64,000 nt of DNA from Spirulina sp. (GTDB taxonomy: Bacteria; Cyanobacteriota; Cyanobacteriia; Phormidesmidales; Phormidesmidaceae): the NCBI GenBank assembly GCA_044070495.1, contig JBIPSI010000014.1:1-64000 (forward strand), given 5' to 3'. A program made the translations under genes and the position numbers. The notes beneath the pieces are model-generated. The model saw nothing but the letters and a program-made list of their open reading frames with translations, was not told where the DNA came from and made no database searches. This document shows positions 1 through 64,000 of the stretch, one piece after another. The number at the start of each line of letters is the position of its first letter. Positions within the stretch are counted from its first letter, which is position 1.

Positions 1-118
1 GATGGGGTTCGTATCGGTCGATGAACTGACGGCCACAGGCCACGCAAATGTGATTTTGCTTACCCTGCTTTTTCCCATTCTTACGGATATGGGTGCCACC
101 GCATTCAGGACACTGCAT
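1..118 (-). CDS. IS1-family transposase, InsA-like N-terminus (partial)
   Basis: Manual translation MQCPECGGTHIRKNGKKQGKQNHICVACGRQFIDRYEPH has the CxxC...KNG...Q...CxxCGRQF signature; not in ORF track because truncated. Confidence 0.85.
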   Translation of the reverse strand, partial: MQCPECGGTHIRKNGKKQGKQNHICVACGRQFIDRYEPH

Positions 119-158
119 CCCTATACCTCCTCACTTCATACTCCAATTATGCAACGCC
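1..158 (-). mobile_element. Left end of an IS1-family insertion sequence (continues beyond window start)
   Basis: Minus strand begins GGCGTTGCATAATTGGAG at 158 (IS1-like terminus), followed by GAGGAGG RBS and an InsA-like zinc-ribbon ORF. Confidence 0.8.
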
Positions 159-315
159 GTTTTTGGTGATGTATGTGTTTCTCAAGGTAAATGGCTGGGA
201 TCTGAATGCGCCAGAGCCGGAGGTGGTGTTGATGATGCAGGCACTGGCGGCGGGAGATTTATTGGAAGTGCAGTTGGCACAGTGGCTTGAGCAATATTCT
301 TCAAGGTCAGGATAG
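159..315 (+). pseudogene. doc: 3' fragment of a death-on-curing (Doc/Fic) toxin gene interrupted by IS1
   Basis: Frame from 160: FLVMYVFLKVNGWDLNAPEPEVVLMMQALAAGDLLEVQLAQWLEQYSSRSG* resembles the Doc C-terminus that follows HPFxDGNKRTA; abuts the IS end. Confidence 0.7.
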
Positions 316-464
316 CCCTGGTGTGGAGGTTATCCCGCTAAGTGGGATTCGGATGGCAATTGTCAATTGCTACCCCGCATCGGCTGCGATCGCTTTGCAA
401 ATAGCAGTTGATTAGGAGTGGCGATCGCGTAGTTTCAATAGTAAGAACGTAAAGCGGCAATAAT

Positions 465-734
465 CTACGGAAATACTCGATAGATTTCTCTTCGATGACG
501 TACCCTTGCAAATGTAATGGCGTCATCTTCAAAGAAAAAGCCGATACGATAATCACCGACTCGAATCCGATAGGCGTTATCCTCCTCTTTCAGCTTCTTC
601 AAATTAGGAATTTGCTCCAAGTGGTCATAAGAGGGAAGATCCTCAAAGACCAAGGTTTTAATTCGTCTATAACTCGGGCTACTTTTCAACGATTTGAGGT
701 CTTTAATGAAGCTGGGTAAATACTTAACCTTCAT
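465..734 (-). CDS. RelE/ParE-family type II toxin
   Basis: 89 aa basic protein with KKLK...YRIRVGDYRIGF...HRREIYR motif. Confidence 0.9.
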   Translation of the reverse strand: MKVKYLPSFIKDLKSLKSSPSYRRIKTLVFEDLPSYDHLEQIPNLKKLKEEDNAYRIRVGDYRIGFFFEDDAITFARVRHRREIYRVFP

Positions 735-958
735 TAATTATCACTCTCCAAGTCTTTTAGCGCATCTCCTCGACTGAGGGGGGTTTCGTGGCGTACCGCT
801 TGCATGGCCTGGTAGAGCCCTTCGTCATCCAGTGCTTCTAAGAGGTGCTGATAATCACTCAGGTTTAGAACTACTTTCTGAATTTGCCCGGTATTGTCCA
901 TGACAAACTCCTGGACGAATGGATAGTCTTCTGCAGAGAGGGACTGGCTGATGGACAT
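734..958 (-). CDS. Putative antitoxin
   Basis: 74 aa acidic protein (YQHLLEALDDEGL) directly upstream of the RelE gene; stop and start overlap (TAATG). Confidence 0.8.
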   Translation of the reverse strand: MSISQSLSAEDYPFVQEFVMDNTGQIQKVVLNLSDYQHLLEALDDEGLYQAMQAVRHETPLSRGDALKDLESDN

Positions 959-1084
959 TGATTCAGGCTCGGTTTGTGGATATTCGGATGCAGATATGGG
1001 ATGTGGTTTGATTATAGGCTGATCCAGTAGTGGAACGGCGGGTTGGCTCTACCTGCATTTCGGTAGAGCCAGAAGGGTTGTGAG

Positions 1085-1115
1085 TGTTGGGTTTCCTTCG
1101 CTGCACCCAACCTAC
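1085..1115. repeat. REP-like palindromic element (…CACCCAACCTAC)
   Basis: TGTTGGGT...CACCCAACCTAC; related copies at 35259-35343 and about 45831-45850. Confidence 0.65.
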
Positions 1116-1132
1116 GGAGAAGGGCGATCGCA

Positions 1133-3103
1133 CTATTGAAAAGCCTGTCTAAATTTCGGATTGTACCGTGGGTCATTCCTGTCCCAGTACATAGGATGAC
1201 TTCCACTTAATTGGCTAGGTTGCTGATACTCAGGTGCATTCGCGCCTGATGCGTTCGACTTGTCCCGCCTCTCTAATCCGTGGTAAGTCGTTAGCTGTTG
1301 ATTCCACGCTCGGTTCGTTCCTGGACTTTGCGTGTGACCAGTTTGGTTAAAATGCACGCTTGCACCCATATCATGGCCAAATACGACATTTCCGTGTCCC
1401 TGCATAAACACAGGATCCTGCGTCCTGCTGTTTGGTGAATAGGTAATGAAGTTGCGATTTGGCGATAATAACCAATCTTCTCTCGATGGCCACCTGTTTG
1501 GGTCGTACGGCGTATTTGCCCCTCCTTCTAAGAGGTCTAGTCCGATTGCCGAATCGTGCGGCGGATTGTTATAACCGAATAGCGCCCTCCGATTTGGGCG
1601 GGTTACACTCAATTTCTTTATAAATGCGTTTATCTCTCTTTCATCTTGTATCGTCAATAAGCTGTTTGTCAGAGGATGGATTCCAGCCTCCCGCCACATT
1701 CTCAAACTTTTCGCTACACGGGTCTTCGTATCGTCTGACCAATTCGTTGGATCCGTCTGCTCGGTGTCGATGGTAATCGTTCCATATGGGAATTTGAACG
1801 CTTGTATCGACGGTGGATTCATCCGAACTTTCACTTCGACCCTACCCTCACCGTGCACGATCTTTTCTTTACTCGTCTCCCCTACTTCTGCCAGATCCTC
1901 TCCTGCCCTGTCCTCCCTGTCCACTCGCATTTCGTGCGTGGACTCAGCTCCTGCCTTTTGTGCTCCAGTATCTTCTTGTTGAGTCGGTAGCCACGGTTGC
2001 TTATGCTCGGGCCACCTCAGCACCACTGGCTGCACTTCGCTTGCCCCAACCCACGATTTCTTTTCGGTGAGTGAGCCGCTAGTGAGTGTCGGGTTGATGG
2101 GGAGCGACCGACCTCCCATCGCATTCGTTTGCCTCTCCTCTCCCATTCGTGCTTCTTGCAATGCAGACCCTGGCTGTCGGTTTGATTTGTGATCCAGTTG
2201 CGATCGCTGTACCGCCCCCCCATTCTGCTGCACCACATGGGTCAATTCGTGGGCAATCAACTCTTGCCCACCGCGATTTTCCGGTTGATAAGCACCCTGG
2301 CGAAAGAAAATATCCTGTCCTGTGGTAAATGCCTTCGCTTGGATCGAACGATTGAGTTGGTCAGACTGACTATCGGTATGTACGCGCACACCGCTGAAGT
2401 CGGCCCCCATGGCTTGGCCCATTTGCATCTGCAAGGTAGACGCTAGGGCTTGTCCATTTCCCCTAGCCCGCTGAATTCCAGCTTCTAGGTCGGGCGAAGC
2501 ATTCCCTTCTACAACGCCTTCAGAGAAGGCCGATTTCATTTGCAGTTTTACTCCAGGGGGCATTGCTGACCGCTGAGGCATTGGTTTCATCTGTAGTCCA
2601 TCGTCTTCAGACATTTCTAGCCGCTGAATCATCGGCTTCATTTGTAATTCGTCTTCTTCGTCGGGTAGGGTTTCCCGCTGAAGCGTTGACTTCATTTTCA
2701 AGACAGGTTGCTCTGGCCAAGCCTGTCGTTGCACAGATTGGGCTTGATAGGTTCGATTTTCGTTAGGCGGATTGGCCGTAGGCGCATGAATGCGCTGCAC
2801 CACCTGAGCCGCCACGCGGTCGGCTTCTTGCTCATACTTGTCATTGGGTGCGCCGATGGTGAGTTTGGGTTGTAGGGGTGGGGGCGATCCACCCGCCGCC
2901 CGAATCTGAAAATTCAGCTTGGGAAAGGTGGGGGCGCTGTCTAGGGCGGGGGCATTGGGGGCCGCTAGGTCGAGAGCCTGGACATCAGAAGCCGCTACAT
3001 CCGTCTGGGGTGCAAAGGGGCGCGGAGCCATCGCCTGTGATGGGGCGGCAACAGGTGATGGGGCTGATTTTTTCTGAAAACCCGGTTGCGACGGCTGAGC
3101 CAT
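1133..3103 (-). CDS. DUF4157 (eCIS core domain) protein with C-terminal putative nuclease toxin domain
   Basis: LQPKLTIGAPNDKYEQEADRVA, LQMKP..QR repeats, MGADFSGVRVHTD...AKAFTTGQDIFF...LIAHELTHVVQQ; tip GH...HFN..GH...NR.WN...Y.GLE...SN.SG. Confidence 0.9.
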   Translation of the reverse strand: MAQPSQPGFQKKSAPSPVAAPSQAMAPRPFAPQTDVAASDVQALDLAAPNAPALDSAPTFPKLNFQIRAAGGSPPPLQPKLTIGAPNDKYEQEADRVAAQVVQRIHAPTANPPNENRTYQAQSVQRQAWPEQPVLKMKSTLQRETLPDEEDELQMKPMIQRLEMSEDDGLQMKPMPQRSAMPPGVKLQMKSAFSEGVVEGNASPDLEAGIQRARGNGQALASTLQMQMGQAMGADFSGVRVHTDSQSDQLNRSIQAKAFTTGQDIFFRQGAYQPENRGGQELIAHELTHVVQQNGGAVQRSQLDHKSNRQPGSALQEARMGEERQTNAMGGRSLPINPTLTSGSLTEKKSWVGASEVQPVVLRWPEHKQPWLPTQQEDTGAQKAGAESTHEMRVDREDRAGEDLAEVGETSKEKIVHGEGRVEVKVRMNPPSIQAFKFPYGTITIDTEQTDPTNWSDDTKTRVAKSLRMWREAGIHPLTNSLLTIQDEREINAFIKKLSVTRPNRRALFGYNNPPHDSAIGLDLLEGGANTPYDPNRWPSREDWLLSPNRNFITYSPNSRTQDPVFMQGHGNVVFGHDMGASVHFNQTGHTQSPGTNRAWNQQLTTYHGLERRDKSNASGANAPEYQQPSQLSGSHPMYWDRNDPRYNPKFRQAFQ

Positions 3104-3232
3104 AGCGCACCTCTAAGCACAGTTAGGATGTCCTATTGTTTCATGATGAGTGGGGTTGTGCGGCTAGACAATGGTCGAATATTGGCGTTGCCGGGGCACG
3201 TCAGATGGGGGTTGAAGGTGGGGATAAGCTGG

Positions 3233-5197
3233 TCACACCCAGCCTTTTACTTCGGTATCGGTGAGGGGGCGTTCGAGTTTGAGGTATTCGCTGCGGGCGG
3301 CTTGCAGCAGGTGGGCCATGGCGATGGGTTGGTCGGCATCGGCGGCGAGGAAGGCGGCGTTGAGGGCGATGTTGCGGATGTTGCCGCCGGGGACATTAAG
3401 GCGGGCCAGTTTGGCAAAATCCAAGTCAGCCTGGGGCGCTTGGGGGGGGAAGCTGCGCCGCCAAATTTCCGTGCGCTGGGCCACATCCGGGAAGGGGAAC
3501 TGCACCACGAAGCGAATCCGGCGTAGGAAGGCTTGGTCGAGGGAGGCTTTCAGGTTGGTGGTGAGGATGGCCAAGCCCCGGTAGGCTTCCATGCGTTGTA
3601 GTAGGTAGCTCACTTCTAGGTTGGCGTGGCGGTCGTGGGAGTCTTTGACTTCGGTGCGTTTGCCAAAGAGGGCATCGGCCTCGTCGAAGAGCAGCACCAC
3701 GCCGCTGCCCTCGGCGGCATCGAACACCCGGCGCAGGTTTTTCTCGGTTTCGCCGATGTATTTACTGACCACGGCACTGAGGTCGATGCGATAGACATCC
3801 AAATCTAGGGCATGGCCCAAAATTTCGGCGGAGAGGGTTTTGCCCGTGCCGCTGGCCCCGGCAAAGAGGGCGCTGATGCCTAGGCCGCGTTGTCCCTTAT
3901 CGGCAAAGCCCCACTGTTCGTAGACCTTGGCCCGCTGGCGCACGTGGGCGGCCACTTCCTTGAGGATGGCCATTTCTCGGTCGGGCAGCACCAGATCGTC
4001 CCAGGTGGCGGCGGGCTGGATACGTTCGGCGAGGGCATCGAGTTGGGGGCGAGCCTGGGTGCGGCAGGCTTGCCAAAGGGCGTTGGCAAGGTCGGTGTCG
4101 GCGTGACCTTGCACGGTGTAGCAGGCGGTTTCAATGGCGTCTCGGCTGAGGTTGAAGTGGGACACTAAACGGTTGAGGTGGCCATTCAACGCGGCGACTT
4201 GATCCCCCAATTGTTCTGACCAAATCTGCCGCTGTTCCTGGGGCGAGGGCAGGGGCACCTCCTGGGCCACCTGAGGCCGCTGGCTGGGGGCGCGTCGTTC
4301 TGGGGCCGTCAACATTAGGGGCGCACCAAGGGCATCCACCAGGTAGACCATGGCCCCATCCCGTTCTGGGCTGGGGTGTTCGGTGTCACCAGAGAGCAGC
4401 AGCACCCGCCGATGCAGTTGCCATTCCCGTTCCCACAGCTTGCCCAGGGATTGTACCTGGGCCGGGTCGGTGGGTAGGGCAGTAGCCGCCAGGGTCCACA
4501 GTTCTAGGCCGAGCAGATCGCCTAGGGCCGCAGCGGTGGCAACCAAGCTAGATCGATCTCGTCCCCAGAGGTGAATTAGGGGCAGGGGCCGCTGGGCCTG
4601 GGAGGCCGACACCCAAGTTTGGGCCAGGGAGGTTGCTAGGCGATGGTGCGCCTCAATGATGGGCTCCGGAAAGATCCGCTTAGCCCCCAGCCCCAGCAAA
4701 CGTTCGTGGAGGGAATGGTGACCCATGAGGTCGTGCAGAATTTGCTCATCCAGCCGTAGGGGGCTGTCTACTAGGGCATTGCCGGGGCCAATCTCCACAA
4801 CTTGCCAGCGACGCAGGGGGGCATTGGGGGGCAAGGCTGTCCAGTGGGCATCGGGGCTAAGGGCGAGGGCCAAGCTCCAGGTGGGGTAGGGGCGATGGGG
4901 GGGCACGGCGGCACAGAGGGCGGGCCATTGGGGATCAAGCTCCAGGCCCAGGCAGAGCAATACCACCTGGCGCTCGAAGGCGGAAAGACCGAGGTGGCGG
5001 CAGAGGTGATCGAGGGTGGGGGAGTGGGGAGTGGGGAGTGGGGTGTCGGGAGTGGAAATTGGGGTGTCGGCGGGGGCGAGAGCCTGGAGACGCTGGTGGA
5101 GGGCGGCCACTTCGGCCTGGAGGGCTTGGTCGTTTGTGGAGGAATCCTCTAGGGTGATGGTGGCGGACAAGGGATGGGAATCGGCGGGGAAAGTCAT
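3233..5197 (-). CDS. AAA+ ATPase, eCIS Afp15/Pvc15-like
   Basis: Walker A GASGTGKT, Walker B LLFDEAD, VVSKYIGETEKNL, HDRHANLEVSYLLQRME; start moved to ATG 5197 so it does not overlap the upstream gene. Confidence 0.9.
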   Translation of the reverse strand: MTFPADSHPLSATITLEDSSTNDQALQAEVAALHQRLQALAPADTPISTPDTPLPTPHSPTLDHLCRHLGLSAFERQVVLLCLGLELDPQWPALCAAVPPHRPYPTWSLALALSPDAHWTALPPNAPLRRWQVVEIGPGNALVDSPLRLDEQILHDLMGHHSLHERLLGLGAKRIFPEPIIEAHHRLATSLAQTWVSASQAQRPLPLIHLWGRDRSSLVATAAALGDLLGLELWTLAATALPTDPAQVQSLGKLWEREWQLHRRVLLLSGDTEHPSPERDGAMVYLVDALGAPLMLTAPERRAPSQRPQVAQEVPLPSPQEQRQIWSEQLGDQVAALNGHLNRLVSHFNLSRDAIETACYTVQGHADTDLANALWQACRTQARPQLDALAERIQPAATWDDLVLPDREMAILKEVAAHVRQRAKVYEQWGFADKGQRGLGISALFAGASGTGKTLSAEILGHALDLDVYRIDLSAVVSKYIGETEKNLRRVFDAAEGSGVVLLFDEADALFGKRTEVKDSHDRHANLEVSYLLQRMEAYRGLAILTTNLKASLDQAFLRRIRFVVQFPFPDVAQRTEIWRRSFPPQAPQADLDFAKLARLNVPGGNIRNIALNAAFLAADADQPIAMAHLLQAARSEYLKLERPLTDTEVKGWV

Positions 5198-5210
5198 GGG
5201 CTGGTATCCG

Positions 5211-6671
5211 TCATGGGGCAGCGTCTGTGTTGGATGAGACATAGGCTTGGCGGGCCTGCCTTGCCCGTTGCAAAAGCTGGAGTAGGTTTTTGGTGGTTTC
5301 ATCCTGCACCGTGCCATACTCGGCAATCTCGGCTCGTAGAGAGGCCACCTGTTCCGATAGCCCCTGTTCGCGGCTCATCACCACTAGGGCCATGTCCTCA
5401 AACAGCATGGCCAGCTCCCCTAGTTCGTCGGGGCGGCGGGCCACGGCAGCAAGATCATCGGCAGGGTACTGATTCTGCTTGACTTCGTTGGCGGTTTGCG
5501 ACAACCGCTGAATGGGTCGGGTCAGCCAGCGGGAGAGGGCCACACTCAGCAGGGTCACGGCTCCTGTGATGGCCAACCCCCACCACAGGGTACGACGGGC
5601 ATTTTGGTAAATTTCCCCGGCAAAGTCGGCTTCTGGAACGGTGACCACCATCAGCCAGTTGAGGTTGTCGTGGCGGAAGGGGCGAATTTCTACCCAGTGG
5701 CGTTGACCATTAAGGGTGATCAAAATCGACTTTTGGGCATCGGGATCGGTCAGTTCAATGGCGTTTTGGGCAAGGTATTGAGCGGTCGCCTGAATCTGAG
5801 GATCTGGGCTGTCCTGGGCTTGGAGACGCACCGCCCGCCCCGACGTATCCGCCTCAAAGGGTAATCCTTGGGACACCGCCACCAATTCCCCCCGGTTGCT
5901 GGGGTTGAGATCCACAATAAAGGCCTTGCCGTTCTCGCTCACCTTGAGGCTGTTGAGAAACTGACTGAGGGATTCCAGATACACATCCACGGCTATCACC
6001 CCCGGCACCTCGCCCGCCACTGTGGGTAATGGGGCCGCCCGCGTCAGGGTTAAGTCGGGTGGATTGGCCGAATAGTAAACCTCTGTCCACAGGCTTTGCT
6101 GGCTGGCCTGGGCATCTTTATACCATTGACGTTGGCGAGGATCGTAGGGTTGCATGACTGGGTCGCCCACCGGGTCGCCCTGGTCATTGAGGGTATAGGC
6201 TTGGCGACTATCTCCCGTGCTGGCATCTCGGCGGGCGTAGCGAAAGGTGCCGTTGGGCAGTCGCCCCATCAGGATAAAATCACCGCGCTGGTCGCCATAG
6301 TACACCGCATCCACAACGTTGGAATATTGCATCAAATGCCAGAAATATTGGCGCATTCGTTCTAGATCATCGGCCCGCAGCCCTCCCGCTATCATTTCCA
6401 TTTCCACGAGATCGGCCAACTGCGCCGTTTGGGTAATGTGATCGTCTAGGCGCTGTTCAATGCGGTTTGTGACCTCGGTGTTGATGGTGTTAATGAGCTT
6501 AGCTACCGCCGCCCGACTGGTATAGAAGGCCAAGGTTCCCGTCAGGCCAATTCCCATCACCAAGGGCACCAGCATCATCAGGGGTAATGTCCACCGGATC
6601 GACAGCCAACGTTTCACCGTCGGTCGAGATGCAGGGGATTGAAGAGACGGGGTTACAACGTTTGATGCCAT
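5211..6671 (-). CDS. Membrane protein with Cache and HAMP domains, no output domain
   Basis: TM1, YDPRQRQWY Cache motif, second Cache lobe (WLMVVTVPE), TM2, HAMP (RPIQRL...RPDELGELAMLF), short coiled-coil tail. Confidence 0.85.
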   Translation of the reverse strand: MASNVVTPSLQSPASRPTVKRWLSIRWTLPLMMLVPLVMGIGLTGTLAFYTSRAAVAKLINTINTEVTNRIEQRLDDHITQTAQLADLVEMEMIAGGLRADDLERMRQYFWHLMQYSNVVDAVYYGDQRGDFILMGRLPNGTFRYARRDASTGDSRQAYTLNDQGDPVGDPVMQPYDPRQRQWYKDAQASQQSLWTEVYYSANPPDLTLTRAAPLPTVAGEVPGVIAVDVYLESLSQFLNSLKVSENGKAFIVDLNPSNRGELVAVSQGLPFEADTSGRAVRLQAQDSPDPQIQATAQYLAQNAIELTDPDAQKSILITLNGQRHWVEIRPFRHDNLNWLMVVTVPEADFAGEIYQNARRTLWWGLAITGAVTLLSVALSRWLTRPIQRLSQTANEVKQNQYPADDLAAVARRPDELGELAMLFEDMALVVMSREQGLSEQVASLRAEIAEYGTVQDETTKNLLQLLQRARQARQAYVSSNTDAAP

Positions 6672-6726
6672 AGGATCATGTCCTCCGCTGATGGACTGAG
6701 ATTGGGGGCAGGACTAGGGAAATGGG

Positions 6727-7119
6727 CTACGGAATTTGCACAGTGAACTGCCCCGGATTGAGGATAGAAATCACCCCGGCCCAGGCACACATGCATTTGC
6801 TGCTGTTGTTCAAAGCGGGAAAGGTACCCAGCAACACCGTGGGCGATCCTGGTGCCCAGGGGGCCACCGTCACCGGAATGCAGGGCATGGGGGTGAGGAC
6901 TCCAAGGGCCGCCGCCGTTGCCGCCGCCACCGTGGGATTGGCTATGGACGTACACATCCCGAAGGGCAGAATGTTGACCATCGGGGCAAAATCCATAATG
7001 CTCGCAGCCAGTGGCCCCCCAGCCATCGTCGGTGGCCCCTTGGGAATCACCATCAACGCACTAGGCGCTACCCCAAAGGAACATTGCAACGTTGCTCCCA
7101 TCACCACCTGTATGCCCAT
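6727..7119 (-). CDS. DUF4280 PAAR-like spike-tip protein
   Basis: GATLQCSFG...NILPFGMC...PMPCIP...W.PG...SKCMCAWAGVISI. Confidence 0.9.
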   Translation of the reverse strand: MGIQVVMGATLQCSFGVAPSALMVIPKGPPTMAGGPLAASIMDFAPMVNILPFGMCTSIANPTVAAATAAALGVLTPMPCIPVTVAPWAPGSPTVLLGTFPALNNSSKCMCAWAGVISILNPGQFTVQIP

Positions 7120-7204
7120 CGTTAATTACCCTCGGTTTTGGTGGGCGGGGAAACCCCACCCCTACGGTTGGTTGGATTTGGCCTATCCCCTATCCCCTAA
7201 TTCC

Positions 7205-9187
7205 TCAATTGATTTTCACGACGCCCCCCTGGATTTTCGTCATGCCGCTGCCCTGAACATCCACCATCGCCCCCTGCACCTTGGCCGATCCGGTCGCTTT
7301 TACCGTCACCTGCATCCCGCTAATCTCAATGCCTGATTGGCTGATTTTGATAGAGTTGCCGCCCACCTTCAGGGTGATATTTTGGGCTCCAGTGAGGGTA
7401 ATATTGCCGCCCTTGATGTCAATATTGCGGCTAGTACCACTGGTGCCCGACTGAATCGTCATATCCCCGGTAGAGGTGAGTTCGACCTTCGTGCCGTTAT
7501 CGTCTAGGCGCAGAAAATGGCCCCCGGTACTTTTGATTTCGATTTTTTTGTTTTGATCATCCAAGCGGGCCTGGTGTCCAGCGGAGGTTTTCAGTTCAAC
7601 AAATTTATCGGTGTCGTTGAGGTGCAGTTTGTGGGCACCTACGGTTTCTAGGTAGGCTCCTTTTTTGCTGTCGCCCTTGTCTTCTTCCACAAATTGCAGC
7701 TTGTGGCCTACGCGGGTTTTGAGGGTACGCAGGCGCACTTTGCCATCGGCCACATCATTCTCGGCGGTTTCCGGTGGTGCATCCTTGCCATTCCACAGGC
7801 CGCCCAGCACGTAGGGTCGATGGATGTCGCCATGTTCAAAGGCCACCAGCACTTCATCGTTAATTTCGGGCAGGCAATCCAAACCCCGACTGGCCCCCGC
7901 GCCGACGGAAACTACCCTGGCCCAGTTGCTCATGTGTTCTTCGGTGAGGGAGGGAAACTTGACCCGCACCCGGCCCCAGTTTTTGGGATCTTTGTTGTCG
8001 GCCACAATGCCAATCAGGCAGGTTTGCCCCGGTTGGAGCTGGCTGGGCGGCGAGAGAATCTGAAGTAAATCGCCCCCGCGCAGCCCCCGCACGCTAAATT
8101 CCGTGGTGTAGACCCGCTCAAAAAACAGGTGGCGGGTTTCGGTGACGTAGTAATCGCCGCTGTACTTGTCCATGTTGGTCAGCTTGACGACCTTGCCCGG
8201 ACGAATTTGGGGATTTCCCTCGCTGCGGGCATCGGCCTGGATAAATTCGCCCCCCACCTCGCCGTAGAGCGCCCCGGCCAAGGTCGTCGCCTCCGCCGCC
8301 TGAGACATCACCTGATCCACCACCACCAGTTTGGGACTGCTGGGCTTGCCGCTGAACTTTGTTTTATCGGTGCCCGTACCCTGGTCGGTGCTGGTGATCA
8401 CCGCGCTGCGACTGGTGCTGGTGGCGACGATGGCCTCCTTTTTGCTGTAGTCCCAGCCCCGCACTTCCACGCTATCCACCTGTTCGGCGCTGCTCACCTG
8501 TACCCGAAAGCTGTGCAGTTCCTTCAGCCATTCCAGGCTAAGGCTGCCGTCTTTTTTGGGTTTGCGAAAATTAAGTTTGCCATCCTGCACAAACAACTCA
8601 TAGCCGTGGCGAGCCGCCCGTGATCGCAGGAATTCCATATTGGTCTGGTTTTCCTGGAAAATGTAGCCGCTACTGCCGCCAATGTCACCATAGCCGTAGG
8701 GGCCACCCGTATCGTCCACCGTGCCCGTCGATAGGCCCACTTCTCCGGCGATTTGATTCACAATGTCGGTGTCGGTCTTGTTTTGAAAGGAACGGCTCTG
8801 TCGCCCCCGGTGCAGCCGATGGGAGGCATCGTAGCCCCGCACAATAATCGGCGCTTGGGCATCGCGGGTAAACTGGGTTTCGATGGCGGTGATCTCCCCC
8901 TTCAGCAGCACCCCCTCGGCGGCATCGTCAAACTCCGCCTCCTCCGTGGCACTGGAGATAAACCCCAACTCCACCGTCTTACCAATGGCGAAGGAATCCC
9001 GATGTTTCCACACCGTATCGGCCTCGGCCCCAGGGCGATAGTCGTTGCGCAGCACCAGGGTAAACATCCCCGGCAGGTGCAGGCTTTCCTCCACGGAAAT
9101 TTGCAGAATATCCTCCAGCACCGCCGCCCCCACGGCCTGACCATCGACCTTGAGAATCGGTTTAGCAATGTAAGAAATCGCTGGCAT
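7205..9187 (-). CDS. vgrG: VgrG-like spike protein (gp27 hub plus gp5 OB fold)
   Basis: ISVEESLHLPGMFTL, QENQTNMEFL..RA.R.G, DPKNWGRVRVKFP...WARV....AG..RG...LPEINDEVLVAFEHGD, beta-helix C-terminus. Confidence 0.9.
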   Translation of the reverse strand: MPAISYIAKPILKVDGQAVGAAVLEDILQISVEESLHLPGMFTLVLRNDYRPGAEADTVWKHRDSFAIGKTVELGFISSATEEAEFDDAAEGVLLKGEITAIETQFTRDAQAPIIVRGYDASHRLHRGRQSRSFQNKTDTDIVNQIAGEVGLSTGTVDDTGGPYGYGDIGGSSGYIFQENQTNMEFLRSRAARHGYELFVQDGKLNFRKPKKDGSLSLEWLKELHSFRVQVSSAEQVDSVEVRGWDYSKKEAIVATSTSRSAVITSTDQGTGTDKTKFSGKPSSPKLVVVDQVMSQAAEATTLAGALYGEVGGEFIQADARSEGNPQIRPGKVVKLTNMDKYSGDYYVTETRHLFFERVYTTEFSVRGLRGGDLLQILSPPSQLQPGQTCLIGIVADNKDPKNWGRVRVKFPSLTEEHMSNWARVVSVGAGASRGLDCLPEINDEVLVAFEHGDIHRPYVLGGLWNGKDAPPETAENDVADGKVRLRTLKTRVGHKLQFVEEDKGDSKKGAYLETVGAHKLHLNDTDKFVELKTSAGHQARLDDQNKKIEIKSTGGHFLRLDDNGTKVELTSTGDMTIQSGTSGTSRNIDIKGGNITLTGAQNITLKVGGNSIKISQSGIEISGMQVTVKATGSAKVQGAMVDVQGSGMTKIQGGVVKIN

Positions 9188-9415
9188 AGACAGGCCCAGA
9201 CCCCATATCCGTGACGCCCCTCTAGGATAGACAGGCTTGGGCGGGCGGGGTATTCCACTTAGGTCGAGTGTTGGGCTGTTCTAGGGCATGACGGTAGCGT
9301 CGAAGACCCAGGCCCCAGGCTACACTAGGCAGTAGGCAACACAGCCCCCTCCATGGGCACCTTCGAGACGCGATTCGACCCCTGTTGCTCTGCCATTGCC
9401 TAGGAAACCCCTACC

Positions 9416-10174
9416 ATGGTTCAAGCTCAGCCCCGCACTGGCCCCGTCATCACCTGGCCGCCCCTGCCCGACGATTTCAAGCTCATCGACGACCCAGTGG
9501 AAAACCTTCAGCAACCGCCCCTCGCCGCCGCCCTCACCGATGCCCTGGGGGCGGCCCAACGCCTTCGCCCCGAAATGCTGGTTGGCTCTAACTTTGGCCT
9601 CGTGGCCGGGGTCGATAACGAAACCGTAGTCAAAGCCCCCGACTGGTTCTACGTGCCGAGGGTGAATCCGGTTCCCGATGGACTTGTCCGCCGCAGCTAC
9701 ACGCCCCAAATGGAAGGCGATCCGGTGGCGGTGGTGATGGAATTTCTCTCCGCCGATGACAACGGCGAACTGTCCATCCGCGCCATGCCCCCCTACGGCA
9801 AGCTTTACGTTTACGAGCAAATTCTCCAGGTACCTGTGTACGTCATCTATGAACCGATGCGCGGTCGCCTAGAGGTGCGGTCTCTGCAAAATGGGGGTTA
9901 TGTGCTGCAAACCCCCGATGCCGCCGGACGCTTCTGGATTGAACCCCTGGGCCTGTTCCTCGGCGTATGGCGCGGGGAACGGCTGGCCCAAACGATCAAC
10001 TGGCTGCGCTGGTGGGATGCCGACGGCAACCTCCTGCTCTGGAGCGCCGAACAAGCTGAAGCCGAACGCCAAAGAGCCGAAGCTGAATGCCAAAGAGCCG
10101 AAACCGAACGCCAACGGGCTGAACGTCTAGCGGAGTTGCTCCGTGCCCAGGGCATTGATCCGGATCAGGTTTAG
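9416..10174 (+). CDS. Uma2-family endonuclease-like protein
   Basis: KAPDWFYVP, VMEFLS, GKLYVYEQIL; C-terminal AEAERQR coiled-coil repeats. Confidence 0.9.
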   Translation: MVQAQPRTGPVITWPPLPDDFKLIDDPVENLQQPPLAAALTDALGAAQRLRPEMLVGSNFGLVAGVDNETVVKAPDWFYVPRVNPVPDGLVRRSYTPQMEGDPVAVVMEFLSADDNGELSIRAMPPYGKLYVYEQILQVPVYVIYEPMRGRLEVRSLQNGGYVLQTPDAAGRFWIEPLGLFLGVWRGERLAQTINWLRWWDADGNLLLWSAEQAEAERQRAEAECQRAETERQRAERLAELLRAQGIDPDQV

Positions 10175-10286
10175 GGTAGCCCTCGTCTCTCAACGAAAGT
10201 CCCTGGAGTTTATGGGCGATCTGTGGATCGTTCAACCGCTATTCAGGGCTGGACAACCCCGGCCCCCAGGGAGCAATATCCCTGGG

Positions 10287-13200
10287 TTAAGCACTGAAGT
10301 ACTTGGCCACCGGGTGGTAGGCAATGATCGCCGTGGTGGATTGTTCGGGGTAGAGCTGCTCGCTTTCGTCGATGGTCATACCGATGCGGTCGGTTTGCAG
10401 CAGGTCGAGCTGGACGGGCTGATCGGCCATGTTGGGGCAGGCCGGATAGCCAAAGCTATAGCGAGAGCCTTGGTAGCGCTGCTGCAAGATTTCCCGAATG
10501 GTGGCGGGTTCCAGATCACCAAAGCCCAGTTCTTGGCGAATGCGGGCGTGGCTCCATTCCGCTAGGGCCTCCGCCACCTGCACCGATAGGCCGTAGTAGT
10601 AGAGGTAGTCGGTGTATTGGTCAGCCTGGAACAGCTTTTGGGCAAATTCCGTGGCAATTTCGCCCACCGTCACTGCCTGCATGGGGAAAACGTCAAACTC
10701 GCCCGGTTTGGCCATCTCCTTTGGCAAAAAGAAATCCGCAATGCAGAGCCGCCGCAGGGATTTTTGGCGCGGGAAGGTGAAGGTGGCGATGGGATCAGGG
10801 TGGTGGGGTGGTGGGGTGGTGGGATGGTGGGGTGTGCTTTCCTCGCCATCTCGCCATCTCGCCATCTCGCTATCCACTACTGAGGGATCGTAGATGTGCA
10901 GCGAATTTCCTTCCGCCAAGCAGGGGAAGTAGCCGTAGACAATCTGAGGGTGGAGCAGGTTTTCGGCCAAAATCCGCTGCTTCCAGTTGTCCAAAATGGG
11001 ATGGACGGTTTCTTGCAAGAAGGCATCGTACTCCTCACGGGATTGCTCCTGGGGTTTGCGGAACTGCCACTGACCGACAAAAAGCGCCTGCAAATCCAAA
11101 TACCCAAAGACTTCCTCCAACGAAATATCCGCCGAAGTCAGGACTTTTGTACCCCAAAACGGCGGCGTGGGACGAGGAATCGCGGGATCGACGGCTTCGG
11201 ATCGAGTGGTATCAACGGGAGTCGGGAGTTGGGAGTCGGCAGTCGGGAGTTCAGACTCCGTTTCCAAATTTTGCCCTTTGCCTTTTGAATTTTGAATTTC
11301 CTTGCTTGCTTCCGACTCCTCATCCAAAAAGCCCTTCAGATCATCCCAATTCCCTGCGGCCTTGGCGGGCATCAGTTTGTCCATGAAGTGCAAATCTGAG
11401 AAGGCGTCTTTGCCGTAGACCACTTTGCCGTTGTAGGTGCGCTGGCAATCGTCGTGGACGAATTTGGGGGTCAAGGCCGCGCCGCCAAGGATAACGGGAA
11501 CGGTGATGCCCTCTTGGTTGAAGGTTTCCAGGTTGTCCTTCATGAATGCGGTGGATTTCACCAGCAGGCCGCTCATGGCGATGCAATCGGCGTGGTGCTC
11601 CCGGTAGGCTTGAATGATGGCTTCCACGGGCTGTTTGATGCCCAGGTTCACCACCTTGTAGCCGTTGTTGGACAGGATGATGTCCACCAGATTTTTGCCG
11701 ATGTCGTGCACGTCGCCCTTGACGGTGGCGATGATGAAGGTGCCCTTGCCGGAGCCGTCGCTGTCGGCCTTTTCCATGAAGGGTTCGAGGTAGGCCACGG
11801 CGGCTTTCATGGTCTGGGCCGATTGCAGCACGAAGGGCAACTGCATTTGCCCGGAGCCGAACAACTCGCCGACCACCTTCATGCCGTCCAGAAGGAATGT
11901 GTTGATAATTTCTAGGGGCGGGTAGGTTTCCAGCGCCTTGGCCAGGGCGTCCTCTAGGCCGATGCGTTCGCCGTCGATGATGTGCTGTTTGAGCTGTTCA
12001 TCAATGGGCAGATCCTTGGCGATGGCCTCTTTTTTCTTTAGGCTCTTGCCTTCAAACAGCGTCGTTAGTTTAGTGAGGGGATCGTAGGTAACGATGTCGC
12101 CATCAAACTCGCGGCGGTCGTAAATGAGATCCCGGCAGACCTGCTGATGCTCCGGCTCGATTTTGGCCAGGGGCAGAATTTTAGCGGCACTCACAATCGC
12201 GCCATCCAGCCCCACTTGCATCGCTTCGTGGAGGAAGACCGAGTTGAGCGTCACCCGTGCGGCAGGGTTGAGACCAAAGGAGACGTTCGACACCCCCAGC
12301 ATGATGTGGCATCCCGGCAGGTTTTCGGTAATCATCCGAATCGATTCGAGGGTTTCCCGACCGTTGACCCGGTCTTCCTCAATCCCGGTGGAGATGGGTA
12401 GGGCTAGGGTGTCAAAGAAAATTTCGTGGGCGGGAATGCCGTATTCCAGAGCATCCCGGTAGGCGCGTTGGGCGATGGCAAACTTCTTCTCGGCGGTGCG
12501 GGCCATGCCGTCTTCGTCGATGGTGCCGACCACAATTCCGGCCCCGTATTTCTTAGCCAGTTCGAGGACTTTGAAGAAACGCTCGTCGCCATCCTCATAG
12601 TTGGTGGAGTTGAGGATGCACTTGCCCCCGGCCACCTTCAGCCCCGCCTCCATCTTCTGCCACTCGGTGGAGTCGAGCATCAGCGGCAGGGTCACGTTCG
12701 TCACCAGGCGAGACACCAGCTCGTGCATGTCCCGTTCGCCATCGCGCCCGACGTAGTCCACGTTCACGTCGAGGACATGGGCACCTTCCTTCACCTGCGC
12801 CCGCGCCAGGGCCACCAAGCCATCCCAGTCCTCGGCGTTCAGCATTTCCCGGCATTTCTTAGAACCACTGGCGTTGAGGCGTTCCCCCACAATCAAAAAG
12901 GAGTTGTCTTGCTCGTAGGGCTGGGTGCTGTAGATTGACGCGGCTGAAGGGACGTAATGCAGCGCCGGACGGGGGTTGGGGTAGTGGGTTGGGGTGGTGG
13001 TGGGGTGGTGGGGTAGCGCCATCTCACTATCCCGCCATCCCGCCATCCTCACAGGCCGTTCCTTGGGCCGCAAATCCTTCGCCAACTCCGCCAGTTGGGC
13101 GATGTGTTCGGGACGGGTGCCGCAACAGCCACCGATGACTTGGACACCGAGATCCTCTACAAAGTGCATCAGCGACATCCGCAGTTCCATCGGGGTGAGG

Positions 13201-14006
13201 CGATAGACCGCTTGGCCCCCCACGTTTTCCGGCAGTCCGGCGTTGGGGATACAGGAGATGGCGAAGGGCGATTGTTCCGACAAATGCTTGACGTGATCCT
13301 TCATCAAGTCTGGCCCGGTGGCGCAGTTGAGGCCGAGAATGTCGATGGGATAGGGTTCCAAAATGGCCAGGGCCGCCGCCATTTCGGTACCCACTAGCAT
13401 GGTGCCCTGCTGTTCCATCGTCACCGAAACCATCAGGGGCAGGCGCTTGCCCGTGGCGACAAAGGCTTCCTCGATGCCGTTGAGGGCCGCTTTAATTTGC
13501 AGCACGTCCTGGCAGGTTTCCACCAGCATCAGGTCTACCCCGCCGTCGATTAACCCCCTGGCCTGCTCCACGTAGGCGTCTTTGAGGGTGTCGAAATCAA
13601 TGTGCCCCAAGGTGGGCAGTTTCGTCCCTGGCCCCATGGAACCCGCCACAAAGCGAGGCTTGTCAGGCGTGGAAAACTCGTCAGCCACACTTCGAGCCAG
13701 TTCCGCAGCGGTTTTGTTCAGCTCGTAGGCCCGATCCGCCAGGTCGTACTCCGCCAACACAATGGAGGTGCCGCCGAAGGTGTCGGTTTCAATCACATCT
13801 GCGCCAGCTTCTAAAAAGGCGCGATGCACCGTGGCCACGGCTTCGGGTTTGGTGACCACCAAGTATTCGTTACAGCCTTCGTACTCTGGGCCGCCAAAGT
13901 CTTCCGCCGTTAGATTTTGTACCTGCAAGTTCGTCCCCATGGCCCCATCAAAGACAAGCACGGGACGATCTTCACTGTGGAGGCGATCCAGAAAGGCGTT
14001 GGACAT
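10287..14006 (-). CDS. metH: Cobalamin-dependent methionine synthase
   Basis: [32 protein letters not shown]12 motif, [10 protein letters not shown]. Confidence 0.97.
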
Positions 14007-14259
14007 AGCGGCGGCGGCAAAACGACATCATCAACCCCTGTGATCCTAAGCGCCTCGCAGAACTCTTTTCTATCTATGGATAACCTTGAGTTTTTCTATG
14101 CGTTGCGTTAGGTCACAGGTTTCCTATTATCAGCCATAGTTCGGGATGAGGGTAGCGTTAAACCGAAGACAATTTTTCAGGATTGTAGGGTCTTCTCCCC
14201 CGTCCGAGAGCGTCTTACTATATGCTTTGACTGTACAATTAGCAACTTTCACCACCACA

Positions 14260-14619
14260 ATGGGCCGACTTACCACCCACGTTCTTGATACAGCCCTGGG
14301 TAAACCTGCCGCCTCGCTGCGGCTGACAGTCTGGGCCATTAATAACGATGCAGACATTAAGACGGCGCTAAAAACGGTAGAGACCAATAGCGATGGTCGC
14401 ACCAGTGAGCCCCTGCTAGACGGGGAAGAACTGAAAAAGGGCACCTATGAAATTACCTTTGATGTGGCCGCTTACTTTGCCACCAGCGGAGCCTCGCTCT
14501 CGGAGCCACCGTTTCTGGATCAAATTCCCATCCGCTTCACCGTCGCCGACCCCAGCGGACACTACCATGTGCCGCTGCTAGTGTCTCCCTGGTCCTACAG
14601 CACCTATCGCGGCAGCTAA
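14260..14619 (+). CDS. uraH: Hydroxyisourate hydrolase (transthyretin-like)
   Basis: [11 protein letters not shown]...[19 protein letters not shown]; start set at ATG 14260. Confidence 0.95.
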
Positions 14620-14669
14620 ACGACGACCCGACCGCCGCAGATCCCTGAATTTTACGATTACCACCACCC

Positions 14670-16205
14670 ATGACCGATACGGCTCTACCCGCCCTGATTC
14701 AGCAGATGTGTCAGCCCGGTTTCTACCCCCATCCCGTGGTAGAACCCATTCGGCTGATGCAGACCCATGTGTCCTACGTGCTGCTGACGGGGGACTATGC
14801 CTACAAGGTGAAAAAGCCCGTGAACTTTGGCTTTTTAGACTATTCCACCCTGGAGCAACGGCGGCACTTTTGCCAAGAGGAACTGCGGCTGAACCAGCGC
14901 ACGGCATCGGAACTGTACCTAGAAGTCGTGCCCATCGGTCAGGATGGCGAAACCTACCACCTGGGGGCCGATCCAGCGGTGGAGTATGCCGTGAAAATGG
15001 TGCAGTTTCCCCAAGACACCCTGCTCAGCGCCCTCTATCAGCGGGGCGACCTGACGGAGGAGTTGATCCGCACCCTGGCCGAACAGGTGGCGGCCTTTCA
15101 CCTCGCGGCGGAAACCAATGACCATATTCGTACCTTTGGGGCTGTGGCCCAAATTCGCCAAGCCTTCGACGAAAACTACGAACAAACCCAGGGCTACGTG
15201 GGCGGGCCACAAACCCAGTCCCAGCTTGAGCAAACCCAGGCTGCAACCGACCACATCTTTGCGACTCAGGGCGATCTGTTTCAGCGGCGGGTCGATCAAA
15301 ACTGGATTCGGGCCTGCCACGGCGACCTCCATCTCAATAACCTCTGCTACTGGCAAAACCACCTCTACCTGTTTGACTGCATTGAATTCAATGAACCCTT
15401 CCGCTACGTCGATGTGATGTACGACGTGGGCTTTGTGGTGATGGATTTGCTGGCCAAGGACTGCCGCCCTCTCGCCACCGCCTTTTTGAATCACTACGTA
15501 GAGCAAACCGGAGACTGGGAAGGGCTGCAACTGTTGCCCCTCTACATCAGCCGCCAAGCCTACGTGCGGGCCAAGGTTACCTCGTTTCTGTTGGATGACC
15601 CCGCCATTGATGCTGACACCAAAGCCAAGGCCAGCGACACCGCCGCCCACTATTACCGTCTGGCGTGGGAAGTGGTGCAGCCGCAAACGGGTCGTCTGTA
15701 CCTGATGGCGGGACTCTCTGGTTCGGGCAAATCCACCACCGCCCGTGAGTTAGCCCGTCAAACCGGGGCCATCCACCTGCGTTCCGATGCCGTGCGTAAA
15801 CACCTGGCTGGGGTGCCGCTGATGGAACGGGGTGACCAAAGCCTCTACAGTCCAGAGATGACCCAAAAGACCTACAGCCGCCTGCTGGAATTGGGCCTTA
15901 CCCTGGCCAAGGCTGGGTTTACCGTGGTGCTCGATGCCAAGTACGACCGCCAAGCCCTGCGCCAGCCCGCCCTAGAACAAGCTCAAACGGCAGGGATTTC
16001 AGCCCAAATTCTGCACTGCACCGCCCCAGCGGAAATCCTGGAAGACCGGGTACGGCAGCGATCTGGGGACATTGCCGATGCCAATGTCGCCGTCCTAAAA
16101 CAACAGGTGATGGAACCCTTCACCGAGGTCGAACAGCCCTGGGTAAAAACCCTGGATACAACGGGTGATGTATCCGCTCAGATCGCCGCTATAGTTGGGG
16201 CGTAA
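14670..16205 (+). CDS. Bifunctional aminoglycoside-phosphotransferase-like / AAA_33 P-loop protein
   Basis: QTHVSYV, CHGDLHLNN, FDCIEFN; C-terminal GLSGSGKST and RSDAVRK. Confidence 0.9.
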   Translation: MTDTALPALIQQMCQPGFYPHPVVEPIRLMQTHVSYVLLTGDYAYKVKKPVNFGFLDYSTLEQRRHFCQEELRLNQRTASELYLEVVPIGQDGETYHLGADPAVEYAVKMVQFPQDTLLSALYQRGDLTEELIRTLAEQVAAFHLAAETNDHIRTFGAVAQIRQAFDENYEQTQGYVGGPQTQSQLEQTQAATDHIFATQGDLFQRRVDQNWIRACHGDLHLNNLCYWQNHLYLFDCIEFNEPFRYVDVMYDVGFVVMDLLAKDCRPLATAFLNHYVEQTGDWEGLQLLPLYISRQAYVRAKVTSFLLDDPAIDADTKAKASDTAAHYYRLAWEVVQPQTGRLYLMAGLSGSGKSTTARELARQTGAIHLRSDAVRKHLAGVPLMERGDQSLYSPEMTQKTYSRLLELGLTLAKAGFTVVLDAKYDRQALRQPALEQAQTAGISAQILHCTAPAEILEDRVRQRSGDIADANVAVLKQQVMEPFTEVEQPWVKTLDTTGDVSAQIAAIVGA

Positions 16206-16228
16206 CCCACCGGAGCGAGGTTTGCGCC

Positions 16229-16522
16229 ATGGGCAACCAAATGGGGCCACCCACCCTAAAAATCTGGCTGCTGTTCTTGCTGTTGTTCCTAATCCTGGGC
16301 TATGGCCCCATTCCCAGCGTGGTGTTTGGGGCGGTGGCCGGAGTAGCCGGGGGCATTGTGGCCACCTGGTGGGTCTCCCCCGGCGGCGAACCCAAGGAAG
16401 TAGAACTACCCACCCCCATTCGTCAGTTTGGTCGCCAACTGCGCGAAACCCCCAGCCGCCTACCCTTTCGCGGATTCTTTCGCCGCACGGAAAGCCGCTA
16501 CCCCGGCCCTCGCCGTCGTTAG
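16229..16522 (+). CDS. Small hypothetical membrane protein
   Basis: Two hydrophobic segments, basic tail, GGAG upstream. Confidence 0.7.
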   Translation: MGNQMGPPTLKIWLLFLLLFLILGYGPIPSVVFGAVAGVAGGIVATWWVSPGGEPKEVELPTPIRQFGRQLRETPSRLPFRGFFRRTESRYPGPRRR

Positions 16523-16584
16523 ACCAGTCCCATGAAAGGTTTCGGGTAGGAGGGCAGTCTCCTCACCTGCCTAAACCGGGGCCA

Positions 16585-17034
16585 TCAACCAGGATTCAGA
16601 ATCAACTCCTTCAGCCAGCGCAATCCCTGCCGCAGCCCCGTTTGGGCGATGGGGGACAAGTCTTCACCGTAACCCATGGCCCAGGTGGGCAGCAGTAGCG
16701 TGTAGGCCAGGGGACTCTGGCCATAGAGCTGTTGGGCCAGAATCAGCAGATCCATCGGGTTGCTGTGGTGTCCGGTAAAGGTGAGGGTCGGCTCCGCCCC
16801 AGGCATAAGTCGGGTGAGGATAAGGGGACTATGGGGATCCTGGGGTAGTGCGGCATCGACAAAAAAGACTCGTTCTTGCTCGGCAATCAGGGCGGCTAGG
16901 TCGGGGGTGAGCTGGTGGCAGGGGTAGGCCTCGACGTTGTCCCAGTTCCAGCCTTCCACCGCTTCGGCTAGGCAATACCCCACGCCATCATCGCCGCGCA
17001 GGGTATTGCCGTAGCCAAGCACAAGGGTTTTCAT
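16585..17034 (-). CDS. Hydrogenase maturation protease (HoxW-like)
   Basis: LVLGYGNTLRGDDGVG, HQLTP, FVDA, GHH motifs; start at ATG 17034. Confidence 0.88.
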   Translation of the reverse strand: MKTLVLGYGNTLRGDDGVGYCLAEAVEGWNWDNVEAYPCHQLTPDLAALIAEQERVFFVDAALPQDPHSPLILTRLMPGAEPTLTFTGHHSNPMDLLILAQQLYGQSPLAYTLLLPTWAMGYGEDLSPIAQTGLRQGLRWLKELILNPG

Positions 17035-17044
17035 GGGGGGATCA

Positions 17045-18061
17045 CTAGGGAACGGAAACGGCGGCACCATGTCGCCGCTGGTGCCACTGCCAAGCATGGG
17101 CCAAAATGGTGTCGATATCGCCGTATTGAGGATTCCAGCCTAGAATCTCACGGGCCTTTTGGCTACTGCCCACCAGTTCCGAGGAATCCCCTGGACGACG
17201 GTCAACTTCGACCACCGGAATTGGTCGCCCCGTGATTCGTTGAGCCGCTTCGATCACCTCTCGCACCGAAAAGCCCCGCCCGTTGCCGAGGTTGAACACG
17301 GTGCTAGATCCTCCATCCATCAGGTATTCCAGACCTAGGATGTGGGCCTCGGCCAGATCGCAGACATGGATATAGTCGCGGATGCAGGTGCCATCGGGGG
17401 TGGGATAGTCGGTGCCGTAGATGGCAATTTTCTCTCGCAGACCCAAGGCCGTTTGCAAGACGAGGGGAATCAGGTGGCTTTCGGGGTTGTGGTCTTCGCC
17501 GAGTAGCCCGCTGGGGTGCGCCCCCGCCGCATTGAAATAACGGAACCGCACCGACCGCAGATCGTAGGCTTTGTCGTAGTCAGTGAGGATTTGCTCCACC
17601 ATCAGCTTGGTTTGGCCGTAGGGGTTAATGGGCTGCTGGGGATGGTCTTCGGTGATGGGGAGAAACTGGGGCAGTCCGTAGGTGGCGCAGGTGGAGGAAA
17701 ATACAAAGGTCTTCACCCCGGCGGCGACCATGGCATCCAGCAGGGTCAGGGTGCCCACCACGTTGCTCTCGTAGTATTTGCTAGGATCCGTCACCGACTC
17801 GCCCACGTAAGTATAGGCCGCAAAGTGCATGACGGCATCTATCTCGTAGCGATCAAAAATTCTTTCTAAGAAGGCTTTATCGAGGGTGCTGCCGACCATG
17901 AGTGGCGTCTTTAAAACCTGATCCACCAGATCCCGATGGCCGTAAACCAGGTTATCTAAAATCACCACGGCATAGCCCGCCCGCTGAAGGGCATGAACCG
18001 CGTGACTGCCAATATAGCCAGCTCCACCCGTGACTAAAATTGTTTTTAGGGTATTTTCCAT
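17045..18061 (-). CDS. galE: UDP-glucose 4-epimerase
   Basis: TGGAGYIGSH, YGQTK, RYFNAAGA, DGTCIRDYIHV. Confidence 0.95.
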   Translation of the reverse strand: MENTLKTILVTGGAGYIGSHAVHALQRAGYAVVILDNLVYGHRDLVDQVLKTPLMVGSTLDKAFLERIFDRYEIDAVMHFAAYTYVGESVTDPSKYYESNVVGTLTLLDAMVAAGVKTFVFSSTCATYGLPQFLPITEDHPQQPINPYGQTKLMVEQILTDYDKAYDLRSVRFRYFNAAGAHPSGLLGEDHNPESHLIPLVLQTALGLREKIAIYGTDYPTPDGTCIRDYIHVCDLAEAHILGLEYLMDGGSSTVFNLGNGRGFSVREVIEAAQRITGRPIPVVEVDRRPGDSSELVGSSQKAREILGWNPQYGDIDTILAHAWQWHQRRHGAAVSVP

Positions 18062-18444
18062 CGCAATAGGATCCTAAACATAGCGTTTTTTCTATAGTTG
18101 TTAATCCCGTCTAGAACGCTGCCAAGGGGAGCGATCTTATCCAGAGAAACGTTGACAGCAATGGGGAAAGGATATTTTCGAGACGTTAGACGATTCAGCA
18201 TTCTTTGTATTGTGACGGATCGATCGCGACTCTGAGCGCTGGTTGAGGCAATTTTGCGCGGATTCAAGGATTCCATTAACACCGTATCTTTTTCTCACGA
18301 TTATCCGGATGGCGGGAGAAGGCCAGCCCTCACCGCCCGTCTCCCTTCTCCTCCCAGCCCAGCCCTGCATCCCAAGGCTATGCCTAGATTTGGCGCGGGC
18401 CAGCGATTATCCTGAAGACAGCCGTTGCCGCAGGAGTGGACACC

Positions 18445-19032
18445 GTGGGCCTATTTGAAGACCTCAGTAAGTTTTTGGAAACCCGCCTAGACGAGTTTCT
18501 GCGGGCCAACCCCCACCTGGAACTGCTAGGTTTGGAAGACCAACTGCGGGGCCAAGAACAAGATGCCATCACCCTCCTGGGAGACTTGAAGCGGCGAGAA
18601 CAGCAGCTTAAGGATGACATCTTGGCAACGGCTCAGGAGATCCAAAAATGGCACGAACGCTTGAAAAAAGCCCAGGCCGCTAACCGACCTGACCTGGTGG
18701 CCATGGCGGAGGAACGGCAGGCCACCCTGCTGCGCCAGGGCAATCAATCCTGGGGCCAGATGCAGGGAGTGAACGCCCAGATGGAGCAGACCCGTGCCCT
18801 CCAGCAGCAAATCCATGATCGCCGCCGAGAACTCAAGGCCAAAATGGCTCAACTAGAAGCAGATCAGGCCGCAGCACGGGCCACCAAACAGACCAGTGCT
18901 GGGGAAACGGGCTGGTATCAGTCTCCTTTTCCTCGGTCGGGCCGAGGCGGTGCTGACCCGGTGGAGGATGCCTTTCAGCGCTGGGAAACGGAGCAGGAAC
19001 TAGAAGACCTTAAACGCCGGATGAATCGCTGA
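18445..19032 (+). CDS. TIGR04376-family coiled-coil protein
   Basis: GLFEDLSKFLETRLDEFLRANPHLEL...FQRWETEQELEDLK; GTG start with AGGAG RBS. Confidence 0.8.
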   Translation: MGLFEDLSKFLETRLDEFLRANPHLELLGLEDQLRGQEQDAITLLGDLKRREQQLKDDILATAQEIQKWHERLKKAQAANRPDLVAMAEERQATLLRQGNQSWGQMQGVNAQMEQTRALQQQIHDRRRELKAKMAQLEADQAAARATKQTSAGETGWYQSPFPRSGRGGADPVEDAFQRWETEQELEDLKRRMNR

Positions 19033-19036
19033 TCTG

Positions 19037-20158
19037 TTAGCTTAAAACCGCTTCCCCTAGCCCAGTTGGCCTCTGCATCTGAGCATCGATAGCCCTGAGC
19101 TGGCTGCGCTGATCCACCCAGTCCAGCACCCGATTCCAGGCCCACCAAGGATCAGGATCCTGGGCCAATCGCTGACCAGCGGGGCTGCTGTAGTGGCCCA
19201 CATGGCCACCGTGCTCGGTCACAACTACCTCTAGGTGAGGATTTTGCTGGCCTAGGGCGATCAGATCGGGAATGATGTCGGGGGTGAACAGGGGATCATC
19301 GGCGGCGTAGAGAATTAGGGTTGGCACGGTCAAATCCGCCAAAAAGGGCAGGGGGCAACTGGCGGCATAGTAGTCCTCCACGGTGGCAAAGCCCAGGCGA
19401 GGGATGACCAATTCGTGGTCGAAGCCCCAGATCGTTGTGGCCCGCTGAATGGCGTCGAGGTCAAAGTCTTGGGGATGGTACCGATGAAGCTGGAGGGCGA
19501 GACGGTTGAGTTCCTTGGCAATGGCCCGCTCTAGGTATCGCCCCAGGGGAGCCGCCATTAAGTAGGGCAGGGATCGGTTGGCATCGAGATTGGGGCAGAG
19601 CACCGCCACACCGCCAATGTCCTCCGGTTGCAGTGGCCCACCGTCAGGCAGGTGCATGGCCGCCTTCCCGGCCCACAGCGCCAGTTGCCCACTGAGGGAA
19701 TAGCCCACAAACCAGTAGGGCGGCGGACAGCCGAGGGCCTGGGCCTGGGCGGCGAGGGCGAGGTAATCATCCCCTTCATAGATGCCATCGGAGGTGAGGG
19801 TGGGCGAAAGTTCGGCGGTTTTGCCGTGGGCGCGCCAGTCAAACCGGAGGATGCCGTAGCCTCGGTGGTAGGCTTTGCGGCCCAGAATCTCTAGAAACCA
19901 CTGATTTTCTAGGCTGCCCGTAATGCCGTAGGTGGCGATTAGGGTGCCCTTGGCTTGGGGTGGCACCGCCCACTGGCCGAACAAAGGGACTTCTCCCTGG
20001 CCGCTGAAAACGTGATCGTGATAGGGAACGGTTGGGATCTCCAGAGTGCTGGCCCAGGTGCGTTGGGCCACCAGGGCAATGTAGAGGGTCATCAACAACC
20101 CCGATTTGAGGTACCACGGTGGCAAAAAGGGCACAGCTTGGCAGGAGGAAACAGGCAT
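19037..20158 (-). CDS. YheT-family alpha/beta hydrolase
   Basis: FDWRAHG, GYSLSG nucleophile elbow, ADDP, HGGHVG. Confidence 0.85.
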   Translation of the reverse strand: MPVSSCQAVPFLPPWYLKSGLLMTLYIALVAQRTWASTLEIPTVPYHDHVFSGQGEVPLFGQWAVPPQAKGTLIATYGITGSLENQWFLEILGRKAYHRGYGILRFDWRAHGKTAELSPTLTSDGIYEGDDYLALAAQAQALGCPPPYWFVGYSLSGQLALWAGKAAMHLPDGGPLQPEDIGGVAVLCPNLDANRSLPYLMAAPLGRYLERAIAKELNRLALQLHRYHPQDFDLDAIQRATTIWGFDHELVIPRLGFATVEDYYAASCPLPFLADLTVPTLILYAADDPLFTPDIIPDLIALGQQNPHLEVVVTEHGGHVGHYSSPAGQRLAQDPDPWWAWNRVLDWVDQRSQLRAIDAQMQRPTGLGEAVLS

Positions 20159-20337
20159 GGGCGCACCGCAACAACAGGGGAACTCGTCCAACTTGGACAG
20201 GCTCGGACAGTTCCTTTAGCCTGCCACGATTTGCCGTGGTTTGGGGGCACACCCTACCCTAATCGACGGTGATAGCTGGTCTCAGAGCAGTTTGATCCCG
20301 TCCTTTTGCAAGCACCAAATCGCTTTCAAGCGCCGAA

Positions 20338-21354
20338 TCACAGGTGCAGGCTAGCCTGGAGCAAATGACGGGCCGCCTCGGCGGGGGAGAGTCCGGTAAT
20401 GTCGAACTGGGGGATGGTCTTGCCCCGTCGTTCTAGATCGTGGCGGTAGGTGCGGTCGTAGTAGTCCAAAATAATGGCACAGGCGGATCGCAGATCCCCG
20501 GCCTGGATAAAGTCCACAGCGGCCTGGGTGCGCTGGCCCCCAAGGCGTTTTTGGATGCGCTGGGTGGCGATCACCAACTCCCTAGGGTCGGCCTCGCCGT
20601 AGATGGTTACTAGCAAATCCAGGCGCTCCTCTACGGATCGAGTGACCTCCAGGGTGGGGGCGGCCATCATCTGCAAAAACAACTCATCGGGAATCCGACA
20701 GGTGCCCACCCGCCGACTTTCCGCCTCTAGCCAAATGGGGCGATCTTCGCTGAACCGCACCCACGCCGCCGCCAGCAAATTTTCGTAGTGCTCCGTGGAG
20801 GGTTGGGGGGGCAGCATCAGCGCTCCGTAGCTGCTGCCTCGGTTGTTGGCGAGGTGTTCGAGGTCAATCACGGGTTCGCCTAGGTTGGCTAGTTCCTGCA
20901 AAATCAGAGTTTTCGCGGTGCCCGTCATGCCGCCCAAGATAATCATTGGCTTGGGAGTCAATAAAACCTGGCGCACCCAACGGCGGTAGGCTTTGTAGCC
21001 CCCCTCCAGGGTGTACACCGTAAAGCCTGCCATTTCTAAAATCCAGCCCAGGCCACCGCTACGCATTCCCCCCCGCCAGCAGTGCACCCGCAGGCTACGA
21101 TCCGGCGCGAGGGCCTTGGCTTGGCGAATAAACTCGGCGCACTTTGGCCCAGCGATCTCAAACCCCAGTTCCACCGCTTCGTCGCGCCCCACTTGCTTAT
21201 AGCAGGTGCCCACCTTGGCCCGTTCTTCGTCAGAAAACAGCGGAAAACTCGTCGCGCCAGGAATGTGGCCCTGGTCATACTCGCCGGGGCTACGCACATC
21301 CAAGATGGGGCCAGGGTGCTGAAGAAAATCGTCAATGGGCAAAGGAGTCGGCAT
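20338..21354 (-). CDS. mnmH: tRNA 2-selenouridine synthase
   Basis: Rhodanese DVRSPGEY..GHIPG, CWRGGMRS, GGYKAYR, P-loop GMTGTAKT. Confidence 0.93.
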   Translation of the reverse strand: MPTPLPIDDFLQHPGPILDVRSPGEYDQGHIPGATSFPLFSDEERAKVGTCYKQVGRDEAVELGFEIAGPKCAEFIRQAKALAPDRSLRVHCWRGGMRSGGLGWILEMAGFTVYTLEGGYKAYRRWVRQVLLTPKPMIILGGMTGTAKTLILQELANLGEPVIDLEHLANNRGSSYGALMLPPQPSTEHYENLLAAAWVRFSEDRPIWLEAESRRVGTCRIPDELFLQMMAAPTLEVTRSVEERLDLLVTIYGEADPRELVIATQRIQKRLGGQRTQAAVDFIQAGDLRSACAIILDYYDRTYRHDLERRGKTIPQFDITGLSPAEAARHLLQASLHL

Positions 21355-21479
21355 GGAGTCAGATCATTCGCGAATCATTACAAGGTTGAAGGCAGATCTC
21401 GGTTCCCCATTGTCCGTGCACCCGTCTAAGAGGGCAATATATAGAAGCATCTCGCCCTGTCGATTCTCCCTCTTAACCC

Positions 21480-21929
21480 ATGGTGCCCGAGTCCCTTCCG
21501 TCGTCTCTTTCACAGCCGGTTATCCTAGGTCTGGATCCAGGGCGGCAAAAGTGTGGCCTTGCCATTATGGGGGTTGATCGCATCCTGCGCTACCAGGAGG
21601 TGGTTCCGGTGCCCTCGGTACTGCCTACCATCGAGGGCTTGCGGCAGCGGTTTCCCATTTCCACTATTGTTTTAGGCGACCAAACGGGATCAAAACAGTG
21701 GAAAGCAACCCTAGCCCAACTCGACGATCCCCCCCGTATTATGCTGGTGGATGAACGCTACACCTCCCTCGAAGCGCGGGATCGCTACTGGCAGATGTAT
21801 CCTCCCGCAGGGTTGGCCAGTCTGCTGCCCCAGTCCTTTCGCACTATTCCCCGCCCCATTGACGATATTGTGGCCATTTTGCTGATCGAGCGCTACCTAA
21901 ACCGTCTCACCGAAAAGCCGGAAACCTAG
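21480..21929 (+). CDS. YqgF/RuvX-like RNase H-fold nuclease
   Basis: ILGLDPGRQKCGLA, VDERYTS, IDDIVAILL. Confidence 0.85.
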   Translation: MVPESLPSSLSQPVILGLDPGRQKCGLAIMGVDRILRYQEVVPVPSVLPTIEGLRQRFPISTIVLGDQTGSKQWKATLAQLDDPPRIMLVDERYTSLEARDRYWQMYPPAGLASLLPQSFRTIPRPIDDIVAILLIERYLNRLTEKPET

Positions 21930-22168
21930 CCATCACCCCCTGGTCTGCCCCTAACCCTGGGGCTAACATCAGGACGTTCTCGCCGCCCCTTATCGAAACT
22001 TCACCCTGGATCCACCCTCAGCGAACTTCCCTTAGCCGCATTTGCGAGGGGCCGGTTTAGCGATAGGCTAAGGAGAATCTATCTGCCATCGGCGGCCCCT
22101 TACCGTCGGACAGAATGGAACCGCAGTAGATGGAACCGCAGTAGGACGAGTCGTTAGGATTAATCGCA

Positions 22169-22714
22169 ATGAAACAGCGTGGTGTCACCATTTGGTTTAC
22201 GGGCTTAAGTGGGTCGGGTAAATCCACCATTGCCCGCGCCCTAGAAGCCGAGCTACGGCAGCAGGGCCATGTCCTAGAGGTCTTAGATGGCGACATCGTG
22301 CGGACGAACCTCACCAAAGGCCTAGGCTTTAGCCGCGAAGACCGAGACGAAAATATCCGCCGCATTGGCTTTGTGGCCCACCTACTCACCCGCAATGGGG
22401 TGATTGTGCTGGTGTCGGCCATTTCCCCCTACCGCGACATCCGCGACGAGGTGCGCGAACGCATTGACGACTTTGTCGAAGTCTACGTCGATGCCCCCCT
22501 CGAAGTCTGCGAAGATCGCGATGTGAAGGGCCTCTACAAGCGGGCCAGGGCCGGAGAAATCAAGCAGTTCACAGGCATTGACGATCCCTACGAAGCACCC
22601 CTCACCCCCGAAGTGCATTGCCACACCGACGCCGAAACCGTGGAAGACAGCGTCGCCAAGGTAATGGCCAAACTGGTGGAACTGGGCTATCTACCCCAGC
22701 CCGCCGTGGTTTAG
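22169..22714 (+). CDS. cysC: Adenylyl-sulfate kinase
   Basis: [32 protein letters not shown]. Confidence 0.97.
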
Positions 22715-22716
22715 TT

Positions 22717-23586
22717 CTACAGCAGGGCAACGGCCATGCGTACCGAGGTTTGCAGGGTTTGCTGGGGGGCAATTCGCAGCAAACTGTCGCCGCTGTTCAT
22801 GGCATTGCGGGGGCCAGTCCAGGGTTCCAGGCAGTAGTAGTCTTTGCCCTGCACCGTCCAAAACACCAGTCGGGTGTAAGCCTCACTCCAGGAAAGAGTG
22901 AGGCGTCGGCGCAGGTGGCGGTCGGTGACGGTAGCGGCCTGCGCGGTTAGGTTTTGGAAGGCTAGGTCAATTTCGGGTTGGCTGAAATCAAAACTTCCCT
23001 CAAAGGATTCCACCTGTCCGGTCAGATGGTTTTGGAACTGGGTAGCGGGAATTTCAAACTCAAGCTGGCTTTTGTCGCTAACCAAGAAGTAGGGATGCAG
23101 CCCCGTTGAAAAGGGCATAGCCTGATCCGAAAGGTTAGTAAACCGTTGCCGTAGCTCCAGCCGATGGCCACACAGCACAAAGGTAAAGGACAGCTTGAAC
23201 GCAAAGGGATATTGAGCCAGGGTGGTGGCGGAACTCTCTAGTTCTAGGGTGAGGCTGGCAGCGTCGGTGGTAGCCTGGTCGGTGGCTTGCCAGGGCAGGT
23301 CACGGGCAAAGCCGTGCTGTTTGAGGGCGTAGGTCTGACCGTCGATCTGGTATTGGTTATCGGGCAGGTTGCCGCAGATGGGGAACAGGATAGGAATCCC
23401 CCCCCGCACCGAGAGCGTAGGGTCGGCAAAGCGGGCTTCGTCGAAATACAGAATGTCCTGACCTTCCACCTGCCAGCGGGTGGAAATGCCGCCGCGATGG
23501 GGCACCAGTTCCAACTGGGACGAGGTTTCCAGATCCGATAACAAGTACGTCGGCGTAGGGCCAGCTTTTAGGGCAACGGCAAACAC
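22717..23586 (-). CDS. Aldose 1-epimerase family protein
   Basis: RGGIPILFP, QHGFAR, GLHPYF, CLEPW; GTG start at 23586 behind GAGG. Confidence 0.9.
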   Translation of the reverse strand: MFAVALKAGPTPTYLLSDLETSSQLELVPHRGGISTRWQVEGQDILYFDEARFADPTLSVRGGIPILFPICGNLPDNQYQIDGQTYALKQHGFARDLPWQATDQATTDAASLTLELESSATTLAQYPFAFKLSFTFVLCGHRLELRQRFTNLSDQAMPFSTGLHPYFLVSDKSQLEFEIPATQFQNHLTGQVESFEGSFDFSQPEIDLAFQNLTAQAATVTDRHLRRRLTLSWSEAYTRLVFWTVQGKDYYCLEPWTGPRNAMNSGDSLLRIAPQQTLQTSVRMAVALL

Positions 23587-23674
23587 AGAACACCTCAAAA
23601 CCTCAATGCCTAGACGTTACCACAGCCTAGGGCTATCCATCGTTTAGGGCGGATTAAGACGACCCATGGGCTAA

Positions 23675-24190
23675 CTAGCGTTGTAACCAATAATTTTGAA
23701 GGGCTTGCTCAATCATGGGCCGCTGAAATTCGTCCTGGGTGGCCTTGTATTCTAAGTAAGCGACAATGGCCGCTGCTTGGGATGGGCTAAACATGGCGAA
23801 TTTGTGCTGTTTTTCAGTAAACCAGGTTCGATCTCCATAGCGGCGTGGATTGATGGGTTGGCAACCATAGACATCATCTAGACCAAAGCACAGGTGAAAT
23901 ACTGGATCAACCATGCGTAGTTTTTGATCCAAATCAGCGATGAGATAGGCAGGTAGATAGAATCGAAACGCCTCATCAGAGAAGAAGCTGAGGGCCGACC
24001 CATAGCCATCGGGAGCCTGATCGAGAAAGGTGGCATCCAACGTTTGCCAGGTACTTTTCCCTTTAAATTCATTTTCCAAAAGATAGGGTTCTCTCCCCTC
24101 ATAGCTGCCCTTTAAACACCAGTCACCAGGATATTCAACGTTATAAAAAGCGTCACGAATCATCTGTTTTAGTGACGCAGACTCCGTCAT
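23675..24190 (-). CDS. Hypothetical protein (DUF6714-like)
   Basis: IRDAF..V.YPG...W..L...LSFFSDEAFRFYLPAYL pattern; lower GC than neighbours. Confidence 0.65.
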   Translation of the reverse strand: MTESASLKQMIRDAFYNVEYPGDWCLKGSYEGREPYLLENEFKGKSTWQTLDATFLDQAPDGYGSALSFFSDEAFRFYLPAYLIADLDQKLRMVDPVFHLCFGLDDVYGCQPINPRRYGDRTWFTEKQHKFAMFSPSQAAAIVAYLEYKATQDEFQRPMIEQALQNYWLQR

Positions 24191-24235
24191 TATTGCGCAA
24201 TTTTGTGATGTTCTAATCAGTGACCAGGGGCGATT

Positions 24236-24646
24236 TTAATCCATCGAATGAGTTGACTTTGGATCACCATTAGCGTTGTCTAGTTCAGGCCCTATCTCCA
24301 CATCAGAAACCTCATCCAGCGCTAGGGAAAGCTGTTCGTGGTTGTCGTCATCGGCAGACGGGGTAGGTTCTTCTACCGGGGTTTCTTCGGCGGCGGGTTC
24401 TTCCTTTTCTAGCCAGGGGGAATCGAAGTGGTGCCAGGGCAAGATGGGATCGTTGGGTAAGCTTTCGGTAAGTACCGTGATGTTGTTGGTATCGGGTTTG
24501 GGCAAAGCAACACGCTTTTCGGTCACGGCATCGCCAGACTCATTGCCCCCTTGACTGGATTCGGCGGATTCCGCAGCTAAGGAGTCGGCCTGGGCAGAAA
24601 CACTCTCAGAGGCTCGGTGGCTGTCTATCAGGTCAGAGGAGGCCAT
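24236..24646 (-). CDS. Acidic, probably disordered hypothetical protein
   Basis: Open frame between co-oriented genes; LPNDPILPWHHFDSPW core. Confidence 0.6.
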   Translation of the reverse strand: MASSDLIDSHRASESVSAQADSLAAESAESSQGGNESGDAVTEKRVALPKPDTNNITVLTESLPNDPILPWHHFDSPWLEKEEPAAEETPVEEPTPSADDDNHEQLSLALDEVSDVEIGPELDNANGDPKSTHSMD

Positions 24647-24678
24647 AGGCAAGACCCTAAATCAATAACGATAACGCC

Positions 24679-25632
24679 CTAGAGCATCGGTGCTTGTAAA
24701 CTTTTGGTGATATAGACCACAACGATGTTGATCAGCATAATAGCAGTTGTTGCCCAGATGGTATAGGCGGCGTATTTTAAGCCTTGGGAAACATCCTCTA
24801 GGCGCTGTTTGTTAGCGTTGTAGGTTTCCGCCAAATTCACCAACATTTGCAGTTGATAATCTTGGGAGCTCAGAGCAAGGTAGCGCTCTAAAAATGTGCT
24901 GTCTTCTAAATTGGGTGTAACGGCTACTTGGCGAGGTAAAAAGGCCCGCATTAGCAGAGAAAAACTGATTAAAAACCCAAAGATTTCCGCCAAGCTAAAC
25001 AAATTTCCACTCACCAATAGGCGAGAAATACTGAGGCTGGTAAGTAGCGCACTGTTGGCCACAAACAGAATATTCAGCTTGGTGGTGAGGATTTGGCTTT
25101 GCTCGTTTTGTTCCCGCAGCACCGTGCGCACATCCTGGGTGGCCAGCCCTAGGGTGACGGGGGAAATGTCGGTGGGTTCCGGCTCCGGCTCGTCCACGGG
25201 CAGGGTGAGCTGTACTTCGGTGGGAACTTCCATCGGTGCCGCCTTCTCTGGGACGGGCGGATCGACGAGGGCCTGCGCTTGATCCCTTTGGTCTAAGGAT
25301 ATCGGCTCCAAGGGCATCGGCGCAGTGGAGCGAAGCGCTGGGGTGGCGGGCGCGGCGGATGCGGATGCGGGGGAGAGGGGGTTCGGGAAAATCGAGAAAC
25401 GGGTGCGACGGCCTGAAGCGAGGTTGGGCACCCAAGCTGTAGTAAGCATATTGACCATGGCGGGTGGGGTTCCATGAACCGCTATTCCAATGGTAGTGGG
25501 GATTTTGGCGATTGAGTATGGTGTTTTTGCGCGATCTATGAAGTCTTTGCCAATCTGGTCTGTGATCCCTAGGGGCCGCAGGTCTTTTCTAGGCAGACGG
25601 TTGCCCAAACCTGGGGATTCTGCGGGCGGCAA
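24679..25632 (-). CDS. Hypothetical membrane protein with about 3 TM segments (start uncertain, probably downstream of 25632)
   Basis: Pro-rich N-terminal region then hydrophobic helices ([10 protein letters not shown]..., AFLPR, LKYAAY...). Confidence 0.7.
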
Positions 25633-25722
25633 AGGGTTAGAATATTTGGGCTATTAAGCGCCATACTGTGCCAAATTTCCGGCACCGAACTTCCCGCACC
25701 GAATTTACTGACAGTCCCTACC

Positions 25723-28164
25723 ATGCGTATTTCTCTGAACTGGTTGAATGACCTCGTGAGCGTTGACCTCACCCCGGAGGCACTGGCCGAAGCGCTGACC
25801 ATGGCAGGGTTTGAGGTGGAAGACATTGAAGATCGCCGCACCTGGGCCGATGGTGTGGTGGTGGGCCGGGTGCTAGAGCGCGTGTCTCACCCCGATGCCG
25901 AAAAGCTGAGCGTTTGCACCGTGGACATTGGCGCGGCAGAACCCTCGACTATCGTTTGCGGCGCGGCCAATGTGCGGGCGGATATTTACGTCGCTGTAGC
26001 CACGGTCAACACCTACTTGCCCCAGGTGGATCTCACCATCAAGCCCCGCCAACTGCGCGGTGTGCCCTCGGCGGGGATGATCTGCTCCCTGTCGGAACTG
26101 GGGCTAGAGAAGGATTCCGAAGGCATCCACATTTTTGATCCAGCCGATCTGACCGTGGGCCAAGACGTGCGGCCTCTGTTGGGGCTAGACGACGTGATTT
26201 TGGATGTCACCTCCACCGCCAACCGCGCCGACGCCCTCAGTATGGTGGGTTTGGCCCGTGAGGTGTCCGCCATCACCGGGGCACCGCTGCACCTGCCTCC
26301 CACAAAAGATCCCACCTTCACCAACCCCAAAGCCGCTGTAGCCATTGACCTCCCGGACGAAAAAGCTTGCCCCATCTACATCGGCACCGTTCTAGAGGGC
26401 ATCGACCTTGGCCCCTCGCCCCAGTGGCTCCAGGCGCGGCTTCAGGCGGCGGGTACTCGGCCCATTAATAACGTGGTAGACATTACCAACTACGTGCTGC
26501 TGGAATGGGGCCAACCCCTCCACGCCTTCGACCGCGATCAACTGGCCAAGCTGGGCAGCGGCGATCTCACCCTAGGGGTACGCTACGCCCGTCCCGATGA
26601 AACCCTGGTGACCCTAGACAGCCAAAAACGTACCCTGGCCCCCGAAACCCTGGTGATTACGGCCCACGATACCCCGGTGGCCCTGGCGGGGGTGATGGGC
26701 GGCGAAGATACCGAAGTCAGCGACGGGACTCAGGCTGTGGTGCTGGAAGCGGCTTACTTTGATGCGGCGGTGATTCGCAAATCGGCCCGCAGCCAGGGTC
26801 TTCGCACCGAAGCCTCGGCCCGCTACGAACGGGGAGTGAATCCGGCGGAACTGTCCCTGGCCTGTCAACGCGCCCTCAACCTGATGGTGGAACTAGCGGG
26901 GGCCACGGTAGTCTCCCAAACCACGGCCACCACCGCCCTCGGCCAAGCCATTCCCGAACGCACCCTAGAACTGCGGCTAGAGCGCGTCCATCACCTGCTG
27001 GGGCCAGTGGTGAACCTGGGGCCAGAACCTGCCCCCCTGCCAGCGGACAACGTGAAAACCCTGCTGGAAACCCTAGGCTGCACGGTCACGTCCACCAAAA
27101 CCGAGGGCGTGTGGTCGGTGACGGTGCCCCCCTACCGTTACCGGGATTTGGAGCGGGAGGTGGATCTGATTGAAGAAGTGGCCCGCCTCTACGGCTACAA
27201 CCACTTTGCCGACACCCTACCCCAGGGCGCGGTGGGCGGAATGCTCTCCCCCCAAGCGGCCCTAGCGCGGCGAGTGCGGGAAGCCTTCCGGGGGGCAGGA
27301 TTAACGGAACTGCTGCACTATTCCCTCACCAAGCCCATCTCCGAGCGGCAGGTGGTGCTGGCCAATCCCCTATTCCCGGAATATTCCGCCTTGCGTCAGG
27401 ATTTGGTCGATGGCTTAATCGACGCCTACGAACTCAACCTCAACCAGGGCAACGGCCCCCTAAATGGCTTTGAACTGGGCAATATCTTCTGGCAAGACGA
27501 CCAGGGCATCCACGAAGCCAAGGCGGTGGGCGGCATCCTGGGCGGCGACGGACGCTCCACCCAGTGGGTAAACAGCGGCCAAGAACAACCCCTCACCTGG
27601 TACGAGGCCAAGGGCATTCTGGATACCGTGTTCCAACGCCTCGGCCTCGCGGTAGATTACCGAGCCGATAGCCAAGATCCCCGCTTCCACCCTGGGCGCA
27701 CCGCCTCCCTGTGGGTGCGGGGGCGGCTAGAACTGGGGCGCTTTGGCCAACTGCATCCCCAACTGCGGCAACAGCGGGAACTGCCTGAGGAGGTCTATGT
27801 CTTCCAGCTCAACTGGTCGGCATTGGAACTCTGCCTGCTGTCCAGCCAGCAAAAGGCCGTGAAATTTGCGGCCTATTCCCCCTTCCCCGCCAGCGACCGG
27901 GATTTGGCCTTCTACGCGCCGCTGGATTTGGCGGTGTCTGCCCTAGAGGCCACGATGAAAAAGGCGGGGGGCAAACTGCTGGAATCCGTCGCCCTGTTTG
28001 ATGACTATCGCGGCACCTCCGTCCCCGAAGGACAGCGCAGTTTGGCCTTCCGACTGGTGTACCGCTCGCCCGATCAAACCCTCACCGATGAGGTCGTCGA
28101 TCCGGTACATCAAAAGGTACGCGCTGCCCTCGAAAAGCAGTTCAAGGTCACCCTACGCAGCTAA
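25723..28164 (+). CDS. pheT: Phenylalanine-tRNA ligase beta subunit
   Basis: [49 protein letters not shown]. Confidence 0.97.
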
Positions 28165-28210
28165 GGCTAGGGTGTCTATGGATTCTGCTGCTCCGGACAA
28201 GTTCCTGGGA

Positions 28211-28319
28211 GATCCCCCTAAATCCCCCTTGTTAAGGGGGACTTTGAATCCGATTCCCCCCCTATTAACGGAGGCTTTGAATCCGATTCCCCCCTTGCTA
28301 AGGGGGGCTAGGGGGGATC
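28211..28319. repeat. Cyanobacterial small dispersed palindromic repeat (GATCCCCCTAAATCCCCCTT family)
   Basis: Terminal GATCCCCC/GGGGGATC with internal hairpins; second copy 45706-45802, half copy about 37782-37813; supplies the xseA stop codon. Confidence 0.85.
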
Positions 28320-29558
28320 AATGGAATCCATAACGTCGATCACCTGAACCGAAACCTGCCCCTGGGCAAGCTGTACCTGAAGGGTTTGGCCTGGGTGTAG
28401 GGTGTTGGCCTGGGTCACCAATTGTCCGGCCTCGTCCTTTACCAGGGCATAGCCACGACGGACGACGGTATCGGGGTCAAGGGTCATCAGGTGGGCGCGG
28501 AGGGCTTGGCAGCGTTCCGTGGCGCGGCGCAGTTCCACCTGAACCCCTTGGGTGAGGCGACGCTTGATTTGCTCAAGTCTGTCCTGCTGCTGTTCGATGC
28601 GGTGATCTAGCCGCAGCCGTTGCAGCCGTTGCCCCAGATGGTGGAGGTCGTCCTGGGCGAGGGCGAGGGCTTCTGTTACCAAGTCCTGAACCTGAGTGAC
28701 CCGCTGAAGGTGTGCGGCTTCCAGGTCGGCCAGGGCGGGGACGGCGGCGAGGGCGGCAGCCGTGGGGGTATGGGCACAGAGGTCGGCGGCCAGATCCGCC
28801 AGGGATTCGTCCCGCTGGTGGCCGATGCCAGTGACCACCGGGATAGGACAGTCGGCCACCGCCCGCACCACGCGCTCATCGTCGAAGCAGTCGAGGTCTT
28901 CGCTGGCCCCACCCCCCCGCGCCAAAATCACCACCTCGGCCCGACCATCCCGCGCCACCCGTTCTAGGGCCGCCACAATGGAATTGGGGGCGCTGTCTCC
29001 CTGCACAATGGCGGGGGAAAAGATCACCCGCAGGCCCGGATGATGCTGACGCAGAGATCGCTGAATATCCCCCCAGGCGGCGGCTTGGGGCGACGACACC
29101 ACCGCAATGGTTTGGGGCAGGGCGGGCAGGGGGCGTTTGTATTGTGGGTCAAACAGGCCCTCCGCCTCAAGGCGCTGTTTGAGCTGGCGCAGGCGCAGGG
29201 CTTTGAGGCCATCCCCCGTGGGCAGCACTTGCCACACGGTAATTTGGTAGCTGCTGCGCTGGGGGTAGACCTTTACCGTACCCAAGACCGCCACCTGCTC
29301 CCCCACCTTGGGCAGGGCGCTCAGCTTGGCAAACTGGCTACGCCACGCCACACAGCTAATGGTGGCATTTCCATCCAAATCCGCGAGGTTAAAAAACAGG
29401 CCCTTGCTGTGGTTGTTGGCGCTGGATACCTCCCCCACCACCCACACCTGGCGCAGGCGGCTATCTTCTTCTAGTAGCGCTTTGATGTAGTCCACCAATC
29501 CGCCCACACTGAGGGGGGCCGGAGCTTGTTGGGTCAGGGTAGAAGAGGTAAGCGCCAT
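28308..29558 (-). CDS. xseA: Exodeoxyribonuclease VII large subunit
   Basis: WVVGEVS, LEAEGLFD, ARGGG.SEDL, GIGHQRD, TPTAAA, RRGYA. Confidence 0.95.
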   Translation of the reverse strand: MALTSSTLTQQAPAPLSVGGLVDYIKALLEEDSRLRQVWVVGEVSSANNHSKGLFFNLADLDGNATISCVAWRSQFAKLSALPKVGEQVAVLGTVKVYPQRSSYQITVWQVLPTGDGLKALRLRQLKQRLEAEGLFDPQYKRPLPALPQTIAVVSSPQAAAWGDIQRSLRQHHPGLRVIFSPAIVQGDSAPNSIVAALERVARDGRAEVVILARGGGASEDLDCFDDERVVRAVADCPIPVVTGIGHQRDESLADLAADLCAHTPTAAALAAVPALADLEAAHLQRVTQVQDLVTEALALAQDDLHHLGQRLQRLRLDHRIEQQQDRLEQIKRRLTQGVQVELRRATERCQALRAHLMTLDPDTVVRRGYALVKDEAGQLVTQANTLHPGQTLQVQLAQGQVSVQVIDVMDSIDPP

Positions 29559-29613
29559 GGGAAGAAGACGGCTATGGGGCAAGGAAGTTAGCTACTGAGG
29601 TTATCTAGATTAT

Positions 29614-29868
29614 CTAGCTCAGTTCTTGGTCGAGGTCGGACAGCAGAATCTGGTAGTCGGCCTCGGTGTTGATAGGGTAGCGCTGCCAGTCGCCCTTGAC
29701 TTTGAGGTCGGCAAAGAGGCCGCTGGGGTCTTCGTGGAAATGCAGGAAGGCGGTGGATTTTAGGTAAAACTTGCCCTCGCCCTTTTCCTTCAGGGGCGGC
29801 ATTCGGCTCCGAACTTGGCTGAGCAGGGGCGCAAGCTGGGCTAGGGTGGTGGCAGTAGCGTGGCGCAT
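29614..29868 (-). CDS. Small hypothetical protein
   Basis: MRHA...LKEK..GKFY...AFLHFHED...LFADLK; co-oriented between GT4 gene and xseA. Confidence 0.7.
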   Translation of the reverse strand: MRHATATTLAQLAPLLSQVRSRMPPLKEKGEGKFYLKSTAFLHFHEDPSGLFADLKVKGDWQRYPINTEADYQILLSDLDQELS

Positions 29869-29897
29869 CGGCACCTCTGGAAACGGAGGACACAGGG

Positions 29898-30977
29898 CTA
29901 GGGGGCGGTGGCGGCATCGACGACATTCTGAAACCAGGCTTCAAACCGATCCCCCATGGCGACGAGGGAATATTCGGCCTCGGCTTGGCGACGACAGGCG
30001 GATCGATCAAGGTCGTCGATCCGTCCGATGGCCTCGGCGAGGGCAGCGACATCGTCAGGGGGAACCACCCAGCCCGTTTCGCCGTGGCGAACAATTTCAG
30101 CCGGGCCGCCCCGGTCATAGGTAATCACGGGCACGCCACAGGCCATCGACTCAACCACCACGTTGCCAAAGGCCTCCACCCAGCGTGGGGTCATCACCAT
30201 GGCACGGCACTGGCCAACAACCTGCTGAAGCTCTTGGGTGGGCAAAAAGCCAAGGTAGCTGGCCTCCGCCTGGGGAAATCGCTGGCAAAGGCTCCGCCAG
30301 TAGGCTTCGTCCTCCAGTTTGCCCAAAATTTTGAGGGGCACCTGGGCCATTTCTGTCGCGGCAAGGGCATCCTCTAGGCCTTTTTCTGGGGAGATTCGCC
30401 CTAGCCAAACCAAGGAATCGCCGGGGGTAGGGCAAAACTGATAGAGGGACAGATCGATCGCACTACCCAAGATCCTAAACGCCGTCTCACCCTCAAAGGT
30501 TTGCGCCTGGGCACGGGTGGAAACCCCCAGCCGACCAGGGAATTGTTCTGCCACCTGCCGCACGGCTCCGTCAATCACGTCGCTCAAGGATGCCATGGTC
30601 ACGAAATGGGCCACGGGGGTCTGAAAAAACGGTGTGAGGTAGAAGGGCAACCAGTCGTAGGCAAAGTTCACGATGAGATCAAACTGATGCTGATGCTGCC
30701 TTGCGTAGTCCCACATGGCGGCCAAAACACTATCGCCAGGGAGAACAATAGGTGCGTCGCGGCCTTGGGTATGGGCCGTGATCTGGGGCTGTCCTGGAAT
30801 TTCCACCACAGGTACCTCCTCCAACACTGATCGCTCAGGGGCCAACACCGTTACTCCATGCCCCCGTCGCCGCATTTCTCGACCCAGGTTCAGCAGCCGA
30901 AGCTCTACCCCTCCCCCCAAGCCCGATCCCAGATGCCCCACGGGGGTAGACATCAACAGCAAACGCAACTGAGACAT
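29898..30977 (-). CDS. Glycosyltransferase family 4
   Basis: GGVE, GRISPEKG, EAFGNVVVESMACGVPV. Confidence 0.9.
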   Translation of the reverse strand: MSQLRLLLMSTPVGHLGSGLGGGVELRLLNLGREMRRRGHGVTVLAPERSVLEEVPVVEIPGQPQITAHTQGRDAPIVLPGDSVLAAMWDYARQHQHQFDLIVNFAYDWLPFYLTPFFQTPVAHFVTMASLSDVIDGAVRQVAEQFPGRLGVSTRAQAQTFEGETAFRILGSAIDLSLYQFCPTPGDSLVWLGRISPEKGLEDALAATEMAQVPLKILGKLEDEAYWRSLCQRFPQAEASYLGFLPTQELQQVVGQCRAMVMTPRWVEAFGNVVVESMACGVPVITYDRGGPAEIVRHGETGWVVPPDDVAALAEAIGRIDDLDRSACRRQAEAEYSLVAMGDRFEAWFQNVVDAATAP

Positions 30978-31175
30978 ATCAACCTTCCTAGGCATAACTA
31001 TCCCAGCCCCAGGCTACTCTGGAGTGCTGCACAAACTGAGGTAGGACGGGCCATGATTGTACGGGACGAGACTCTGAGGGTGCCCCTGGAGAACACCTGC
31101 AAATTAGAGTAGCGCATTGGGGTTAGGCCAAACGGGCTAACGGGTCAATGCCCTTAGAACCACCTCTGCGCTAGG

Positions 31176-32024
31176 CTATTCGGCGGCGTTCAGACGTTCT
31201 ACCTCCTCTAATGCCAGGGTTTTGTTGTTGGCGTAGGTGGCGATGCGATCCTGGGCCACCGGGTAGCGATCATCCGATGGAGGCACCTCGGCCATCAAAT
31301 CTGAGGCCCGCTGCCACCGCACCGCTAGATCGAGCCATTCAGCCGCCGTCGTTGCAGATTTTCCATCCTCCACCGCCTGTTGGGCGATGCGCACCGCCAA
31401 CACAAAAGGGTCTTGGTCGGGGGGAACCGGGGGCAGCTCAGGGGCGGGGGAGGGCTGGGCAGTGGGTTGAGATATCCCCCCCAAGTTGGCCCGCAGCCAA
31501 TCCTTGGTGGCCCAGCCTACAATCAGCAGCAGCAGGGCAAGACTGGCCCCGCCCATCAGCCCTCGCCAAAAGGCCGACCGACTGGCGGGACTTTTCTTGC
31601 TGGGCACATCTTCCAAAAAGGGGGTGCGCTGGCGAGGGGCACGTAGATCTTGCCACAGTCGCAGGACGGGGTTCGGGCGCTTGAGGGTAACGGGTTCTGC
31701 CCACAGCAGGCTATTTTCAGGGTCTCGCTTAATTTCATCGAGCCACAGCAACTGTTGCTCTTGCACAATGCGGCTGTTGATGTTGACCCTGGTGATGCCC
31801 TTGGGACTAATGGATTCCAACACCGTTTTCACCTCATCCACCACCGTGGCCTGGGGCAGTTGTTCGGCGGTGGGGGCTTCCACCAACAGTTGGAGGATGC
31901 CATTGTCCTGCACCGCACGGGTACGAATCCCGGACTTGGCAAAGTGGTCGTTCAAAAGCTGGATGATAGCGGCCACACTACCCTGGCGCGCCTGGAGGTC
32001 GATGTCGTCGATGGTGGAAGGCAT
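31176..32024 (-). CDS. Hypothetical cyanobacterial single-TM protein
   Basis: QARQGSVAAIIQLLN N-terminus, TM helix, DPF..AVRIA...WQRASDLM C-terminus. Confidence 0.75.
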   Translation of the reverse strand: MPSTIDDIDLQARQGSVAAIIQLLNDHFAKSGIRTRAVQDNGILQLLVEAPTAEQLPQATVVDEVKTVLESISPKGITRVNINSRIVQEQQLLWLDEIKRDPENSLLWAEPVTLKRPNPVLRLWQDLRAPRQRTPFLEDVPSKKSPASRSAFWRGLMGGASLALLLLIVGWATKDWLRANLGGISQPTAQPSPAPELPPVPPDQDPFVLAVRIAQQAVEDGKSATTAAEWLDLAVRWQRASDLMAEVPPSDDRYPVAQDRIATYANNKTLALEEVERLNAAE

Positions 32025-32150
32025 AGCAAATACAACCCGCAACAATAGGCGGCTAACCGGATCACAACGCCATAGACAGCCTATGATCCCAAAGATTATA
32101 TCAAGCCCTGCCCAGGGCGCTGCATTCTCTGATTAACCAACGGCTGAGCA

Positions 32151-32186
32151 GCCCTCATCCCCAGCCCCTCTCCCACGGGGCGAGGG
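32151..32186. repeat. Half copy of CCCTCATCCCCAGCCCCTCTCCC repeat family
   Basis: Same family as 44567-44664 and 54711-54798. Confidence 0.6.
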
Positions 32187-32233
32187 ATGCAAACTGCTCA
32201 AGATTGCAGCGTTTGGCCTATCCCGAACTCAGG

Positions 32234-33295
32234 TTAGAGCAGGTGTTGGAACCGTTCTTCGGCCCCCAGTTGTTTCACGGCTTGCTTGATGTCCTGGGTG
32301 CGGTCTTTGTGAACCACCAGGGTGGCGTTACCGTCGCGCACAATCACCACATCACTCAGGCCGATGGTGACCACCACTTCTTCGGCATTGGAGGCATAGA
32401 CAATGCTGCCTTCGGTGTCGAGGGCGATGTGGGTGGCAAGGTTGACGTTCTTGTCGTCGGGTTGCTTCAGCAGACGTTCCACGGCGTTCCAGTCGCCTAG
32501 GTCATCCCAGCCAAAGGCCACGGGCATGACGTAGGCGTGGGTGGTGTGCTCCATCACCGCGTAGTCGATGCTGAGCTTTTCTAGGCTAGGGTAGGCCGCT
32601 ACCCCTTGATCCAAAATGGGCTGCATGAGCTGAGGGGCATGGGTTTTGAGTTCCTCCAGCATGGTCTGGGCCGGAAACACAAACATGCCGCTATTCCAGC
32701 TAAAGCGGCCACTCTCAATGAAGGTTTGGGCGGTGGGGGCATCGGGTTTTTCGGTGAAGCGGCTGACCTGGTAGGTGGGCAGATCGCCGTAGGTGCCAGC
32801 GGCCTCGCCCTGTTCAATGTAGCCATAGCCCGTCGCCGGATAGGTGGGAGCAATCCCCAGGGTGGCGATGGCCCCTCGTTCCTCGGCTAGGGCGGCTGCG
32901 GCCCGCAGGGTTTGGCAAAAGGCCTCCTCATCGGCAATCCAGTGATCCGCCGGGAAAAACCCTACCACCGCCTCTTGGCCGTAGCGCTGGGCAATTTCCA
33001 GCGTCGCCCAGGCCACTGCCGGGGCCGTATCGCGCCCTACGGGTTCCACCAGCAGGTTGGCTTCTGGTAGGTGGGGCAGTTGTTCCCGCACCCGATCCGC
33101 CAAATGGCCAGCGGTAATCACCCACAGATCGTCCCAGGTGCCCGTCAACTGGCAGAGCCGATCCGCCGTGGCCTGGAGCAAACTCCGGTCGCTGCCATCG
33201 AGACAAAGGAACTGCTTTGGACAGGCAAGGCGGCTGACGGGCCAGAAACGCTCGCCCTTGCCACCCGCCAAAATTACTGGGATAAATAAAGACAT
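32234..33295 (-). CDS. manC: Mannose-1-phosphate guanylyltransferase
   Basis: VILAGGKGERFWP, PKQF, EPVGRDTAPA, PADH, FTEKPD, WNSGMF, WDDLGDW. Confidence 0.93.
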   Translation of the reverse strand: MSLFIPVILAGGKGERFWPVSRLACPKQFLCLDGSDRSLLQATADRLCQLTGTWDDLWVITAGHLADRVREQLPHLPEANLLVEPVGRDTAPAVAWATLEIAQRYGQEAVVGFFPADHWIADEEAFCQTLRAAAALAEERGAIATLGIAPTYPATGYGYIEQGEAAGTYGDLPTYQVSRFTEKPDAPTAQTFIESGRFSWNSGMFVFPAQTMLEELKTHAPQLMQPILDQGVAAYPSLEKLSIDYAVMEHTTHAYVMPVAFGWDDLGDWNAVERLLKQPDDKNVNLATHIALDTEGSIVYASNAEEVVVTIGLSDVVIVRDGNATLVVHKDRTQDIKQAVKQLGAEERFQHLL

Positions 33296-33559
33296 AGGTA
33301 TTAATCCTTAACGTTTGTCTATAGAAAAACGATAAATCTGTGCCCTCATCCTATCCCTAGACCGATGGGTCATGGTCAGAATGAGCTTAATATTGATTAA
33401 CACATTACGATGGGACAAAGGGTTTTTAAGGGTGGGGAATCTCTTTGGAGTGACAGATCGTGAGCTGTCTCAGCGAAAGGGACAAGGATAGAGAATCAGC
33501 GATAGGGTTCCCATAGGTGGGTTCAGGCCCGTTCTAGGCTGATTCTAGGGTGGTGAGGT

Positions 33560-35068
33560 GTGACGTCAGTGAAGCAGGTATCCATGGAACCGTCGAAGCA
33601 ATCTGAAGAGTCCGGCGTGATGGCCCCAGGGTTCTCCACTCAGGCCCATGGCGATGGCCAAGCCGCCGCTGTGCTAGACACCGCCGATCCCACGTCGTCC
33701 CAGCCTGCCCAGTCTGTGGATCCAGATCCCCTCTCCGCCTATCGCTACGTTGCGCCACCCTCTCCCAAGACTGGGGGCTGGCTGAGACGCACCCTGAATG
33801 GGCTGCTGTGGAGCGGAGTTTTCATCGGCACAGCGGCCACGTCGGCCTTCCTAGGGGCAGGGGCTGCCCTCTTCCTGCCTATTCCCGGTGTTCCTGTGGC
33901 CGATGGTAGCGCCCCAGGACTCAGCGACCTTTGGCAGTCTGGGTTTCGGTACCAGGTCACTCGTCCGGTCAATATTCTGGTCATGGGTCTGGATGAAAAT
34001 CGAGATGCGGCCCCCGGTTCCGAGGCTGTTTTCGGAGGCCGTACTGATACCCTGCTACTGGTGCGTGTCAATCCTGAGGACAAGACCCTGCGGGTGATGT
34101 CCATTCCACGGGATACCCGCGTCCAAATTCCGGGTTATGGCATGGCCAAAATTAACCATGCCAACGTGGAGGGTGGGCCTGCCCTAGTCGCCCAAACCAT
34201 TGCCGATAACCTGGGTAACGTGCAGATCGACCGCTATGTGCGGGTCAACACCGTCGCCTTTCGCGAAATTGTCGATCTGGTCGGGGGCATCGAAGTGGAG
34301 GTGCCCCAGCGCATGGAGTACACCGACCAAACCCAGGGCCTCTATATTGACCTATATCCCGGTTGGCAAACCCTCAGCGGTGACCAGGCCGAGCAATTTG
34401 CCCGCTTCCGTAATGATGGGGTGGGGGATATTGGCCGGGTGCAGCGACAGCAGATTTTGCTAAAGGCCCTGCGGGAGCGCCTCACCAGTCCCATGGTGGT
34501 GCCCAGTTTGCCCCAGGCCATCCGGGTGGTGCAGCGCTATGTCGATACCAACCTCACCCTGGAGGAAATGCTGGCCCTCGCCAACTTTGGCCTAGAAATC
34601 GACACCGACAGTTTCCAAATGGTGATGCTGCCAGGACGGTTCAGCAGCGCCTCCGAATTTGAAGCCAGCTATTGGCTACCCGACTGGGAAGCCTCAGCCA
34701 CCGTTCTGCAAACCTTCTTCCAAACCGAAGGGGTAAGCGTCTATGCCGATAACAACGGTGCCCGTTACGTCGCCAACCTCAGCATTGCGGTTCAGAACGC
34801 CTCCAACACCTCGGGGGCTGGGGCCGCCATGGTGCAATACCTGCGCGATAACGGGTTTAGCGGGGTTTATCTGACTGGCGACGCCCCCACCGTCAGCCGC
34901 AGCACCGAAGTGGTGGCCCAGCGTGGCGACCGAGACAGCGCCGAAATGATTCAATCGGTGTTGGGCCAAGGCCAAGTGCTTTCCGAATCCACCGGTGATC
35001 TCGGCTCCGACATTACCATTCGCGTGGGCCAAGACTGGGCCACCCAATGGGCCGAACCTCCCCAGTAG
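33560..35068 (+). CDS. LCP (LytR-CpsA-Psr) family protein with LytR_C domain
   Basis: TM, NILVMGLD, GRTDT, SIPRDT, ARFR...GDIGRVQRQQ, DITIRVGQDW. Confidence 0.92.
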   Translation: MTSVKQVSMEPSKQSEESGVMAPGFSTQAHGDGQAAAVLDTADPTSSQPAQSVDPDPLSAYRYVAPPSPKTGGWLRRTLNGLLWSGVFIGTAATSAFLGAGAALFLPIPGVPVADGSAPGLSDLWQSGFRYQVTRPVNILVMGLDENRDAAPGSEAVFGGRTDTLLLVRVNPEDKTLRVMSIPRDTRVQIPGYGMAKINHANVEGGPALVAQTIADNLGNVQIDRYVRVNTVAFREIVDLVGGIEVEVPQRMEYTDQTQGLYIDLYPGWQTLSGDQAEQFARFRNDGVGDIGRVQRQQILLKALRERLTSPMVVPSLPQAIRVVQRYVDTNLTLEEMLALANFGLEIDTDSFQMVMLPGRFSSASEFEASYWLPDWEASATVLQTFFQTEGVSVYADNNGARYVANLSIAVQNASNTSGAGAAMVQYLRDNGFSGVYLTGDAPTVSRSTEVVAQRGDRDSAEMIQSVLGQGQVLSESTGDLGSDITIRVGQDWATQWAEPPQ

Positions 35069-35258
35069 TCGCAAATTCCTCTGCTTCATCGGAGGTTTGC
35101 GATCAGCCAGGCAGTTGACTCCCCGACGGTCGTGGCCAAAACCCTTAGTCTATAGGCATTTTGGGAATCGTTAGCCCCCTTGACAAGGCTGGATCTTCGA
35201 GCAAGTTAAGGACTAGAAGCTGGCTGACTGACACAACGCCGAAAAGCCTTGACCCCTC

Positions 35259-35343
35259 GTAGGTTGGGTGGCGCGATAGCAGAACCCAACAAGTCCGATA
35301 CCCTTGGCGGGTGTTGGGTTCCGCTTCGCTTCACCCAACCTAC
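35259..35343. repeat. Inverted REP pair (BIME-like)
   Basis: GTAGGTTGGGTG ... CACCCAACCTAC, perfect 12-bp inverted repeat between convergent genes. Confidence 0.8.
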
Positions 35344-35401
35344 TTTACCTAACCCGAACTGAGGCCAAACAGGATTCAGCTTTGGCGGTGCATTCCTAGA
35401 T

Positions 35402-35878
35402 CTAGGACTCCAGAGGTTTCTTCATCAAAATCGCCTCTGGCCGATAGCCCAGTTTTTGGTAAAGCGCCTGGGCCGGTGCATTTTCGCTGAATACTTGCAG
35501 ACTGATTTGGCGATGCCCTTCGGCCTTGGCCCAATGGTGGGCGGCCTGTAAGAGTTGGGTGGCCAGACCTTGGCGGCGGTGGTCGGGGTGAACGTAGAGC
35601 AGCAGCACGTAGGGATGGAGCAGGCCAGTGCGTTGATCGGTGGCTTGGCCTAGCCAAATGCAGCCCACGGCGATGGCGGATTCCCGGCTACCGGGGCATT
35701 CCACAATCCATAGGGGCGTATCGCAGGAGAGGTAGCGATCCACCGTGGCGGCGAGGTGCTTGATGGGCGGACTGTCGTCTAATTCTTGGTAGGTGCGCTC
35801 CATGAATTTGACCAGAGTGGCCCGATCTAGGGGCGAACCGGAGCGCAGGTGATAGCCGGGAATGGGAAATGAGGACAT
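35402..35878 (-). CDS. GNAT family N-acetyltransferase
   Basis: LYVHPDHRRQGLA, N.PAQALYQKLGY. Confidence 0.92.
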   Translation of the reverse strand: MSSFPIPGYHLRSGSPLDRATLVKFMERTYQELDDSPPIKHLAATVDRYLSCDTPLWIVECPGSRESAIAVGCIWLGQATDQRTGLLHPYVLLLYVHPDHRRQGLATQLLQAAHHWAKAEGHRQISLQVFSENAPAQALYQKLGYRPEAILMKKPLES

Positions 35879-35883
35879 GAGGG

Positions 35884-37608
35884 TTATCGAGGGACGGACT
35901 GCACCTGAAGGCTACGGAGGCGGTTGATGGCGGCGGCGAGTTCCAAGCCGCGAAACATTGCCAAGTCGCCCATGGGCCAGTCGGTGAGGGCGTCCAGACC
36001 GTGATTCGCTAGGTCGGCCATCACCGCAGCCACCACATCGGGCAGGGGCCGATCTGGGGTCATATGGTAGCGCTGGGCGTAGACGATGGCCTCGGCGATG
36101 GCCCGCACCTGGCCCGGTTCTACCAGTTGTTCTACGGCAGAGAGGTCGATGGCTTCGGTGCCGATCTGCAAGTGGTCGGTGTCCCTGGCCTTGAGGTTGA
36201 CGCTGCGCCGCCCTTTGCTGGGGTCGATACTGTGGGGCTGCACGATGCGGGGGGTGAGGTCGCCAAAGTGGGTTCCGCCCTCGCGGTGGCGGTCGGTTGG
36301 GTACTGGGCGACGATGGCCTTGGCTTGGGTGGTCACATCCTGGGGCACAAACTCGTCGAGGGCAATCACCGTATCGGCCACATCAAAATAGTCGCCGCTG
36401 CCCCCCATCACCATCACCGTGGAAAGGCCGTAGTCGGTATAGATCTGGCGCACCTTGTCGATGAAGGGGGTGATCGGTTCGCGATCCTTGGCGATGAGCG
36501 CCTGCATCCGGCGATCCCGAATCATAAAGTTTGTAGCAGAGGTGTCCTCATCCACCAGCAGCACCCTAGCCCCGGCTTCTAGGGCTTCGATAATCGTTGC
36601 CGCCTGGGAGGTACTGCCGCTGGCGTTGGTGGTGGAAAACTGGCGGGTAGACTGGCCCTGGGGCAAATGGCCAATGAAGGGGGAAATATCCACCCCGGCA
36701 ATGCTTCGGCCATCCTCGGCCCGCACCTTCACCGCCGCCCCATCGGTGACCACCTGGTGTCGCCCATCGCCGGGAATATGGTTATACACCCCCGCCTCCA
36801 GCGCCCGCAGCAGGGTGGATTTTCCGTGGTAGCCGCCGCCCACAATCAGGGTAATGCCCTGGGGAATGCCCAGCCCTGTCACCGATCCAGCATGGGGGCA
36901 GGTCAACGTCACCCGCAGCGATTCCGGCGACTGAAACGGTACGGCCCGATCCGCCAAAGGCCGCTCATCCACGCCACTGCGCCGAGGCAAAACGGCCCCA
37001 TCCGCCACAAAGGCGACTAGCCCGTGATCGTGCAGTTGTGACCGCAAAACATCGGCATCCTCGGCACAGTCCAAATGGCGCTGAATTGCCGCTGCATCCA
37101 GGGACTTGTAGCGCAGGGTGTTGTCCACCAAGTCCGGCAGCGCCCGACAGAGCAAGTCCGCCGCCTGTCGTCCGGCAATGCGTCGCCCAAAGGCCGGAAG
37201 CCCTACGGTCAGCCGTAGTTCCACCTTGTCCGCTGTGACATGGGCCGCACTCCGGTTTAGGATCGCCTGACTGGGCCGCACCACGCCAATCAACCCACTT
37301 TTGCCCGATCCCGCCTGTCGCTCCCGCCGCTGGGTGGCTTGGTACGCCGCCCGAATCAGGAAATCCGCCAAGGCCACCGCCCGCCCCGGTGTCTGCCAGA
37401 GTTCCGCCGGAAAGCCCGCCACCGCCTGGGACATCTCCACCCGCACTCGGCTAGGAGCGGCAAAGGGATCCCCCTGCACATGATCGATGTGAAGGATAAA
37501 CCCCTCAAACGGGTAGGCACCCTTGAGGGATTTGTAGGCTCCATAGCCTTGGCCATCGAGACAATGCAGTTGGTTGTAAAGTGCTTTGAAATCGGATGTG
37601 CTAGTCAA
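35884..37608 (-). CDS. ABC-class ATPase domain-containing protein
   Basis: HVQGDPFAAPS, GGGYHGKSTLL, RAEDGR, ASGSTSQAA, LVDEDTSATNFM. Confidence 0.88.
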   Translation of the reverse strand: MTSTSDFKALYNQLHCLDGQGYGAYKSLKGAYPFEGFILHIDHVQGDPFAAPSRVRVEMSQAVAGFPAELWQTPGRAVALADFLIRAAYQATQRRERQAGSGKSGLIGVVRPSQAILNRSAAHVTADKVELRLTVGLPAFGRRIAGRQAADLLCRALPDLVDNTLRYKSLDAAAIQRHLDCAEDADVLRSQLHDHGLVAFVADGAVLPRRSGVDERPLADRAVPFQSPESLRVTLTCPHAGSVTGLGIPQGITLIVGGGYHGKSTLLRALEAGVYNHIPGDGRHQVVTDGAAVKVRAEDGRSIAGVDISPFIGHLPQGQSTRQFSTTNASGSTSQAATIIEALEAGARVLLVDEDTSATNFMIRDRRMQALIAKDREPITPFIDKVRQIYTDYGLSTVMVMGGSGDYFDVADTVIALDEFVPQDVTTQAKAIVAQYPTDRHREGGTHFGDLTPRIVQPHSIDPSKGRRSVNLKARDTDHLQIGTEAIDLSAVEQLVEPGQVRAIAEAIVYAQRYHMTPDRPLPDVVAAVMADLANHGLDALTDWPMGDLAMFRGLELAAAINRLRSLQVQSVPR

Positions 37609-37697
37609 AGGGAAAGCCAGAATAAGCCAAGGGCAAAAACACCTGCTCCGTCAGGAGAATATCAGGAAAAAGGCTTATTAATTAACGCCTTATCATC

Positions 37698-37849
37698 TTA
37701 TAGCGGTTCTCGGTAGAGTGAGGTACGCCGTTGCTGGGTTCTAGATCCCCCCAGTATCTAGCTGTCTAAGTTTTGCTCTGTACCCCCCTTATCAAGGGGG
37801 GCAGGGGGGATCCCCACAATTTACTTCACTCAAGTGGGATCCGCTATAA
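37698..37849. mobile_element. MITE-like element with about 28-bp imperfect terminal inverted repeats
   Basis: Left TTATAGCGGTTCTCGGTAGAGTGAGGTA; right (reverse complement) TTATAGCGGATCCCACTTGAGTGAAGTA; nested half dispersed repeat. Confidence 0.75.
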
Positions 37850-38045
37850 ATCTAGCTTATCTGCCCCCAGCAGCTATGGGTGGGAATCCATGATTGCCTG
37901 ACACCCCGATATGGACGGGCTACTAGCCTATATCAGCGGTATACAACCCTGCTAGGACACCCTATAGCCTGATGGAATGTGTCTTCTGGAATCAGCCTAG
38001 CCTGCACTCCGGTGCTCCACTTCGCTGAAAATCCGAATAAATTCC

Positions 38046-38495
38046 TCAATGAATCAGAGGCAAACGGCGTGGGGAGATAACCCGTTTATTCAGGTGTAGC
38101 TCTCGGCCTCCATTGTGCCATTGCACTTGGTCAAACACTTGGTGAAGAATATATAGCCCCCTGCCGCAGTCGTTAACGTGGGAGTGGCAGGTTTCATAGG
38201 CCAGATCGTCGCAGGGACAGGGGTACTGAAACCCTTGGCCTTGGTCTGCAATCACCCACCAAAAGTGAGCGCCAGCGGTAGTATATCGAACGGAAACTTG
38301 CTTAGTGGGATCAAGGCGATTGCCGTGTTTGGCCGCATTGACTAGGGCTTCTTGAAGACCTAAGCGAATTTCAGCCTGCCACTGCTTGGGAACTTCGGCC
38401 ACCAAAATATCTAGAACAGGGTGTAGATACAGGGTAGAAACGAAGCTCAGCGTGCCCCACTTTTGCTGACTTAGGGGCGGAGAAGTTGCAACCAC
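38046..38495 (-). CDS. pmgA: Anti-sigma/Ser kinase-like regulator PmgA
   Basis: SF.STLYLHPVLD, EIRLGLQEALVNAAKHGN, DQGQGF, CGRGL. Confidence 0.85.
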   Translation of the reverse strand: MVATSPPLSQQKWGTLSFVSTLYLHPVLDILVAEVPKQWQAEIRLGLQEALVNAAKHGNRLDPTKQVSVRYTTAGAHFWWVIADQGQGFQYPCPCDDLAYETCHSHVNDCGRGLYILHQVFDQVQWHNGGRELHLNKRVISPRRLPLIH

Positions 38496-38870
38496 TCAAC
38501 ACCTCACAAAAATTCTGATCGAAGTCTACAAGCTGTCTTGAATGCTTCGATGAAACTGACATGACGAATCACCAGACACCAGACTTATCTCACGTTTTAA
38601 GATCTATCCAGACTAAGGTCTATTCAGAAACGTTTTTCAACGTTCTTTGAAGAACTAGACCAAACGATTGAATAGAGAGTCGGTTCTTGCATTTAAAAGC
38701 CTTGGCTGAGGCATCAGCCGTAGGATGAAATAAATAATTAAGTTTTTCTGTTGTTTGTTCCTGTGACTCAGTAAAGGATGTATAAGTCTTCGGAAAGCCT
38801 CGAATCTTGCTCCTTCTCTACCATAGCAAATTTCCAGGTTGGATTTGTATTGTGTAAAGCGGCTTAGGGG

Positions 38871-39533
38871 CTAGGCACCGCGATGCTGGGTGGCGGCTTC
38901 GGCCACAATGGCGGAGCTGTCTTGGGCGAGGGCGGCGAGGGCGGCGAGGGCTTCGGGCTGAGAAAATTGGGCGAGGGCCTGCACCAGGCGGTGGCGCACC
39001 TGCCAATCGGGGTGGGTGGTAAAGGGCAGCAACAGGGGCAGGGCGCGATCATCTCGCAGTTCACCGAGGGCACCGATGGCCGCCGTAATCACAAGGTCGT
39101 TATCGGATTGGATGGCCTCCTGCAAGAGATCCATGGCCTGGGGTTCGCCCAGTTCGCCCAAGGCCGCCACAATACTAAATTGCACCAGCCATTCTCCGGT
39201 ACTGTGATACAGCGCTGCCAGGTCAGCGTAGGCACTCCGCAGGTGCAGTCCCCCAATGGCATCAGCGGCGGCGGCCTGCACATCGGGTTCTGGGTCGTTG
39301 GTGAGGGCGCGGCGCAGGAGAGGTTCTACGGTGGCGAGATCCTGCTGCCCTAGGCTGGCGAGTTGGCTGATGGCAGCGTAGCGCACCCGGGCATTACCGT
39401 CGTTGGCAGCGAGTTGGGCTAGCTCGAAGGCATTGGCAAGGTCTAGATCGCGCAGTTGGTTAACGGCCCGCAGGCGGTCGCCGTAGTCCTCGGAATGCAG
39501 TAGCTCGCGCACAGAATCGGGGGTGATCGCCAT
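38871..39533 (-). CDS. nblB: Phycobilisome degradation protein, HEAT/PBS-lyase repeats
   Basis: MAITPDSVRELLHSEDYGDRL, ARVRYAA, EWLVQFSIVAALGELG, DWQVR; GGAGG RBS before 39533. Confidence 0.85.
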   Translation of the reverse strand: MAITPDSVRELLHSEDYGDRLRAVNQLRDLDLANAFELAQLAANDGNARVRYAAISQLASLGQQDLATVEPLLRRALTNDPEPDVQAAAADAIGGLHLRSAYADLAALYHSTGEWLVQFSIVAALGELGEPQAMDLLQEAIQSDNDLVITAAIGALGELRDDRALPLLLPFTTHPDWQVRHRLVQALAQFSQPEALAALAALAQDSSAIVAEAATQHRGA

Positions 39534-39751
39534 TTCGTAGCCTCCAGCACATAACTCCTCCCTACTACTATCGGCTATTTCGAGGGCGTTCGGGCAAAGG
39601 CGCACGTTTTTAGAATCTTCCTTAAAAGAAGGCCACCTGGATCGGGCGGGGCAAATTGTCAGGAATTTTTGACCTAGGGCTAGGGCTTTGGCTATCTAGG
39701 CTACCCCTTGTCCTGGCTAGGGCAAAACCGATGGATGCCCCTCCCTTGATT

Positions 39752-39946
39752 TGAGTACAGAACGATGGTTTTAGTTTTTGCCCTGTGTTTGTGGCCTCAG
39801 GGGTTGATCTGTCTCGGTTTTCTATGAGTACACAATCCCCATGCCAGGACTAAAAAATCCTAGGCTTCCCCCTGGGAAATACTTGACCGTTGCCCCTCAG
39901 CGATTTGGAAAGGGCCATTGCAAGGGGGATACAGCCCTTGAGTAGG
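39752..39946 (+). promoter_or_regulatory. Repeated TGAGTA motifs upstream of nifV (candidate CnfR-type nif cis-elements)
   Basis: TGAGTACA at 39752 and 39825, TGAGTAGG at 39939. Confidence 0.55.
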
Positions 39947-40049
39947 GGGTTAATCATTTAGCTAGTTCCGATGGCCTTGAGGAATGGCGGGACGGCGAAT
40001 GCCCTTGCTATAAGCAAACCTGAAGGGCACACCTGAAGGAGCCACCCCG

Positions 40050-41165
40050 ATGATTCCATGCTTTCCCGCCATCAACGACACCACCCTGCGCGATGGGGAG
40101 CAAGCGGCGGGGATCGCCTTTGGCCTAGCGGAAAAGGTGGCCATTGCCCAGGGGTTAGATGCCCTGGGGGTGCAGGAACTAGAGGTGGGCATCCCGGCCA
40201 TGGGGCAGGGGGAGGCCCAGGCCATTCGGGCCATCGTTGATCTGGGGTTAAAGGCCCAACTGCTGGGCTGGAACCGGGCCGTGCTGTCCGACATCCAGGC
40301 GTCCATCCACTGCGGTCTACAGCGGGTTCACATTTCCGTACCGGTTTCGGAGATTCAGGTGCAGGTCAAGTATCAGGGGCAGTGGGCAGTAGTGCTGGAT
40401 CGCCTGCGGGAGGCCATTACCTTTGCGCGGGATCACGGTCTGGAGGTGAGTGTGGGTGGAGAAGATAGCTCCCGTGCCGACGCGACTACGCTGTTGGAGG
40501 TGGCCCAGCAAGCCCAGGACTGGGGAGCCTTTCGCTTTCGGTTCTGCGATACCGTAGGCATCCTCGACCCCTTTACCACCTACGACCGTGTTAAGGCCTT
40601 GGTCGAAGGGCTCAGTATTCCGGTGGAAATGCACACCCACAACGATTTGGGTCTAGCCACCGCCAATGCCCTAGCGGGGGTGCGGGCGGGGGCGACCTCG
40701 GTGAATACCACAGTAAACGGGCTAGGGGAACGGGCGGGCAATGCGGCCCTAGAGGAGGTGGTGATGGCGCTCAAGCATCTCTATGGCCTGAAAACCGGGC
40801 TGCAAACCCAGCATTTCCTAGCCATCTCCCGGTATGTCGCCAAGGCCGCCAACTGTGCCATCCCCCCCTGGAAGGCCGTGGTGGGAGATAACGCCTTTGC
40901 CCACGAGGCGGGACTCCATGCCCACGGGGTTTTGCACAACCCCAGCACCTACGAACCCTTTGATCCCAGCGAAGTGGGCCGCCAGCGGAGTTTGGTGGTG
41001 GGCAAACATTCCGGGCGTCATCTCATTCAGTATGTCCTCCATGGTCAAGGCGTTCACCTAGAGGCCGATCACACCCAAGCCGTCCTGAATCAGGTGCGGG
41101 ATCGGGCCACGACCCTCAAACGCAGCCTCTCGGTGGAGGAATTGCTGGATTTGGTCAACCCCTGA
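40050..41165 (+). CDS. nifV: Homocitrate synthase
   Basis: [55 protein letters not shown]; followed by nifT. Confidence 0.92.
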
Positions 41166-41195
41166 TCCCCGCTGCCAGATTCCCACGAATCGATG

Positions 41196-41237
41196 GATCC
41201 CCGACAACAGATCCCCGACAACAGATTCCCGACGACC
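41196..41237 (+). repeat. 14-bp tandem repeat x3 (GATCCCCGACAACA)
   Basis: Two exact copies and one degenerate copy in the nifV-nifT spacer. Confidence 0.8.
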
Positions 41238-41282
41238 TGCTAAGCCAACTGAGATCAAGCTGTTTATCCCTGAGACACCCCT

Positions 41283-41486
41283 ATGAAAGTCATGCTTCGC
41301 ACCAATGCAGCGGGTCGCCTGCTGGTCTATGTGGCCAAAAAAGACCTGGAGGAGGAAGTGGTGAATCAAACCCAAGGGGAGGATGGCCTCGTCTTAACCC
41401 TGTCCAACGGCTGGGAATTGGCCCTAGCTGGAATGCGTGATCCCCTATCCACCCCCCAAACCGTAGAGGCCCGCCGCCTGAACTAA
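41283..41486 (+). CDS. nifT: Nitrogen fixation protein NifT/FixU
   Basis: MKVMLR...YVAKKDLEEEVV...L.NGW...P.TVEARR. Confidence 0.92.
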   Translation: MKVMLRTNAAGRLLVYVAKKDLEEEVVNQTQGEDGLVLTLSNGWELALAGMRDPLSTPQTVEARRLN

Positions 41487-41527
41487 CTTGTTTGTTCCGT
41501 TCTCTTAGCTTCCTCAGGAGGTTGACC

Positions 41528-41812
41528 ATGACCACAATCCGCGCCATGCCCCCCTGGATGTTTAGCCTAGACGGCACCTTCCTTGGGTTTGGGGACGGTG
41601 GATCCCAATGGCCCAAACATCTGCACCTAGACGTCGATGGCGAAGTCCTGGCTATTCAGATTCGTCGAGAACTGAGGCCCCTGCTAAACGCCCAACTTCA
41701 GCCTGGGGATCGCCTACGCTGCATTGGGCGCAGCCAAATTCACAGCAAAACAGGGATGATTGCGCTAAAAGCGAATCATGTGTTTAGACCAGAAACCCCA
41801 TCAGGGGGTTAG
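41528..41812 (+). CDS. Small protein resembling the N-terminal domain of cyanobacterial (2Fe-2S) ferredoxin-domain proteins, without the Fe-S domain
   Basis: AGGAGG RBS; F.LDG.FLGF...PK.L...LQPGD.L...G...K.G...LKA; only one Cys. Confidence 0.65.
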   Translation: MTTIRAMPPWMFSLDGTFLGFGDGGSQWPKHLHLDVDGEVLAIQIRRELRPLLNAQLQPGDRLRCIGRSQIHSKTGMIALKANHVFRPETPSGG

Positions 41813-41959
41813 CCTTGACAACAACCCGCCCCCCGTTCACCGTCGAACCTGGGGAGAGGTATACCCAATCCGGCGTCGAAAACCCCGATTCCTAACCTGG
41901 CAACCGTAGCGGCAAGGAGACCTCGCCCCTGCGGCTAGCTGGGATGGGAGGTATCTACC

Positions 41960-44737
41960 TCATGGGGCCGACCGCACCACCAGGCTACCCAGATCCACCA
42001 GGCCAGATTGGTCGGGCAGAATTTCAAACTCGATGGGGGCAGAGTCGCGCAGGCGAATTTCGTAGCGGCCTGGGCCAAGTCCGACTAGCGCAAACCGCCC
42101 TACTCGATTGGTAAAAAAGCCCTGGGCAGGCCAAGTCGCATCCGACAAAGAGACCACCTCACCGCCCTGAAGCCCCAGGGGTTCGCCGTTGCCATCCACC
42201 AGTACGCCTCGCACAAAGACCGTGGCGTCGGTGCCTGCCAAAATTAGCGTGCCGCTGCGATAGCTGGGCCACACCACCCATTCGCTGGGGCCAAGGTCGT
42301 AGCCGAGAGGCGCTTCTAGAGCTTCTAACCGCAGACGAGACACATAGTAGGGCTGGAGGTCGGGAATCACCGCTGGGCCAAAGGCATTCACCACCGCTCC
42401 ATAGCCACTACTGGAGGGGTTGACCCCAATTTGCTGCCCCCGCCAGCGGTCGCGAGGCACCACCAGGACAAAGCTATTGGTGACGGGACGAGACCAGCCA
42501 AAGCGGCCATCGGCAAACACGAGGGCGGTGCCAAAGGTGAGCCGGGTGGCGTGGGTGGTGGCGGTGGCATCTGAGGCATTGAAGGATCCATCCCAGGCTT
42601 GGCTGAGTTTGAAATCAAAACGATAGTCGGTGTAGCTCATTTCGCCCAAAACGCCGTGCTGATCACCATTCTGGTTGAGGTTCAGCGACCAGCCCGTGGC
42701 CATTAGGGGTTGATCGGGGCTGCGCCGCCACTGCAATTGATTCCCGGCGCGGCTGGTGTTGCTGAGGTTGGTATTCAGCGCCAGGGACTGCCGCCGTGCT
42801 GGCAATAGCCAAGACAGGCCCAAAAAGACCCGCACCTCCTCCTGGCTTTGGGTGGTGCGGCTATAGTTGGCGTTGAGGCTGCCGCTGAGACCGCTACTGA
42901 GGGTTTGGGAGAGGCCTAGGTTGAGGCTGTAGGTGTTGGGCACGGTGCGGCCAAAGCTGTAGCTGCCGCCCAGATTGAGGCGGGCACTGTCAAACAGGCG
43001 TTGGCTGTAGGCGGCGGATAGCTGCAACCAATCCTGGCTGGGGGTAAGGCTGGTGAGGGTAGTGAAGCGATCATCGCGATATTCCGCCGTTACCCGCAGC
43101 GACCGTTGGGCCAGGTCTTGGGCCTTGGTGGGTCGTTCATACTGCACCCGTGCGGCCATGCCCACCCCCACCTCTCCCCGATGGCTGAGGGCCACATCCC
43201 AGCCCCAGTTGCCCAGGGCCGAAGCCCAAATGCCGTCGGCCTCCACCATTTGAAACGAGGGCGTGGCCTGGAGGTAGCCGCCCAGGGTGAGGGTGCGAGT
43301 AGCTCCCCAGCGATGGGCTAGGGCCAGTTGGGGCTGGTTCCAATCGTATTGGCGCTGCCCTTGCACCGTGCCCGACGGAAAACCCAGATTGTAGGAAAAC
43401 TGCTGTAGACCAGGGGCCAGCAGGTTCCCGGCTAGGGCGGTGGTAAAGTCGAGCCGCTGCACTTGGCCCAGGTCGTCGGTAATGATTAGTTGAATATCGT
43501 TGGAACCCGTCGTTAGCACGAGGTTGCGGATATCCTGGGGGCCAGCCTGAAGCTGAAGCTGCTGCACCCGCACGCCATTGATGTAAATCTCTACCTGGGA
43601 GGGGCGTTCTAGGAAAAAGGTAAATTCCCCGGTGGGGCGGGTGATGCGGTAGGGCTGCAAGCTAAAGTTGCGCGACACCGAAATGCCCCCCAAGGGCACC
43701 AGCGATTGAAACGCCCCACTCACCGGAATGATGACATCCCCCGCGATGTAGCGCAGGGCATTGGCCGGATCATCCCGCACCAGCCGCACATCTCGCCGCT
43801 GAACACCGGGACTGCCCCCCTCCAGCACATCGGCCTGTCCCTCCAGCACCCAGCCCGCCACATTCAGCGCCCCATCCAAGGACAACCGGAGCGGTTGCCG
43901 TCCGGTTGGCTCCTGCCCCGCCCAGAGGATATCGTTACCACCCAAGACATTCACATAGCCGCTGATGGTGCTGATGGGCAGGGCATTGGCCGCCTCTGGG
44001 GGCACCCCCAGCGCATCCACCACATTGGTGCGCCGCAGGGCCGCAGGCACCGTCAGGTACAGCGCCAGTTGGCTTTGGTCGAAAATGGCAGTCAGGCCCA
44101 CCTGCTGAAGCAACCCCAGGCTCAAAAACCCCGCCTCGTCCACGCTGGCCTCTAACTGGGCTTGGAGGTCGGGCTGCAACAGGTCGCGGGTTTGATCCAG
44201 CACCGGAGCCGCCTGCACTAGGCTGGCCCGCCCGCCGGAAATCACTACAATGGCCTGCCCCCGCCGCTGATCGTTAATCCAAAAGGGCACCGGAATGCTC
44301 TGATCCCGTGGTCGAGGTCGCCCAAAGATCTGCTCGAATAATGCGTCATCCAACGCGGGATTCGGCTGGGTGCCCTCAGGGTTATCAGGACTGGCGGGAG
44401 CCTCTAAATCTTGGGTTTCAATGGTTTGGGTTTCAACGTTCTGGGCTTCAGGGGGCTGAGTTTCAGGGTTAGGGGGAGTTGCTGGGTCTGGGGAATTTTC
44501 TAATTCTGAAGGTTCTAATTCTGAAGGAGTTTGTGATTCTGGGGAAACCTGTGATAGTGGGGATTGGCCATCACCCCCAGCCCCTCTCCCCAAGGGAGAG
44601 GGGAGCCGGAAGGCGGTTACGTCAAAGTCCCTCTCCCTGTGGGAGAGAGATTTAGGGTGAGGGCTAGGAGTAGCGGCGGCTGGCCCTGGACAACCCAGCA
44701 CGAATACCATCGCCATTGCGACCCATCGGTAAGCCAT
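41960..44737 (-). CDS. Outer-membrane usher (PapC/FimD-like)
   Basis: Signal peptide; RRDVRLVRDDP...AGD, GGISVSRNF, PSQVEIYING, LLAPGLQQFSY, C-terminal FTNRVGRF...L.PG.Y; last gene of pilin-pilin-chaperone operon. Confidence 0.88.
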   Translation of the reverse strand: MAYRWVAMAMVFVLGCPGPAAATPSPHPKSLSHRERDFDVTAFRLPSPLGRGAGGDGQSPLSQVSPESQTPSELEPSELENSPDPATPPNPETQPPEAQNVETQTIETQDLEAPASPDNPEGTQPNPALDDALFEQIFGRPRPRDQSIPVPFWINDQRRGQAIVVISGGRASLVQAAPVLDQTRDLLQPDLQAQLEASVDEAGFLSLGLLQQVGLTAIFDQSQLALYLTVPAALRRTNVVDALGVPPEAANALPISTISGYVNVLGGNDILWAGQEPTGRQPLRLSLDGALNVAGWVLEGQADVLEGGSPGVQRRDVRLVRDDPANALRYIAGDVIIPVSGAFQSLVPLGGISVSRNFSLQPYRITRPTGEFTFFLERPSQVEIYINGVRVQQLQLQAGPQDIRNLVLTTGSNDIQLIITDDLGQVQRLDFTTALAGNLLAPGLQQFSYNLGFPSGTVQGQRQYDWNQPQLALAHRWGATRTLTLGGYLQATPSFQMVEADGIWASALGNWGWDVALSHRGEVGVGMAARVQYERPTKAQDLAQRSLRVTAEYRDDRFTTLTSLTPSQDWLQLSAAYSQRLFDSARLNLGGSYSFGRTVPNTYSLNLGLSQTLSSGLSGSLNANYSRTTQSQEEVRVFLGLSWLLPARRQSLALNTNLSNTSRAGNQLQWRRSPDQPLMATGWSLNLNQNGDQHGVLGEMSYTDYRFDFKLSQAWDGSFNASDATATTHATRLTFGTALVFADGRFGWSRPVTNSFVLVVPRDRWRGQQIGVNPSSSGYGAVVNAFGPAVIPDLQPYYVSRLRLEALEAPLGYDLGPSEWVVWPSYRSGTLILAGTDATVFVRGVLVDGNGEPLGLQGGEVVSLSDATWPAQGFFTNRVGRFALVGLGPGRYEIRLRDSAPIEFEILPDQSGLVDLGSLVVRSAP
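44567..44664. repeat. Dispersed palindromic repeat inserted in frame in the usher 5' end
   Basis: CCATCACCCCCAGCCCCTCTCCC...GGGTGAGGGC; same family as intergenic 54711-54798. Confidence 0.8.
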
Positions 44738-44832
44738 GACTTAACCAAAGTCTGGGAATCTCGCCCCAGGCAGGAAAACTGAGCTAATTATGGCAAGAAG
44801 TCCCAAGACTTCAGCCAATGCCTGGGGTCAAC

Positions 44833-45618
44833 TTAACGGAGTTCAAAGCTGGCGGTGACGGGGCCAATGGGCAAGCCTTCCGGCCAGGGCATCACAAACT
44901 GGCGTTGGTGTTGGGCTAGCACGTTTTCGCCGTTAATCCCGGTGAGTTGGTCGGGTCGCAGGATGAGGCTGGCCCCAGGCTGGTTCACGGGCGCTAGGGT
45001 GAGGGTAAGCCCCGACAGCAGTTGGTGGGCGGTGCCTTGGTTGTCAAACTCCAGCAGCAGCTTATCCTGACCGTCGATGCGCTGGTGGCTGGCTTGGCGA
45101 ATCACCACGTTCGGTTGTGCCCCTGGGGGCGTCACATACAGCGCCGCCACATAGCGATAGAGGGCATTGATGCGAACGGTAACGCCAGTAGGGGGTGCCT
45201 CTGGCCCACCAAGGTTGATGGGCAGTTGTTCGGTAATCAGCCGAAAAGCTTGCTCCACCTCCACATTGGGTTCCCCTAGCCAAGTCACGCGCACGGTTTG
45301 CACCTGGCCGGGTTGCAACAAAATCTGCGGCGGATACACCACAAAATCATCCTCGGCATCGTTCTGGGTTTCGTTGCCCAAGGGATCCATCTGGCGATCC
45401 GTCACCCGCACCTCAATGGCCACGGGTTCATCCCCGGTGCTGCGTACCTGAAACGACCCCGCCGCCCCACTCCCCCCGGCCTGTAGCACCAGGCGAGAAG
45501 GGGTGAGCTGGTAGCTGGCATCCGCCCAGGCCGGAGCCGCCATCAACACCCCAGCCCCCACCAACACCGAGGCAACACCGCCCACACAGGATAGGCCAAC
45601 ATAGGGTAGGGATTTCAT
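44833..45618 (-). CDS. Periplasmic pilus chaperone (PapD-like)
   Basis: Signal peptide; VVYPPQILLQPGQVQTVRV, FRLITEQLP, NQGTAH. Confidence 0.88.
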   Translation of the reverse strand: MKSLPYVGLSCVGGVASVLVGAGVLMAAPAWADASYQLTPSRLVLQAGGSGAAGSFQVRSTGDEPVAIEVRVTDRQMDPLGNETQNDAEDDFVVYPPQILLQPGQVQTVRVTWLGEPNVEVEQAFRLITEQLPINLGGPEAPPTGVTVRINALYRYVAALYVTPPGAQPNVVIRQASHQRIDGQDKLLLEFDNQGTAHQLLSGLTLTLAPVNQPGASLILRPDQLTGINGENVLAQHQRQFVMPWPEGLPIGPVTASFELR

Positions 45619-45705
45619 CACAGCCTCCCGGCATTTACCAAAACAATCGAATGAGCCAACAAAGATAAGTCGTCAACCAAGCCCTCGCGGCCCTCACCCC
45701 GTTGA

Positions 45706-45802
45706 GATCCCCCTAAATCCCCCTTAAAAAGGGGGACTTTGATTCCAAAAAGGGAGACTTTGATTCCGGTTCCCCCCTTCCCAAGGGGGGCTAGGGGGGA
45801 TC
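45706..45802. repeat. Small dispersed palindromic repeat (GATCCCCCTAAATCCCCCTT family)
   Basis: Matches 28211-28319. Confidence 0.85.
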
Positions 45803-45859
45803 CACACCTAGAAACGAAGCAGAACAGAGACTTCGCTGCACCCAACCTACGGGGATACA

Positions 45860-46354
45860 TCACTGCTCTACCAAAGTAAAAGTCAGGGTGTCTGTGTAGG
45901 ATCCGGAGGGTTTTCCTTGCACATCGCCCGCCATCATCGTAGCCCGCACCGGAAACGTGCAACCCGTTGGCGCGGCACAGGTGAGGCCCGTGGTGGTCAT
46001 CACCGTGACCTCGTTGCCCCCAGCCAAACTGCCCACCTGAAGGCCATCCACCGCTAGGCTGTAGGGCACCGTTGCCGTGTGGGTTTCATGCTTGATCACC
46101 CCGCCCCGCAACGACCGCACCCGCAACACCCAGCCCGTAGCGCTATCCGACTGCACATGAACCACGCCAAAATCTTGATTGGGGTTGCCGCTGGTGAGGC
46201 TGAGGGTAAAGGAAGAGGCTGGGGTAAAGTCCACCGTAGGTTCTAGGGCCACCGCCACCGCTGGCGATAACACACCCAACCCCAAACATCCTAGGGCCAA
46301 TAACCCCTTAGAAATGCCCCACCGATGGCCCAAAAATAACCCATAACCCACCAT
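45860..46354 (-). CDS. Putative minor pilin (Csu/spore-coat-U-like)
   Basis: Signal peptide; GW.L.V.S..GG; CxxxxxC; C-terminal G.YTDTLTFTL. Confidence 0.75.
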   Translation of the reverse strand: MVGYGLFLGHRWGISKGLLALGCLGLGVLSPAVAVALEPTVDFTPASSFTLSLTSGNPNQDFGVVHVQSDSATGWVLRVRSLRGGVIKHETHTATVPYSLAVDGLQVGSLAGGNEVTVMTTTGLTCAAPTGCTFPVRATMMAGDVQGKPSGSYTDTLTFTLVEQ

Positions 46355-46379
46355 AACCTACCTCCTTCTCAGCGCCATC

Positions 46380-46404
46380 GTGCGGAGATGGATTATCTCC
46401 GCAC
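46380..46404. terminator. Stem-loop between the two pilin genes
   Basis: GTGCGGAGAT-GGATT-ATCTCCGCAC, 10-bp perfect stem; no clear U-tract. Confidence 0.55.
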
Positions 46405-46459
46405 TAGGCATTAGTTAGCTAGGACAACCTCTGGTCATTTGCTCCAAATCTCTAGCTAT

Positions 46460-46981
46460 TTAGAGTTTAGAGGTCAGGGTAAAGGTGAGGGTATCGGTAT
46501 AAACGCCAACCGGAACAAATTGGTCAGCCGCCATAGTGGCCGTTACCGCTCGGGTAATTTCCCCAGCTACTTCTGTGCTGTATGGTGCAGTGGCGAGCAG
46601 CTCATCAGTTGCTGCCGTAGCGAGGTCAACCGGGGTAATAGTTGCCCCTGCGATAGCGGCCACAGTGAGATCAGTATAGGTAATGCTTTGAGCACCATTC
46701 ACTAATTTACCGCCATTCAGAGACTGTACTTCAAGATCCCACCCAGCCGCCGCATTATTTTGAATCGTGAGATTGCCCATCGGATAACTAGCTACGGCAG
46801 CACCAGAGGTAATTTCGGTTAATGTCGCTGGAGCGAAGGTAATGGTGTTAACCTCCTGAACCTCACCGGATACTTCGCCATTATCTGAGACTTGAGCAAA
46901 AGCAGCAGGGCCAACCAGAAGAGAAGCGCTAACTAACAGAGTAGAAGCGATTAGGGTATTGCGAGAGAATGTAGACAACAT
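46460..46981 (-). CDS. Putative major pilin (Csu/spore-coat-U-like)
   Basis: AGGAG RBS, AFA signal-peptide cleavage site, GWDLEVQSLNGG, C-terminal GVYTDTLTFTL; first gene of operon. Confidence 0.8.
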   Translation of the reverse strand: MLSTFSRNTLIASTLLVSASLLVGPAAFAQVSDNGEVSGEVQEVNTITFAPATLTEITSGAAVASYPMGNLTIQNNAAAGWDLEVQSLNGGKLVNGAQSITYTDLTVAAIAGATITPVDLATAATDELLATAPYSTEVAGEITRAVTATMAADQFVPVGVYTDTLTFTLTSKL

Positions 46982-47416
46982 GGTGTGTCTCCTAAAAGGT
47001 GATGAAGTGAACTAGGGACGGAAATATCAGAAATTCTGGGAGACTAAGCCTTGCGGCTTAGGGCGTATCCAGAGGGTAGAGGGGTATCGTTTTAGCGTCT
47101 TTGGGCGATGTGGTGAAGGCCATTGAAGCTATTTTTGATGAGGGCTTGGCGGATTAGATACGCTCCGTTTTTGTGATCAAGCTCTTTGTGATATCAACTG
47201 CGATACCTTTTTTCTGATGTTTTTACTTTAGAAGCTTTGACCTGTATGAACCATGTTGTGATTACTTATTTTTAATATTTTTGTTTTTCAAGCCTATATG
47301 TTTCCATCGGTTTTCACGGTTATTATTAGATCAGGATTCTTTTAACAAAGATTAATATTTTGATATTATTGAATCTGTATTAAGGCTTTATGAATAAATT
47401 TACAAAAGCAAAAAAC

Positions 47417-47453
47417 TATCCCTTTTTAGTAGGGAATATCCCCTTTTAGTAGG
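47417..47453. promoter_or_regulatory. Tandem 17-bp direct repeat in AT-rich pilus upstream region (candidate regulator sites)
   Basis: TATCCCTTTTTAGTAGG at 47417 and TATCCCCTTTTAGTAGG at 47437 (20-bp period). Confidence 0.55.
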
Positions 47454-47628
47454 AGGTATAGAGAACCCATGGATGATAGTTATTGTCTGGAGAATACAGC
47501 GCTGTCCGACCTGCTTAGGTCAGGTCTTGGGCTTTCTCTGAGGCTTGTGGGATCTTTTTATTGTAGGTTTTTTACAGAAAAGAGCATCGATTTATAAGGA
47601 ATTCATGGTTGTGATTAAGAGGATTTAC

Positions 47629-48093
47629 TTAATCCATGGGATCAGGTTCTAAGTCAACGAATTCATCGCTCTTGATCATGTGCGGGAAGCTTTCGTCTTG
47701 ACGCTGAATATACTGAATCATGCTGATATCGTAGGTTCGATGGTGTACGCTGATGCAATGGGCAATCCCATGCACCATTTCGGTGGTCACCTCCAGATCA
47801 TGGGACTCTGCCCTGAGGCGTAGATTAAAAATTTTCGACAGAATAACCTCATGATTGTCGGTATGGGAGCGAAGCTCTGGATACTCGTATTGGCGCATCA
47901 GCAATTCTTCGATTTCTGAATGATCGAGTACGCACACAAATAGGGCATCTAGGGTAGATTGAATCGCGGTGCCAGACTCGTTGAGCATGATGTCTTGATA
48001 GAGCCTCCTGAGGAGGGTGAGGATTTCCTCGTGTTTGCTGTCAATTTGCGGGTGGTGAGTCTTAACGTCATCACGCCAGTATGCCAAAGCCAT
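47629..48093 (-). CDS. Bacteriohemerythrin
   Basis: W....TH.PQIDSKH, HSEIEE (HxxxE), HTDNH (HxxxH), HHRTYD (HxxxxD); start ATG 48093. Confidence 0.88.
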   Translation of the reverse strand: MALAYWRDDVKTHHPQIDSKHEEILTLLRRLYQDIMLNESGTAIQSTLDALFVCVLDHSEIEELLMRQYEYPELRSHTDNHEVILSKIFNLRLRAESHDLEVTTEMVHGIAHCISVHHRTYDISMIQYIQRQDESFPHMIKSDEFVDLEPDPMD

Positions 48094-48121
48094 GGTCTCA
48101 GCCTGGAGAATGCTTACCTCC

Positions 48122-48187
48122 AACGTAGCGGTGGGATAGGCTGGCAACCATCAGGGATTGGCTGAGTTTTGTGGGGAGGGAACCTGA
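48122..48187 (-). promoter_or_regulatory. Shared promoter motif copy A (hemerythrin)
   Basis: Minus strand TCAGG-ttccctccccac-AAAACTCAG-ccaatc-CCTGAT-N22-TACGTT. Confidence 0.75.
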
Positions 48188-48422
48188 GATAGGGAGTCAC
48201 GGTTCTGAGCCGACTCAACGGTGCAGCGGCAGGAGCTATGGATATTACGGTTGTTGAAGAATTGGTGGGTTGCTCTGTAATCTAGGCACTCTAAACCTAG
48301 GGTTGTCCTAGGCCCAAAGACCATAGATCGTAGCTAGAAGCCAGCGGTTTGGGGCTGGACTAGGGCGGCGGCGGGCAGGGTGCAGACCATCGTTAGAACA
48401 ACATAGGGAAAAGGGTAGGCAT

Positions 48423-50540
48423 GTGGCCATGACCCCCAACAAACGTTCGGTATCAGATTTAGGACAACAGGCCCTTGAGATCGGGGCAACGCCCTTGGAC
48501 AGTGGGGCTAAGGAAGCCTTGCAAGAGGAGGCCATGCTGCGGCTCTTTTTTGACCTTCCCTTCCTGGGCATGGTGATTTACGACCCCCACCAGCAAACCT
48601 GGGTGCGGTTTAACGAGCGCTTTTGCACCATGCTGGGCTATACCACCACCGAAATGCTGGGTTTGTCTTGGCGGCAGGTGACCCATCCCCACGATGTGCA
48701 AACGGGGGTGACAAAAATTCAGCAGGTGCTGGCGGGGGAAACCGAGGGCTATACCCGCGAGAAACGGTTTTTGCACAAGGATGGGTTCTTCGTCTATGCC
48801 CTGGTGGATGTGAAGGGCATTCGAGATTCGGAGAACCGAGTGCAGTATTTGATGGTTACGGTGCAAGACATCACGCCCTATCGGCAGGTGATCAAGGACT
48901 TGCGCCACAGTGAAGAACGCTTTCGGGCCACCTTTGAGCAGGCGGCGGTGGGCATTGCCCATGTGGCCCCCGATGGAACGTGGCTGTGGGTGAACCAAAC
49001 CCTGTGCGACCTGGTGGGCTATAGCCGCGAGGAGTTGCAACGGCTCACCTTCCAAGACATTACCCACCCTGAGGATCTAGACACCGACTTAGCCTACGTG
49101 CAGGAGATGCTGAACCGACAGCGCACCTCCTACACCATGGAAAAGCGCTACATTCGCAAGGATGGCCGCATTGTTTGGATTAACCTGACGGTGTCCCTAG
49201 TGTGGAACAACCAGAACCAGCCCGACTATTTTATTTCGGTGATTCAGGATATTTCCCAGGCCAAGCAAAATCAGGAAACTCTGCGCCACTATACCCAGCG
49301 CCTCCAGGGGCTACACACCATGGATCGGGCGATTTTGTCGAAGTTTCGGCCTCCCGCCATGGCCCAGGCGGCCCTCACCCTGCTGCATCAACTGCTGGGC
49401 TGCGAGCGGAGCCTAGTGGCGCTGTTCCACCCCCAATCCGCCCAGGCCGAAGTGGTGGCCGACACCGCCGATGCTGATCATCGCCCCGCCGAAACCCGCT
49501 GGCCCCTGGAGGATTTTGTCTACGGCCAGGGTTTCGATCAGCCCTGCTGGCGCATCGATGACCTCACCACCCTCGAGTCACCCGTTCCCCTGCTACAAGG
49601 GCTACATGGCTGCCATCAGCGGTCGGTATTAACGGTGCCGCTGCGGGTGGATAACCGGGTGATTGGCGAAATTACGCTGTCAGACCCCCAGGTGGCCTAC
49701 TTCCAGGCCGACCACGAAGCCATGGCCCAGGAAACCGCCAACCACCTGGCCATTGCCCTGCAAAACGCCTGTCTATTCGAGCAGGTGCAGGCCGACCGTC
49801 AGCGGTTGCAAGAGTTATCCACTCAGCTTTTGGATGCCCAGGAGTCGGAACGCCGCTGGCTGGCCCAAGAACTCCACGACGAAGTGGGTCAAGCCCTCAC
49901 CGCCGTTAAGCTCAACCTCCAGCGGTTGCAACGGTTAATGGCTTCTGATTCTGACTCGGCCCAGGCCATCCTAGAGGACGGGCTACACCTGGCCGATGGA
50001 GCCTTGCAGCAGGTGCGAAACCTCTCCCTCGATCTGCGCCCTTCCCTGCTGGACGATCTGGGCTTGGTGCCTGCCCTACGCTGGTATGTGAGCCGCCACG
50101 CCGACCGCACGGGGTTGGCCGAAACCCTGATCTGCGATCTCCAGATGCCGCCGCTACCCGCCGCCACCGAAACCGCCTGTTTCCGAATTGTCCAGGAAGC
50201 CCTGACCAACATTGCCCGCCACGCCCAGGCCCGCCAAGCGACCGTGCGGTTAGCGAGATCGGATCAATATCTGCGTCTTACCATTCAAGATGACGGGGTA
50301 GGTTTTGATTCACAGGCGGCGAACCACCGCCAAGGCGGCACCAGCCTCGGTCTGTTGGGCATGGCAGAACGGGCACAACACATTGGGGGACAATTAAGCA
50401 TCACCGCACGCCCCGGACAGGGCACCACGGTAGAACTCCAGGCTCCCCTAGTGGAGGGAGACCGCCTTTCCCCAGAAACCTGTTGCGCGATTTTCTCTCA
50501 GGACAGCCATGGCCCCCATTACCCTGATCATTGCCGATAA
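48423..50540 (+). CDS. PAS-PAS-GAF sensor histidine kinase (HisKA_3)
   Basis: Two PAS/PAC domains (THPHD, THPED, EKR...KDG), GAF, ERRWLAQELHDEVGQ, EALTNIARHA, DDGVGF, GLLGMAER. Confidence 0.93.
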   Translation: MAMTPNKRSVSDLGQQALEIGATPLDSGAKEALQEEAMLRLFFDLPFLGMVIYDPHQQTWVRFNERFCTMLGYTTTEMLGLSWRQVTHPHDVQTGVTKIQQVLAGETEGYTREKRFLHKDGFFVYALVDVKGIRDSENRVQYLMVTVQDITPYRQVIKDLRHSEERFRATFEQAAVGIAHVAPDGTWLWVNQTLCDLVGYSREELQRLTFQDITHPEDLDTDLAYVQEMLNRQRTSYTMEKRYIRKDGRIVWINLTVSLVWNNQNQPDYFISVIQDISQAKQNQETLRHYTQRLQGLHTMDRAILSKFRPPAMAQAALTLLHQLLGCERSLVALFHPQSAQAEVVADTADADHRPAETRWPLEDFVYGQGFDQPCWRIDDLTTLESPVPLLQGLHGCHQRSVLTVPLRVDNRVIGEITLSDPQVAYFQADHEAMAQETANHLAIALQNACLFEQVQADRQRLQELSTQLLDAQESERRWLAQELHDEVGQALTAVKLNLQRLQRLMASDSDSAQAILEDGLHLADGALQQVRNLSLDLRPSLLDDLGLVPALRWYVSRHADRTGLAETLICDLQMPPLPAATETACFRIVQEALTNIARHAQARQATVRLARSDQYLRLTIQDDGVGFDSQAANHRQGGTSLGLLGMAERAQHIGGQLSITARPGQGTTVELQAPLVEGDRLSPETCCAIFSQDSHGPHYPDHCR

Positions 50541-51159
50541 TCACACCCTGGTTCGGGCCGGATTTCGGGCCTTGGCGGAGGAATTGCCCGGAGTGGAGGT
50601 GGTAGGCGAGGCCAACAATGGCCGCGAAGCCCTCGCCCTGGTGGAATCCCTCAAGCCGCAACTGGTGCTGATGGATATTGCCATGCCCGAAATGAATGGC
50701 CTAGAGGCCACCGCCCGCATCAGCCACGATTTTCCCCAGGTGCGGGTGCTGATTATTTCCATGCACGCCAACGAAGAATACGTCTACCAAGCCCTGCGTT
50801 CGGGGGCGGCGGGCTACCTGCTTAAAGACAGCGGCCTAGAGGAACTTGATCTGGCCGTTCGCGCCCTTGCCAAGGGCGAAACCTACCTCAGCCCCGCTGT
50901 TTCCAAATACGTGGTGAACGACTACGTGCGTCGCCTAGAGTCTGAAGACACCCCCCTCGACCACATCACCCCCCGTCAACGGGAAATTTTGCAGCTCATT
51001 GTGGAGGGCAAAAGCACCAAGGACATTGCCGATATCCTCTACATCAGCGCCAAAACCGTGGAAACCCACCGCGCCCAACTGATGGATCGCCTCGACATCC
51101 ACGACATCGCCGGACTGGTGCGCTACGCCATCCGCACCGGGCTAGTGGTGCTGGAGTAG
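50509..51159 (+). CDS. NarL/FixJ-family response regulator
   Basis: REC (LMDIAMP, GYLLK) plus LuxR HTH (TPRQREIL...ISAKTVETHR). Confidence 0.95.
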   Translation: MAPITLIIADNHTLVRAGFRALAEELPGVEVVGEANNGREALALVESLKPQLVLMDIAMPEMNGLEATARISHDFPQVRVLIISMHANEEYVYQALRSGAAGYLLKDSGLEELDLAVRALAKGETYLSPAVSKYVVNDYVRRLESEDTPLDHITPRQREILQLIVEGKSTKDIADILYISAKTVETHRAQLMDRLDIHDIAGLVRYAIRTGLVVLE

Positions 51160-51179
51160 GTTTCCCAGATTCACACAAT

Positions 51180-51245
51180 TCAGGGATTTAACCCTCAAAA
51201 CTCAGGATCTTGCTGATGCTCTCCTATCCCCTGTGGCGTTAGGTT
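51180..51245 (+). promoter_or_regulatory. Shared promoter motif copy B
   Basis: TCAGG-gatttaaccctc-AAAACTCAG-gatctt-GCTGAT-N22-TAGGTT. Confidence 0.75.
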
Positions 51246-51323
51246 GAGGATAGCCCTGGTAGGGACTCGCCATCATCCCAGATTGCCCCCTACCTCTGGA
51301 CTCGCAGGCTAGGAGGACACCCT

Positions 51324-51797
51324 ATGACCACTCCCAAAGATCCCCCCTCATCGGTGGACTATGTGCTGGCCCGGATGGCCCCAGAGGTGGCCGAAAGCTT
51401 TAGCCAGACCCAGTACGAGGCCCTGCGGGAAGCCTTGGTGCCCCGTCGCCATGGGGTGAATCTTCGGCTGTCGGTGCCCTGCCTGCAATCGCGCCTGTAC
51501 CTGGTGGTGCTGGCCGGAACCGATGTTCGATCCGCCCACCGCCGAAGCCTGGACACCGCCCACCATCCCCTCTGGACGCCGATGAATATGGTGGCCATGG
51601 CGGGGATTATGGGGGTGGGTATGTTGGCCCTGCTGGCGCTGCTGCAACTGGGGCAGGCTAATGTTGCAGGTCGCCTAGATCCCAAAACCGCTCCGGCGGC
51701 CATTCCTTTTAAAGAAGATCAGCGCAGTTGCGAAGCCAGTGGGCGCGTCTGGCAGGACGACACTTGCCTCGACTATGCCCACGACCCCACCTTTTAG
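51324..51797 (+). CDS. Hypothetical single-TM protein with C-terminal Cys pair
   Basis: AGGAGG RBS; RHGVNLRLSVP...YLVVLAG; TM; CEASGRVWQDDTC. Confidence 0.8.
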   Translation: MTTPKDPPSSVDYVLARMAPEVAESFSQTQYEALREALVPRRHGVNLRLSVPCLQSRLYLVVLAGTDVRSAHRRSLDTAHHPLWTPMNMVAMAGIMGVGMLALLALLQLGQANVAGRLDPKTAPAAIPFKEDQRSCEASGRVWQDDTCLDYAHDPTF

Positions 51798-51841
51798 GAT
51801 CGTACGGGAAATACGGTCATCGTCTGACCTAACCGCAGATC

Positions 51842-51907
51842 TCAGGGTGACTTCTCCGTAAAATCCACCAAAGCCTGATACCCAGTTCCCAGGGATAGAC
51901 CTATGGT
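51842..51907 (+). promoter_or_regulatory. Shared promoter motif copy C (cyanobacteriochrome kinase)
   Basis: TCAGG-gtgacttctccg-TAAAATCCA-ccaaag-CCTGAT-N22-TATGGT. Confidence 0.65.
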
Positions 51908-52028
51908 GAAGGTGGAAGGAACGCCTAAATCAATTCTCCTCCCATTCACCGACCGACCATCCAATCCCAGGGAAAGGCTCACCGTCCTCGTCCTGGAACC
52001 AGGGGCACCTAGATGTTGCGAGGCCGCT

Positions 52029-53804
52029 ATGAGTACTATCACCGATGAGACTCACCCTACCCCGACGCTTCAGCCCATGGAGGCATCTCCTCCGGCCCGG
52101 CCCCCCCTATCCCACCATCAATCCTTGCTGTGGACGCTGCGATTGGTGCGACGCATTCGACGATCCCTCGATTTAGATGTGGTGCTCCAAACCACGGTTT
52201 CTGAGGTGCGGCGCTGGCTGCGGGTGGATCGGGTGTTAGTGCTGGAATTTCAATCCGACTGGGGCGGCGTGGTGCTGGTGGAAGATCATCTACCCGATTG
52301 TCAAACCTTGCAGGGGCGGCGCATTTACGATGACTGCTTCGCCGAGAAATGGGTGAAGGTCTATGCCCAGGGTCGCATCCAAGCCGTAGACGACATTGAA
52401 ACAGCGGGGTTTTCGCCCTGTCATCAAGACCTGCTGCGGCAGTTGCAGGTGCGGGCCAACCTGGTGGTTCCCCTGCGGGTGCGGGGGCAATTGTGGGGGC
52501 TGCTGGTGGCCCAACACTGTACGGCCCCTCGGCCTTGGCTCAGCGAAGAACTGCAAGTGGTCAAGCAGTTGGCCGACCAAGTGGGCCTTGCCATCGAACA
52601 GTCGGAACTCTACCACCAGACCCAAATTGCCCTACTTCAGCAAACCCAGGCCGCCACCCAATGGAAGGAACAGTCGGCACGGGCGCGGGAAAAGCACCTT
52701 GCCAGCCTAGGCACCCTGGCCGGGGGGCTGGCCCACGATTTAGGCGAAATTTTAACGCCCATTTTTCTGGCGGCGGAAATGCTGAAGCAGCCCACCCTCA
52801 ACGAACAACAGCAGCAGCTTTGGCTCAACCGGATTAAATCTAGCGCCCACCGGGGGGCCAGCTTAATTGACCAAGTGCTGGCCTTTGCCCAGGGGTTAGA
52901 GGGCCAACGCCACTCCCTTCAGTTGGCCTACCTACTGGGGGAACTGGTGCAAACCCTAGCCGAAACCGAACCCGAATCCCTGCTGATTACCTCCCGGCTG
53001 CAAGGCACCCGCCTCTGGCCCGTGGAGGCCGATGCCACCCACCTCAACCAGGTTTTTACCAACCTGTGCCGTAATGCCTGCGAAGCCATGCCCCAGGGCG
53101 GACAACTGCACCTCAGTGCCCATAATGTCTGGTGGCGGGGCGATCCGACCTATCCCCAGCGATCCCCTGGCCCCTACGTGGTGGTCACCCTTAGCGATAC
53201 CGGGGAAGGCATGGCCCCAGAGGTCTATGACCGCTGCCTAGACCCCTTCTTTACCACCCGCGCCCTAGAGGGGCATTCGGGGCTGGGGCTATCCACCGCC
53301 CTAGGATTGGTGCAACTCTACGGTGGCTGGCTGAATCTGCAAAGCCAGTCCCAGATTGGCACCACCGTTGAGGTCTACCTACCGGCCCAGGTTCCCGATC
53401 TCGATATTCCCCTGCTGCAACGCCGTTTGGCCAACCTACCTACCCAGCCTAGGACTATCCTGCTGCTGCTGGCCGAGGCCGAGGATCGGGAACTGCTGCG
53501 GGCTATGATCGCCAGCGGATCCCATACGGTGCTGACCACCGAGGATGGAGCCGAAGCCCTAACCTGTGTGATTGAGCACCAAGCAACCTTGGGGGCCGTG
53601 GTGTTAGATCTCGCCCTGCCCACCTTCAACGGCGGGGCCATGGCCCGTCGCCTCGAACAAATGATCCCCCAAGTTCCCATCCTGACCCTAGACAGCCGCA
53701 GCCAGATCTCTCCAGTGCCCGATCCAGCGCGCGCCTCAACCATGGCAATGCAGCCTCTTTTCTTGGCTCCGCTGCTGGCCCAATTGGCGCAGGTTCTGTC
53801 CTAA
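52029..53804 (+). CDS. DXCF-type cyanobacteriochrome GAF histidine kinase with degenerate receiver domain
   Basis: GAF with DDCF and SPCH cysteines, LQVRANLVVP, LWGLLVA; AHDL H-box, NLCRNA, DTGEGM, PFFTT, GLGLS; start set at ATG 52029. Confidence 0.88.
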   Translation: MSTITDETHPTPTLQPMEASPPARPPLSHHQSLLWTLRLVRRIRRSLDLDVVLQTTVSEVRRWLRVDRVLVLEFQSDWGGVVLVEDHLPDCQTLQGRRIYDDCFAEKWVKVYAQGRIQAVDDIETAGFSPCHQDLLRQLQVRANLVVPLRVRGQLWGLLVAQHCTAPRPWLSEELQVVKQLADQVGLAIEQSELYHQTQIALLQQTQAATQWKEQSARAREKHLASLGTLAGGLAHDLGEILTPIFLAAEMLKQPTLNEQQQQLWLNRIKSSAHRGASLIDQVLAFAQGLEGQRHSLQLAYLLGELVQTLAETEPESLLITSRLQGTRLWPVEADATHLNQVFTNLCRNACEAMPQGGQLHLSAHNVWWRGDPTYPQRSPGPYVVVTLSDTGEGMAPEVYDRCLDPFFTTRALEGHSGLGLSTALGLVQLYGGWLNLQSQSQIGTTVEVYLPAQVPDLDIPLLQRRLANLPTQPRTILLLLAEAEDRELLRAMIASGSHTVLTTEDGAEALTCVIEHQATLGAVVLDLALPTFNGGAMARRLEQMIPQVPILTLDSRSQISPVPDPARASTMAMQPLFLAPLLAQLAQVLS

Positions 53805-53867
53805 TCTCAAATTCGGTTTGCGTACCCCGGCATCGATAGGCCAGGAAACCTCGCCCTACCAAAGCGG

Positions 53868-53992
53868 ATACCAAATCCCGGTGGCTTATCCCCGCTTCAA
53901 ACGATAATCCCGCTCAGGCTGAGCGGTAAGCCTGTCGAACAAACCGTCGAAGCCTCACTTCGTTTAGGGGGTTTTCTAGTCGGATTTGGTAT
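53868..53992. mobile_element. MITE-like element with 11-bp TIR
   Basis: ATACCAAATCC ... GGATTTGGTAT. Confidence 0.7.
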
Positions 53993-54029
53993 GAGATCTA
54001 TCCAAGCCCAATCGGCCCAACCCCACCGA

Positions 54030-54162
54030 AGAGGGCGTTTGAAAAGGGTTGCCTCAGGTGCGATTGGTCGCTAGATCGGTGTAAAACCACGGATTTTTTG
54101 ACGGTTGAGGCTGACCTTATCGGTATAACTTGGGACAAGCTTCGGCTTTTCAAGCGTCCTCT
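54030..54162. mobile_element. MITE-like element with 17-bp imperfect TIR
   Basis: AGAGGGCGTTTGAAAAG versus right end (reverse complement) AGAGGACGCTTGAAAAG, 15/17 match. Confidence 0.7.
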
Positions 54163-54171
54163 AAGGCTTGT

Positions 54172-54549
54172 TTAGCCCTCAAGGGAATCGGAGGATCCTA
54201 GGCTCACCTGATTGACAAAAAAGCGGTTGAGGGTGGTGGAGACCATGGAGAGCAGAATTGGCCCCAAAATGAAGGCCCAAAATCCGTTCACCGAAAACCC
54301 TGGCGTAATCAGGGATGCCAGCCACAGAGACAGGCCATTCACCACCAGGGCAAACAGTCCCAGGGTGAGCACCGTAATCGGCAGAGAGAGAATAAACAGC
54401 ACGGGTCGAATGATCGCATTTACCACGCCAATCACAATTCCGGCCAGGATGGCGGTGGGAAAACCGCTGATCACCAATCCCGGCAGGATGAAATCGACCA
54501 CCAGCAGGGACAGGGCGGTGGCTAGGACACTGAGGGCATAGAGCAACAT
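54172..54549 (-). CDS. YvlD/phage-holin-superfamily IV membrane protein
   Basis: 4 TM; G.VNAIIRPVL..LSLPITVLTLGLF.LVVNG. Confidence 0.88.
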   Translation of the reverse strand: MLLYALSVLATALSLLVVDFILPGLVISGFPTAILAGIVIGVVNAIIRPVLFILSLPITVLTLGLFALVVNGLSLWLASLITPGFSVNGFWAFILGPILLSMVSTTLNRFFVNQVSLGSSDSLEG

Positions 54550-54710
54550 CGAAGGGGCCTCCAAACGAGGGTGAGGGCATCGAAAACTCGATCATAGCGT
54601 TTGGTCATTCTTTACCCCTACGGCCTTGGGATGATATGGGGGATAGATCTTTTTAGAATACTCCATGAAAATAACTATCCATTTGCCGTATCCATTTGCC
54701 GTAACCATTT

Positions 54711-54798
54711 GCCCTCACCCCTGCCCCTCTCCCCCAGGAGAGGGGTTCTGAATCCGGCTCCCCTTCTCCCTAGGGAGAAGGGGTTGGGGGATGAGGGC
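54711..54798. repeat. Dispersed palindromic repeat (CCCTCACCCC…GGGGATGAGGG), preceded by 13-bp tandem TCCATTTGCCGTA
   Basis: Terminal inverted repeats and two internal hairpins. Confidence 0.8.
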
Positions 54799-55235
54799 CA
54801 GCTTGGATGGTTCACTAATTGGACTACTCTTAGCCTTTAATGGATCTGGTAATGGATCTGGATTTTGGCCAGTTTTGTCCATCAACCCGATCCTAGGCTT
54901 GTCGGTGGCCCAGTCTGATCGATCAAGCGCGGTCAGCCGTTGGGATGATACGGCTCTGGCCCATTGACTCCCTCAAAATGGAGCAAAATAACGCAACGAT
55001 GAATTACGGAATCGTTTATAGCTAGGATTTTTAGGGGAAGATGCGTTAACCCTTTGGATACCAACCGTCCATGCTGCTAGCGCGACACGCCCAAAGATAA
55101 CCATCTATCCCTTTGAGGGCTAATCCGCGCCCGATACACCGTAGGGGCGAGGTCTCCTCGTCTATCAAGATCAAGGGCAAACAAGCCGGATTACCTGTGA
55201 CCGTTGTTGTCCGTTGTTGACCCAGTTCCAACATT

Positions 55236-56288
55236 TTGGTGAGAGATTCTAGCCTTGATTCGGCCCTAAACCCAGTTCCCCCGTCCCGGCGACCTCGATC
55301 TTCCCAGACCAAATCCGTGGCGGTGGATCCCCGTCCGCCCCTGGTGGTCGGTGGGGAAACCATCCCCCCAGGGCGGCGGGTACGGCTCGATCTTCCCGTG
55401 GCGCGGTTAACCACGGGCACCATGATGTCGCTGCCGGTGACGGTCATCAATGGCAAACACCCTGGCCCCCGGCTGTGGCTTAGTGCCGCCATCCACGGCG
55501 ATGAACTCAACGGCGTAGATACGATTCGGCGCATTGCCCAATCTCTGCGGCCCACCCGGCTGCGGGGGGCGGTGATTGCAGTGCCCGTGGTCAATGTCTT
55601 TGGTCTGCTGGAGCAATCGCGCTACCTGCCCGACCGCCGCGACTTGAACCGTTCCTTTCCCGGTTCCCAGCGGGGTTCCCTGGCCAGTCGGCTGGCCTTT
55701 TTGTTTATGAGTGAGGTGGTCAGCCAATGCACCCACGGCATCGACCTCCATACGGCGGCCATCCATCGCGTCAACCTACCCCAGGTGCGGGCCGACCTCA
55801 CCGATCCCGATACCTACACCTTTGCCCAGTCCTTTGGCGCACCGATCATCCTCCATTCCGCCCATCGCGATGGATCCCTACGGCAAGCCGCCGCCAAGCG
55901 CCGCATTCCCACCCTAATCTACGAAGGCGGGGAAGCCCTGCGGTTTGATGAGGCGGCGATTCAGACTGGGGTGGAGGGCATTTACCGAGTGATGGCCTAC
56001 CTCGGCATGTATGCCGCCCCCGATTCCCTGGCATCCACCACCAGCCTAGAATCCCGCGATACCCGTTGGGTGAGGGCCTCACGGGGGGGCATTTGGCACT
56101 GCACCATCCGCCTAGGGGATCGGGTGAAGCAACGACAGCCCCTAGGGTTCATTAGCGACACCTTTGGCGATAAGACCGTACAGGTACGCAGCCCCATGGC
56201 GGGAATTGTGATTGGCCATGGCCAAAATCCCCTCGTCAACCAAGGCGATGCCCTCGTCCATGTGGCTGGGTTAGATCAGGTTAACTGA
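55236..56288 (+). CDS. Succinylglutamate desuccinylase/aspartoacylase family (M14) protein (start uncertain)
   Basis: AAIHGDELNG, DLNRSFPG, IDLHT, YEGG, C-terminal lipoyl-like domain. Confidence 0.9.
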   Translation: MVRDSSLDSALNPVPPSRRPRSSQTKSVAVDPRPPLVVGGETIPPGRRVRLDLPVARLTTGTMMSLPVTVINGKHPGPRLWLSAAIHGDELNGVDTIRRIAQSLRPTRLRGAVIAVPVVNVFGLLEQSRYLPDRRDLNRSFPGSQRGSLASRLAFLFMSEVVSQCTHGIDLHTAAIHRVNLPQVRADLTDPDTYTFAQSFGAPIILHSAHRDGSLRQAAAKRRIPTLIYEGGEALRFDEAAIQTGVEGIYRVMAYLGMYAAPDSLASTTSLESRDTRWVRASRGGIWHCTIRLGDRVKQRQPLGFISDTFGDKTVQVRSPMAGIVIGHGQNPLVNQGDALVHVAGLDQVN

Positions 56289-56294
56289 GAGGCT

Positions 56295-56321
56295 TAGATT
56301 GACTAGATTGACTAGATTGAC
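56295..56321. repeat. 9-bp tandem repeat x3 (TAGATTGAC)
   Basis: Exact triplication between convergent stop codons. Confidence 0.8.
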
Positions 56322-57514
56322 TAGGCAATGCTGCCCCGTTTGCGGGCTTCCTTGGCGGAAATGCCGATATTTTTGAGGCCAGCCCGCATCATCTCCCGTT
56401 CCAGCAGCGCAAAGAAGCGGCGACGATCTCCCCCCCGCACCACCGCCTGGTTGTGGGCTTCGGCTAGGGCCACCGGATAGCCATAGCCCTTCTGCACCTG
56501 GGCCAGCACCATCCGCAGGGCGAGGTCACAGCCTGCGGCATCGGCCATCACCCACTCCGGCATCTCCACCCGCGCCACCTCTGCCCCCACATGGAGGTAG
56601 CAAAAATAGATGTGTTGATCGCCGTAGAGACCGAGGATGCTGGCGGAACTGCGCCAAAAGGGGCTGCGCTGCCCTGGTTCTAGGGCGGTGGCCCAAAAGG
56701 TGGCATCCCGCAGGGGCATAAATCCGCCGCAGGGGGCCTTTTCAGACTGGCCCCGGCAGTGCTGGGCGCAGTGGGGTTCTGCAAAGGGGCAGGCGGGCAA
56801 ACGCAAAAAGTTCAGCCCCTCGCTGCTACGGGAGGCACTGAGATAGCCCACCAGGGGAATACCCAGCCGCCGCAGCCGTTCCCAGGCCGCCAAAATCGGG
56901 GGCAGCAGGTGATCTCGGCCTTCGGCGGGGATAGCTTCGAGGAACCAGTAAATCAGCGATCCATCGACCATGGCCAGGGTGGGCGGGGCTTTGTCTAGGG
57001 AAGATTCCGCTGCAACCGAGGCTCCCAACTCGGCCAACACCTCCGCCTCCGCCACCGTGCGCCGATGGCCCATCCATTCCTCGGTGCTAATGCCCCAGGG
57101 GCGAGACTGGTAGAGATCCTCTGGGCGGTAGATCACCTCTGGCAGGCTATCCAGCAACGGAAAGCGGCCCTGGCCGTAGTGCAGCACCACCCGCCCCACA
57201 TTGATGAGATAACAGTAAGCAATGTCGTGGTGGCTAGGGGAAATTTGCGATCCATCGGTGGCCAGCACCGTATGGGCGGCGGTCAAGGGTTCTAGGGCTA
57301 TCCGGGTGGTCAGCGGTTCTACGGGCAGCGCTGCCGTGAAGGCGAGGTGTTCGGCGTAGTCCTGGTGTCGGGCCACCCAATCCTCCTGGTGTTCGGTGGC
57401 GATGGTCATCCACCGCTGCGCTGTGCGGATTCTGGCCTGGGCCGCCTCCGCCTCCTGGGCCAAGTGCTGGCTCATGCCCTGCATCTGTTGGGCCAACTGC
57501 GCTAAATCCAGCAT
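56321..57514 (-). CDS. NurA-domain nuclease
   Basis: ATDGSQ, MVDGSL, EVARVE, GYGYPVALAEAHNQAVV. Confidence 0.88.
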   Translation of the reverse strand: MLDLAQLAQQMQGMSQHLAQEAEAAQARIRTAQRWMTIATEHQEDWVARHQDYAEHLAFTAALPVEPLTTRIALEPLTAAHTVLATDGSQISPSHHDIAYCYLINVGRVVLHYGQGRFPLLDSLPEVIYRPEDLYQSRPWGISTEEWMGHRRTVAEAEVLAELGASVAAESSLDKAPPTLAMVDGSLIYWFLEAIPAEGRDHLLPPILAAWERLRRLGIPLVGYLSASRSSEGLNFLRLPACPFAEPHCAQHCRGQSEKAPCGGFMPLRDATFWATALEPGQRSPFWRSSASILGLYGDQHIYFCYLHVGAEVARVEMPEWVMADAAGCDLALRMVLAQVQKGYGYPVALAEAHNQAVVRGGDRRRFFALLEREMMRAGLKNIGISAKEARKRGSIA

Positions 57515-57559
57515 TGAGATCACCTCAGGGAAGACCCAAGAACACCCATCTTTCCCATC

Positions 57560-59779
57560 CTACCCCTGGGAATCCGGGGAGTCTGCCCTGGTCTGAAGGC
57601 TCTGAAGCAGGTGAGTAATGGTCTCGGACACCGGAGGATCCATCGACCCATCCACAATCCTCAGCCCCGACGGCACCGACCCAGTCATCGCAGATAGGCT
57701 CACCCAAGGGATCTGGATCAACTCTGGGCATTGGGCCACCCAGTCCCAGTCTGTCTCGGTAAAGCCTAAGCCATCCACCAGCACAATGGCCTGGGGTTGC
57801 CACACCCGACACAACAGCCGCGCCTGGGCCAAGTCATTGGCCTGCACCAGCCGACACCGCTGGCTTTGGAGGGTGGTTCGCCACACCTCCGGTAGCGCCA
57901 CCTGGGCCTTGGTGAGGGCAGATTGCCCTGGGTAGGTCAGCACCAACAGGGTAAGCGGGGTCGCAGGGGCTTTTGGGGTGGAATTTTGGGGGGTGGAATC
58001 TTGGGGAGTCACGCGTCCCTGATTGGCCGGATCTGGGCCTGGGGGATAATCGATGGCCGATGGCGAGGCTGTCAACGACTGGTTTGCCGATGGCTGGGCT
58101 GTCAATGACTGGGCTGTCGATGACTGGGCTGTCGATGACTGGTTTGCCGATGACTGGTTTGTCGATGACTGGTTTGCCGATGACTGGGCTGTCGATAGCG
58201 GGGCGAGGGCTTGGGCGAGGGACTTGGGGTTATCTAGCACCAGAAGCACCGCCTGGGGGGCCACCTGGGCCAAAACTGCGCCCGGATTCGCAGGGATCTC
58301 CCCCAGGGACGCACCATGCAGCAGCACGAGGGCCGGAGTCAATCGCTGGGCCATGTCCACCGCCTCCTGCCAATGGGTGGCCAGTAGCAAGCGGGTTTCC
58401 CCGGCGACCATTTGTGCCTGGGTATGCACCAACCATTCGCCATCCGCGCTCACCAGCAGCACAAGCCTTTCTGGGCCAATTCCTCCTGGGTCAATTCCCG
58501 CTGGGCCGTCCTGGGCTAGATCACCCGCCGCCGCCGATGTTTGATCCACAGGATCTGACGGATCTTCTTCCATCAGCCCTGGCTCGTCCCCAGCCTCCCT
58601 TCCTCCCCGCCAGGGCAGCAGAATCGTAATCTGGTAGCCATCCAGGGGAGAACAAAAGCCCACCAAGTCGCCCCCCTGCTGCTGACATAGCCGTCGGGCT
58701 AGGGCCAACCCCAGGGTTTCCAGGCCGTCCACCTCGGCCCCTAGGGTCACCGTCCAGGGGGGAGACCCAGGGCTAGGGGAGAGGCGGTCATCGGTCTCTG
58801 GGGTGGCCCGCAGCGTCAGCCCAACCCAGGATCCCCAGGACTCTAGGGTCAGGGTTTGGGGAATGGCCCCTCGATGCAGGAGATAGCCCAAAACGCTGTA
58901 GATGCTCTGCTGAAGCCGCAGTCGATCCACCCGCAGCAATGGCACTTGGGGGGGCAACTGGCAGCGAAAGGTGTCCATCCAAGGCGGTGGGGCGGCGGCA
59001 TCGGGCAGCCAACTGGTGAGAAATGTGGGCAGTAGGGTTTCCGTCAGAGCGTTGAGATCCACCGGAACCCTGTCTAAATCCATCTGTCCCGCCTCTAAGC
59101 GCATCCAGTCCACCAGTTGATTCACTAGGCGGATCAGCTTGCGAATGGCTCGCCGCATCAGCCCCGCATAGCGAGACTGGCGGTCGTTCAGGTGGCCAAC
59201 CCGATGATCCAACAGTAGGGTAGATAGCCCTAACAGGGAGGTCAGCGGCGTTTTGAGGGCGTGGCTAATGGTCATCACCCACTGCTGTTCCTGCACCGAC
59301 GTGGCGGACAAGGGGGCAACCGCCGGACTCAAGGATCCCTGGGCCAGCAGATCCGCCCCATTCAGTACCCCCAAGTACCGCCCTTCGACATCCACCACTA
59401 CCCAGCAGGGGGCCGACGAATGGGTGATCAGACGAATGAGATCGGCGGGCGTCGTGTGGGCCACTAGGGGCACCACGGGTTCAAGCCAGGCTAGGCAATC
59501 TTGGAGGTAAACCGCTGGGGGATCGCCCCCTTGTCCTTGCTGGCGCGACCACAACAGCCCCAACGCCAAACAGCCTTGGGGGCGATGTTGATCGTCGATT
59601 ACAACAATGTGGCTGGGCCAGGGCAAGGGGGCCGACCCTAGACAAAACTGGCTCAGATCGGCCACCACGGTTTGAATGGCCACCGTTGGCAGGTAGCTGG
59701 GTATGGGGATCATCCAGGGGACTAATCCTGCCGTTGAGGCGGTGGCAGATGGGGGCCAAACATGGGGCAAAAACGACAT
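57560..59779 (-). CDS. Degenerate hybrid histidine-kinase-like protein divergent from kaiA
   Basis: CBS-like N-terminus, ISHALKTPLTSLLGLS HisKA, eroded HATPase boxes, receiver-like segments, pentapeptide repeat tract. Confidence 0.75.
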   Translation of the reverse strand: MSFLPHVWPPSATASTAGLVPWMIPIPSYLPTVAIQTVVADLSQFCLGSAPLPWPSHIVVIDDQHRPQGCLALGLLWSRQQGQGGDPPAVYLQDCLAWLEPVVPLVAHTTPADLIRLITHSSAPCWVVVDVEGRYLGVLNGADLLAQGSLSPAVAPLSATSVQEQQWVMTISHALKTPLTSLLGLSTLLLDHRVGHLNDRQSRYAGLMRRAIRKLIRLVNQLVDWMRLEAGQMDLDRVPVDLNALTETLLPTFLTSWLPDAAAPPPWMDTFRCQLPPQVPLLRVDRLRLQQSIYSVLGYLLHRGAIPQTLTLESWGSWVGLTLRATPETDDRLSPSPGSPPWTVTLGAEVDGLETLGLALARRLCQQQGGDLVGFCSPLDGYQITILLPWRGGREAGDEPGLMEEDPSDPVDQTSAAAGDLAQDGPAGIDPGGIGPERLVLLVSADGEWLVHTQAQMVAGETRLLLATHWQEAVDMAQRLTPALVLLHGASLGEIPANPGAVLAQVAPQAVLLVLDNPKSLAQALAPLSTAQSSANQSSTNQSSANQSSTAQSSTAQSLTAQPSANQSLTASPSAIDYPPGPDPANQGRVTPQDSTPQNSTPKAPATPLTLLVLTYPGQSALTKAQVALPEVWRTTLQSQRCRLVQANDLAQARLLCRVWQPQAIVLVDGLGFTETDWDWVAQCPELIQIPWVSLSAMTGSVPSGLRIVDGSMDPPVSETITHLLQSLQTRADSPDSQG
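58057..58197 (-). repeat. In-frame 15-bp tandem repeat (about 9-10 units, S[ST][AT][AN]Q)
   Basis: GATGACTGG[GT][CT]TG[TC]C units; encodes STAQSSANQSSTNQ... Confidence 0.85.
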
Positions 59780-59993
59780 CCTCAGCGTTCCCTAGGGTTG
59801 ATGAAGCTAGAGGGGAGATCCGCGCTCCCTAACCTACCACCATCGGAGCAGCAAGTTAAAACTGGAGGGAGGCATTCTGGCGGCCAGCCCTTACAATTAA
59901 CAAATATAAACATTTGATACCTAACCGGGCTCTAGGATAACGTTCTGATAGCCAGCCGGAGATGGTTTAGCGTTTTTTAGCAGATTAGCTACT

Positions 59994-60890
59994 TTGGTTG
60001 CACCCCTACAGATATATGTTCTCGCTCGGTCGAGGGAATCGCTGGCCGAGGCTGGGCAACTCTTGCCCCCCGACCGATTTGTTGTATGCCTGGGCACCAC
60101 TGTAGAGGAGAGTCTGGTGCAATTGCGGGATCGGGGCAATCAAATTGATTGCCTGGTGACCGAAGATGCCCTGCTAGAGCATTGGTTGCCCTCCCTGGCG
60201 GAGGCCGGAGTGTTGCTGCCCGTGGTGGCGGTAACCCCAGCGGGGGCCACCCCTGGACACGGCGCGGCCCATCTGCCCTGGAAGGATATCTACCACGGAG
60301 CGGTAGTTACCCTGCCCAATAACAAACTCGACCAACTAGAGGAGGCCATTAACCGGGCGATCCAGCAGTTTTTGGCTCTGCCTGCCGAGTCCTGTGCCCT
60401 GCCCGTCATCCCAGAAGCCGCCGCCGAAATTGTCGAAGCTGCCGAGACTACCGAAGCCGCTGTCTCACCGCCCGAACTCCTGAGTGCCCAACAGGAGCGT
60501 CTGACCGATAAGCTTAAGGCCCGTTTAGGTTACCTAGGCGTTTATTACAAGCGCAACCCTGAATACTTCCTACGCAATATGAGTCAGGTTGACCGTGAGA
60601 CCCTTCTCAACCAGCTCAAAATCGACTACCGCAAGATTGTGCTGGGGTACTTCTCCAACGATGCCAAGCTCAACCAAAACATCGATGCCTTCGTTGACCA
60701 AGCCTTCATGGCCGACATTTCGGTATCGCTGATTGTGGAGATGCACATGGATCTGATGGACGAGTTCTCCAAGCAGCTTAAGCTGGAGGGGCGCAGTGAG
60801 GAGATTCTGCTGGACTACCGCCTCACCTTGATCGACGTGATTGCCCATCTCTGTGAGATGTACCGTCGCTCTATTCCTAGAGAACCCTGA
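59994..60890 (+). CDS. kaiA: Circadian clock protein KaiA
   Basis: RLGYLGVYYKRNP, LEGRSEEILLDYRLTLIDVIAHLCEMYRRSIPRE. Confidence 0.96.
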   Translation: MVAPLQIYVLARSRESLAEAGQLLPPDRFVVCLGTTVEESLVQLRDRGNQIDCLVTEDALLEHWLPSLAEAGVLLPVVAVTPAGATPGHGAAHLPWKDIYHGAVVTLPNNKLDQLEEAINRAIQQFLALPAESCALPVIPEAAAEIVEAAETTEAAVSPPELLSAQQERLTDKLKARLGYLGVYYKRNPEYFLRNMSQVDRETLLNQLKIDYRKIVLGYFSNDAKLNQNIDAFVDQAFMADISVSLIVEMHMDLMDEFSKQLKLEGRSEEILLDYRLTLIDVIAHLCEMYRRSIPREP

Positions 60891-61017
60891 GGAACCAGGC
60901 CCAGATCACCACCCAGCTTAGGTAAGTTTGGTGAGGTGGAGTTCAGTCCCCTCGATATAATCAATTCCGTCCCTAATCTGGGTTGTCCTAGTTCCCATCT
61001 TTGCAGAGCATAAGCCC

Positions 61018-61332
61018 ATGAGTGCCGTCAAAAAAACCTACATCCTTAAGCTCTACGTGGCGGGTAACACCCCCAACTCCATTCGAGCGCTTAAAACCCT
61101 CAACAACATCCTGGAAGAGGAATTCCAGGGGGTTTACGCGCTCAAGGTCATTGACGTACTGAAGAATCCCCAACTGGCCGAGGAAGACAAAATTCTGGCC
61201 ACCCCCACCCTCTCCAAAATTTTGCCGCCCCCGGTGCGGAAAATCATCGGCGACCTATCGGATCGAGAGCGGGTCTTAATTGGCCTCGATCTGCTCTATG
61301 ACGAACTCCGGGAGGACGATATGTATAGCTAG
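61018..61332 (+). CDS. kaiB: Circadian clock protein KaiB
   Basis: [15 protein letters not shown]...ILATPTL...IIGDLS. Confidence 0.98.
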
Positions 61333-61415
61333 TCAGATCACGGTATGCTAAATGCTCGGTAACCACGTTTGTTTGCGTCCCTTTTGCTGCCCTATGACCG
61401 CCGTAAGCCATTCCC

Positions 61416-62981
61416 ATGACTGACACCGCTCAACCTGATTTGCCCTCCTCCACCCTGCCCTTGGGGGTGCGCAAAACCCGCACCATGATCGAAGGCTTTG
61501 ACGACATCAGCCATGGTGGTCTGCCGATGGGGCGGTCTACCCTGGTCAGCGGTACCTCTGGGACAGGGAAAACGCTGTTTGCGGTGCAGTTCATCTACAA
61601 CGGCATCACCTATTTTGACGAACCAGGGGTGTTTGTCACCTTCGAGGAATCGCCAGAAGACATCGTCCAAAACGCCTACAGCTTTGGCTGGGATTTACAA
61701 AGGCTGGTCAACGACGGCAAGCTGTTTATTTTGGATGCTTCCCCCGACCCAGAGGGGCAGGATGTGGTAGGCAACTTTGACCTCTCAGCCCTGATTGAGC
61801 GGATTCAGTACGCCATCCGCAAATACAAGGCCAAGCGCGTCTCCATCGACTCGGTCACGGCGGTGTTTCAGCAGTACGATGCGGCCTCCGTGGTGCGGCG
61901 GGAGATTTTCCGCTTAGTGGCCCGACTCAAACTGATGGGCGTCACCACGGTGATGACCACCGAGCGTCTAGATGAGTACGGCCCCGTGGCCCGCTTTGGC
62001 GTAGAAGAATTCGTGTCGGATAACGTGGTGATCGTCCGCAACGCCCTGGAAGGGGAACGCCGCCGCCGCACCATGGAAATCCTCAAGCTGCGCGGCACCA
62101 CCCACATGAAGGGCGAGTATCCCTTCACCATCACCAACGACGGTATTAATATTTTCCCCCTAGGAGCGATGCGATTGACCCAGCGATCCTCCAATGCGCG
62201 GGTATCCTCCGGTGTGCCCACCCTCGACGAAATGTGCGGCGGCGGCTTTTTCAAGGATTCCATCATTCTGGCCACCGGGGCCACGGGTACGGGCAAAACC
62301 CTCTTGGTCAGCAAGTTTTTAGTGGATGGCTGCAAGGCCGGGGAACGGGCGATCCTGTTTGCCTACGAAGAATCCCGCGCCCAGTTGTCCCGCAACGCCT
62401 ACTCCTGGGGCATCGATTTTGAAGCCATGGAGCAGCAGGGCTTGCTGAAAATCATCTGCGCCTACCCCGAATCCGCTGGCCTGGAAGATCACCTGCAAAT
62501 CATCAAAACCGAGATTTCCCAGTTCAAACCCGCCCGCATGGCCATTGACTCCCTCTCGGCCCTGGATCGCGGCGTCAGCAACAACTCCTTCCGGCAGTTT
62601 GTCATTGGCGTAACGGGCTTTGCCAAGCAAGAAGAAATCACCGGATTCTTCACCAACACCACCGAGCAGTTCATGGGGCTGCACTCCATCACCGAGTCCC
62701 ACATTTCCACCATCACCGACACGATTTTGATGCTGCAATACGTGGAGGTGCGCGGCGAAATGTCTCGCGCCATCAACGTCTTCAAAATGCGCGGTTCCTG
62801 GCACGACAAGGGGATTCGGGAATACACCATCAGCAGCCATGGCCCCGATATTAAAGATTCCTTCCGCAACCTGGAGCGGATCATCAGCGGTTCCCCCACC
62901 CGCATTGCCGTGGACGAAAAGAGCGAACTGTCCCGCATTGTCCAGGGCGTGCAGAGCGATCTGGGCAATCTGGGCGAATAG
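61416..62981 (+). CDS. kaiC: Circadian clock protein KaiC
   Basis: Two P-loops (GTSGTGKT, GATGTGKT), SHISTITD phosphosites, RIISGSPTRI A-loop. Confidence 0.98.
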   Translation: MTDTAQPDLPSSTLPLGVRKTRTMIEGFDDISHGGLPMGRSTLVSGTSGTGKTLFAVQFIYNGITYFDEPGVFVTFEESPEDIVQNAYSFGWDLQRLVNDGKLFILDASPDPEGQDVVGNFDLSALIERIQYAIRKYKAKRVSIDSVTAVFQQYDAASVVRREIFRLVARLKLMGVTTVMTTERLDEYGPVARFGVEEFVSDNVVIVRNALEGERRRRTMEILKLRGTTHMKGEYPFTITNDGINIFPLGAMRLTQRSSNARVSSGVPTLDEMCGGGFFKDSIILATGATGTGKTLLVSKFLVDGCKAGERAILFAYEESRAQLSRNAYSWGIDFEAMEQQGLLKIICAYPESAGLEDHLQIIKTEISQFKPARMAIDSLSALDRGVSNNSFRQFVIGVTGFAKQEEITGFFTNTTEQFMGLHSITESHISTITDTILMLQYVEVRGEMSRAINVFKMRGSWHDKGIREYTISSHGPDIKDSFRNLERIISGSPTRIAVDEKSELSRIVQGVQSDLGNLGE

Positions 62982-63045
62982 GTTAAAATGAGCGACCTAA
63001 CCAGGGTAGAGAATCGCGGCTCTGCCCTAGCGTAATCTGTTCTCA

Positions 63046-64000
63046 ATGCCTGTGACTGCATTTTCTCCTTCCCCCACTTCTTCGTCCAACCCTGGCACCC
63101 CGGCTCCGCTGCCACGGCAGCGGTGGCACATTCCTACCCCCAATGGGGCACTGGTGGAGGACTTGGCGGCGGCCACGGAGCTATCGCCGTTGATGGCCCA
63201 GGTGTTGGTGCAGCGGGGGATTTTGGTGCCAGAACAGGCGGCAGATTTTCTGAACCCAGAGCGGCTGCAACTGCCCTCGCCCCTGCTGGAATTTGAAGAC
63301 TTGGCCCCCAGCCTGGAATTACTGACTGAGGCGATTCAATCGGGGCAGCGCATCACCATCTGCGGCGACTACGATGCCGATGGCATGACCAGTACGGCCC
63401 TGCTGCTGCGGGCCTTACGCACCCTGGGGGCCAAGGTCAACTACACCATCCCCAGCCGCATGAACGAGGGCTATGGCATCAACCAGCGCATCGTGGAAGA
63501 CTGCCATGCCGAAGGGGTAAGCCTGATTTTGACGGTGGATAACGGTATTGCCGCCGTGGCCCCGATCCAGCGGGCGCGGGAACTGGGGCTGACGGTGATT
63601 GTCACTGACCACCACGACCTGCCGCCCACCTTGCCCCCCGCCCACGCGATTTTGAACCCCAAGCTGCTGCCCGAAACCTCTCCCTACCGGGGCGTAGCCG
63701 GGGTGGGCGTGGCCTATATTTTGGCGGTGTGCCTAGCCCAATCCCTCAACCAAGCCCAGGCACTCACAGGGTCGCTGCTGGAACTGTTCACCCTGGGCAC
63801 CATTGCCGACCTCGCCCCGCTAACCGGGGTCAACCGTCGCTGGGTGCGGCGGGGGCTGGGGTTACTGCCCCGATCCCAGATCTTCGGTATCCAAGCCCTC
63901 ATTCAAGTGGCGGGGCTGGCGGATCAAAGCAAGGCTCTCAAACCCGAACACATTGGCTTTCGCCTAGGGCCGCGCATTAATGCCGTGGGTCGCCTCAGCG
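63046..64000 (+). CDS. recJ: Single-stranded DNA exonuclease RecJ (partial, runs off window)
   Basis: Manual translation: LPRQRW, ICGDYDADGMTS, PSRMNEGYG, TVDNG, TDHH, GTIAD, GPRINAVGR. Confidence 0.93.
   Translation, partial: MPVTAFSPSPTSSSNPGTPAPLPRQRWHIPTPNGALVEDLAAATELSPLMAQVLVQRGILVPEQAADFLNPERLQLPSPLLEFEDLAPSLELLTEAIQSGQRITICGDYDADGMTSTALLLRALRTLGAKVNYTIPSRMNEGYGINQRIVEDCHAEGVSLILTVDNGIAAVAPIQRARELGLTVIVTDHHDLPPTLPPAHAILNPKLLPETSPYRGVAGVGVAYILAVCLAQSLNQAQALTGSLLELFTLGTIADLAPLTGVNRRWVRRGLGLLPRSQIFGIQALIQVAGLADQSKALKPEHIGFRLGPRINAVGRLS

What the first reader, a model, noticed from the sequence alone, without database searches (positions are those of the whole stretch)
1133..9187. Stand-alone injection-system module: spike, tip, sensor, ATPase and toxin without sheath, tube or baseplate
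Seen: five co-oriented, closely spaced genes, VgrG > DUF4280 > Cache-HAMP > AAA+ ATPase > DUF4157-toxin, bounded by a divergent Uma2 gene and a TA/IS patch. Established: DUF4157 and Afp15-like ATPases mark extracellular contractile injection systems (Afp/PVC/MAC, Anabaena tCIS), whose loci normally include sheath, tube, gp25, baseplate J and cap genes around VgrG. Inference: this is either an interchangeable spike/cargo cassette serving a CIS encoded elsewhere, or a reduced sheath-less spike system with its own membrane sensor.
Basis: partly seen in the sequence, partly recalled or inferred. Interest (0 to 1): 0.8.

Follow-up and report, generated by a model that had tools for sequence, protein, structure and literature searches.

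The report
One third of a scattered injection system
These five genes are the spike, tip, membrane sensor, loading ATPase and toxin of a single phage-tail-like injection machine whose sheath/tube and baseplate genes lie at two other places in the same cyanobacterial genome, and a shared DNA motif in front of every piece suggests they are switched on together.

Summary
The five genes are real, at the stated coordinates. They are not a stand-alone system. The same 5.3-Mb genome holds exactly one matching sheath/tube/cap/tape-measure block (contig C7) and one gp25/J/P2_I/Cis13-like/WD40 baseplate block (C30). Neither block has a spike, tip or ATPase.

Two relatives (G024, same genus; G237) carry all these genes in one locus in the same order. 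G005 and G019 share the three-way split, with dN/dS of 0.03-0.19.

Two further points are new:
- The dCache-HAMP protein belongs to an output-less membrane-sensor family encoded beside CIS baseplate genes in 20 of the 40 homologue loci examined. In the window it keeps the full amino-acid-binding motif.
- A palindromic 15-mer sits 73-96 nt upstream of VgrG, the DUF4157 gene, gp25, the sheath operon and four orphan DUF4157 genes. It recurs before CIS genes in other cyanobacteria.

Verdict: a new variant of a known kind, of moderate interest.

The parts
9254..9268 (-). Upstream motif ('CIS box', weaker VgrG-type variant), first base 81 nt before the VgrG ATG
   Evidence: Scores 16.7 bits with the PWM. 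The same element is conserved before VgrG in G005, G019, G024 and G237. Related sites lie 69-82 nt (two at 144-149 nt) before VgrG in 16 non-duplicate loci of other cyanobacteria. Nucleotide homology to G005/G019 ends at 9273-9275, just outside it.
7205..9187 (-). VgrG-like spike (660 aa), the only copy of this type in the genome
   Evidence: Pfam and NCBIfam hits. tblastn finds a single hit in the genome. Best solved relative is the Streptomyces coelicolor CIS spike 9gtr (2.8e-47), ahead of Anabaena All3320 (4e-23). dN/dS is 0.055-0.062 against G005/G019.
6727..7119 (-). DUF4280 PAAR-like spike tip (130 aa), single copy
   Evidence: Pfam 2.4e-35. One DUF4280 match in the genome. No PAAR_motif match. 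dN/dS 0.03-0.06.
5211..6671 (-). Membrane protein (486 aa): TM1, extracytoplasmic dCache_1 with intact amino-acid motif (Y176, R181, W183, Y199, D229), TM2, HAMP, conserved C-terminal helices. No output domain.
   Evidence: Domains and helices. Family context, tree and alignment come. dN/dS 0.17-0.18.
3233..5197 (-). AAA+ ATPase with N-terminal winged-helix domain (654 aa from the ATG at 5197), in the Afp15/Pvc15 position
   Evidence: Pfam AAA 3.8e-23 and WHD 1.2e-14. Orthologues stand next to VgrG/DUF4280 or cap in relatives. It is the only copy of this type. Homology to Afp15 itself was not tested.
3165..3179 (-). Upstream motif ('CIS box'), best match in the genome, first base 76 nt before the DUF4157 ATG
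   Evidence: Scores 25.9 bits, top of 10.6 Mb scanned. The same motif lies before all four other DUF4157 genes of the genome and before DUF4157 genes of G005, G019, G024 and G237.
1133..3103 (-). DUF4157/eCIS_core protein (656 aa): N-terminal HExxH module plus a conserved C-terminal domain (about residues 500-656) of unknown family. Putative cargo toxin.
   Evidence: Pfam 3.1e-32. The N-terminal 300 residues are shared at 47-60% with four paralogues whose C-termini differ. The C-terminal domain has 7 homologues, 2 of them behind DUF4157+GNAT.
1..131 (.). Contig-end repeat (IS fragment). This is a flank, not part of the system.
   Evidence: 100% identical to the end of C57 and the start of C51. 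It encodes the start of a Zn-finger transposase-like ORF on the minus strand.

Best explanation
The module is the spike/tip/sensor/ATPase/cargo third of one Afp-like contractile injection system (CIS) whose genes are scattered over at least three loci. The host is a Nodosilinea-like filamentous cyanobacterium.

Shown:
- Every structural part occurs once, and the three blocks are complementary.
- Relatives hold the same genes contiguously.
- The split is shared by three species-level genomes, and the genes are under purifying selection.

Inferred:
- The parts assemble in trans. VgrG trimer plus DUF4280 tip sit on the C30 baseplate. The C7 tube/sheath polymerises on it along the 2391-aa protein in the tape-measure position. 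The ATPase helps load DUF4157-tagged toxins.
- Fragmentation was tolerated because the system is a regulon. Each unit carries the same palindromic 15-mer 73-96 nt before its start codon. The likely binder is the GerE-type response regulator encoded with a histidine kinase next to the cap gene.
- The dCache-HAMP protein, together with the TM-WD40 protein, acts as a membrane anchor or checkpoint that couples an extracytoplasmic ligand to assembly or firing. In this clade the ligand is probably an amino acid. This would work like CisA of Streptomyces.
For: One set of parts:
- Sheath, gp19 tubes, CIS_tube and a 2391-aa ORF lie on C7 at 40.4-53.8 kb, with the Pvc16_N cap at 57.6 kb.
- gp25, J, P2_I, a Cis13-like protein and TM-WD40 lie on C30 at 47.9-55.6 kb.
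- tblastn with 28 query proteins (the structural parts, their unassigned neighbours and the flanking genes) finds each structural part once.
- The two other tail clusters use other part families and have their own small spikes. C3 is P2-like and C40 is another phage-tail type. No TssC was found.

Relatives:
- G024 and G237 have cap, VgrG and J on one contig. G005 and G019 have them on three contigs.
- dN/dS against G005/G019 is 0.03-0.19, with dS 0.43-0.93.
- In 31 of the 54 named cyanobacterial VgrG loci that have at least 8 kb of downstream flank, neither baseplate nor ATPase/DUF4157 homologues follow on the same strand.

Motif:
- The 7 best hits in the genome (21.3-25.9 bits) all lie before CIS genes. 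6 other hits of 17 bits or more lie elsewhere and have no gene start at that spacing.
- In 109 loci of other genomes there were 37 hits, 34 after dropping 3 duplicate loci rows. Of these, 28 lie upstream of a CIS gene on the same strand. 3 more are the reverse reading of palindromic sites, and 2 are the identical 15-mer in the sheath/HK spacer of G024 and G237.

Sensor:
- 16 of 20 short-form homologue loci and 4 of 20 'long-frame' loci lie beside gp25-J-P2_I-Cis13-like...WD40.
- 17 fused long sensors form a separate clade.
- The amino-acid motif is intact.
- The CisA precedent was read as passages of PMC12237407.
Against: - No expression or particle data exist. No RNA run was listed.
- The three blocks lie on different contigs of a 74-contig draft, and the module is 1.1 kb from a contig end. 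Distance on the chromosome is therefore unknown. However, MetH and 138 kb of other genes lie upstream, and C51/C57 hold no CIS homologue.
- The VgrG-proximal motif copy is weak (16.7 bits, about rank 17 in the genome). Support for it rests on conservation in relatives.
- The PWM was built from this genome's sites, so within-genome counts are partly circular. The related loci are also kin, not independent.
- No motif hit of 17 bits or more occurs in the Pseudanabaena-type loci, which do have the sensor.
- The link between regulator and motif is inference only.
- Same-genus G024 has no Cache-HAMP homologue between DUF4280 and AAA, and Nostocales loci lack it. The sensor is therefore not universal.
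- In the Pseudanabaena-type clade the last two motif residues are F/N. The paper reports that D173N abolishes amino-acid binding.
Confidence: 0.82

Rival explanations
1. Mobile, interchangeable spike/cargo cassette, like the auxiliary vgrG islands of type VI secretion. On this view the module moves between genomes and swaps spike and toxin for a resident machine.
For: Flanks differ between close relatives. The window has MetH-Uma2 upstream, whereas Phormidium sp. FACHB-1136 has GshB/ThiG/PIN upstream and an AAA_15/DUF3226/Uma2 insertion inside the module. The toxin C-terminus is polymorphic. TA genes and an IS fragment flank the module.
Against: There is only one VgrG, one DUF4280 and one ATPase of this type per genome, so nothing is available to exchange with. 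The C7 and C30 blocks have no spike of their own. No integrase or transposase bounds the unit. No T6SS sheath was found.
Confidence: 0.1
2. Decaying remnant: the CIS was broken by rearrangements and the pieces are no longer used.
For: The locus is fragmented and lies beside TA, defence and IS genes.
Against: All genes have open frames. dN/dS against two species that share the split is 0.03-0.19. The upstream motif is retained at each piece.
Confidence: 0.05
3. Autonomous sheath-less spike system with its own sensor.
For: The five genes are compact and co-oriented.
Against: Every close or distant relative examined places the VgrG homologue with tube, cap or baseplate genes, or has them elsewhere in the genome. 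The genome holds the complementary parts once each.
Confidence: 0.02
4. The Cache-HAMP gene is an unrelated signalling gene that hitch-hikes in CIS loci and plays no part in the machine.
For: dCache-HAMP modules are very common in the class: 223 of 301 genomes have a match. The gene's position varies. It is missing in G024 and in Nostocales loci. The closest non-CIS-linked short forms (G194, G117) have lost the binding motif.
Against: The output-less short family is beside CIS genes in 20 of the 40 loci examined, across several families. It stays linked after relocation in the window clade (G000, G005, G019, G237, G252) and is under purifying selection.
Confidence: 0.2

Closest known systems
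Afp/PVC-type extracellular contractile injection systems (eCIS), as catalogued by Geller et al. 2021 (PMC8213781; passages read)
   Same: The part list matches: gp19 tubes, sheath, Pvc16_N cap, gp25, J, VgrG, PAAR-like tip, AAA ATPase and DUF4157 cargo marker. A GerE-type regulator with a kinase lies next to the locus.
   Different: The genes lie in three or more loci instead of one operon-like cluster. There is no recognisable tail fibre with a receptor-binding domain. Two membrane proteins (dCache-HAMP, TM-WD40) stand in the tail-fibre position. Five DUF4157 proteins are dispersed. Release of particles is unknown.
Cytoplasmic CIS of Streptomyces coelicolor with its membrane factor CisA (PMC12237407; abstract and passages read)
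   Same: It is the closest solved spike (9gtr, 2.8e-47). The host is multicellular and filamentous. A membrane protein with an extracytoplasmic ligand-binding-type domain is encoded just after the baseplate genes. [quoted passage not shown]
   Different: CisA is bitopic with a solute-binding-like domain. Here the protein has two TM helices, dCache_1 and HAMP, so it is an analogue, not a homologue by domain content. CisA itself was not compared by sequence.
Thylakoid-anchored CIS of Anabaena PCC 7120 (PMC8894136; passages read)
   Same: It is a cyanobacterial CIS with DUF4157 effectors and a bipartite cap (two Pvc16_N genes are present here too). A Cis13-like N-terminal domain follows the baseplate genes.
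   Different: The Anabaena cluster is contiguous (all3313-all3327). Its Cis13 has a TM helix and its Cis12 a long extension. Here the Cis13-like protein shows no hydrophobic helix and P2_I is only 345 aa. The spike is more distant (4e-23).
Auxiliary vgrG islands of type VI secretion systems (search listing only; otherwise recalled)
   Same: VgrG, PAAR-like tip and effector are encoded away from the sheath/baseplate genes and must be co-regulated with them.
   Different: Those islands are extra copies beside a complete main cluster. Here the module holds the only spike. No TssC was found, and the T6SS VgrG models score below their cut-offs.
dCache_1AA amino-acid sensors such as PctA (PMC8915833; passages read)
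   Same: All five motif residues are conserved and the spacing is in range.
   Different: There is no MCP, kinase or cyclase output. The protein has only HAMP plus about 55 conserved C-terminal residues. In two other lineages a cNMP-binding domain is added.

Membership tests
Afp/PVC-like CIS (non-T6SS) | Sheath, gp19-type tube, Pvc16/DUF4255 cap | tested here: met
   All are on contig C7, not in the window.
Afp/PVC-like CIS (non-T6SS) | gp25 and baseplate J wedge | tested here: met
   They are on contig C30, with P2_I and a Cis13-like gene.
Afp/PVC-like CIS (non-T6SS) | VgrG spike, PAAR-like tip, AAA ATPase, DUF4157 protein | tested here: met
   All four are in the window.
Afp/PVC-like CIS (non-T6SS) | All core genes in one contiguous cluster | tested here: not met
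   They lie on three contigs in G000, G005 and G019. They are contiguous in G024 and G237.
Afp/PVC-like CIS (non-T6SS) | Particles released and acting extracellularly | not testable with these tools
   No particle, localisation or expression data are available.
Thylakoid-anchored CIS (Anabaena type) | Cis13 with C-terminal transmembrane helix | tested here: not met
   The N-terminus matches CIS13_fam at 4.5e-12, which is 45.9 bits against a cut-off of 370. No hydrophobic segment appears in the Kyte-Doolittle scan.
Thylakoid-anchored CIS (Anabaena type) | Cis12 extension and Cis19 crown | tested here: inconclusive
   The P2_I-like protein is only 345 aa. Cis19 was not searched.
T6SS auxiliary vgrG island | A T6SS core (TssB/C sheath) in the genome | tested here: not met
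   There is no VipB/TssC match in a genome that is 97% complete. TIGR01646 and TIGR03361 score below their cut-offs.
dCache_1AA sensor domain | dCache_1 fold plus motif Y121, R126, W128, Y144, D173 (PctA numbering) | tested here: met
   dCache_1 scores 46.1 bits against a cut-off of 45. The alignment to PctA gives Y176, R181, W183, Y199 and D229. Ligand binding itself was not tested.
CisA-like CIS membrane adaptor | Homology to CisA | not tested
   No CisA sequence was compared. The domain content differs according to the paper's description. The resemblance is functional and positional only.

The most novel reading that the evidence does not exclude
This cyanobacterial CIS lineage is a ligand-gated, cell-bound injection system. 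An output-less dCache_1AA-HAMP membrane protein senses extracytoplasmic amino acids, for example those released by damaged neighbours. Through its conserved cytoplasmic helices it licenses docking, assembly or firing of the particle. The whole dispersed gene set, orphan toxins included, is one regulon driven through the palindromic 15-mer by the cap-linked two-component system. This regulon architecture is what allows the locus to fragment freely in cyanobacteria.
Probability: 0.25. Interest if true: 0.85.

Novelty: new variant of a known kind. Interest (0 to 1): 0.58.

Why it matters
- Surveys of eCIS that require contiguous core genes would miss or mis-score systems like this one. In 31 of 54 cyanobacterial VgrG loci examined, no baseplate or ATPase genes followed the spike gene.
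- What triggers cell-bound CIS to fire is an open question. CisA is the only proposed checkpoint. A conserved sensor with a predictable ligand class gives a directly testable candidate in a second phylum.
- The shared upstream motif gives a simple way to find the dispersed parts and orphan cargo toxins of such systems. It also gives a way to test their co-regulation.
- My literature searches found no paper linking Cache or HAMP domains, or split loci, to non-T6SS CIS. Subscription journals and supplements that were not held could not be searched.

Tried and rejected
- Complex prediction, Cis13-like protein with two copies of the Cache-HAMP cytoplasmic part: no verdict (score 0.01). This is not evidence either way.
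- Structure prediction of the toxin C-terminus with an 8-row alignment: mean pLDDT 53.5, too poor to search by fold.
- ESM Atlas on the same domain: recognition 1104, below the useful range. The giant-virus DUF5899 hits were disregarded.
- Pfam and NCBIfam gave no family for the toxin C-terminus.
- Promoter and terminator consensus scan: not above shuffles.
- Rfam on window 1-10400 at E up to 0.1: no match.
- Earlier findings of this scan: nothing.
- Supplements of PMC8894136: no occurrences in the 4 files searched. One file could not be read, so its gene table was not seen.
- A first automatic search for shared 10-mers among upstream regions found none. The motif was then seen by eye and tested with patterns and a PWM. 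The loosest pattern was not enriched genome-wide (68 hits against about 51 expected).
- Six non-CIS motif hits of 17 bits or more, and several weaker ones, had no gene start at the expected spacing. They were treated as chance.


Full report
**Observation**

The ORF listing and Pfam confirm five co-oriented minus-strand genes at the stated coordinates:
- VgrG, 7205-9187.
- DUF4280, 6727-7119.
- dCache_1/HAMP, 5211-6671.
- WHD+AAA ATPase, 3233-5326.
- eCIS_core (DUF4157), 1133-3103.

The flanks are Uma2 (+) and MetH upstream, and RelB/ParE downstream. NCBIfam places the spike in 'VgrG-related protein' above its cut-off, and the T6SS VgrG models score below theirs.

The Cache-HAMP protein has two hydrophobic helices (residues 23-50 and 361-380) that bracket the Cache domain. 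After HAMP it has only about 55 residues.

The ATPase probably starts at the ATG at 5197, because relatives align only from residue 44.

The window starts at the end of contig C14. Its first 131 bases are a repeat shared with the ends of C57 and C51, and they encode the start of a Zn-finger transposase-like ORF.

**The rest of the machine is in the same genome**

Family searches of the 5.31-Mb, 74-contig, 97%-complete genome found the Afp-type parts elsewhere.

Contig C7 holds:
- A small Pvc16_N gene (54474-53914, minus strand), then the sheath, four gp19 tubes and two small paralogues.
- A 2391-aa ORF in the tape-measure position, then a CIS_tube gene.
- Divergently, a histidine kinase, a GerE-type response regulator and a 424-aa Pvc16_N cap.

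Contig C30 holds gp25, J, P2_I, a 473-aa protein whose N-terminus resembles CIS13_fam, and a TM-WD40 protein. A BrnT toxin gene with an unassigned neighbour and defence genes precede them.

Neither block has a spike, tip or ATPase. tblastn with 28 query proteins (the structural parts, their unassigned neighbours and the flanking genes) finds each structural part exactly once. DUF4280 has one match, and PAAR and TssC have none.

Two further tail clusters use other part families and have their own small gpV-type spikes. C3 is P2-like, with an FII tube, GpU, V, W, J and I. C40 is a different phage-tail type.

Four more DUF4157 genes are dispersed on C14, C8, C19 and C13. They share the N-terminal 300 residues at 47-60% and differ in their C-termini. 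One ends in a barnase-type ribonuclease and is followed by barstar.

**Relatives**

The nearest named records are Phormidium sp. FACHB-1136 (96%), Nodosilinea MAGs (92-93%) and a Leptolyngbya MAG (88%).

- In same-genus G024 (7 contigs) and in G237, cap, VgrG and J lie on one contig. The order is sheath | HK-RR-cap-VgrG-DUF4280-(Cache-HAMP in G237)-AAA-DUF4157 copies-gp25-J.
- In G005 and G019, cap, VgrG and J are on three different contigs. The VgrG module has the window's order.
- Against these two genomes the five genes show dN/dS of 0.03-0.19 at dS 0.43-0.93. The split system has therefore stayed under selection.
- Nucleotide homology to G005/G019 stops at window 9273-9275. Their upstream genes differ (GshB, ThiG, PIN). 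One MAG contig continues into Uma2 as in the window.

I also examined 80 named cyanobacterial loci with this VgrG type. Of the 59 with at least 3 kb of upstream flank, 49 have CIS_tube directly upstream. Of the 54 with at least 8 kb of downstream flank:
- 19 continue into gp25/J.
- 4 continue into AAA/DUF4157.
- 31 continue into neither on that strand.

Fragmentation after the spike gene therefore looks common in the phylum.

**The membrane sensor**

dCache-HAMP modules are common in the class: 223 of 301 genomes have a match at E of 1e-20 or below, and most are fused to output domains.

I fetched the 20 best loci whose open frame is 460-547 aa and the 20 best with longer frames.
- 16 of the 20 short forms lie in the order gp25-J-P2_I-Cis13-like-CACHE-WD40 or next to VgrG. 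One more lies beside the WD40 gene only.
- 4 of the 20 longer frames do the same. Two of these (G062, G173) were scanned and are 631-639-aa proteins with an added cNMP-binding domain.

In a quick maximum-likelihood tree of 46 rows, the 17 fused sensors form their own clade (SH-aLRT 94). The window groups with G005, G019, G237 and G252 (98-99). One origin of the CIS-linked forms is not excluded. The careful search did not finish.

The HMMER alignment to PctA (1.5e-11) maps the published amino-acid motif Y121/R126/W128/Y144/D173 onto Y176/R181/W183/Y199/D229.
- The motif is intact in the window, G005, G019 and G252, and in 4 of the 5 rows from Potamolinea and families f10/f11. G237 has F at the first position and G173 has F at the extra Y129-equivalent position.
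- In the 12 Pseudanabaena-type rows the last residue is N, and the one before it is F in 11 of them. The paper reports that D173N abolishes binding.

The HAMP domain and two following helices are conserved across the family.

In this genome the gene is absent from its usual place between the Cis13-like and WD40 genes on C30. It sits instead between DUF4280 and the ATPase, as in G237.

The closest solved spike is that of the cytoplasmic CIS of Streptomyces coelicolor. Its membrane protein CisA is encoded after the baseplate genes and carries an extracytoplasmic solute-binding-like domain. It is required for contraction and has been proposed as a sensor and checkpoint. I read the Cache-HAMP protein as a functional analogue. 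This is inference.

**A shared upstream motif**

Comparing upstream regions by eye showed an imperfect palindrome, T(C/A)GACC-N2-(G/T)GTCTA. Distances from its first base to the likely ATG are:
- 76 nt before the window's DUF4157 gene.
- 76-96 nt before the four orphan DUF4157 genes.
- 81 nt before VgrG. This is a weaker variant, conserved in G005, G019, G024 and G237.
- 81 nt before the in-frame ATG of gp25.
- 73 nt before the small Pvc16_N gene that heads the sheath operon.

A PWM built from the eight sites gives 13 hits of 17 bits or more in 10.6 Mb of this genome. The 7 best (21.3-25.9 bits) are all CIS sites. The 6 others have no gene start at that spacing.

I then scanned 109 loci of other genomes (3.70 Mb counting both strands) with the same PWM. 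This gave 37 hits, 34 after removing three that come from duplicate copies of the G005 and G019 loci.
- 28 lie upstream of a CIS gene on the same strand: 16 VgrG, 7 DUF4157, 4 tube, 1 gp25.
- 3 are the reverse reading of palindromic sites.
- 2 are the identical 15-mer in the sheath/HK spacer of G024 and G237.
- 1 is unexplained.
- The Pseudanabaena-type loci have none.

Caveats:
- The PWM comes from this genome.
- The scanned loci are enriched for CIS genes.
- The relatives are kin.

The motif means the window holds at least two units, VgrG-to-ATPase and the toxin gene. It also offers a reason why the cluster can be cut between units without loss of control. That the neighbouring GerE-type regulator binds it is inference. 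The two-half-site layout recalls NarL-type sites, which I recall and did not check.

**Cargo**

The C-terminal 160 residues of the window's DUF4157 protein form a conserved domain with many invariant H, D, N and S residues. I found only 7 homologues. Two of them lie behind DUF4157 plus a GNAT domain. No family or confident fold could be assigned.

**Verdict**

The 'stand-alone' reading is wrong. The module is the spike/sensor/ATPase/cargo third of one dispersed CIS. It is a new variant of a known kind, with two leads worth testing: the output-less amino-acid-type sensor and the regulon motif.

Noticed in passing
window 1080-1116: A 35-nt element just after the DUF4157 stop codon recurs at 88-97% identity at more than 60 places on most contigs of the genome. 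It is a small dispersed repeat of unknown kind.
   Followed up: no
G000 contig C13:37782-40235 and 40266-40754 (L032:9782-12235, 12266-12754): An orphan DUF4157 protein ends in a barnase-type ribonuclease domain (1.2e-06) and is followed by a Barstar gene (2.9e-22). This is a toxin-immunity pair outside any CIS block.
   Followed up: partly
G000 contig C7:53914-54474 (-): A second, small Pvc16_N-like gene stands directly before the sheath gene, suggesting a two-protein cap as in Anabaena Cis16A/B. The 189-aa plus-strand ORF over the same DNA is probably spurious.
   Followed up: partly
L114 (G062) and L120 (G173); by length also L115 (G235) and L122 (G160): In two other cyanobacterial families the CIS-linked Cache-HAMP protein carries an extra C-terminal cyclic-nucleotide-binding domain (6.5e-23 and 6.9e-17; only L114 and L120 were scanned).
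   Followed up: partly
L135:16339-18841 (Phormidium sp. FACHB-1136): Three genes (AAA_15/AAA_21 ATPase, DUF3226, Uma2) are inserted between the CIS ATPase and the DUF4157 gene of the orthologous module. They look like a defence-type insertion.
   Followed up: no
G000 contig C3:76820-79600 and 105474-115012; contig C40:13672-40445: C3 holds P2-like tail genes in two blocks about 26 kb apart: sheath and FII tube in one, tape measure, GpU, X, V, W, J and I in the other. C40 holds a separate phage-tail-like cluster with an RHS-repeat protein and a 1716-aa S8 peptidase.
   Followed up: partly
G000 contig C30:46968-46996: A 24-29-nt element upstream of the gp25 block recurs exactly at more than 25 places in the genome.
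   Followed up: no
G237 contig C43 (L094): A genome of another family carries a contiguous CIS locus with the window's gene order. Its sheath is 87% identical to this genome's, and it has the identical 15-mer in the sheath/HK spacer. Whether this reflects transfer between families was not examined.
   Followed up: no

Follow-up and report, generated by a model that had tools for sequence, protein, structure and literature searches.

A conserved tripartite promoter box next to a NarL-type regulator gene in a Spirulina genome

A sensor kinase gene and a NarL-type response regulator gene lie side by side in the window analysed here (64 kb in all, the first 64,000 nucleotides of contig JBIPSI010000014.1 from Spirulina sp.), and an earlier note had drawn attention to three similarly spaced sequence elements in front of genes around this pair. 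Do these elements belong to one regulon, which protein reads them, and which genes would it control? The sequence comparisons reported below suggest that the boxes probably serve as combined operators and promoters of a small two-component regulon specific to a single filamentous cyanobacterial lineage, with the adjacent NarL-type regulator as their putative binder. The regulon is read here as well supported, new and ordinary in kind.

Genes and boxes of the locus

The kinase HK1 (48423..50540, plus strand) is composed of PAS-PAS-GAF-HisKA_3-HATPase_c domains according to Pfam (PF07730, HisKA_3, 57.9 bits), and the 3' end of its gene overlaps by 32 nt the gene of its presumed partner, a response regulator with REC and GerE (LuxR/NarL-type HTH) domains (50509..51159, plus strand; PF00072 94.3 bits and PF00196 66.5 bits, both over cut-off). 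Both this domain content and the HisKA_3 kinase encoded alongside are those of NarL/FixJ-type systems, and the closest solved chains are VraR (E 1e-43), NarL (3e-35) and DevR (3c3w, 5e-27), while none of the NCBIfam equivalogs MctR, NarL, UvrY/GacA and MadR is reached (the best being MctR with 199.6 against 300, and NarL with 144.9 against 250). Directly after the regulator gene, in the loci examined, comes a gene for a 157-aa protein (51324..51797, plus strand) with one predicted membrane span and no Pfam or NCBIfam match, whose orthologs are present in 32 of 61 genomes searched and appear in the Atlas in 'hypothetical protein' clusters only. The hybrid kinase HK2 (52029..53804, plus strand) follows, with a GAF domain (87.6 bits) and then HisKA-HATPase_c-REC in Pfam. 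On the other side, and on the minus strand, lies a hemerythrin-domain gene (47629..48093; 154 aa), which scores above the TIGR02481 cut-off (64 bits vs 51.75) and below that of the narrower NF033749 (66 vs 84), its long form reaching 25.0 vs 25.3 in Pfam PF01814.

The later start codons that the earlier note had preferred for the two outer genes are both backed by ortholog evidence. For the ATG at 48093, the alignment to TIGR02481 already begins at residue 5 of the short protein, and the 61% identical ortholog in G075 has an open frame of only 155 aa; for 52029, the HK2 ortholog in G005 matches from residue 1 onwards at 90% identity, with a stop codon in frame further upstream.

The exact pattern TCAGG-N27-SCTGAT has three matches in the window, whereas 100 shuffles average 0.10 and never reach three: copy A at 48150-48187 (minus strand), before the hemerythrin gene, copy B at 51180-51217 and copy C at 51842..51879 (both plus strand). 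As had been described, each is followed exactly 22 nt later by a -10-like TANNNT hexamer, namely TACGTT (48122..48127), TAGGTT (51240..51245) and TATGGT (51902..51907), with predicted starts at ~48115, ~51252 and ~51914. What did not survive is the reading of the unit as an inverted repeat of two 5-bp arms with 27 nt between them. Once relatives are compared, three half-sites emerge, TCAGG-N17-TCAGS-N5-SCTGA-T-N22-TAnnnT (in fuller form (a)aC-TCAGG, N17, (aa)aC-TCAGS, a T-rich N5, SCTGA-T, 22 nt or, in some relatives, 21, then TAnnnT), that is, a 15-bp palindrome TCAGS-N5-SCTGA (H2-N5-H3) and an extra distal half-site (H1) lying 22 bp, or two helical turns, upstream of the like-oriented half-site.

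Copy A thus resolves into H1 TCAGG at 48183..48187 (a column conserved in 33 sites from relatives) and the palindrome TCAGC-CAATC-CCTGA plus T at 48150..48165, and copy B into H1 TCAGG at 51180..51184, beginning 21 nt past the regulator stop codon, and TCAGG-ATCTT-GCTGA plus T at 51202..51217. The AAAACTCAG that A and B have in common at equal offset, correctly seen earlier, is the middle half-site. Copy C keeps H1 TCAGG (51842-51846) and H3 CCTGAT (51874-51879) around a degenerate middle half-site, TCCAC in place of TCAGG (51864-51868), and its hexamer includes the ATG of the long ORF call; this same degenerate form is conserved in G005 (16.0 bits), and canonical sites stand at the orthologous place in G022 and G020. 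Chaperone-usher genes and a single homocitrate-synthase-like gene near the locus are without the box.

How well can these sites be told from the rest of the 5.3-Mb genome? The pattern of the earlier note has nine matches at eight places (reversed control, 0). One of the five places outside the window, C62:8861-8899, shows the full architecture, with TAGGGT at +22; the match on C71 is intergenic and lacks the hexamer, and those on C16, C24 and C40 fall within long ORFs. The matrix scan that the earlier note had proposed upholds A and B and demotes C. With a first matrix of 13 sites, all from other genomes, copies B and A rank first and second among all genome positions, and with a second of 33 sites, none from this genome, the top three are copy B (37.9 bits), copy A (35.5) and C62 (30.4), followed by 16.3 for the next position and 13.0 for the maximum of the reversed-genome control. 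Information in this element is concentrated, as in a footprint, in the half-sites (1.3-2.0 bits per column), most spacer columns holding 0.0-0.3 bits. Copy C reaches 7.9 bits, a score equalled or exceeded at 14 genome positions vs 5 in the control. The ortholog of copy A in G075 scores 35.5 bits.

The box and the regulator gene across genomes

Within the genus, the strict pattern has 39 matches in 20 of 53 genomes (reversed-pattern control, 1). Beyond the family, it is found in 18 other genomes of 400 vs control matches in 9, which is near chance, and the system is therefore narrow in range. A regulator ortholog (79-94% identity) is present in 16 of the 53 genus genomes; all 16 have the pattern, and 15 have it within ~250 nt past the regulator stop codon (the exception being G031), although physical linkage to the regulator gene, which holds for most sites, makes part of this co-occurrence trivial, and the genomes are kin, so that such counts overstate independence. 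In another genus, G296 has a 65%-identical ortholog with a 31.9-bit site directly past its stop codon and a different downstream gene, and in a third, G109 has sites of 46.4 and 27.8 bits beside an 81% ortholog. Three genera thus show the site behind the regulator gene, also with a different gene downstream.

The unlinked target on C62, a kinase with CBS and cyanobacteriochrome domains (CBS-CBCR), carries a site of at least 22 bits in 13 of 14 regulator-holding genomes, and the fourteenth (G005) keeps palindrome and hexamer with the spacing shifted by 1 nt. Among regulator-less genomes, the site is kept in only three of nine informative rows; G024 shows a remnant with mutations in H2, in H3 and in the hexamer, and rows having neither regulator nor site occupy at least three distinct positions on the target-gene tree. 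Upstream of the 157-aa gene, H1 and H3 are gone in the regulator-less G006 and G016, and in G021 and G023, also regulator-less, TCAGG is changed to TTAGG and TACGGT to TGCGGT. Sites before conserved target genes are therefore eroded or gone in most genomes lacking the regulator, a natural series of regulator loss followed by box decay. The earlier proposal of a regulon around the PAS-GAF/NarL pair is supported by the conserved element, its fixed hexamer distance and its physical and phylogenetic tie to the REC-GerE regulator, copy C being its weak member.

Could a genuine operator be read by some other transcription factor (a paralogous NarL-type protein or an unrelated one), with the adjacent regulator as a linked passenger or itself a target? 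Two genomes speak for this: G018 (100% complete) and G073 (99% complete) keep perfect, high-scoring sites (40.5 and 38.9 bits), and neither has a regulator ortholog at E <= 1e-45. G018 retains the kinase ortholog, has an unrelated ORF at the regulator's place, and is sister to the regulator-holding G069 on the target-gene tree. These sites therefore reflect either a recent loss or another protein able to use the box, and linkage of most sites to the same locus could by itself yield the co-occurrence. Against it, the regulator is the only product of the five-gene stretch between hemerythrin and HK2 (both included) in which Pfam finds a DNA-binding domain, no second copy of it exists in this genome at E <= 1e-60, the site trails its gene across genera despite the changes downstream, and decay at the C62 target, in most regulator-less genomes, is seen at three or more positions on the tree. 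Another reader of the box is thus unlikely, and the adjacent regulator remains the preferred candidate.

Promoter geometry, mode of action and targets

In 32 unique strict sites from other genomes, the TANNNT hexamer (background frequency 0.75%) stands exactly 22 nt past CTGAT in 29, at 21 nt in two, and is absent in one. Computed from the hexamer, with the start taken 7 nt behind it, the palindrome is centred at ~-43 and the distal half-site lies at ~-70. The palindrome adjoins the -35 position, where the six bases vary among the sites of other genomes, and a search of 47900-52100 for a sigma-70 consensus promoter gave none. A -10-like TAnnnT at fixed operator distance combined with no conserved -35 hexamer is the layout of a class II activator-dependent sigma-70 promoter, in which the operator is centred at about -41.5 to -43.

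A mechanism can be proposed on this basis, in which the cytoplasmic PAS-PAS-GAF kinase HK1 would phosphorylate the adjacent regulator, and a regulator dimer would sit on the 15-bp palindrome, directly upstream of the -35 position, and recruit a sigma-70-type RNA polymerase (class-II-style activation), the distal half-site perhaps being taken by a further protomer or dimer. The missing -35 consensus, the usual mark of activator dependence, is the one ground on which activation is preferred over repression. A regulator that binds the box and represses, or acts in both ways, at a TAnnnT promoter active without it is less probable still than a different binder: with its extent from -72 to -36, the site could stand in the way of polymerase or mask an UP element, and promoters of relatives resembling that of the 157-aa gene have a further TCAGC immediately 3' of the hexamer, a position typical of repression, but the hexamer decays along with the box in regulator-less genomes, and no consensus sigma-70 promoter is detected. 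Very improbable is an origin in chance, in a dispersed repeat or mobile element, or in a transcribed RNA structure, even though copy C by itself is indistinguishable from background and the nine genome matches of the loose pattern come close to the composition expectation (~5, hand calculation), since the independent matrix recovers A, B and C62 alone far over control, spacers differ across 20 genomes in which half-sites and distances are kept, and the box is not a hairpin, the outer palindrome bases being non-complementary in 17 of 32 sites, with arms that do not covary, no Rfam match and no terminator-like tail.

For a regulon activated in this way, the predicted targets in this genome are the hemerythrin gene, the 157-aa membrane protein and HK2 (with its weakened box), together with an operon on C62 headed by the CBS-CBS-GAF-PAS kinase (gene order: CBS-CBCR kinase, REC-HATPase protein, pentapeptide protein); in relatives, a GAF-LOV hybrid kinase and a GGDEF-EAL protein would be added. 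Cyanobacteriochromes of the DXCF class have a GAF domain with a Cys-His bilin-attachment motif and an Asp-Xaa-Cys-Phe motif. By these motifs, HK2 (YDDCFAEKW and AGFSPCHQDLL) and the C62 kinase (IEDECFAKHW and AGLSPCHIDML) are both predicted members. Sensor kinases and a c-di-GMP enzyme make up the conserved targets, and the hemerythrin is a lineage-specific addition, with a box in three genomes only (this one, G075 and G073, the last with a distant homolog of the gene). The predicted targets are mainly photoreceptor kinases, and the oxygen/light module proposed in the earlier note thus overstated the oxygen side.

One sharp box ties an uncharacterised two-component pair to kinases of cyanobacteriochrome and LOV type and to a GGDEF-EAL protein, with a hemerythrin and an unknown membrane protein as further links. 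Two start codons are corrected by it as well, and its rarity (three strong sites in 5.3 Mb) is enough for a regulon to be defined from sequence only. To our knowledge, little is known about how the expression of photoreceptor kinases is controlled in cyanobacteria. As a tentative extension, HK1 and the regulator may form a 'sensor of sensors', setting through their private tripartite box the amount of a blue/green-light photoreceptor set (two DXCF cyanobacteriochrome kinases, a LOV hybrid kinase and a c-di-GMP enzyme, plus the O2-binding hemerythrin in some species). A second signal, possibly redox, O2 or a metabolite, would in that case gate light perception itself at the level of transcription in this group of cyanobacteria.

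Comparison with known systems

The pair resembles NarX-NarL, VraS-VraR/LiaS-LiaR and DevS-DevR in combining a REC-GerE regulator with an adjacent, overlapping HisKA_3 kinase gene, and shares with NarL/FixJ systems the use of short half-sites arranged as an inverted repeat; unlike in those systems, the sensor is a soluble PAS-PAS-GAF protein, and no NCBIfam equivalog fits. As far as we know, the half-site TCAGG and the 5-nt spacer differ from the NarL, LiaR/VraR and DosR boxes. In the DevS/DosT-DevR hypoxia system, a tandem-GAF haem kinase works with a DevR box placed before the hypoxia regulon; the sensor here is PAS-PAS-GAF. In class II activation by LuxR-type proteins, the lux box is centred near -42.5. 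The dyad operator described here similarly abuts or overlaps a weak -35 region at a fixed distance from the -10 element (its centre at about the same place when computed from the hexamer), but its regulator would be controlled by phosphorylation rather than by an autoinducer, and the distal half-site is an addition.

Among filamentous cyanobacteria, the dpxABC operon of Fremyella diplosiphon (a cyanobacteriochrome kinase, a single-domain receiver and a hybrid kinase), held by orders that include Nodosilineales, likewise groups DXCF-type cyanobacteriochrome kinases with further kinases and receivers (PMC13492139). Identity with dpxABC was rejected, as the gene order is unmatched both here (PAS-GAF kinase, NarL-type regulator, 157-aa protein, cyanobacteriochrome hybrid kinase) and on C62, and the available part of that description holds no promoter box or LuxR/NarL regulator, with 0 occurrences of 'LuxR' and 'NarL' (PMC13492139). 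A parallel for the tripartite layout comes from ComA of Bacillus subtilis, for which, in the portion of the source available, an inverted repeat and further recognition elements are needed for activation, implying more than one dimer per promoter (PMC4797271, citing Griffith and Grossman 2008). The regulator here, a tetrahelical-HTH protein like ComA, would likewise use an inverted repeat and an additional half-site, but the ComA extras follow the repeat on its downstream side after a 5-nt spacer, whereas the extra half-site here lies 22 bp upstream, and the sequences are unrelated (PMC4797271).

Three boxes around a kinase-regulator pair

The motif TCAGG-N27-SCTGAT occurs at the three positions described in the earlier note, all of them intergenic: copy A (48150-48187, minus strand) before a hemerythrin-domain gene, copy B (51180-51217, plus strand) before a gene whose 157-aa product belongs to no known family, and copy C (51842-51879, plus strand) before the gene of a GAF-HisKA-HATPase-REC hybrid kinase (HK2, 52029-53804, plus strand). 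By comparison, 100 shuffles that preserve dinucleotides averaged 0.10 matches, and not one gave as many as three. The -10-like hexamers TACGTT, TAGGTT and TATGGT do lie exactly 22 nt 3' of copies A, B and C, respectively, and the AAAACTCAG common to copies A and B corresponds to a half-site, H2, plus its A-rich lead. The later start codons preferred in the same note are also consistent with the promoter positions: with the hemerythrin gene begun at 48093 (154 aa), the match to the bacteriohemerythrin profile sets in at residue 5, and the ortholog in the relative G075 has an open frame of 155 aa; for HK2 (52029), the G005 ortholog shows 90% identity beginning at residue 1, with an in-frame stop and no other start upstream.

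The box-bearing genes flank a PAS-PAS-GAF-HisKA_3 sensor kinase (HK1, 48423-50540, plus strand) and a NarL-type REC-GerE regulator (50509-51159, plus strand); in this cluster of five genes, no other DNA-binding protein was found. As to autoregulation, no box facing HK1 was found: copy A is aimed at the hemerythrin gene, and its counterpart in G020 is directed at a LOV kinase. The locus had been placed next to nif and pilus genes: chaperone-usher genes (41960-45621) and a homocitrate-synthase-like ORF (40050-41165; HMGL-like and HCS_D2 domains) are indeed present, but neither carries a box, a scan of 42 long ORFs turned up no nif-like gene besides the latter, and no nifHDK was found in the window. 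Elsewhere in the window, two tandem copies of a unit of about 20 nt (CCC(T)TTTTAGTAGG-like) are found beyond the 3' end of the hemerythrin gene (47413-47460), a NurA-domain gene adjoins the gene of a 739-aa HisKA kinase on the minus strand (56321-59779; no box found there), and at 6-9 kb downstream from the locus come kaiA and kaiC (59994-60890 and 61416-62981; Pfam KaiA, KaiA_N and KaiC ATPase). What seems to be a portion of a gene cluster for an extracellular contractile injection system occupies 1133-9187, where eCIS_core, AAA plus winged-helix and Phage_base_V domains are encoded.

Box anatomy and occurrence

Aligning 33 sites from other genomes gave the consensus a.cTCAGG-(17)-aAacTCAGg-aTTT-cCTGATgg. 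Because the half-site columns are informative (1.3-2.0 bits) and most spacer columns are not (0.0-0.3 bits), the unit is a 15-bp palindrome (H2-N5-H3) accompanied by a distal half-site (H1) that has the orientation of H2 and lies 22 bp upstream of it. TANNNT, whose background frequency is 0.75%, follows CTGAT at exactly 22 nt in 29 of the 32 unique non-own sites and at 21 nt in two; the single site lacking it (locus L069) is probably a chance match. At the -35 position, the hexanucleotide differs among target classes (TGGAGC, TACGAC, TGGGTA and others), and a consensus sigma-70 promoter scan of 47900-52100 returned no site. A further TCAGC, absent from copy B, is conserved just after the -10, around the predicted start, in the relatives' promoters of the 157-aa gene (TACGGT-TGAATCAGCTGTTAGA; L043, L054, L063, L078, L082 and others), and may represent a fourth half-site or a conserved leader.

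A matrix built from 13 other-genome sites ranked copies B and A first and second across the whole 5.3-Mb genome. In the genome-wide scan proposed as a check, repeated with a 33-site matrix, B (37.9 bits), A (35.5 bits) and a site on another contig, C62:8898(-) (30.4 bits), came out on top, far over both the next match (16.3 bits) and the maximum of the reversed-genome control (13.0 bits). The C62 site has the complete architecture, including TAGGGT at +22, and precedes a three-gene operon for a CBS-CBS-GAF-PAS kinase, a REC-HATPase protein and a pentapeptide-repeat protein. Copy C, whose middle half-site H2 reads TCCAC, reaches only 7.9 bits, a score equalled or exceeded at 14 genome positions vs 5 in the control. 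Despite this low score, it is homologous to the relatives' sites: its degenerate form is kept in G005 (16.0 bits, with H1, H3 and TATGGT intact) and canonical sites lie between the same two genes in G022 and G020. Other loose-pattern matches were set aside as chance, those on C16, C24 and C40 located in ORFs and that on C71 intergenic but without a hexamer (-24 bits). The palindrome alone (TCAGS-N5-SCTGA) occurs 67 times in the genome vs 10 in the reversed control, a difference from which nothing is concluded because this control loses the codon-driven CAG/CTG richness. Only five palindromes have a hexamer at 22-23 nt: A, B, C62, a hairpin-like one, and a weak extra candidate outside the window (C14:103187, minus strand), in which TCAGC-N5-CCTGA has TAGGCT 23 nt downstream and TCAGG only 11 nt, not 22, upstream.

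Scanning whole genomes of the genus with the exact pattern TCAGG-N17-TCAGS-N5-SCTGA gave 39 matches in 20 of 53 genomes, which are kin, and a single match to the reversed pattern. Class-wide, 18 other genomes of 400 carry it vs 9 with control matches, and outside the family it is near chance; the exception is G109, which holds the regulator and canonical-looking sites. A contig scan with the full 66-nt pattern served solely to name the group of relatives: among the matches listed (80 of 122 stretches), nine belong to Nodosilinea, Leptolyngbya or Shackletoniella and one to Scytonema, the others being probably mostly chance or unrelated repeats. Orthologous loci, located through the 157-aa protein and then viewed in larger regions, have the box at equivalent places. 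The order HK1, regulator, 157-aa gene, HK2 is kept in G022 and G020; the region fetched from G017 stops after the regulator, and in G035, G001, G009 and G031 the locus is partly covered by short contigs. In the closest regulator-holding relative (L062, G005:C28), the 157-aa gene is lost, and HK2 is preceded by a B-like site (41.6 bits) and, 250 nt away from it, a C-like site (16.0 bits).

Sensory proteins as putative targets

Besides the 157-aa protein, for which family and atlas searches found no function, HK2 and the operon of the CBS-CBS-GAF-PAS (CBS-CBCR) kinase, boxes precede genes for a hybrid kinase (G020, G061, G031) that combines GAF-LOV (GRNCRFLQ) with two receivers and an Hpt domain, a GGDEF-EAL protein and a small OST-HTH protein (both in G109), and a GAF protein of G020 read as GGDEF-type without a domain scan. 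Both GAF kinases of the own genome carry Asp-Xaa-Cys-Phe and Cys-His motifs, which we take to be marks of DXCF cyanobacteriochromes. The conserved output would thus be a set of sensory proteins, mostly photoreceptor-like. Of the oxygen/light module envisaged earlier, the oxygen side is a local addition, hemerythrin being a target only in the own genome, in G075 (61% identity, 35.5 bits) and in G073 (a 27%-identical homolog, 24.6 bits). The idea that the HK1 GAF domain binds bilin was dropped, as the G020 ortholog lacks the Cys-His. With 1117 aa vs 705 aa here, that ortholog (L045, 11030-14383) carries additional PAS domains at its N terminus, so the kinase sensor part varies within the genus.

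Candidate reader of the box

Orthologs of the regulator (79-94% identity) occur in 16 of the 53 genus genomes, all 16 of which carry the pattern, 15 of them within about 250 nt after the regulator stop codon. Across the family, 17 of 161 genomes hold orthologs at E <= 1e-85. Fifteen belong to the genus (own genome included); the other two are G109, with sites of 46.4 and 27.8 bits beside the regulator, and G296, where the regulator is 65% identical and its stop is immediately followed by a 31.9-bit site although the next gene differs. Physical linkage renders this co-occurrence partly trivial, and targets persisting without the regulator were therefore examined. Upstream of the 157-aa gene in regulator-less genomes, H1 and H3 are gone from G006 and G016, and G021 and G023 have TTAGG for TCAGG and TGCGGT for TACGGT (the G021 site was in the matrix training set, so that its score is inflated). 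The CBS-CBCR kinase, encoded on another contig in the own genome, has a site of at least 22 bits in 13 of 14 regulator-holding genomes, and the fourteenth, G005, keeps palindrome and hexamer with the spacing changed by 1 nt. Among nine informative regulator-less rows (G011, with just 197 nt of upstream DNA, was left out), the site is absent in six, including G024 with a remnant mutated in H2, H3 and hexamer, and rows with neither regulator nor site fall at three or more separate places in the target-gene tree.

These patterns make it rather probable that the phosphorylated regulator activates in class-II style: it would bind the palindrome as a dimer, with an additional protomer or dimer occupying H1. 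With a start about 7 nt behind the hexamer, H3 would end at -36, the palindrome would centre near -43 and H1 would lie near -70. That another factor reads the box is unlikely; its main evidence is that G018 and G073 keep the CBS-CBCR site without the regulator, as does G075 (only 82% complete). In G018, a recent loss of the regulator may explain the intact site, since this genome and regulator-holding G069 are close sisters. It retains the HK1 ortholog (L057, G018:C2, 526-1500) and, where the regulator would be expected, has an unrelated ORF of 260 aa on the opposite strand, the box and CBS-CBCR kinase downstream being intact. Repression or dual control at the same sites is less probable still. 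Chance, a repeat or an RNA element is very improbable, a hairpin or RNA reading being unlikely because 17 of 32 sites lack complementarity in the outer bases of the palindrome, no Rfam family matched 47400-52400 at E <= 1, and no terminator tail fits; the three terminator-like matches in 47900-52100 all lie inside the hemerythrin gene and are fewer than expected from shuffles.

We regard this as a new regulon of a known kind, a view that is well supported. No paper on the regulator, the box or the regulon was found in the open-access literature searched, and no NCBIfam equivalog was reached; the closest solved relatives of the regulator are VraR, NarL and DevR. The dpxABC operon, as far as its accessible description goes (PMC13492139), is arranged unlike the present locus, and its gene order rules it out as the identity of the latter. 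Within the regulator's protein class, the nearest precedent for an inverted repeat with extra half-sites is, from the accessible part of the source, ComA (PMC4797271).
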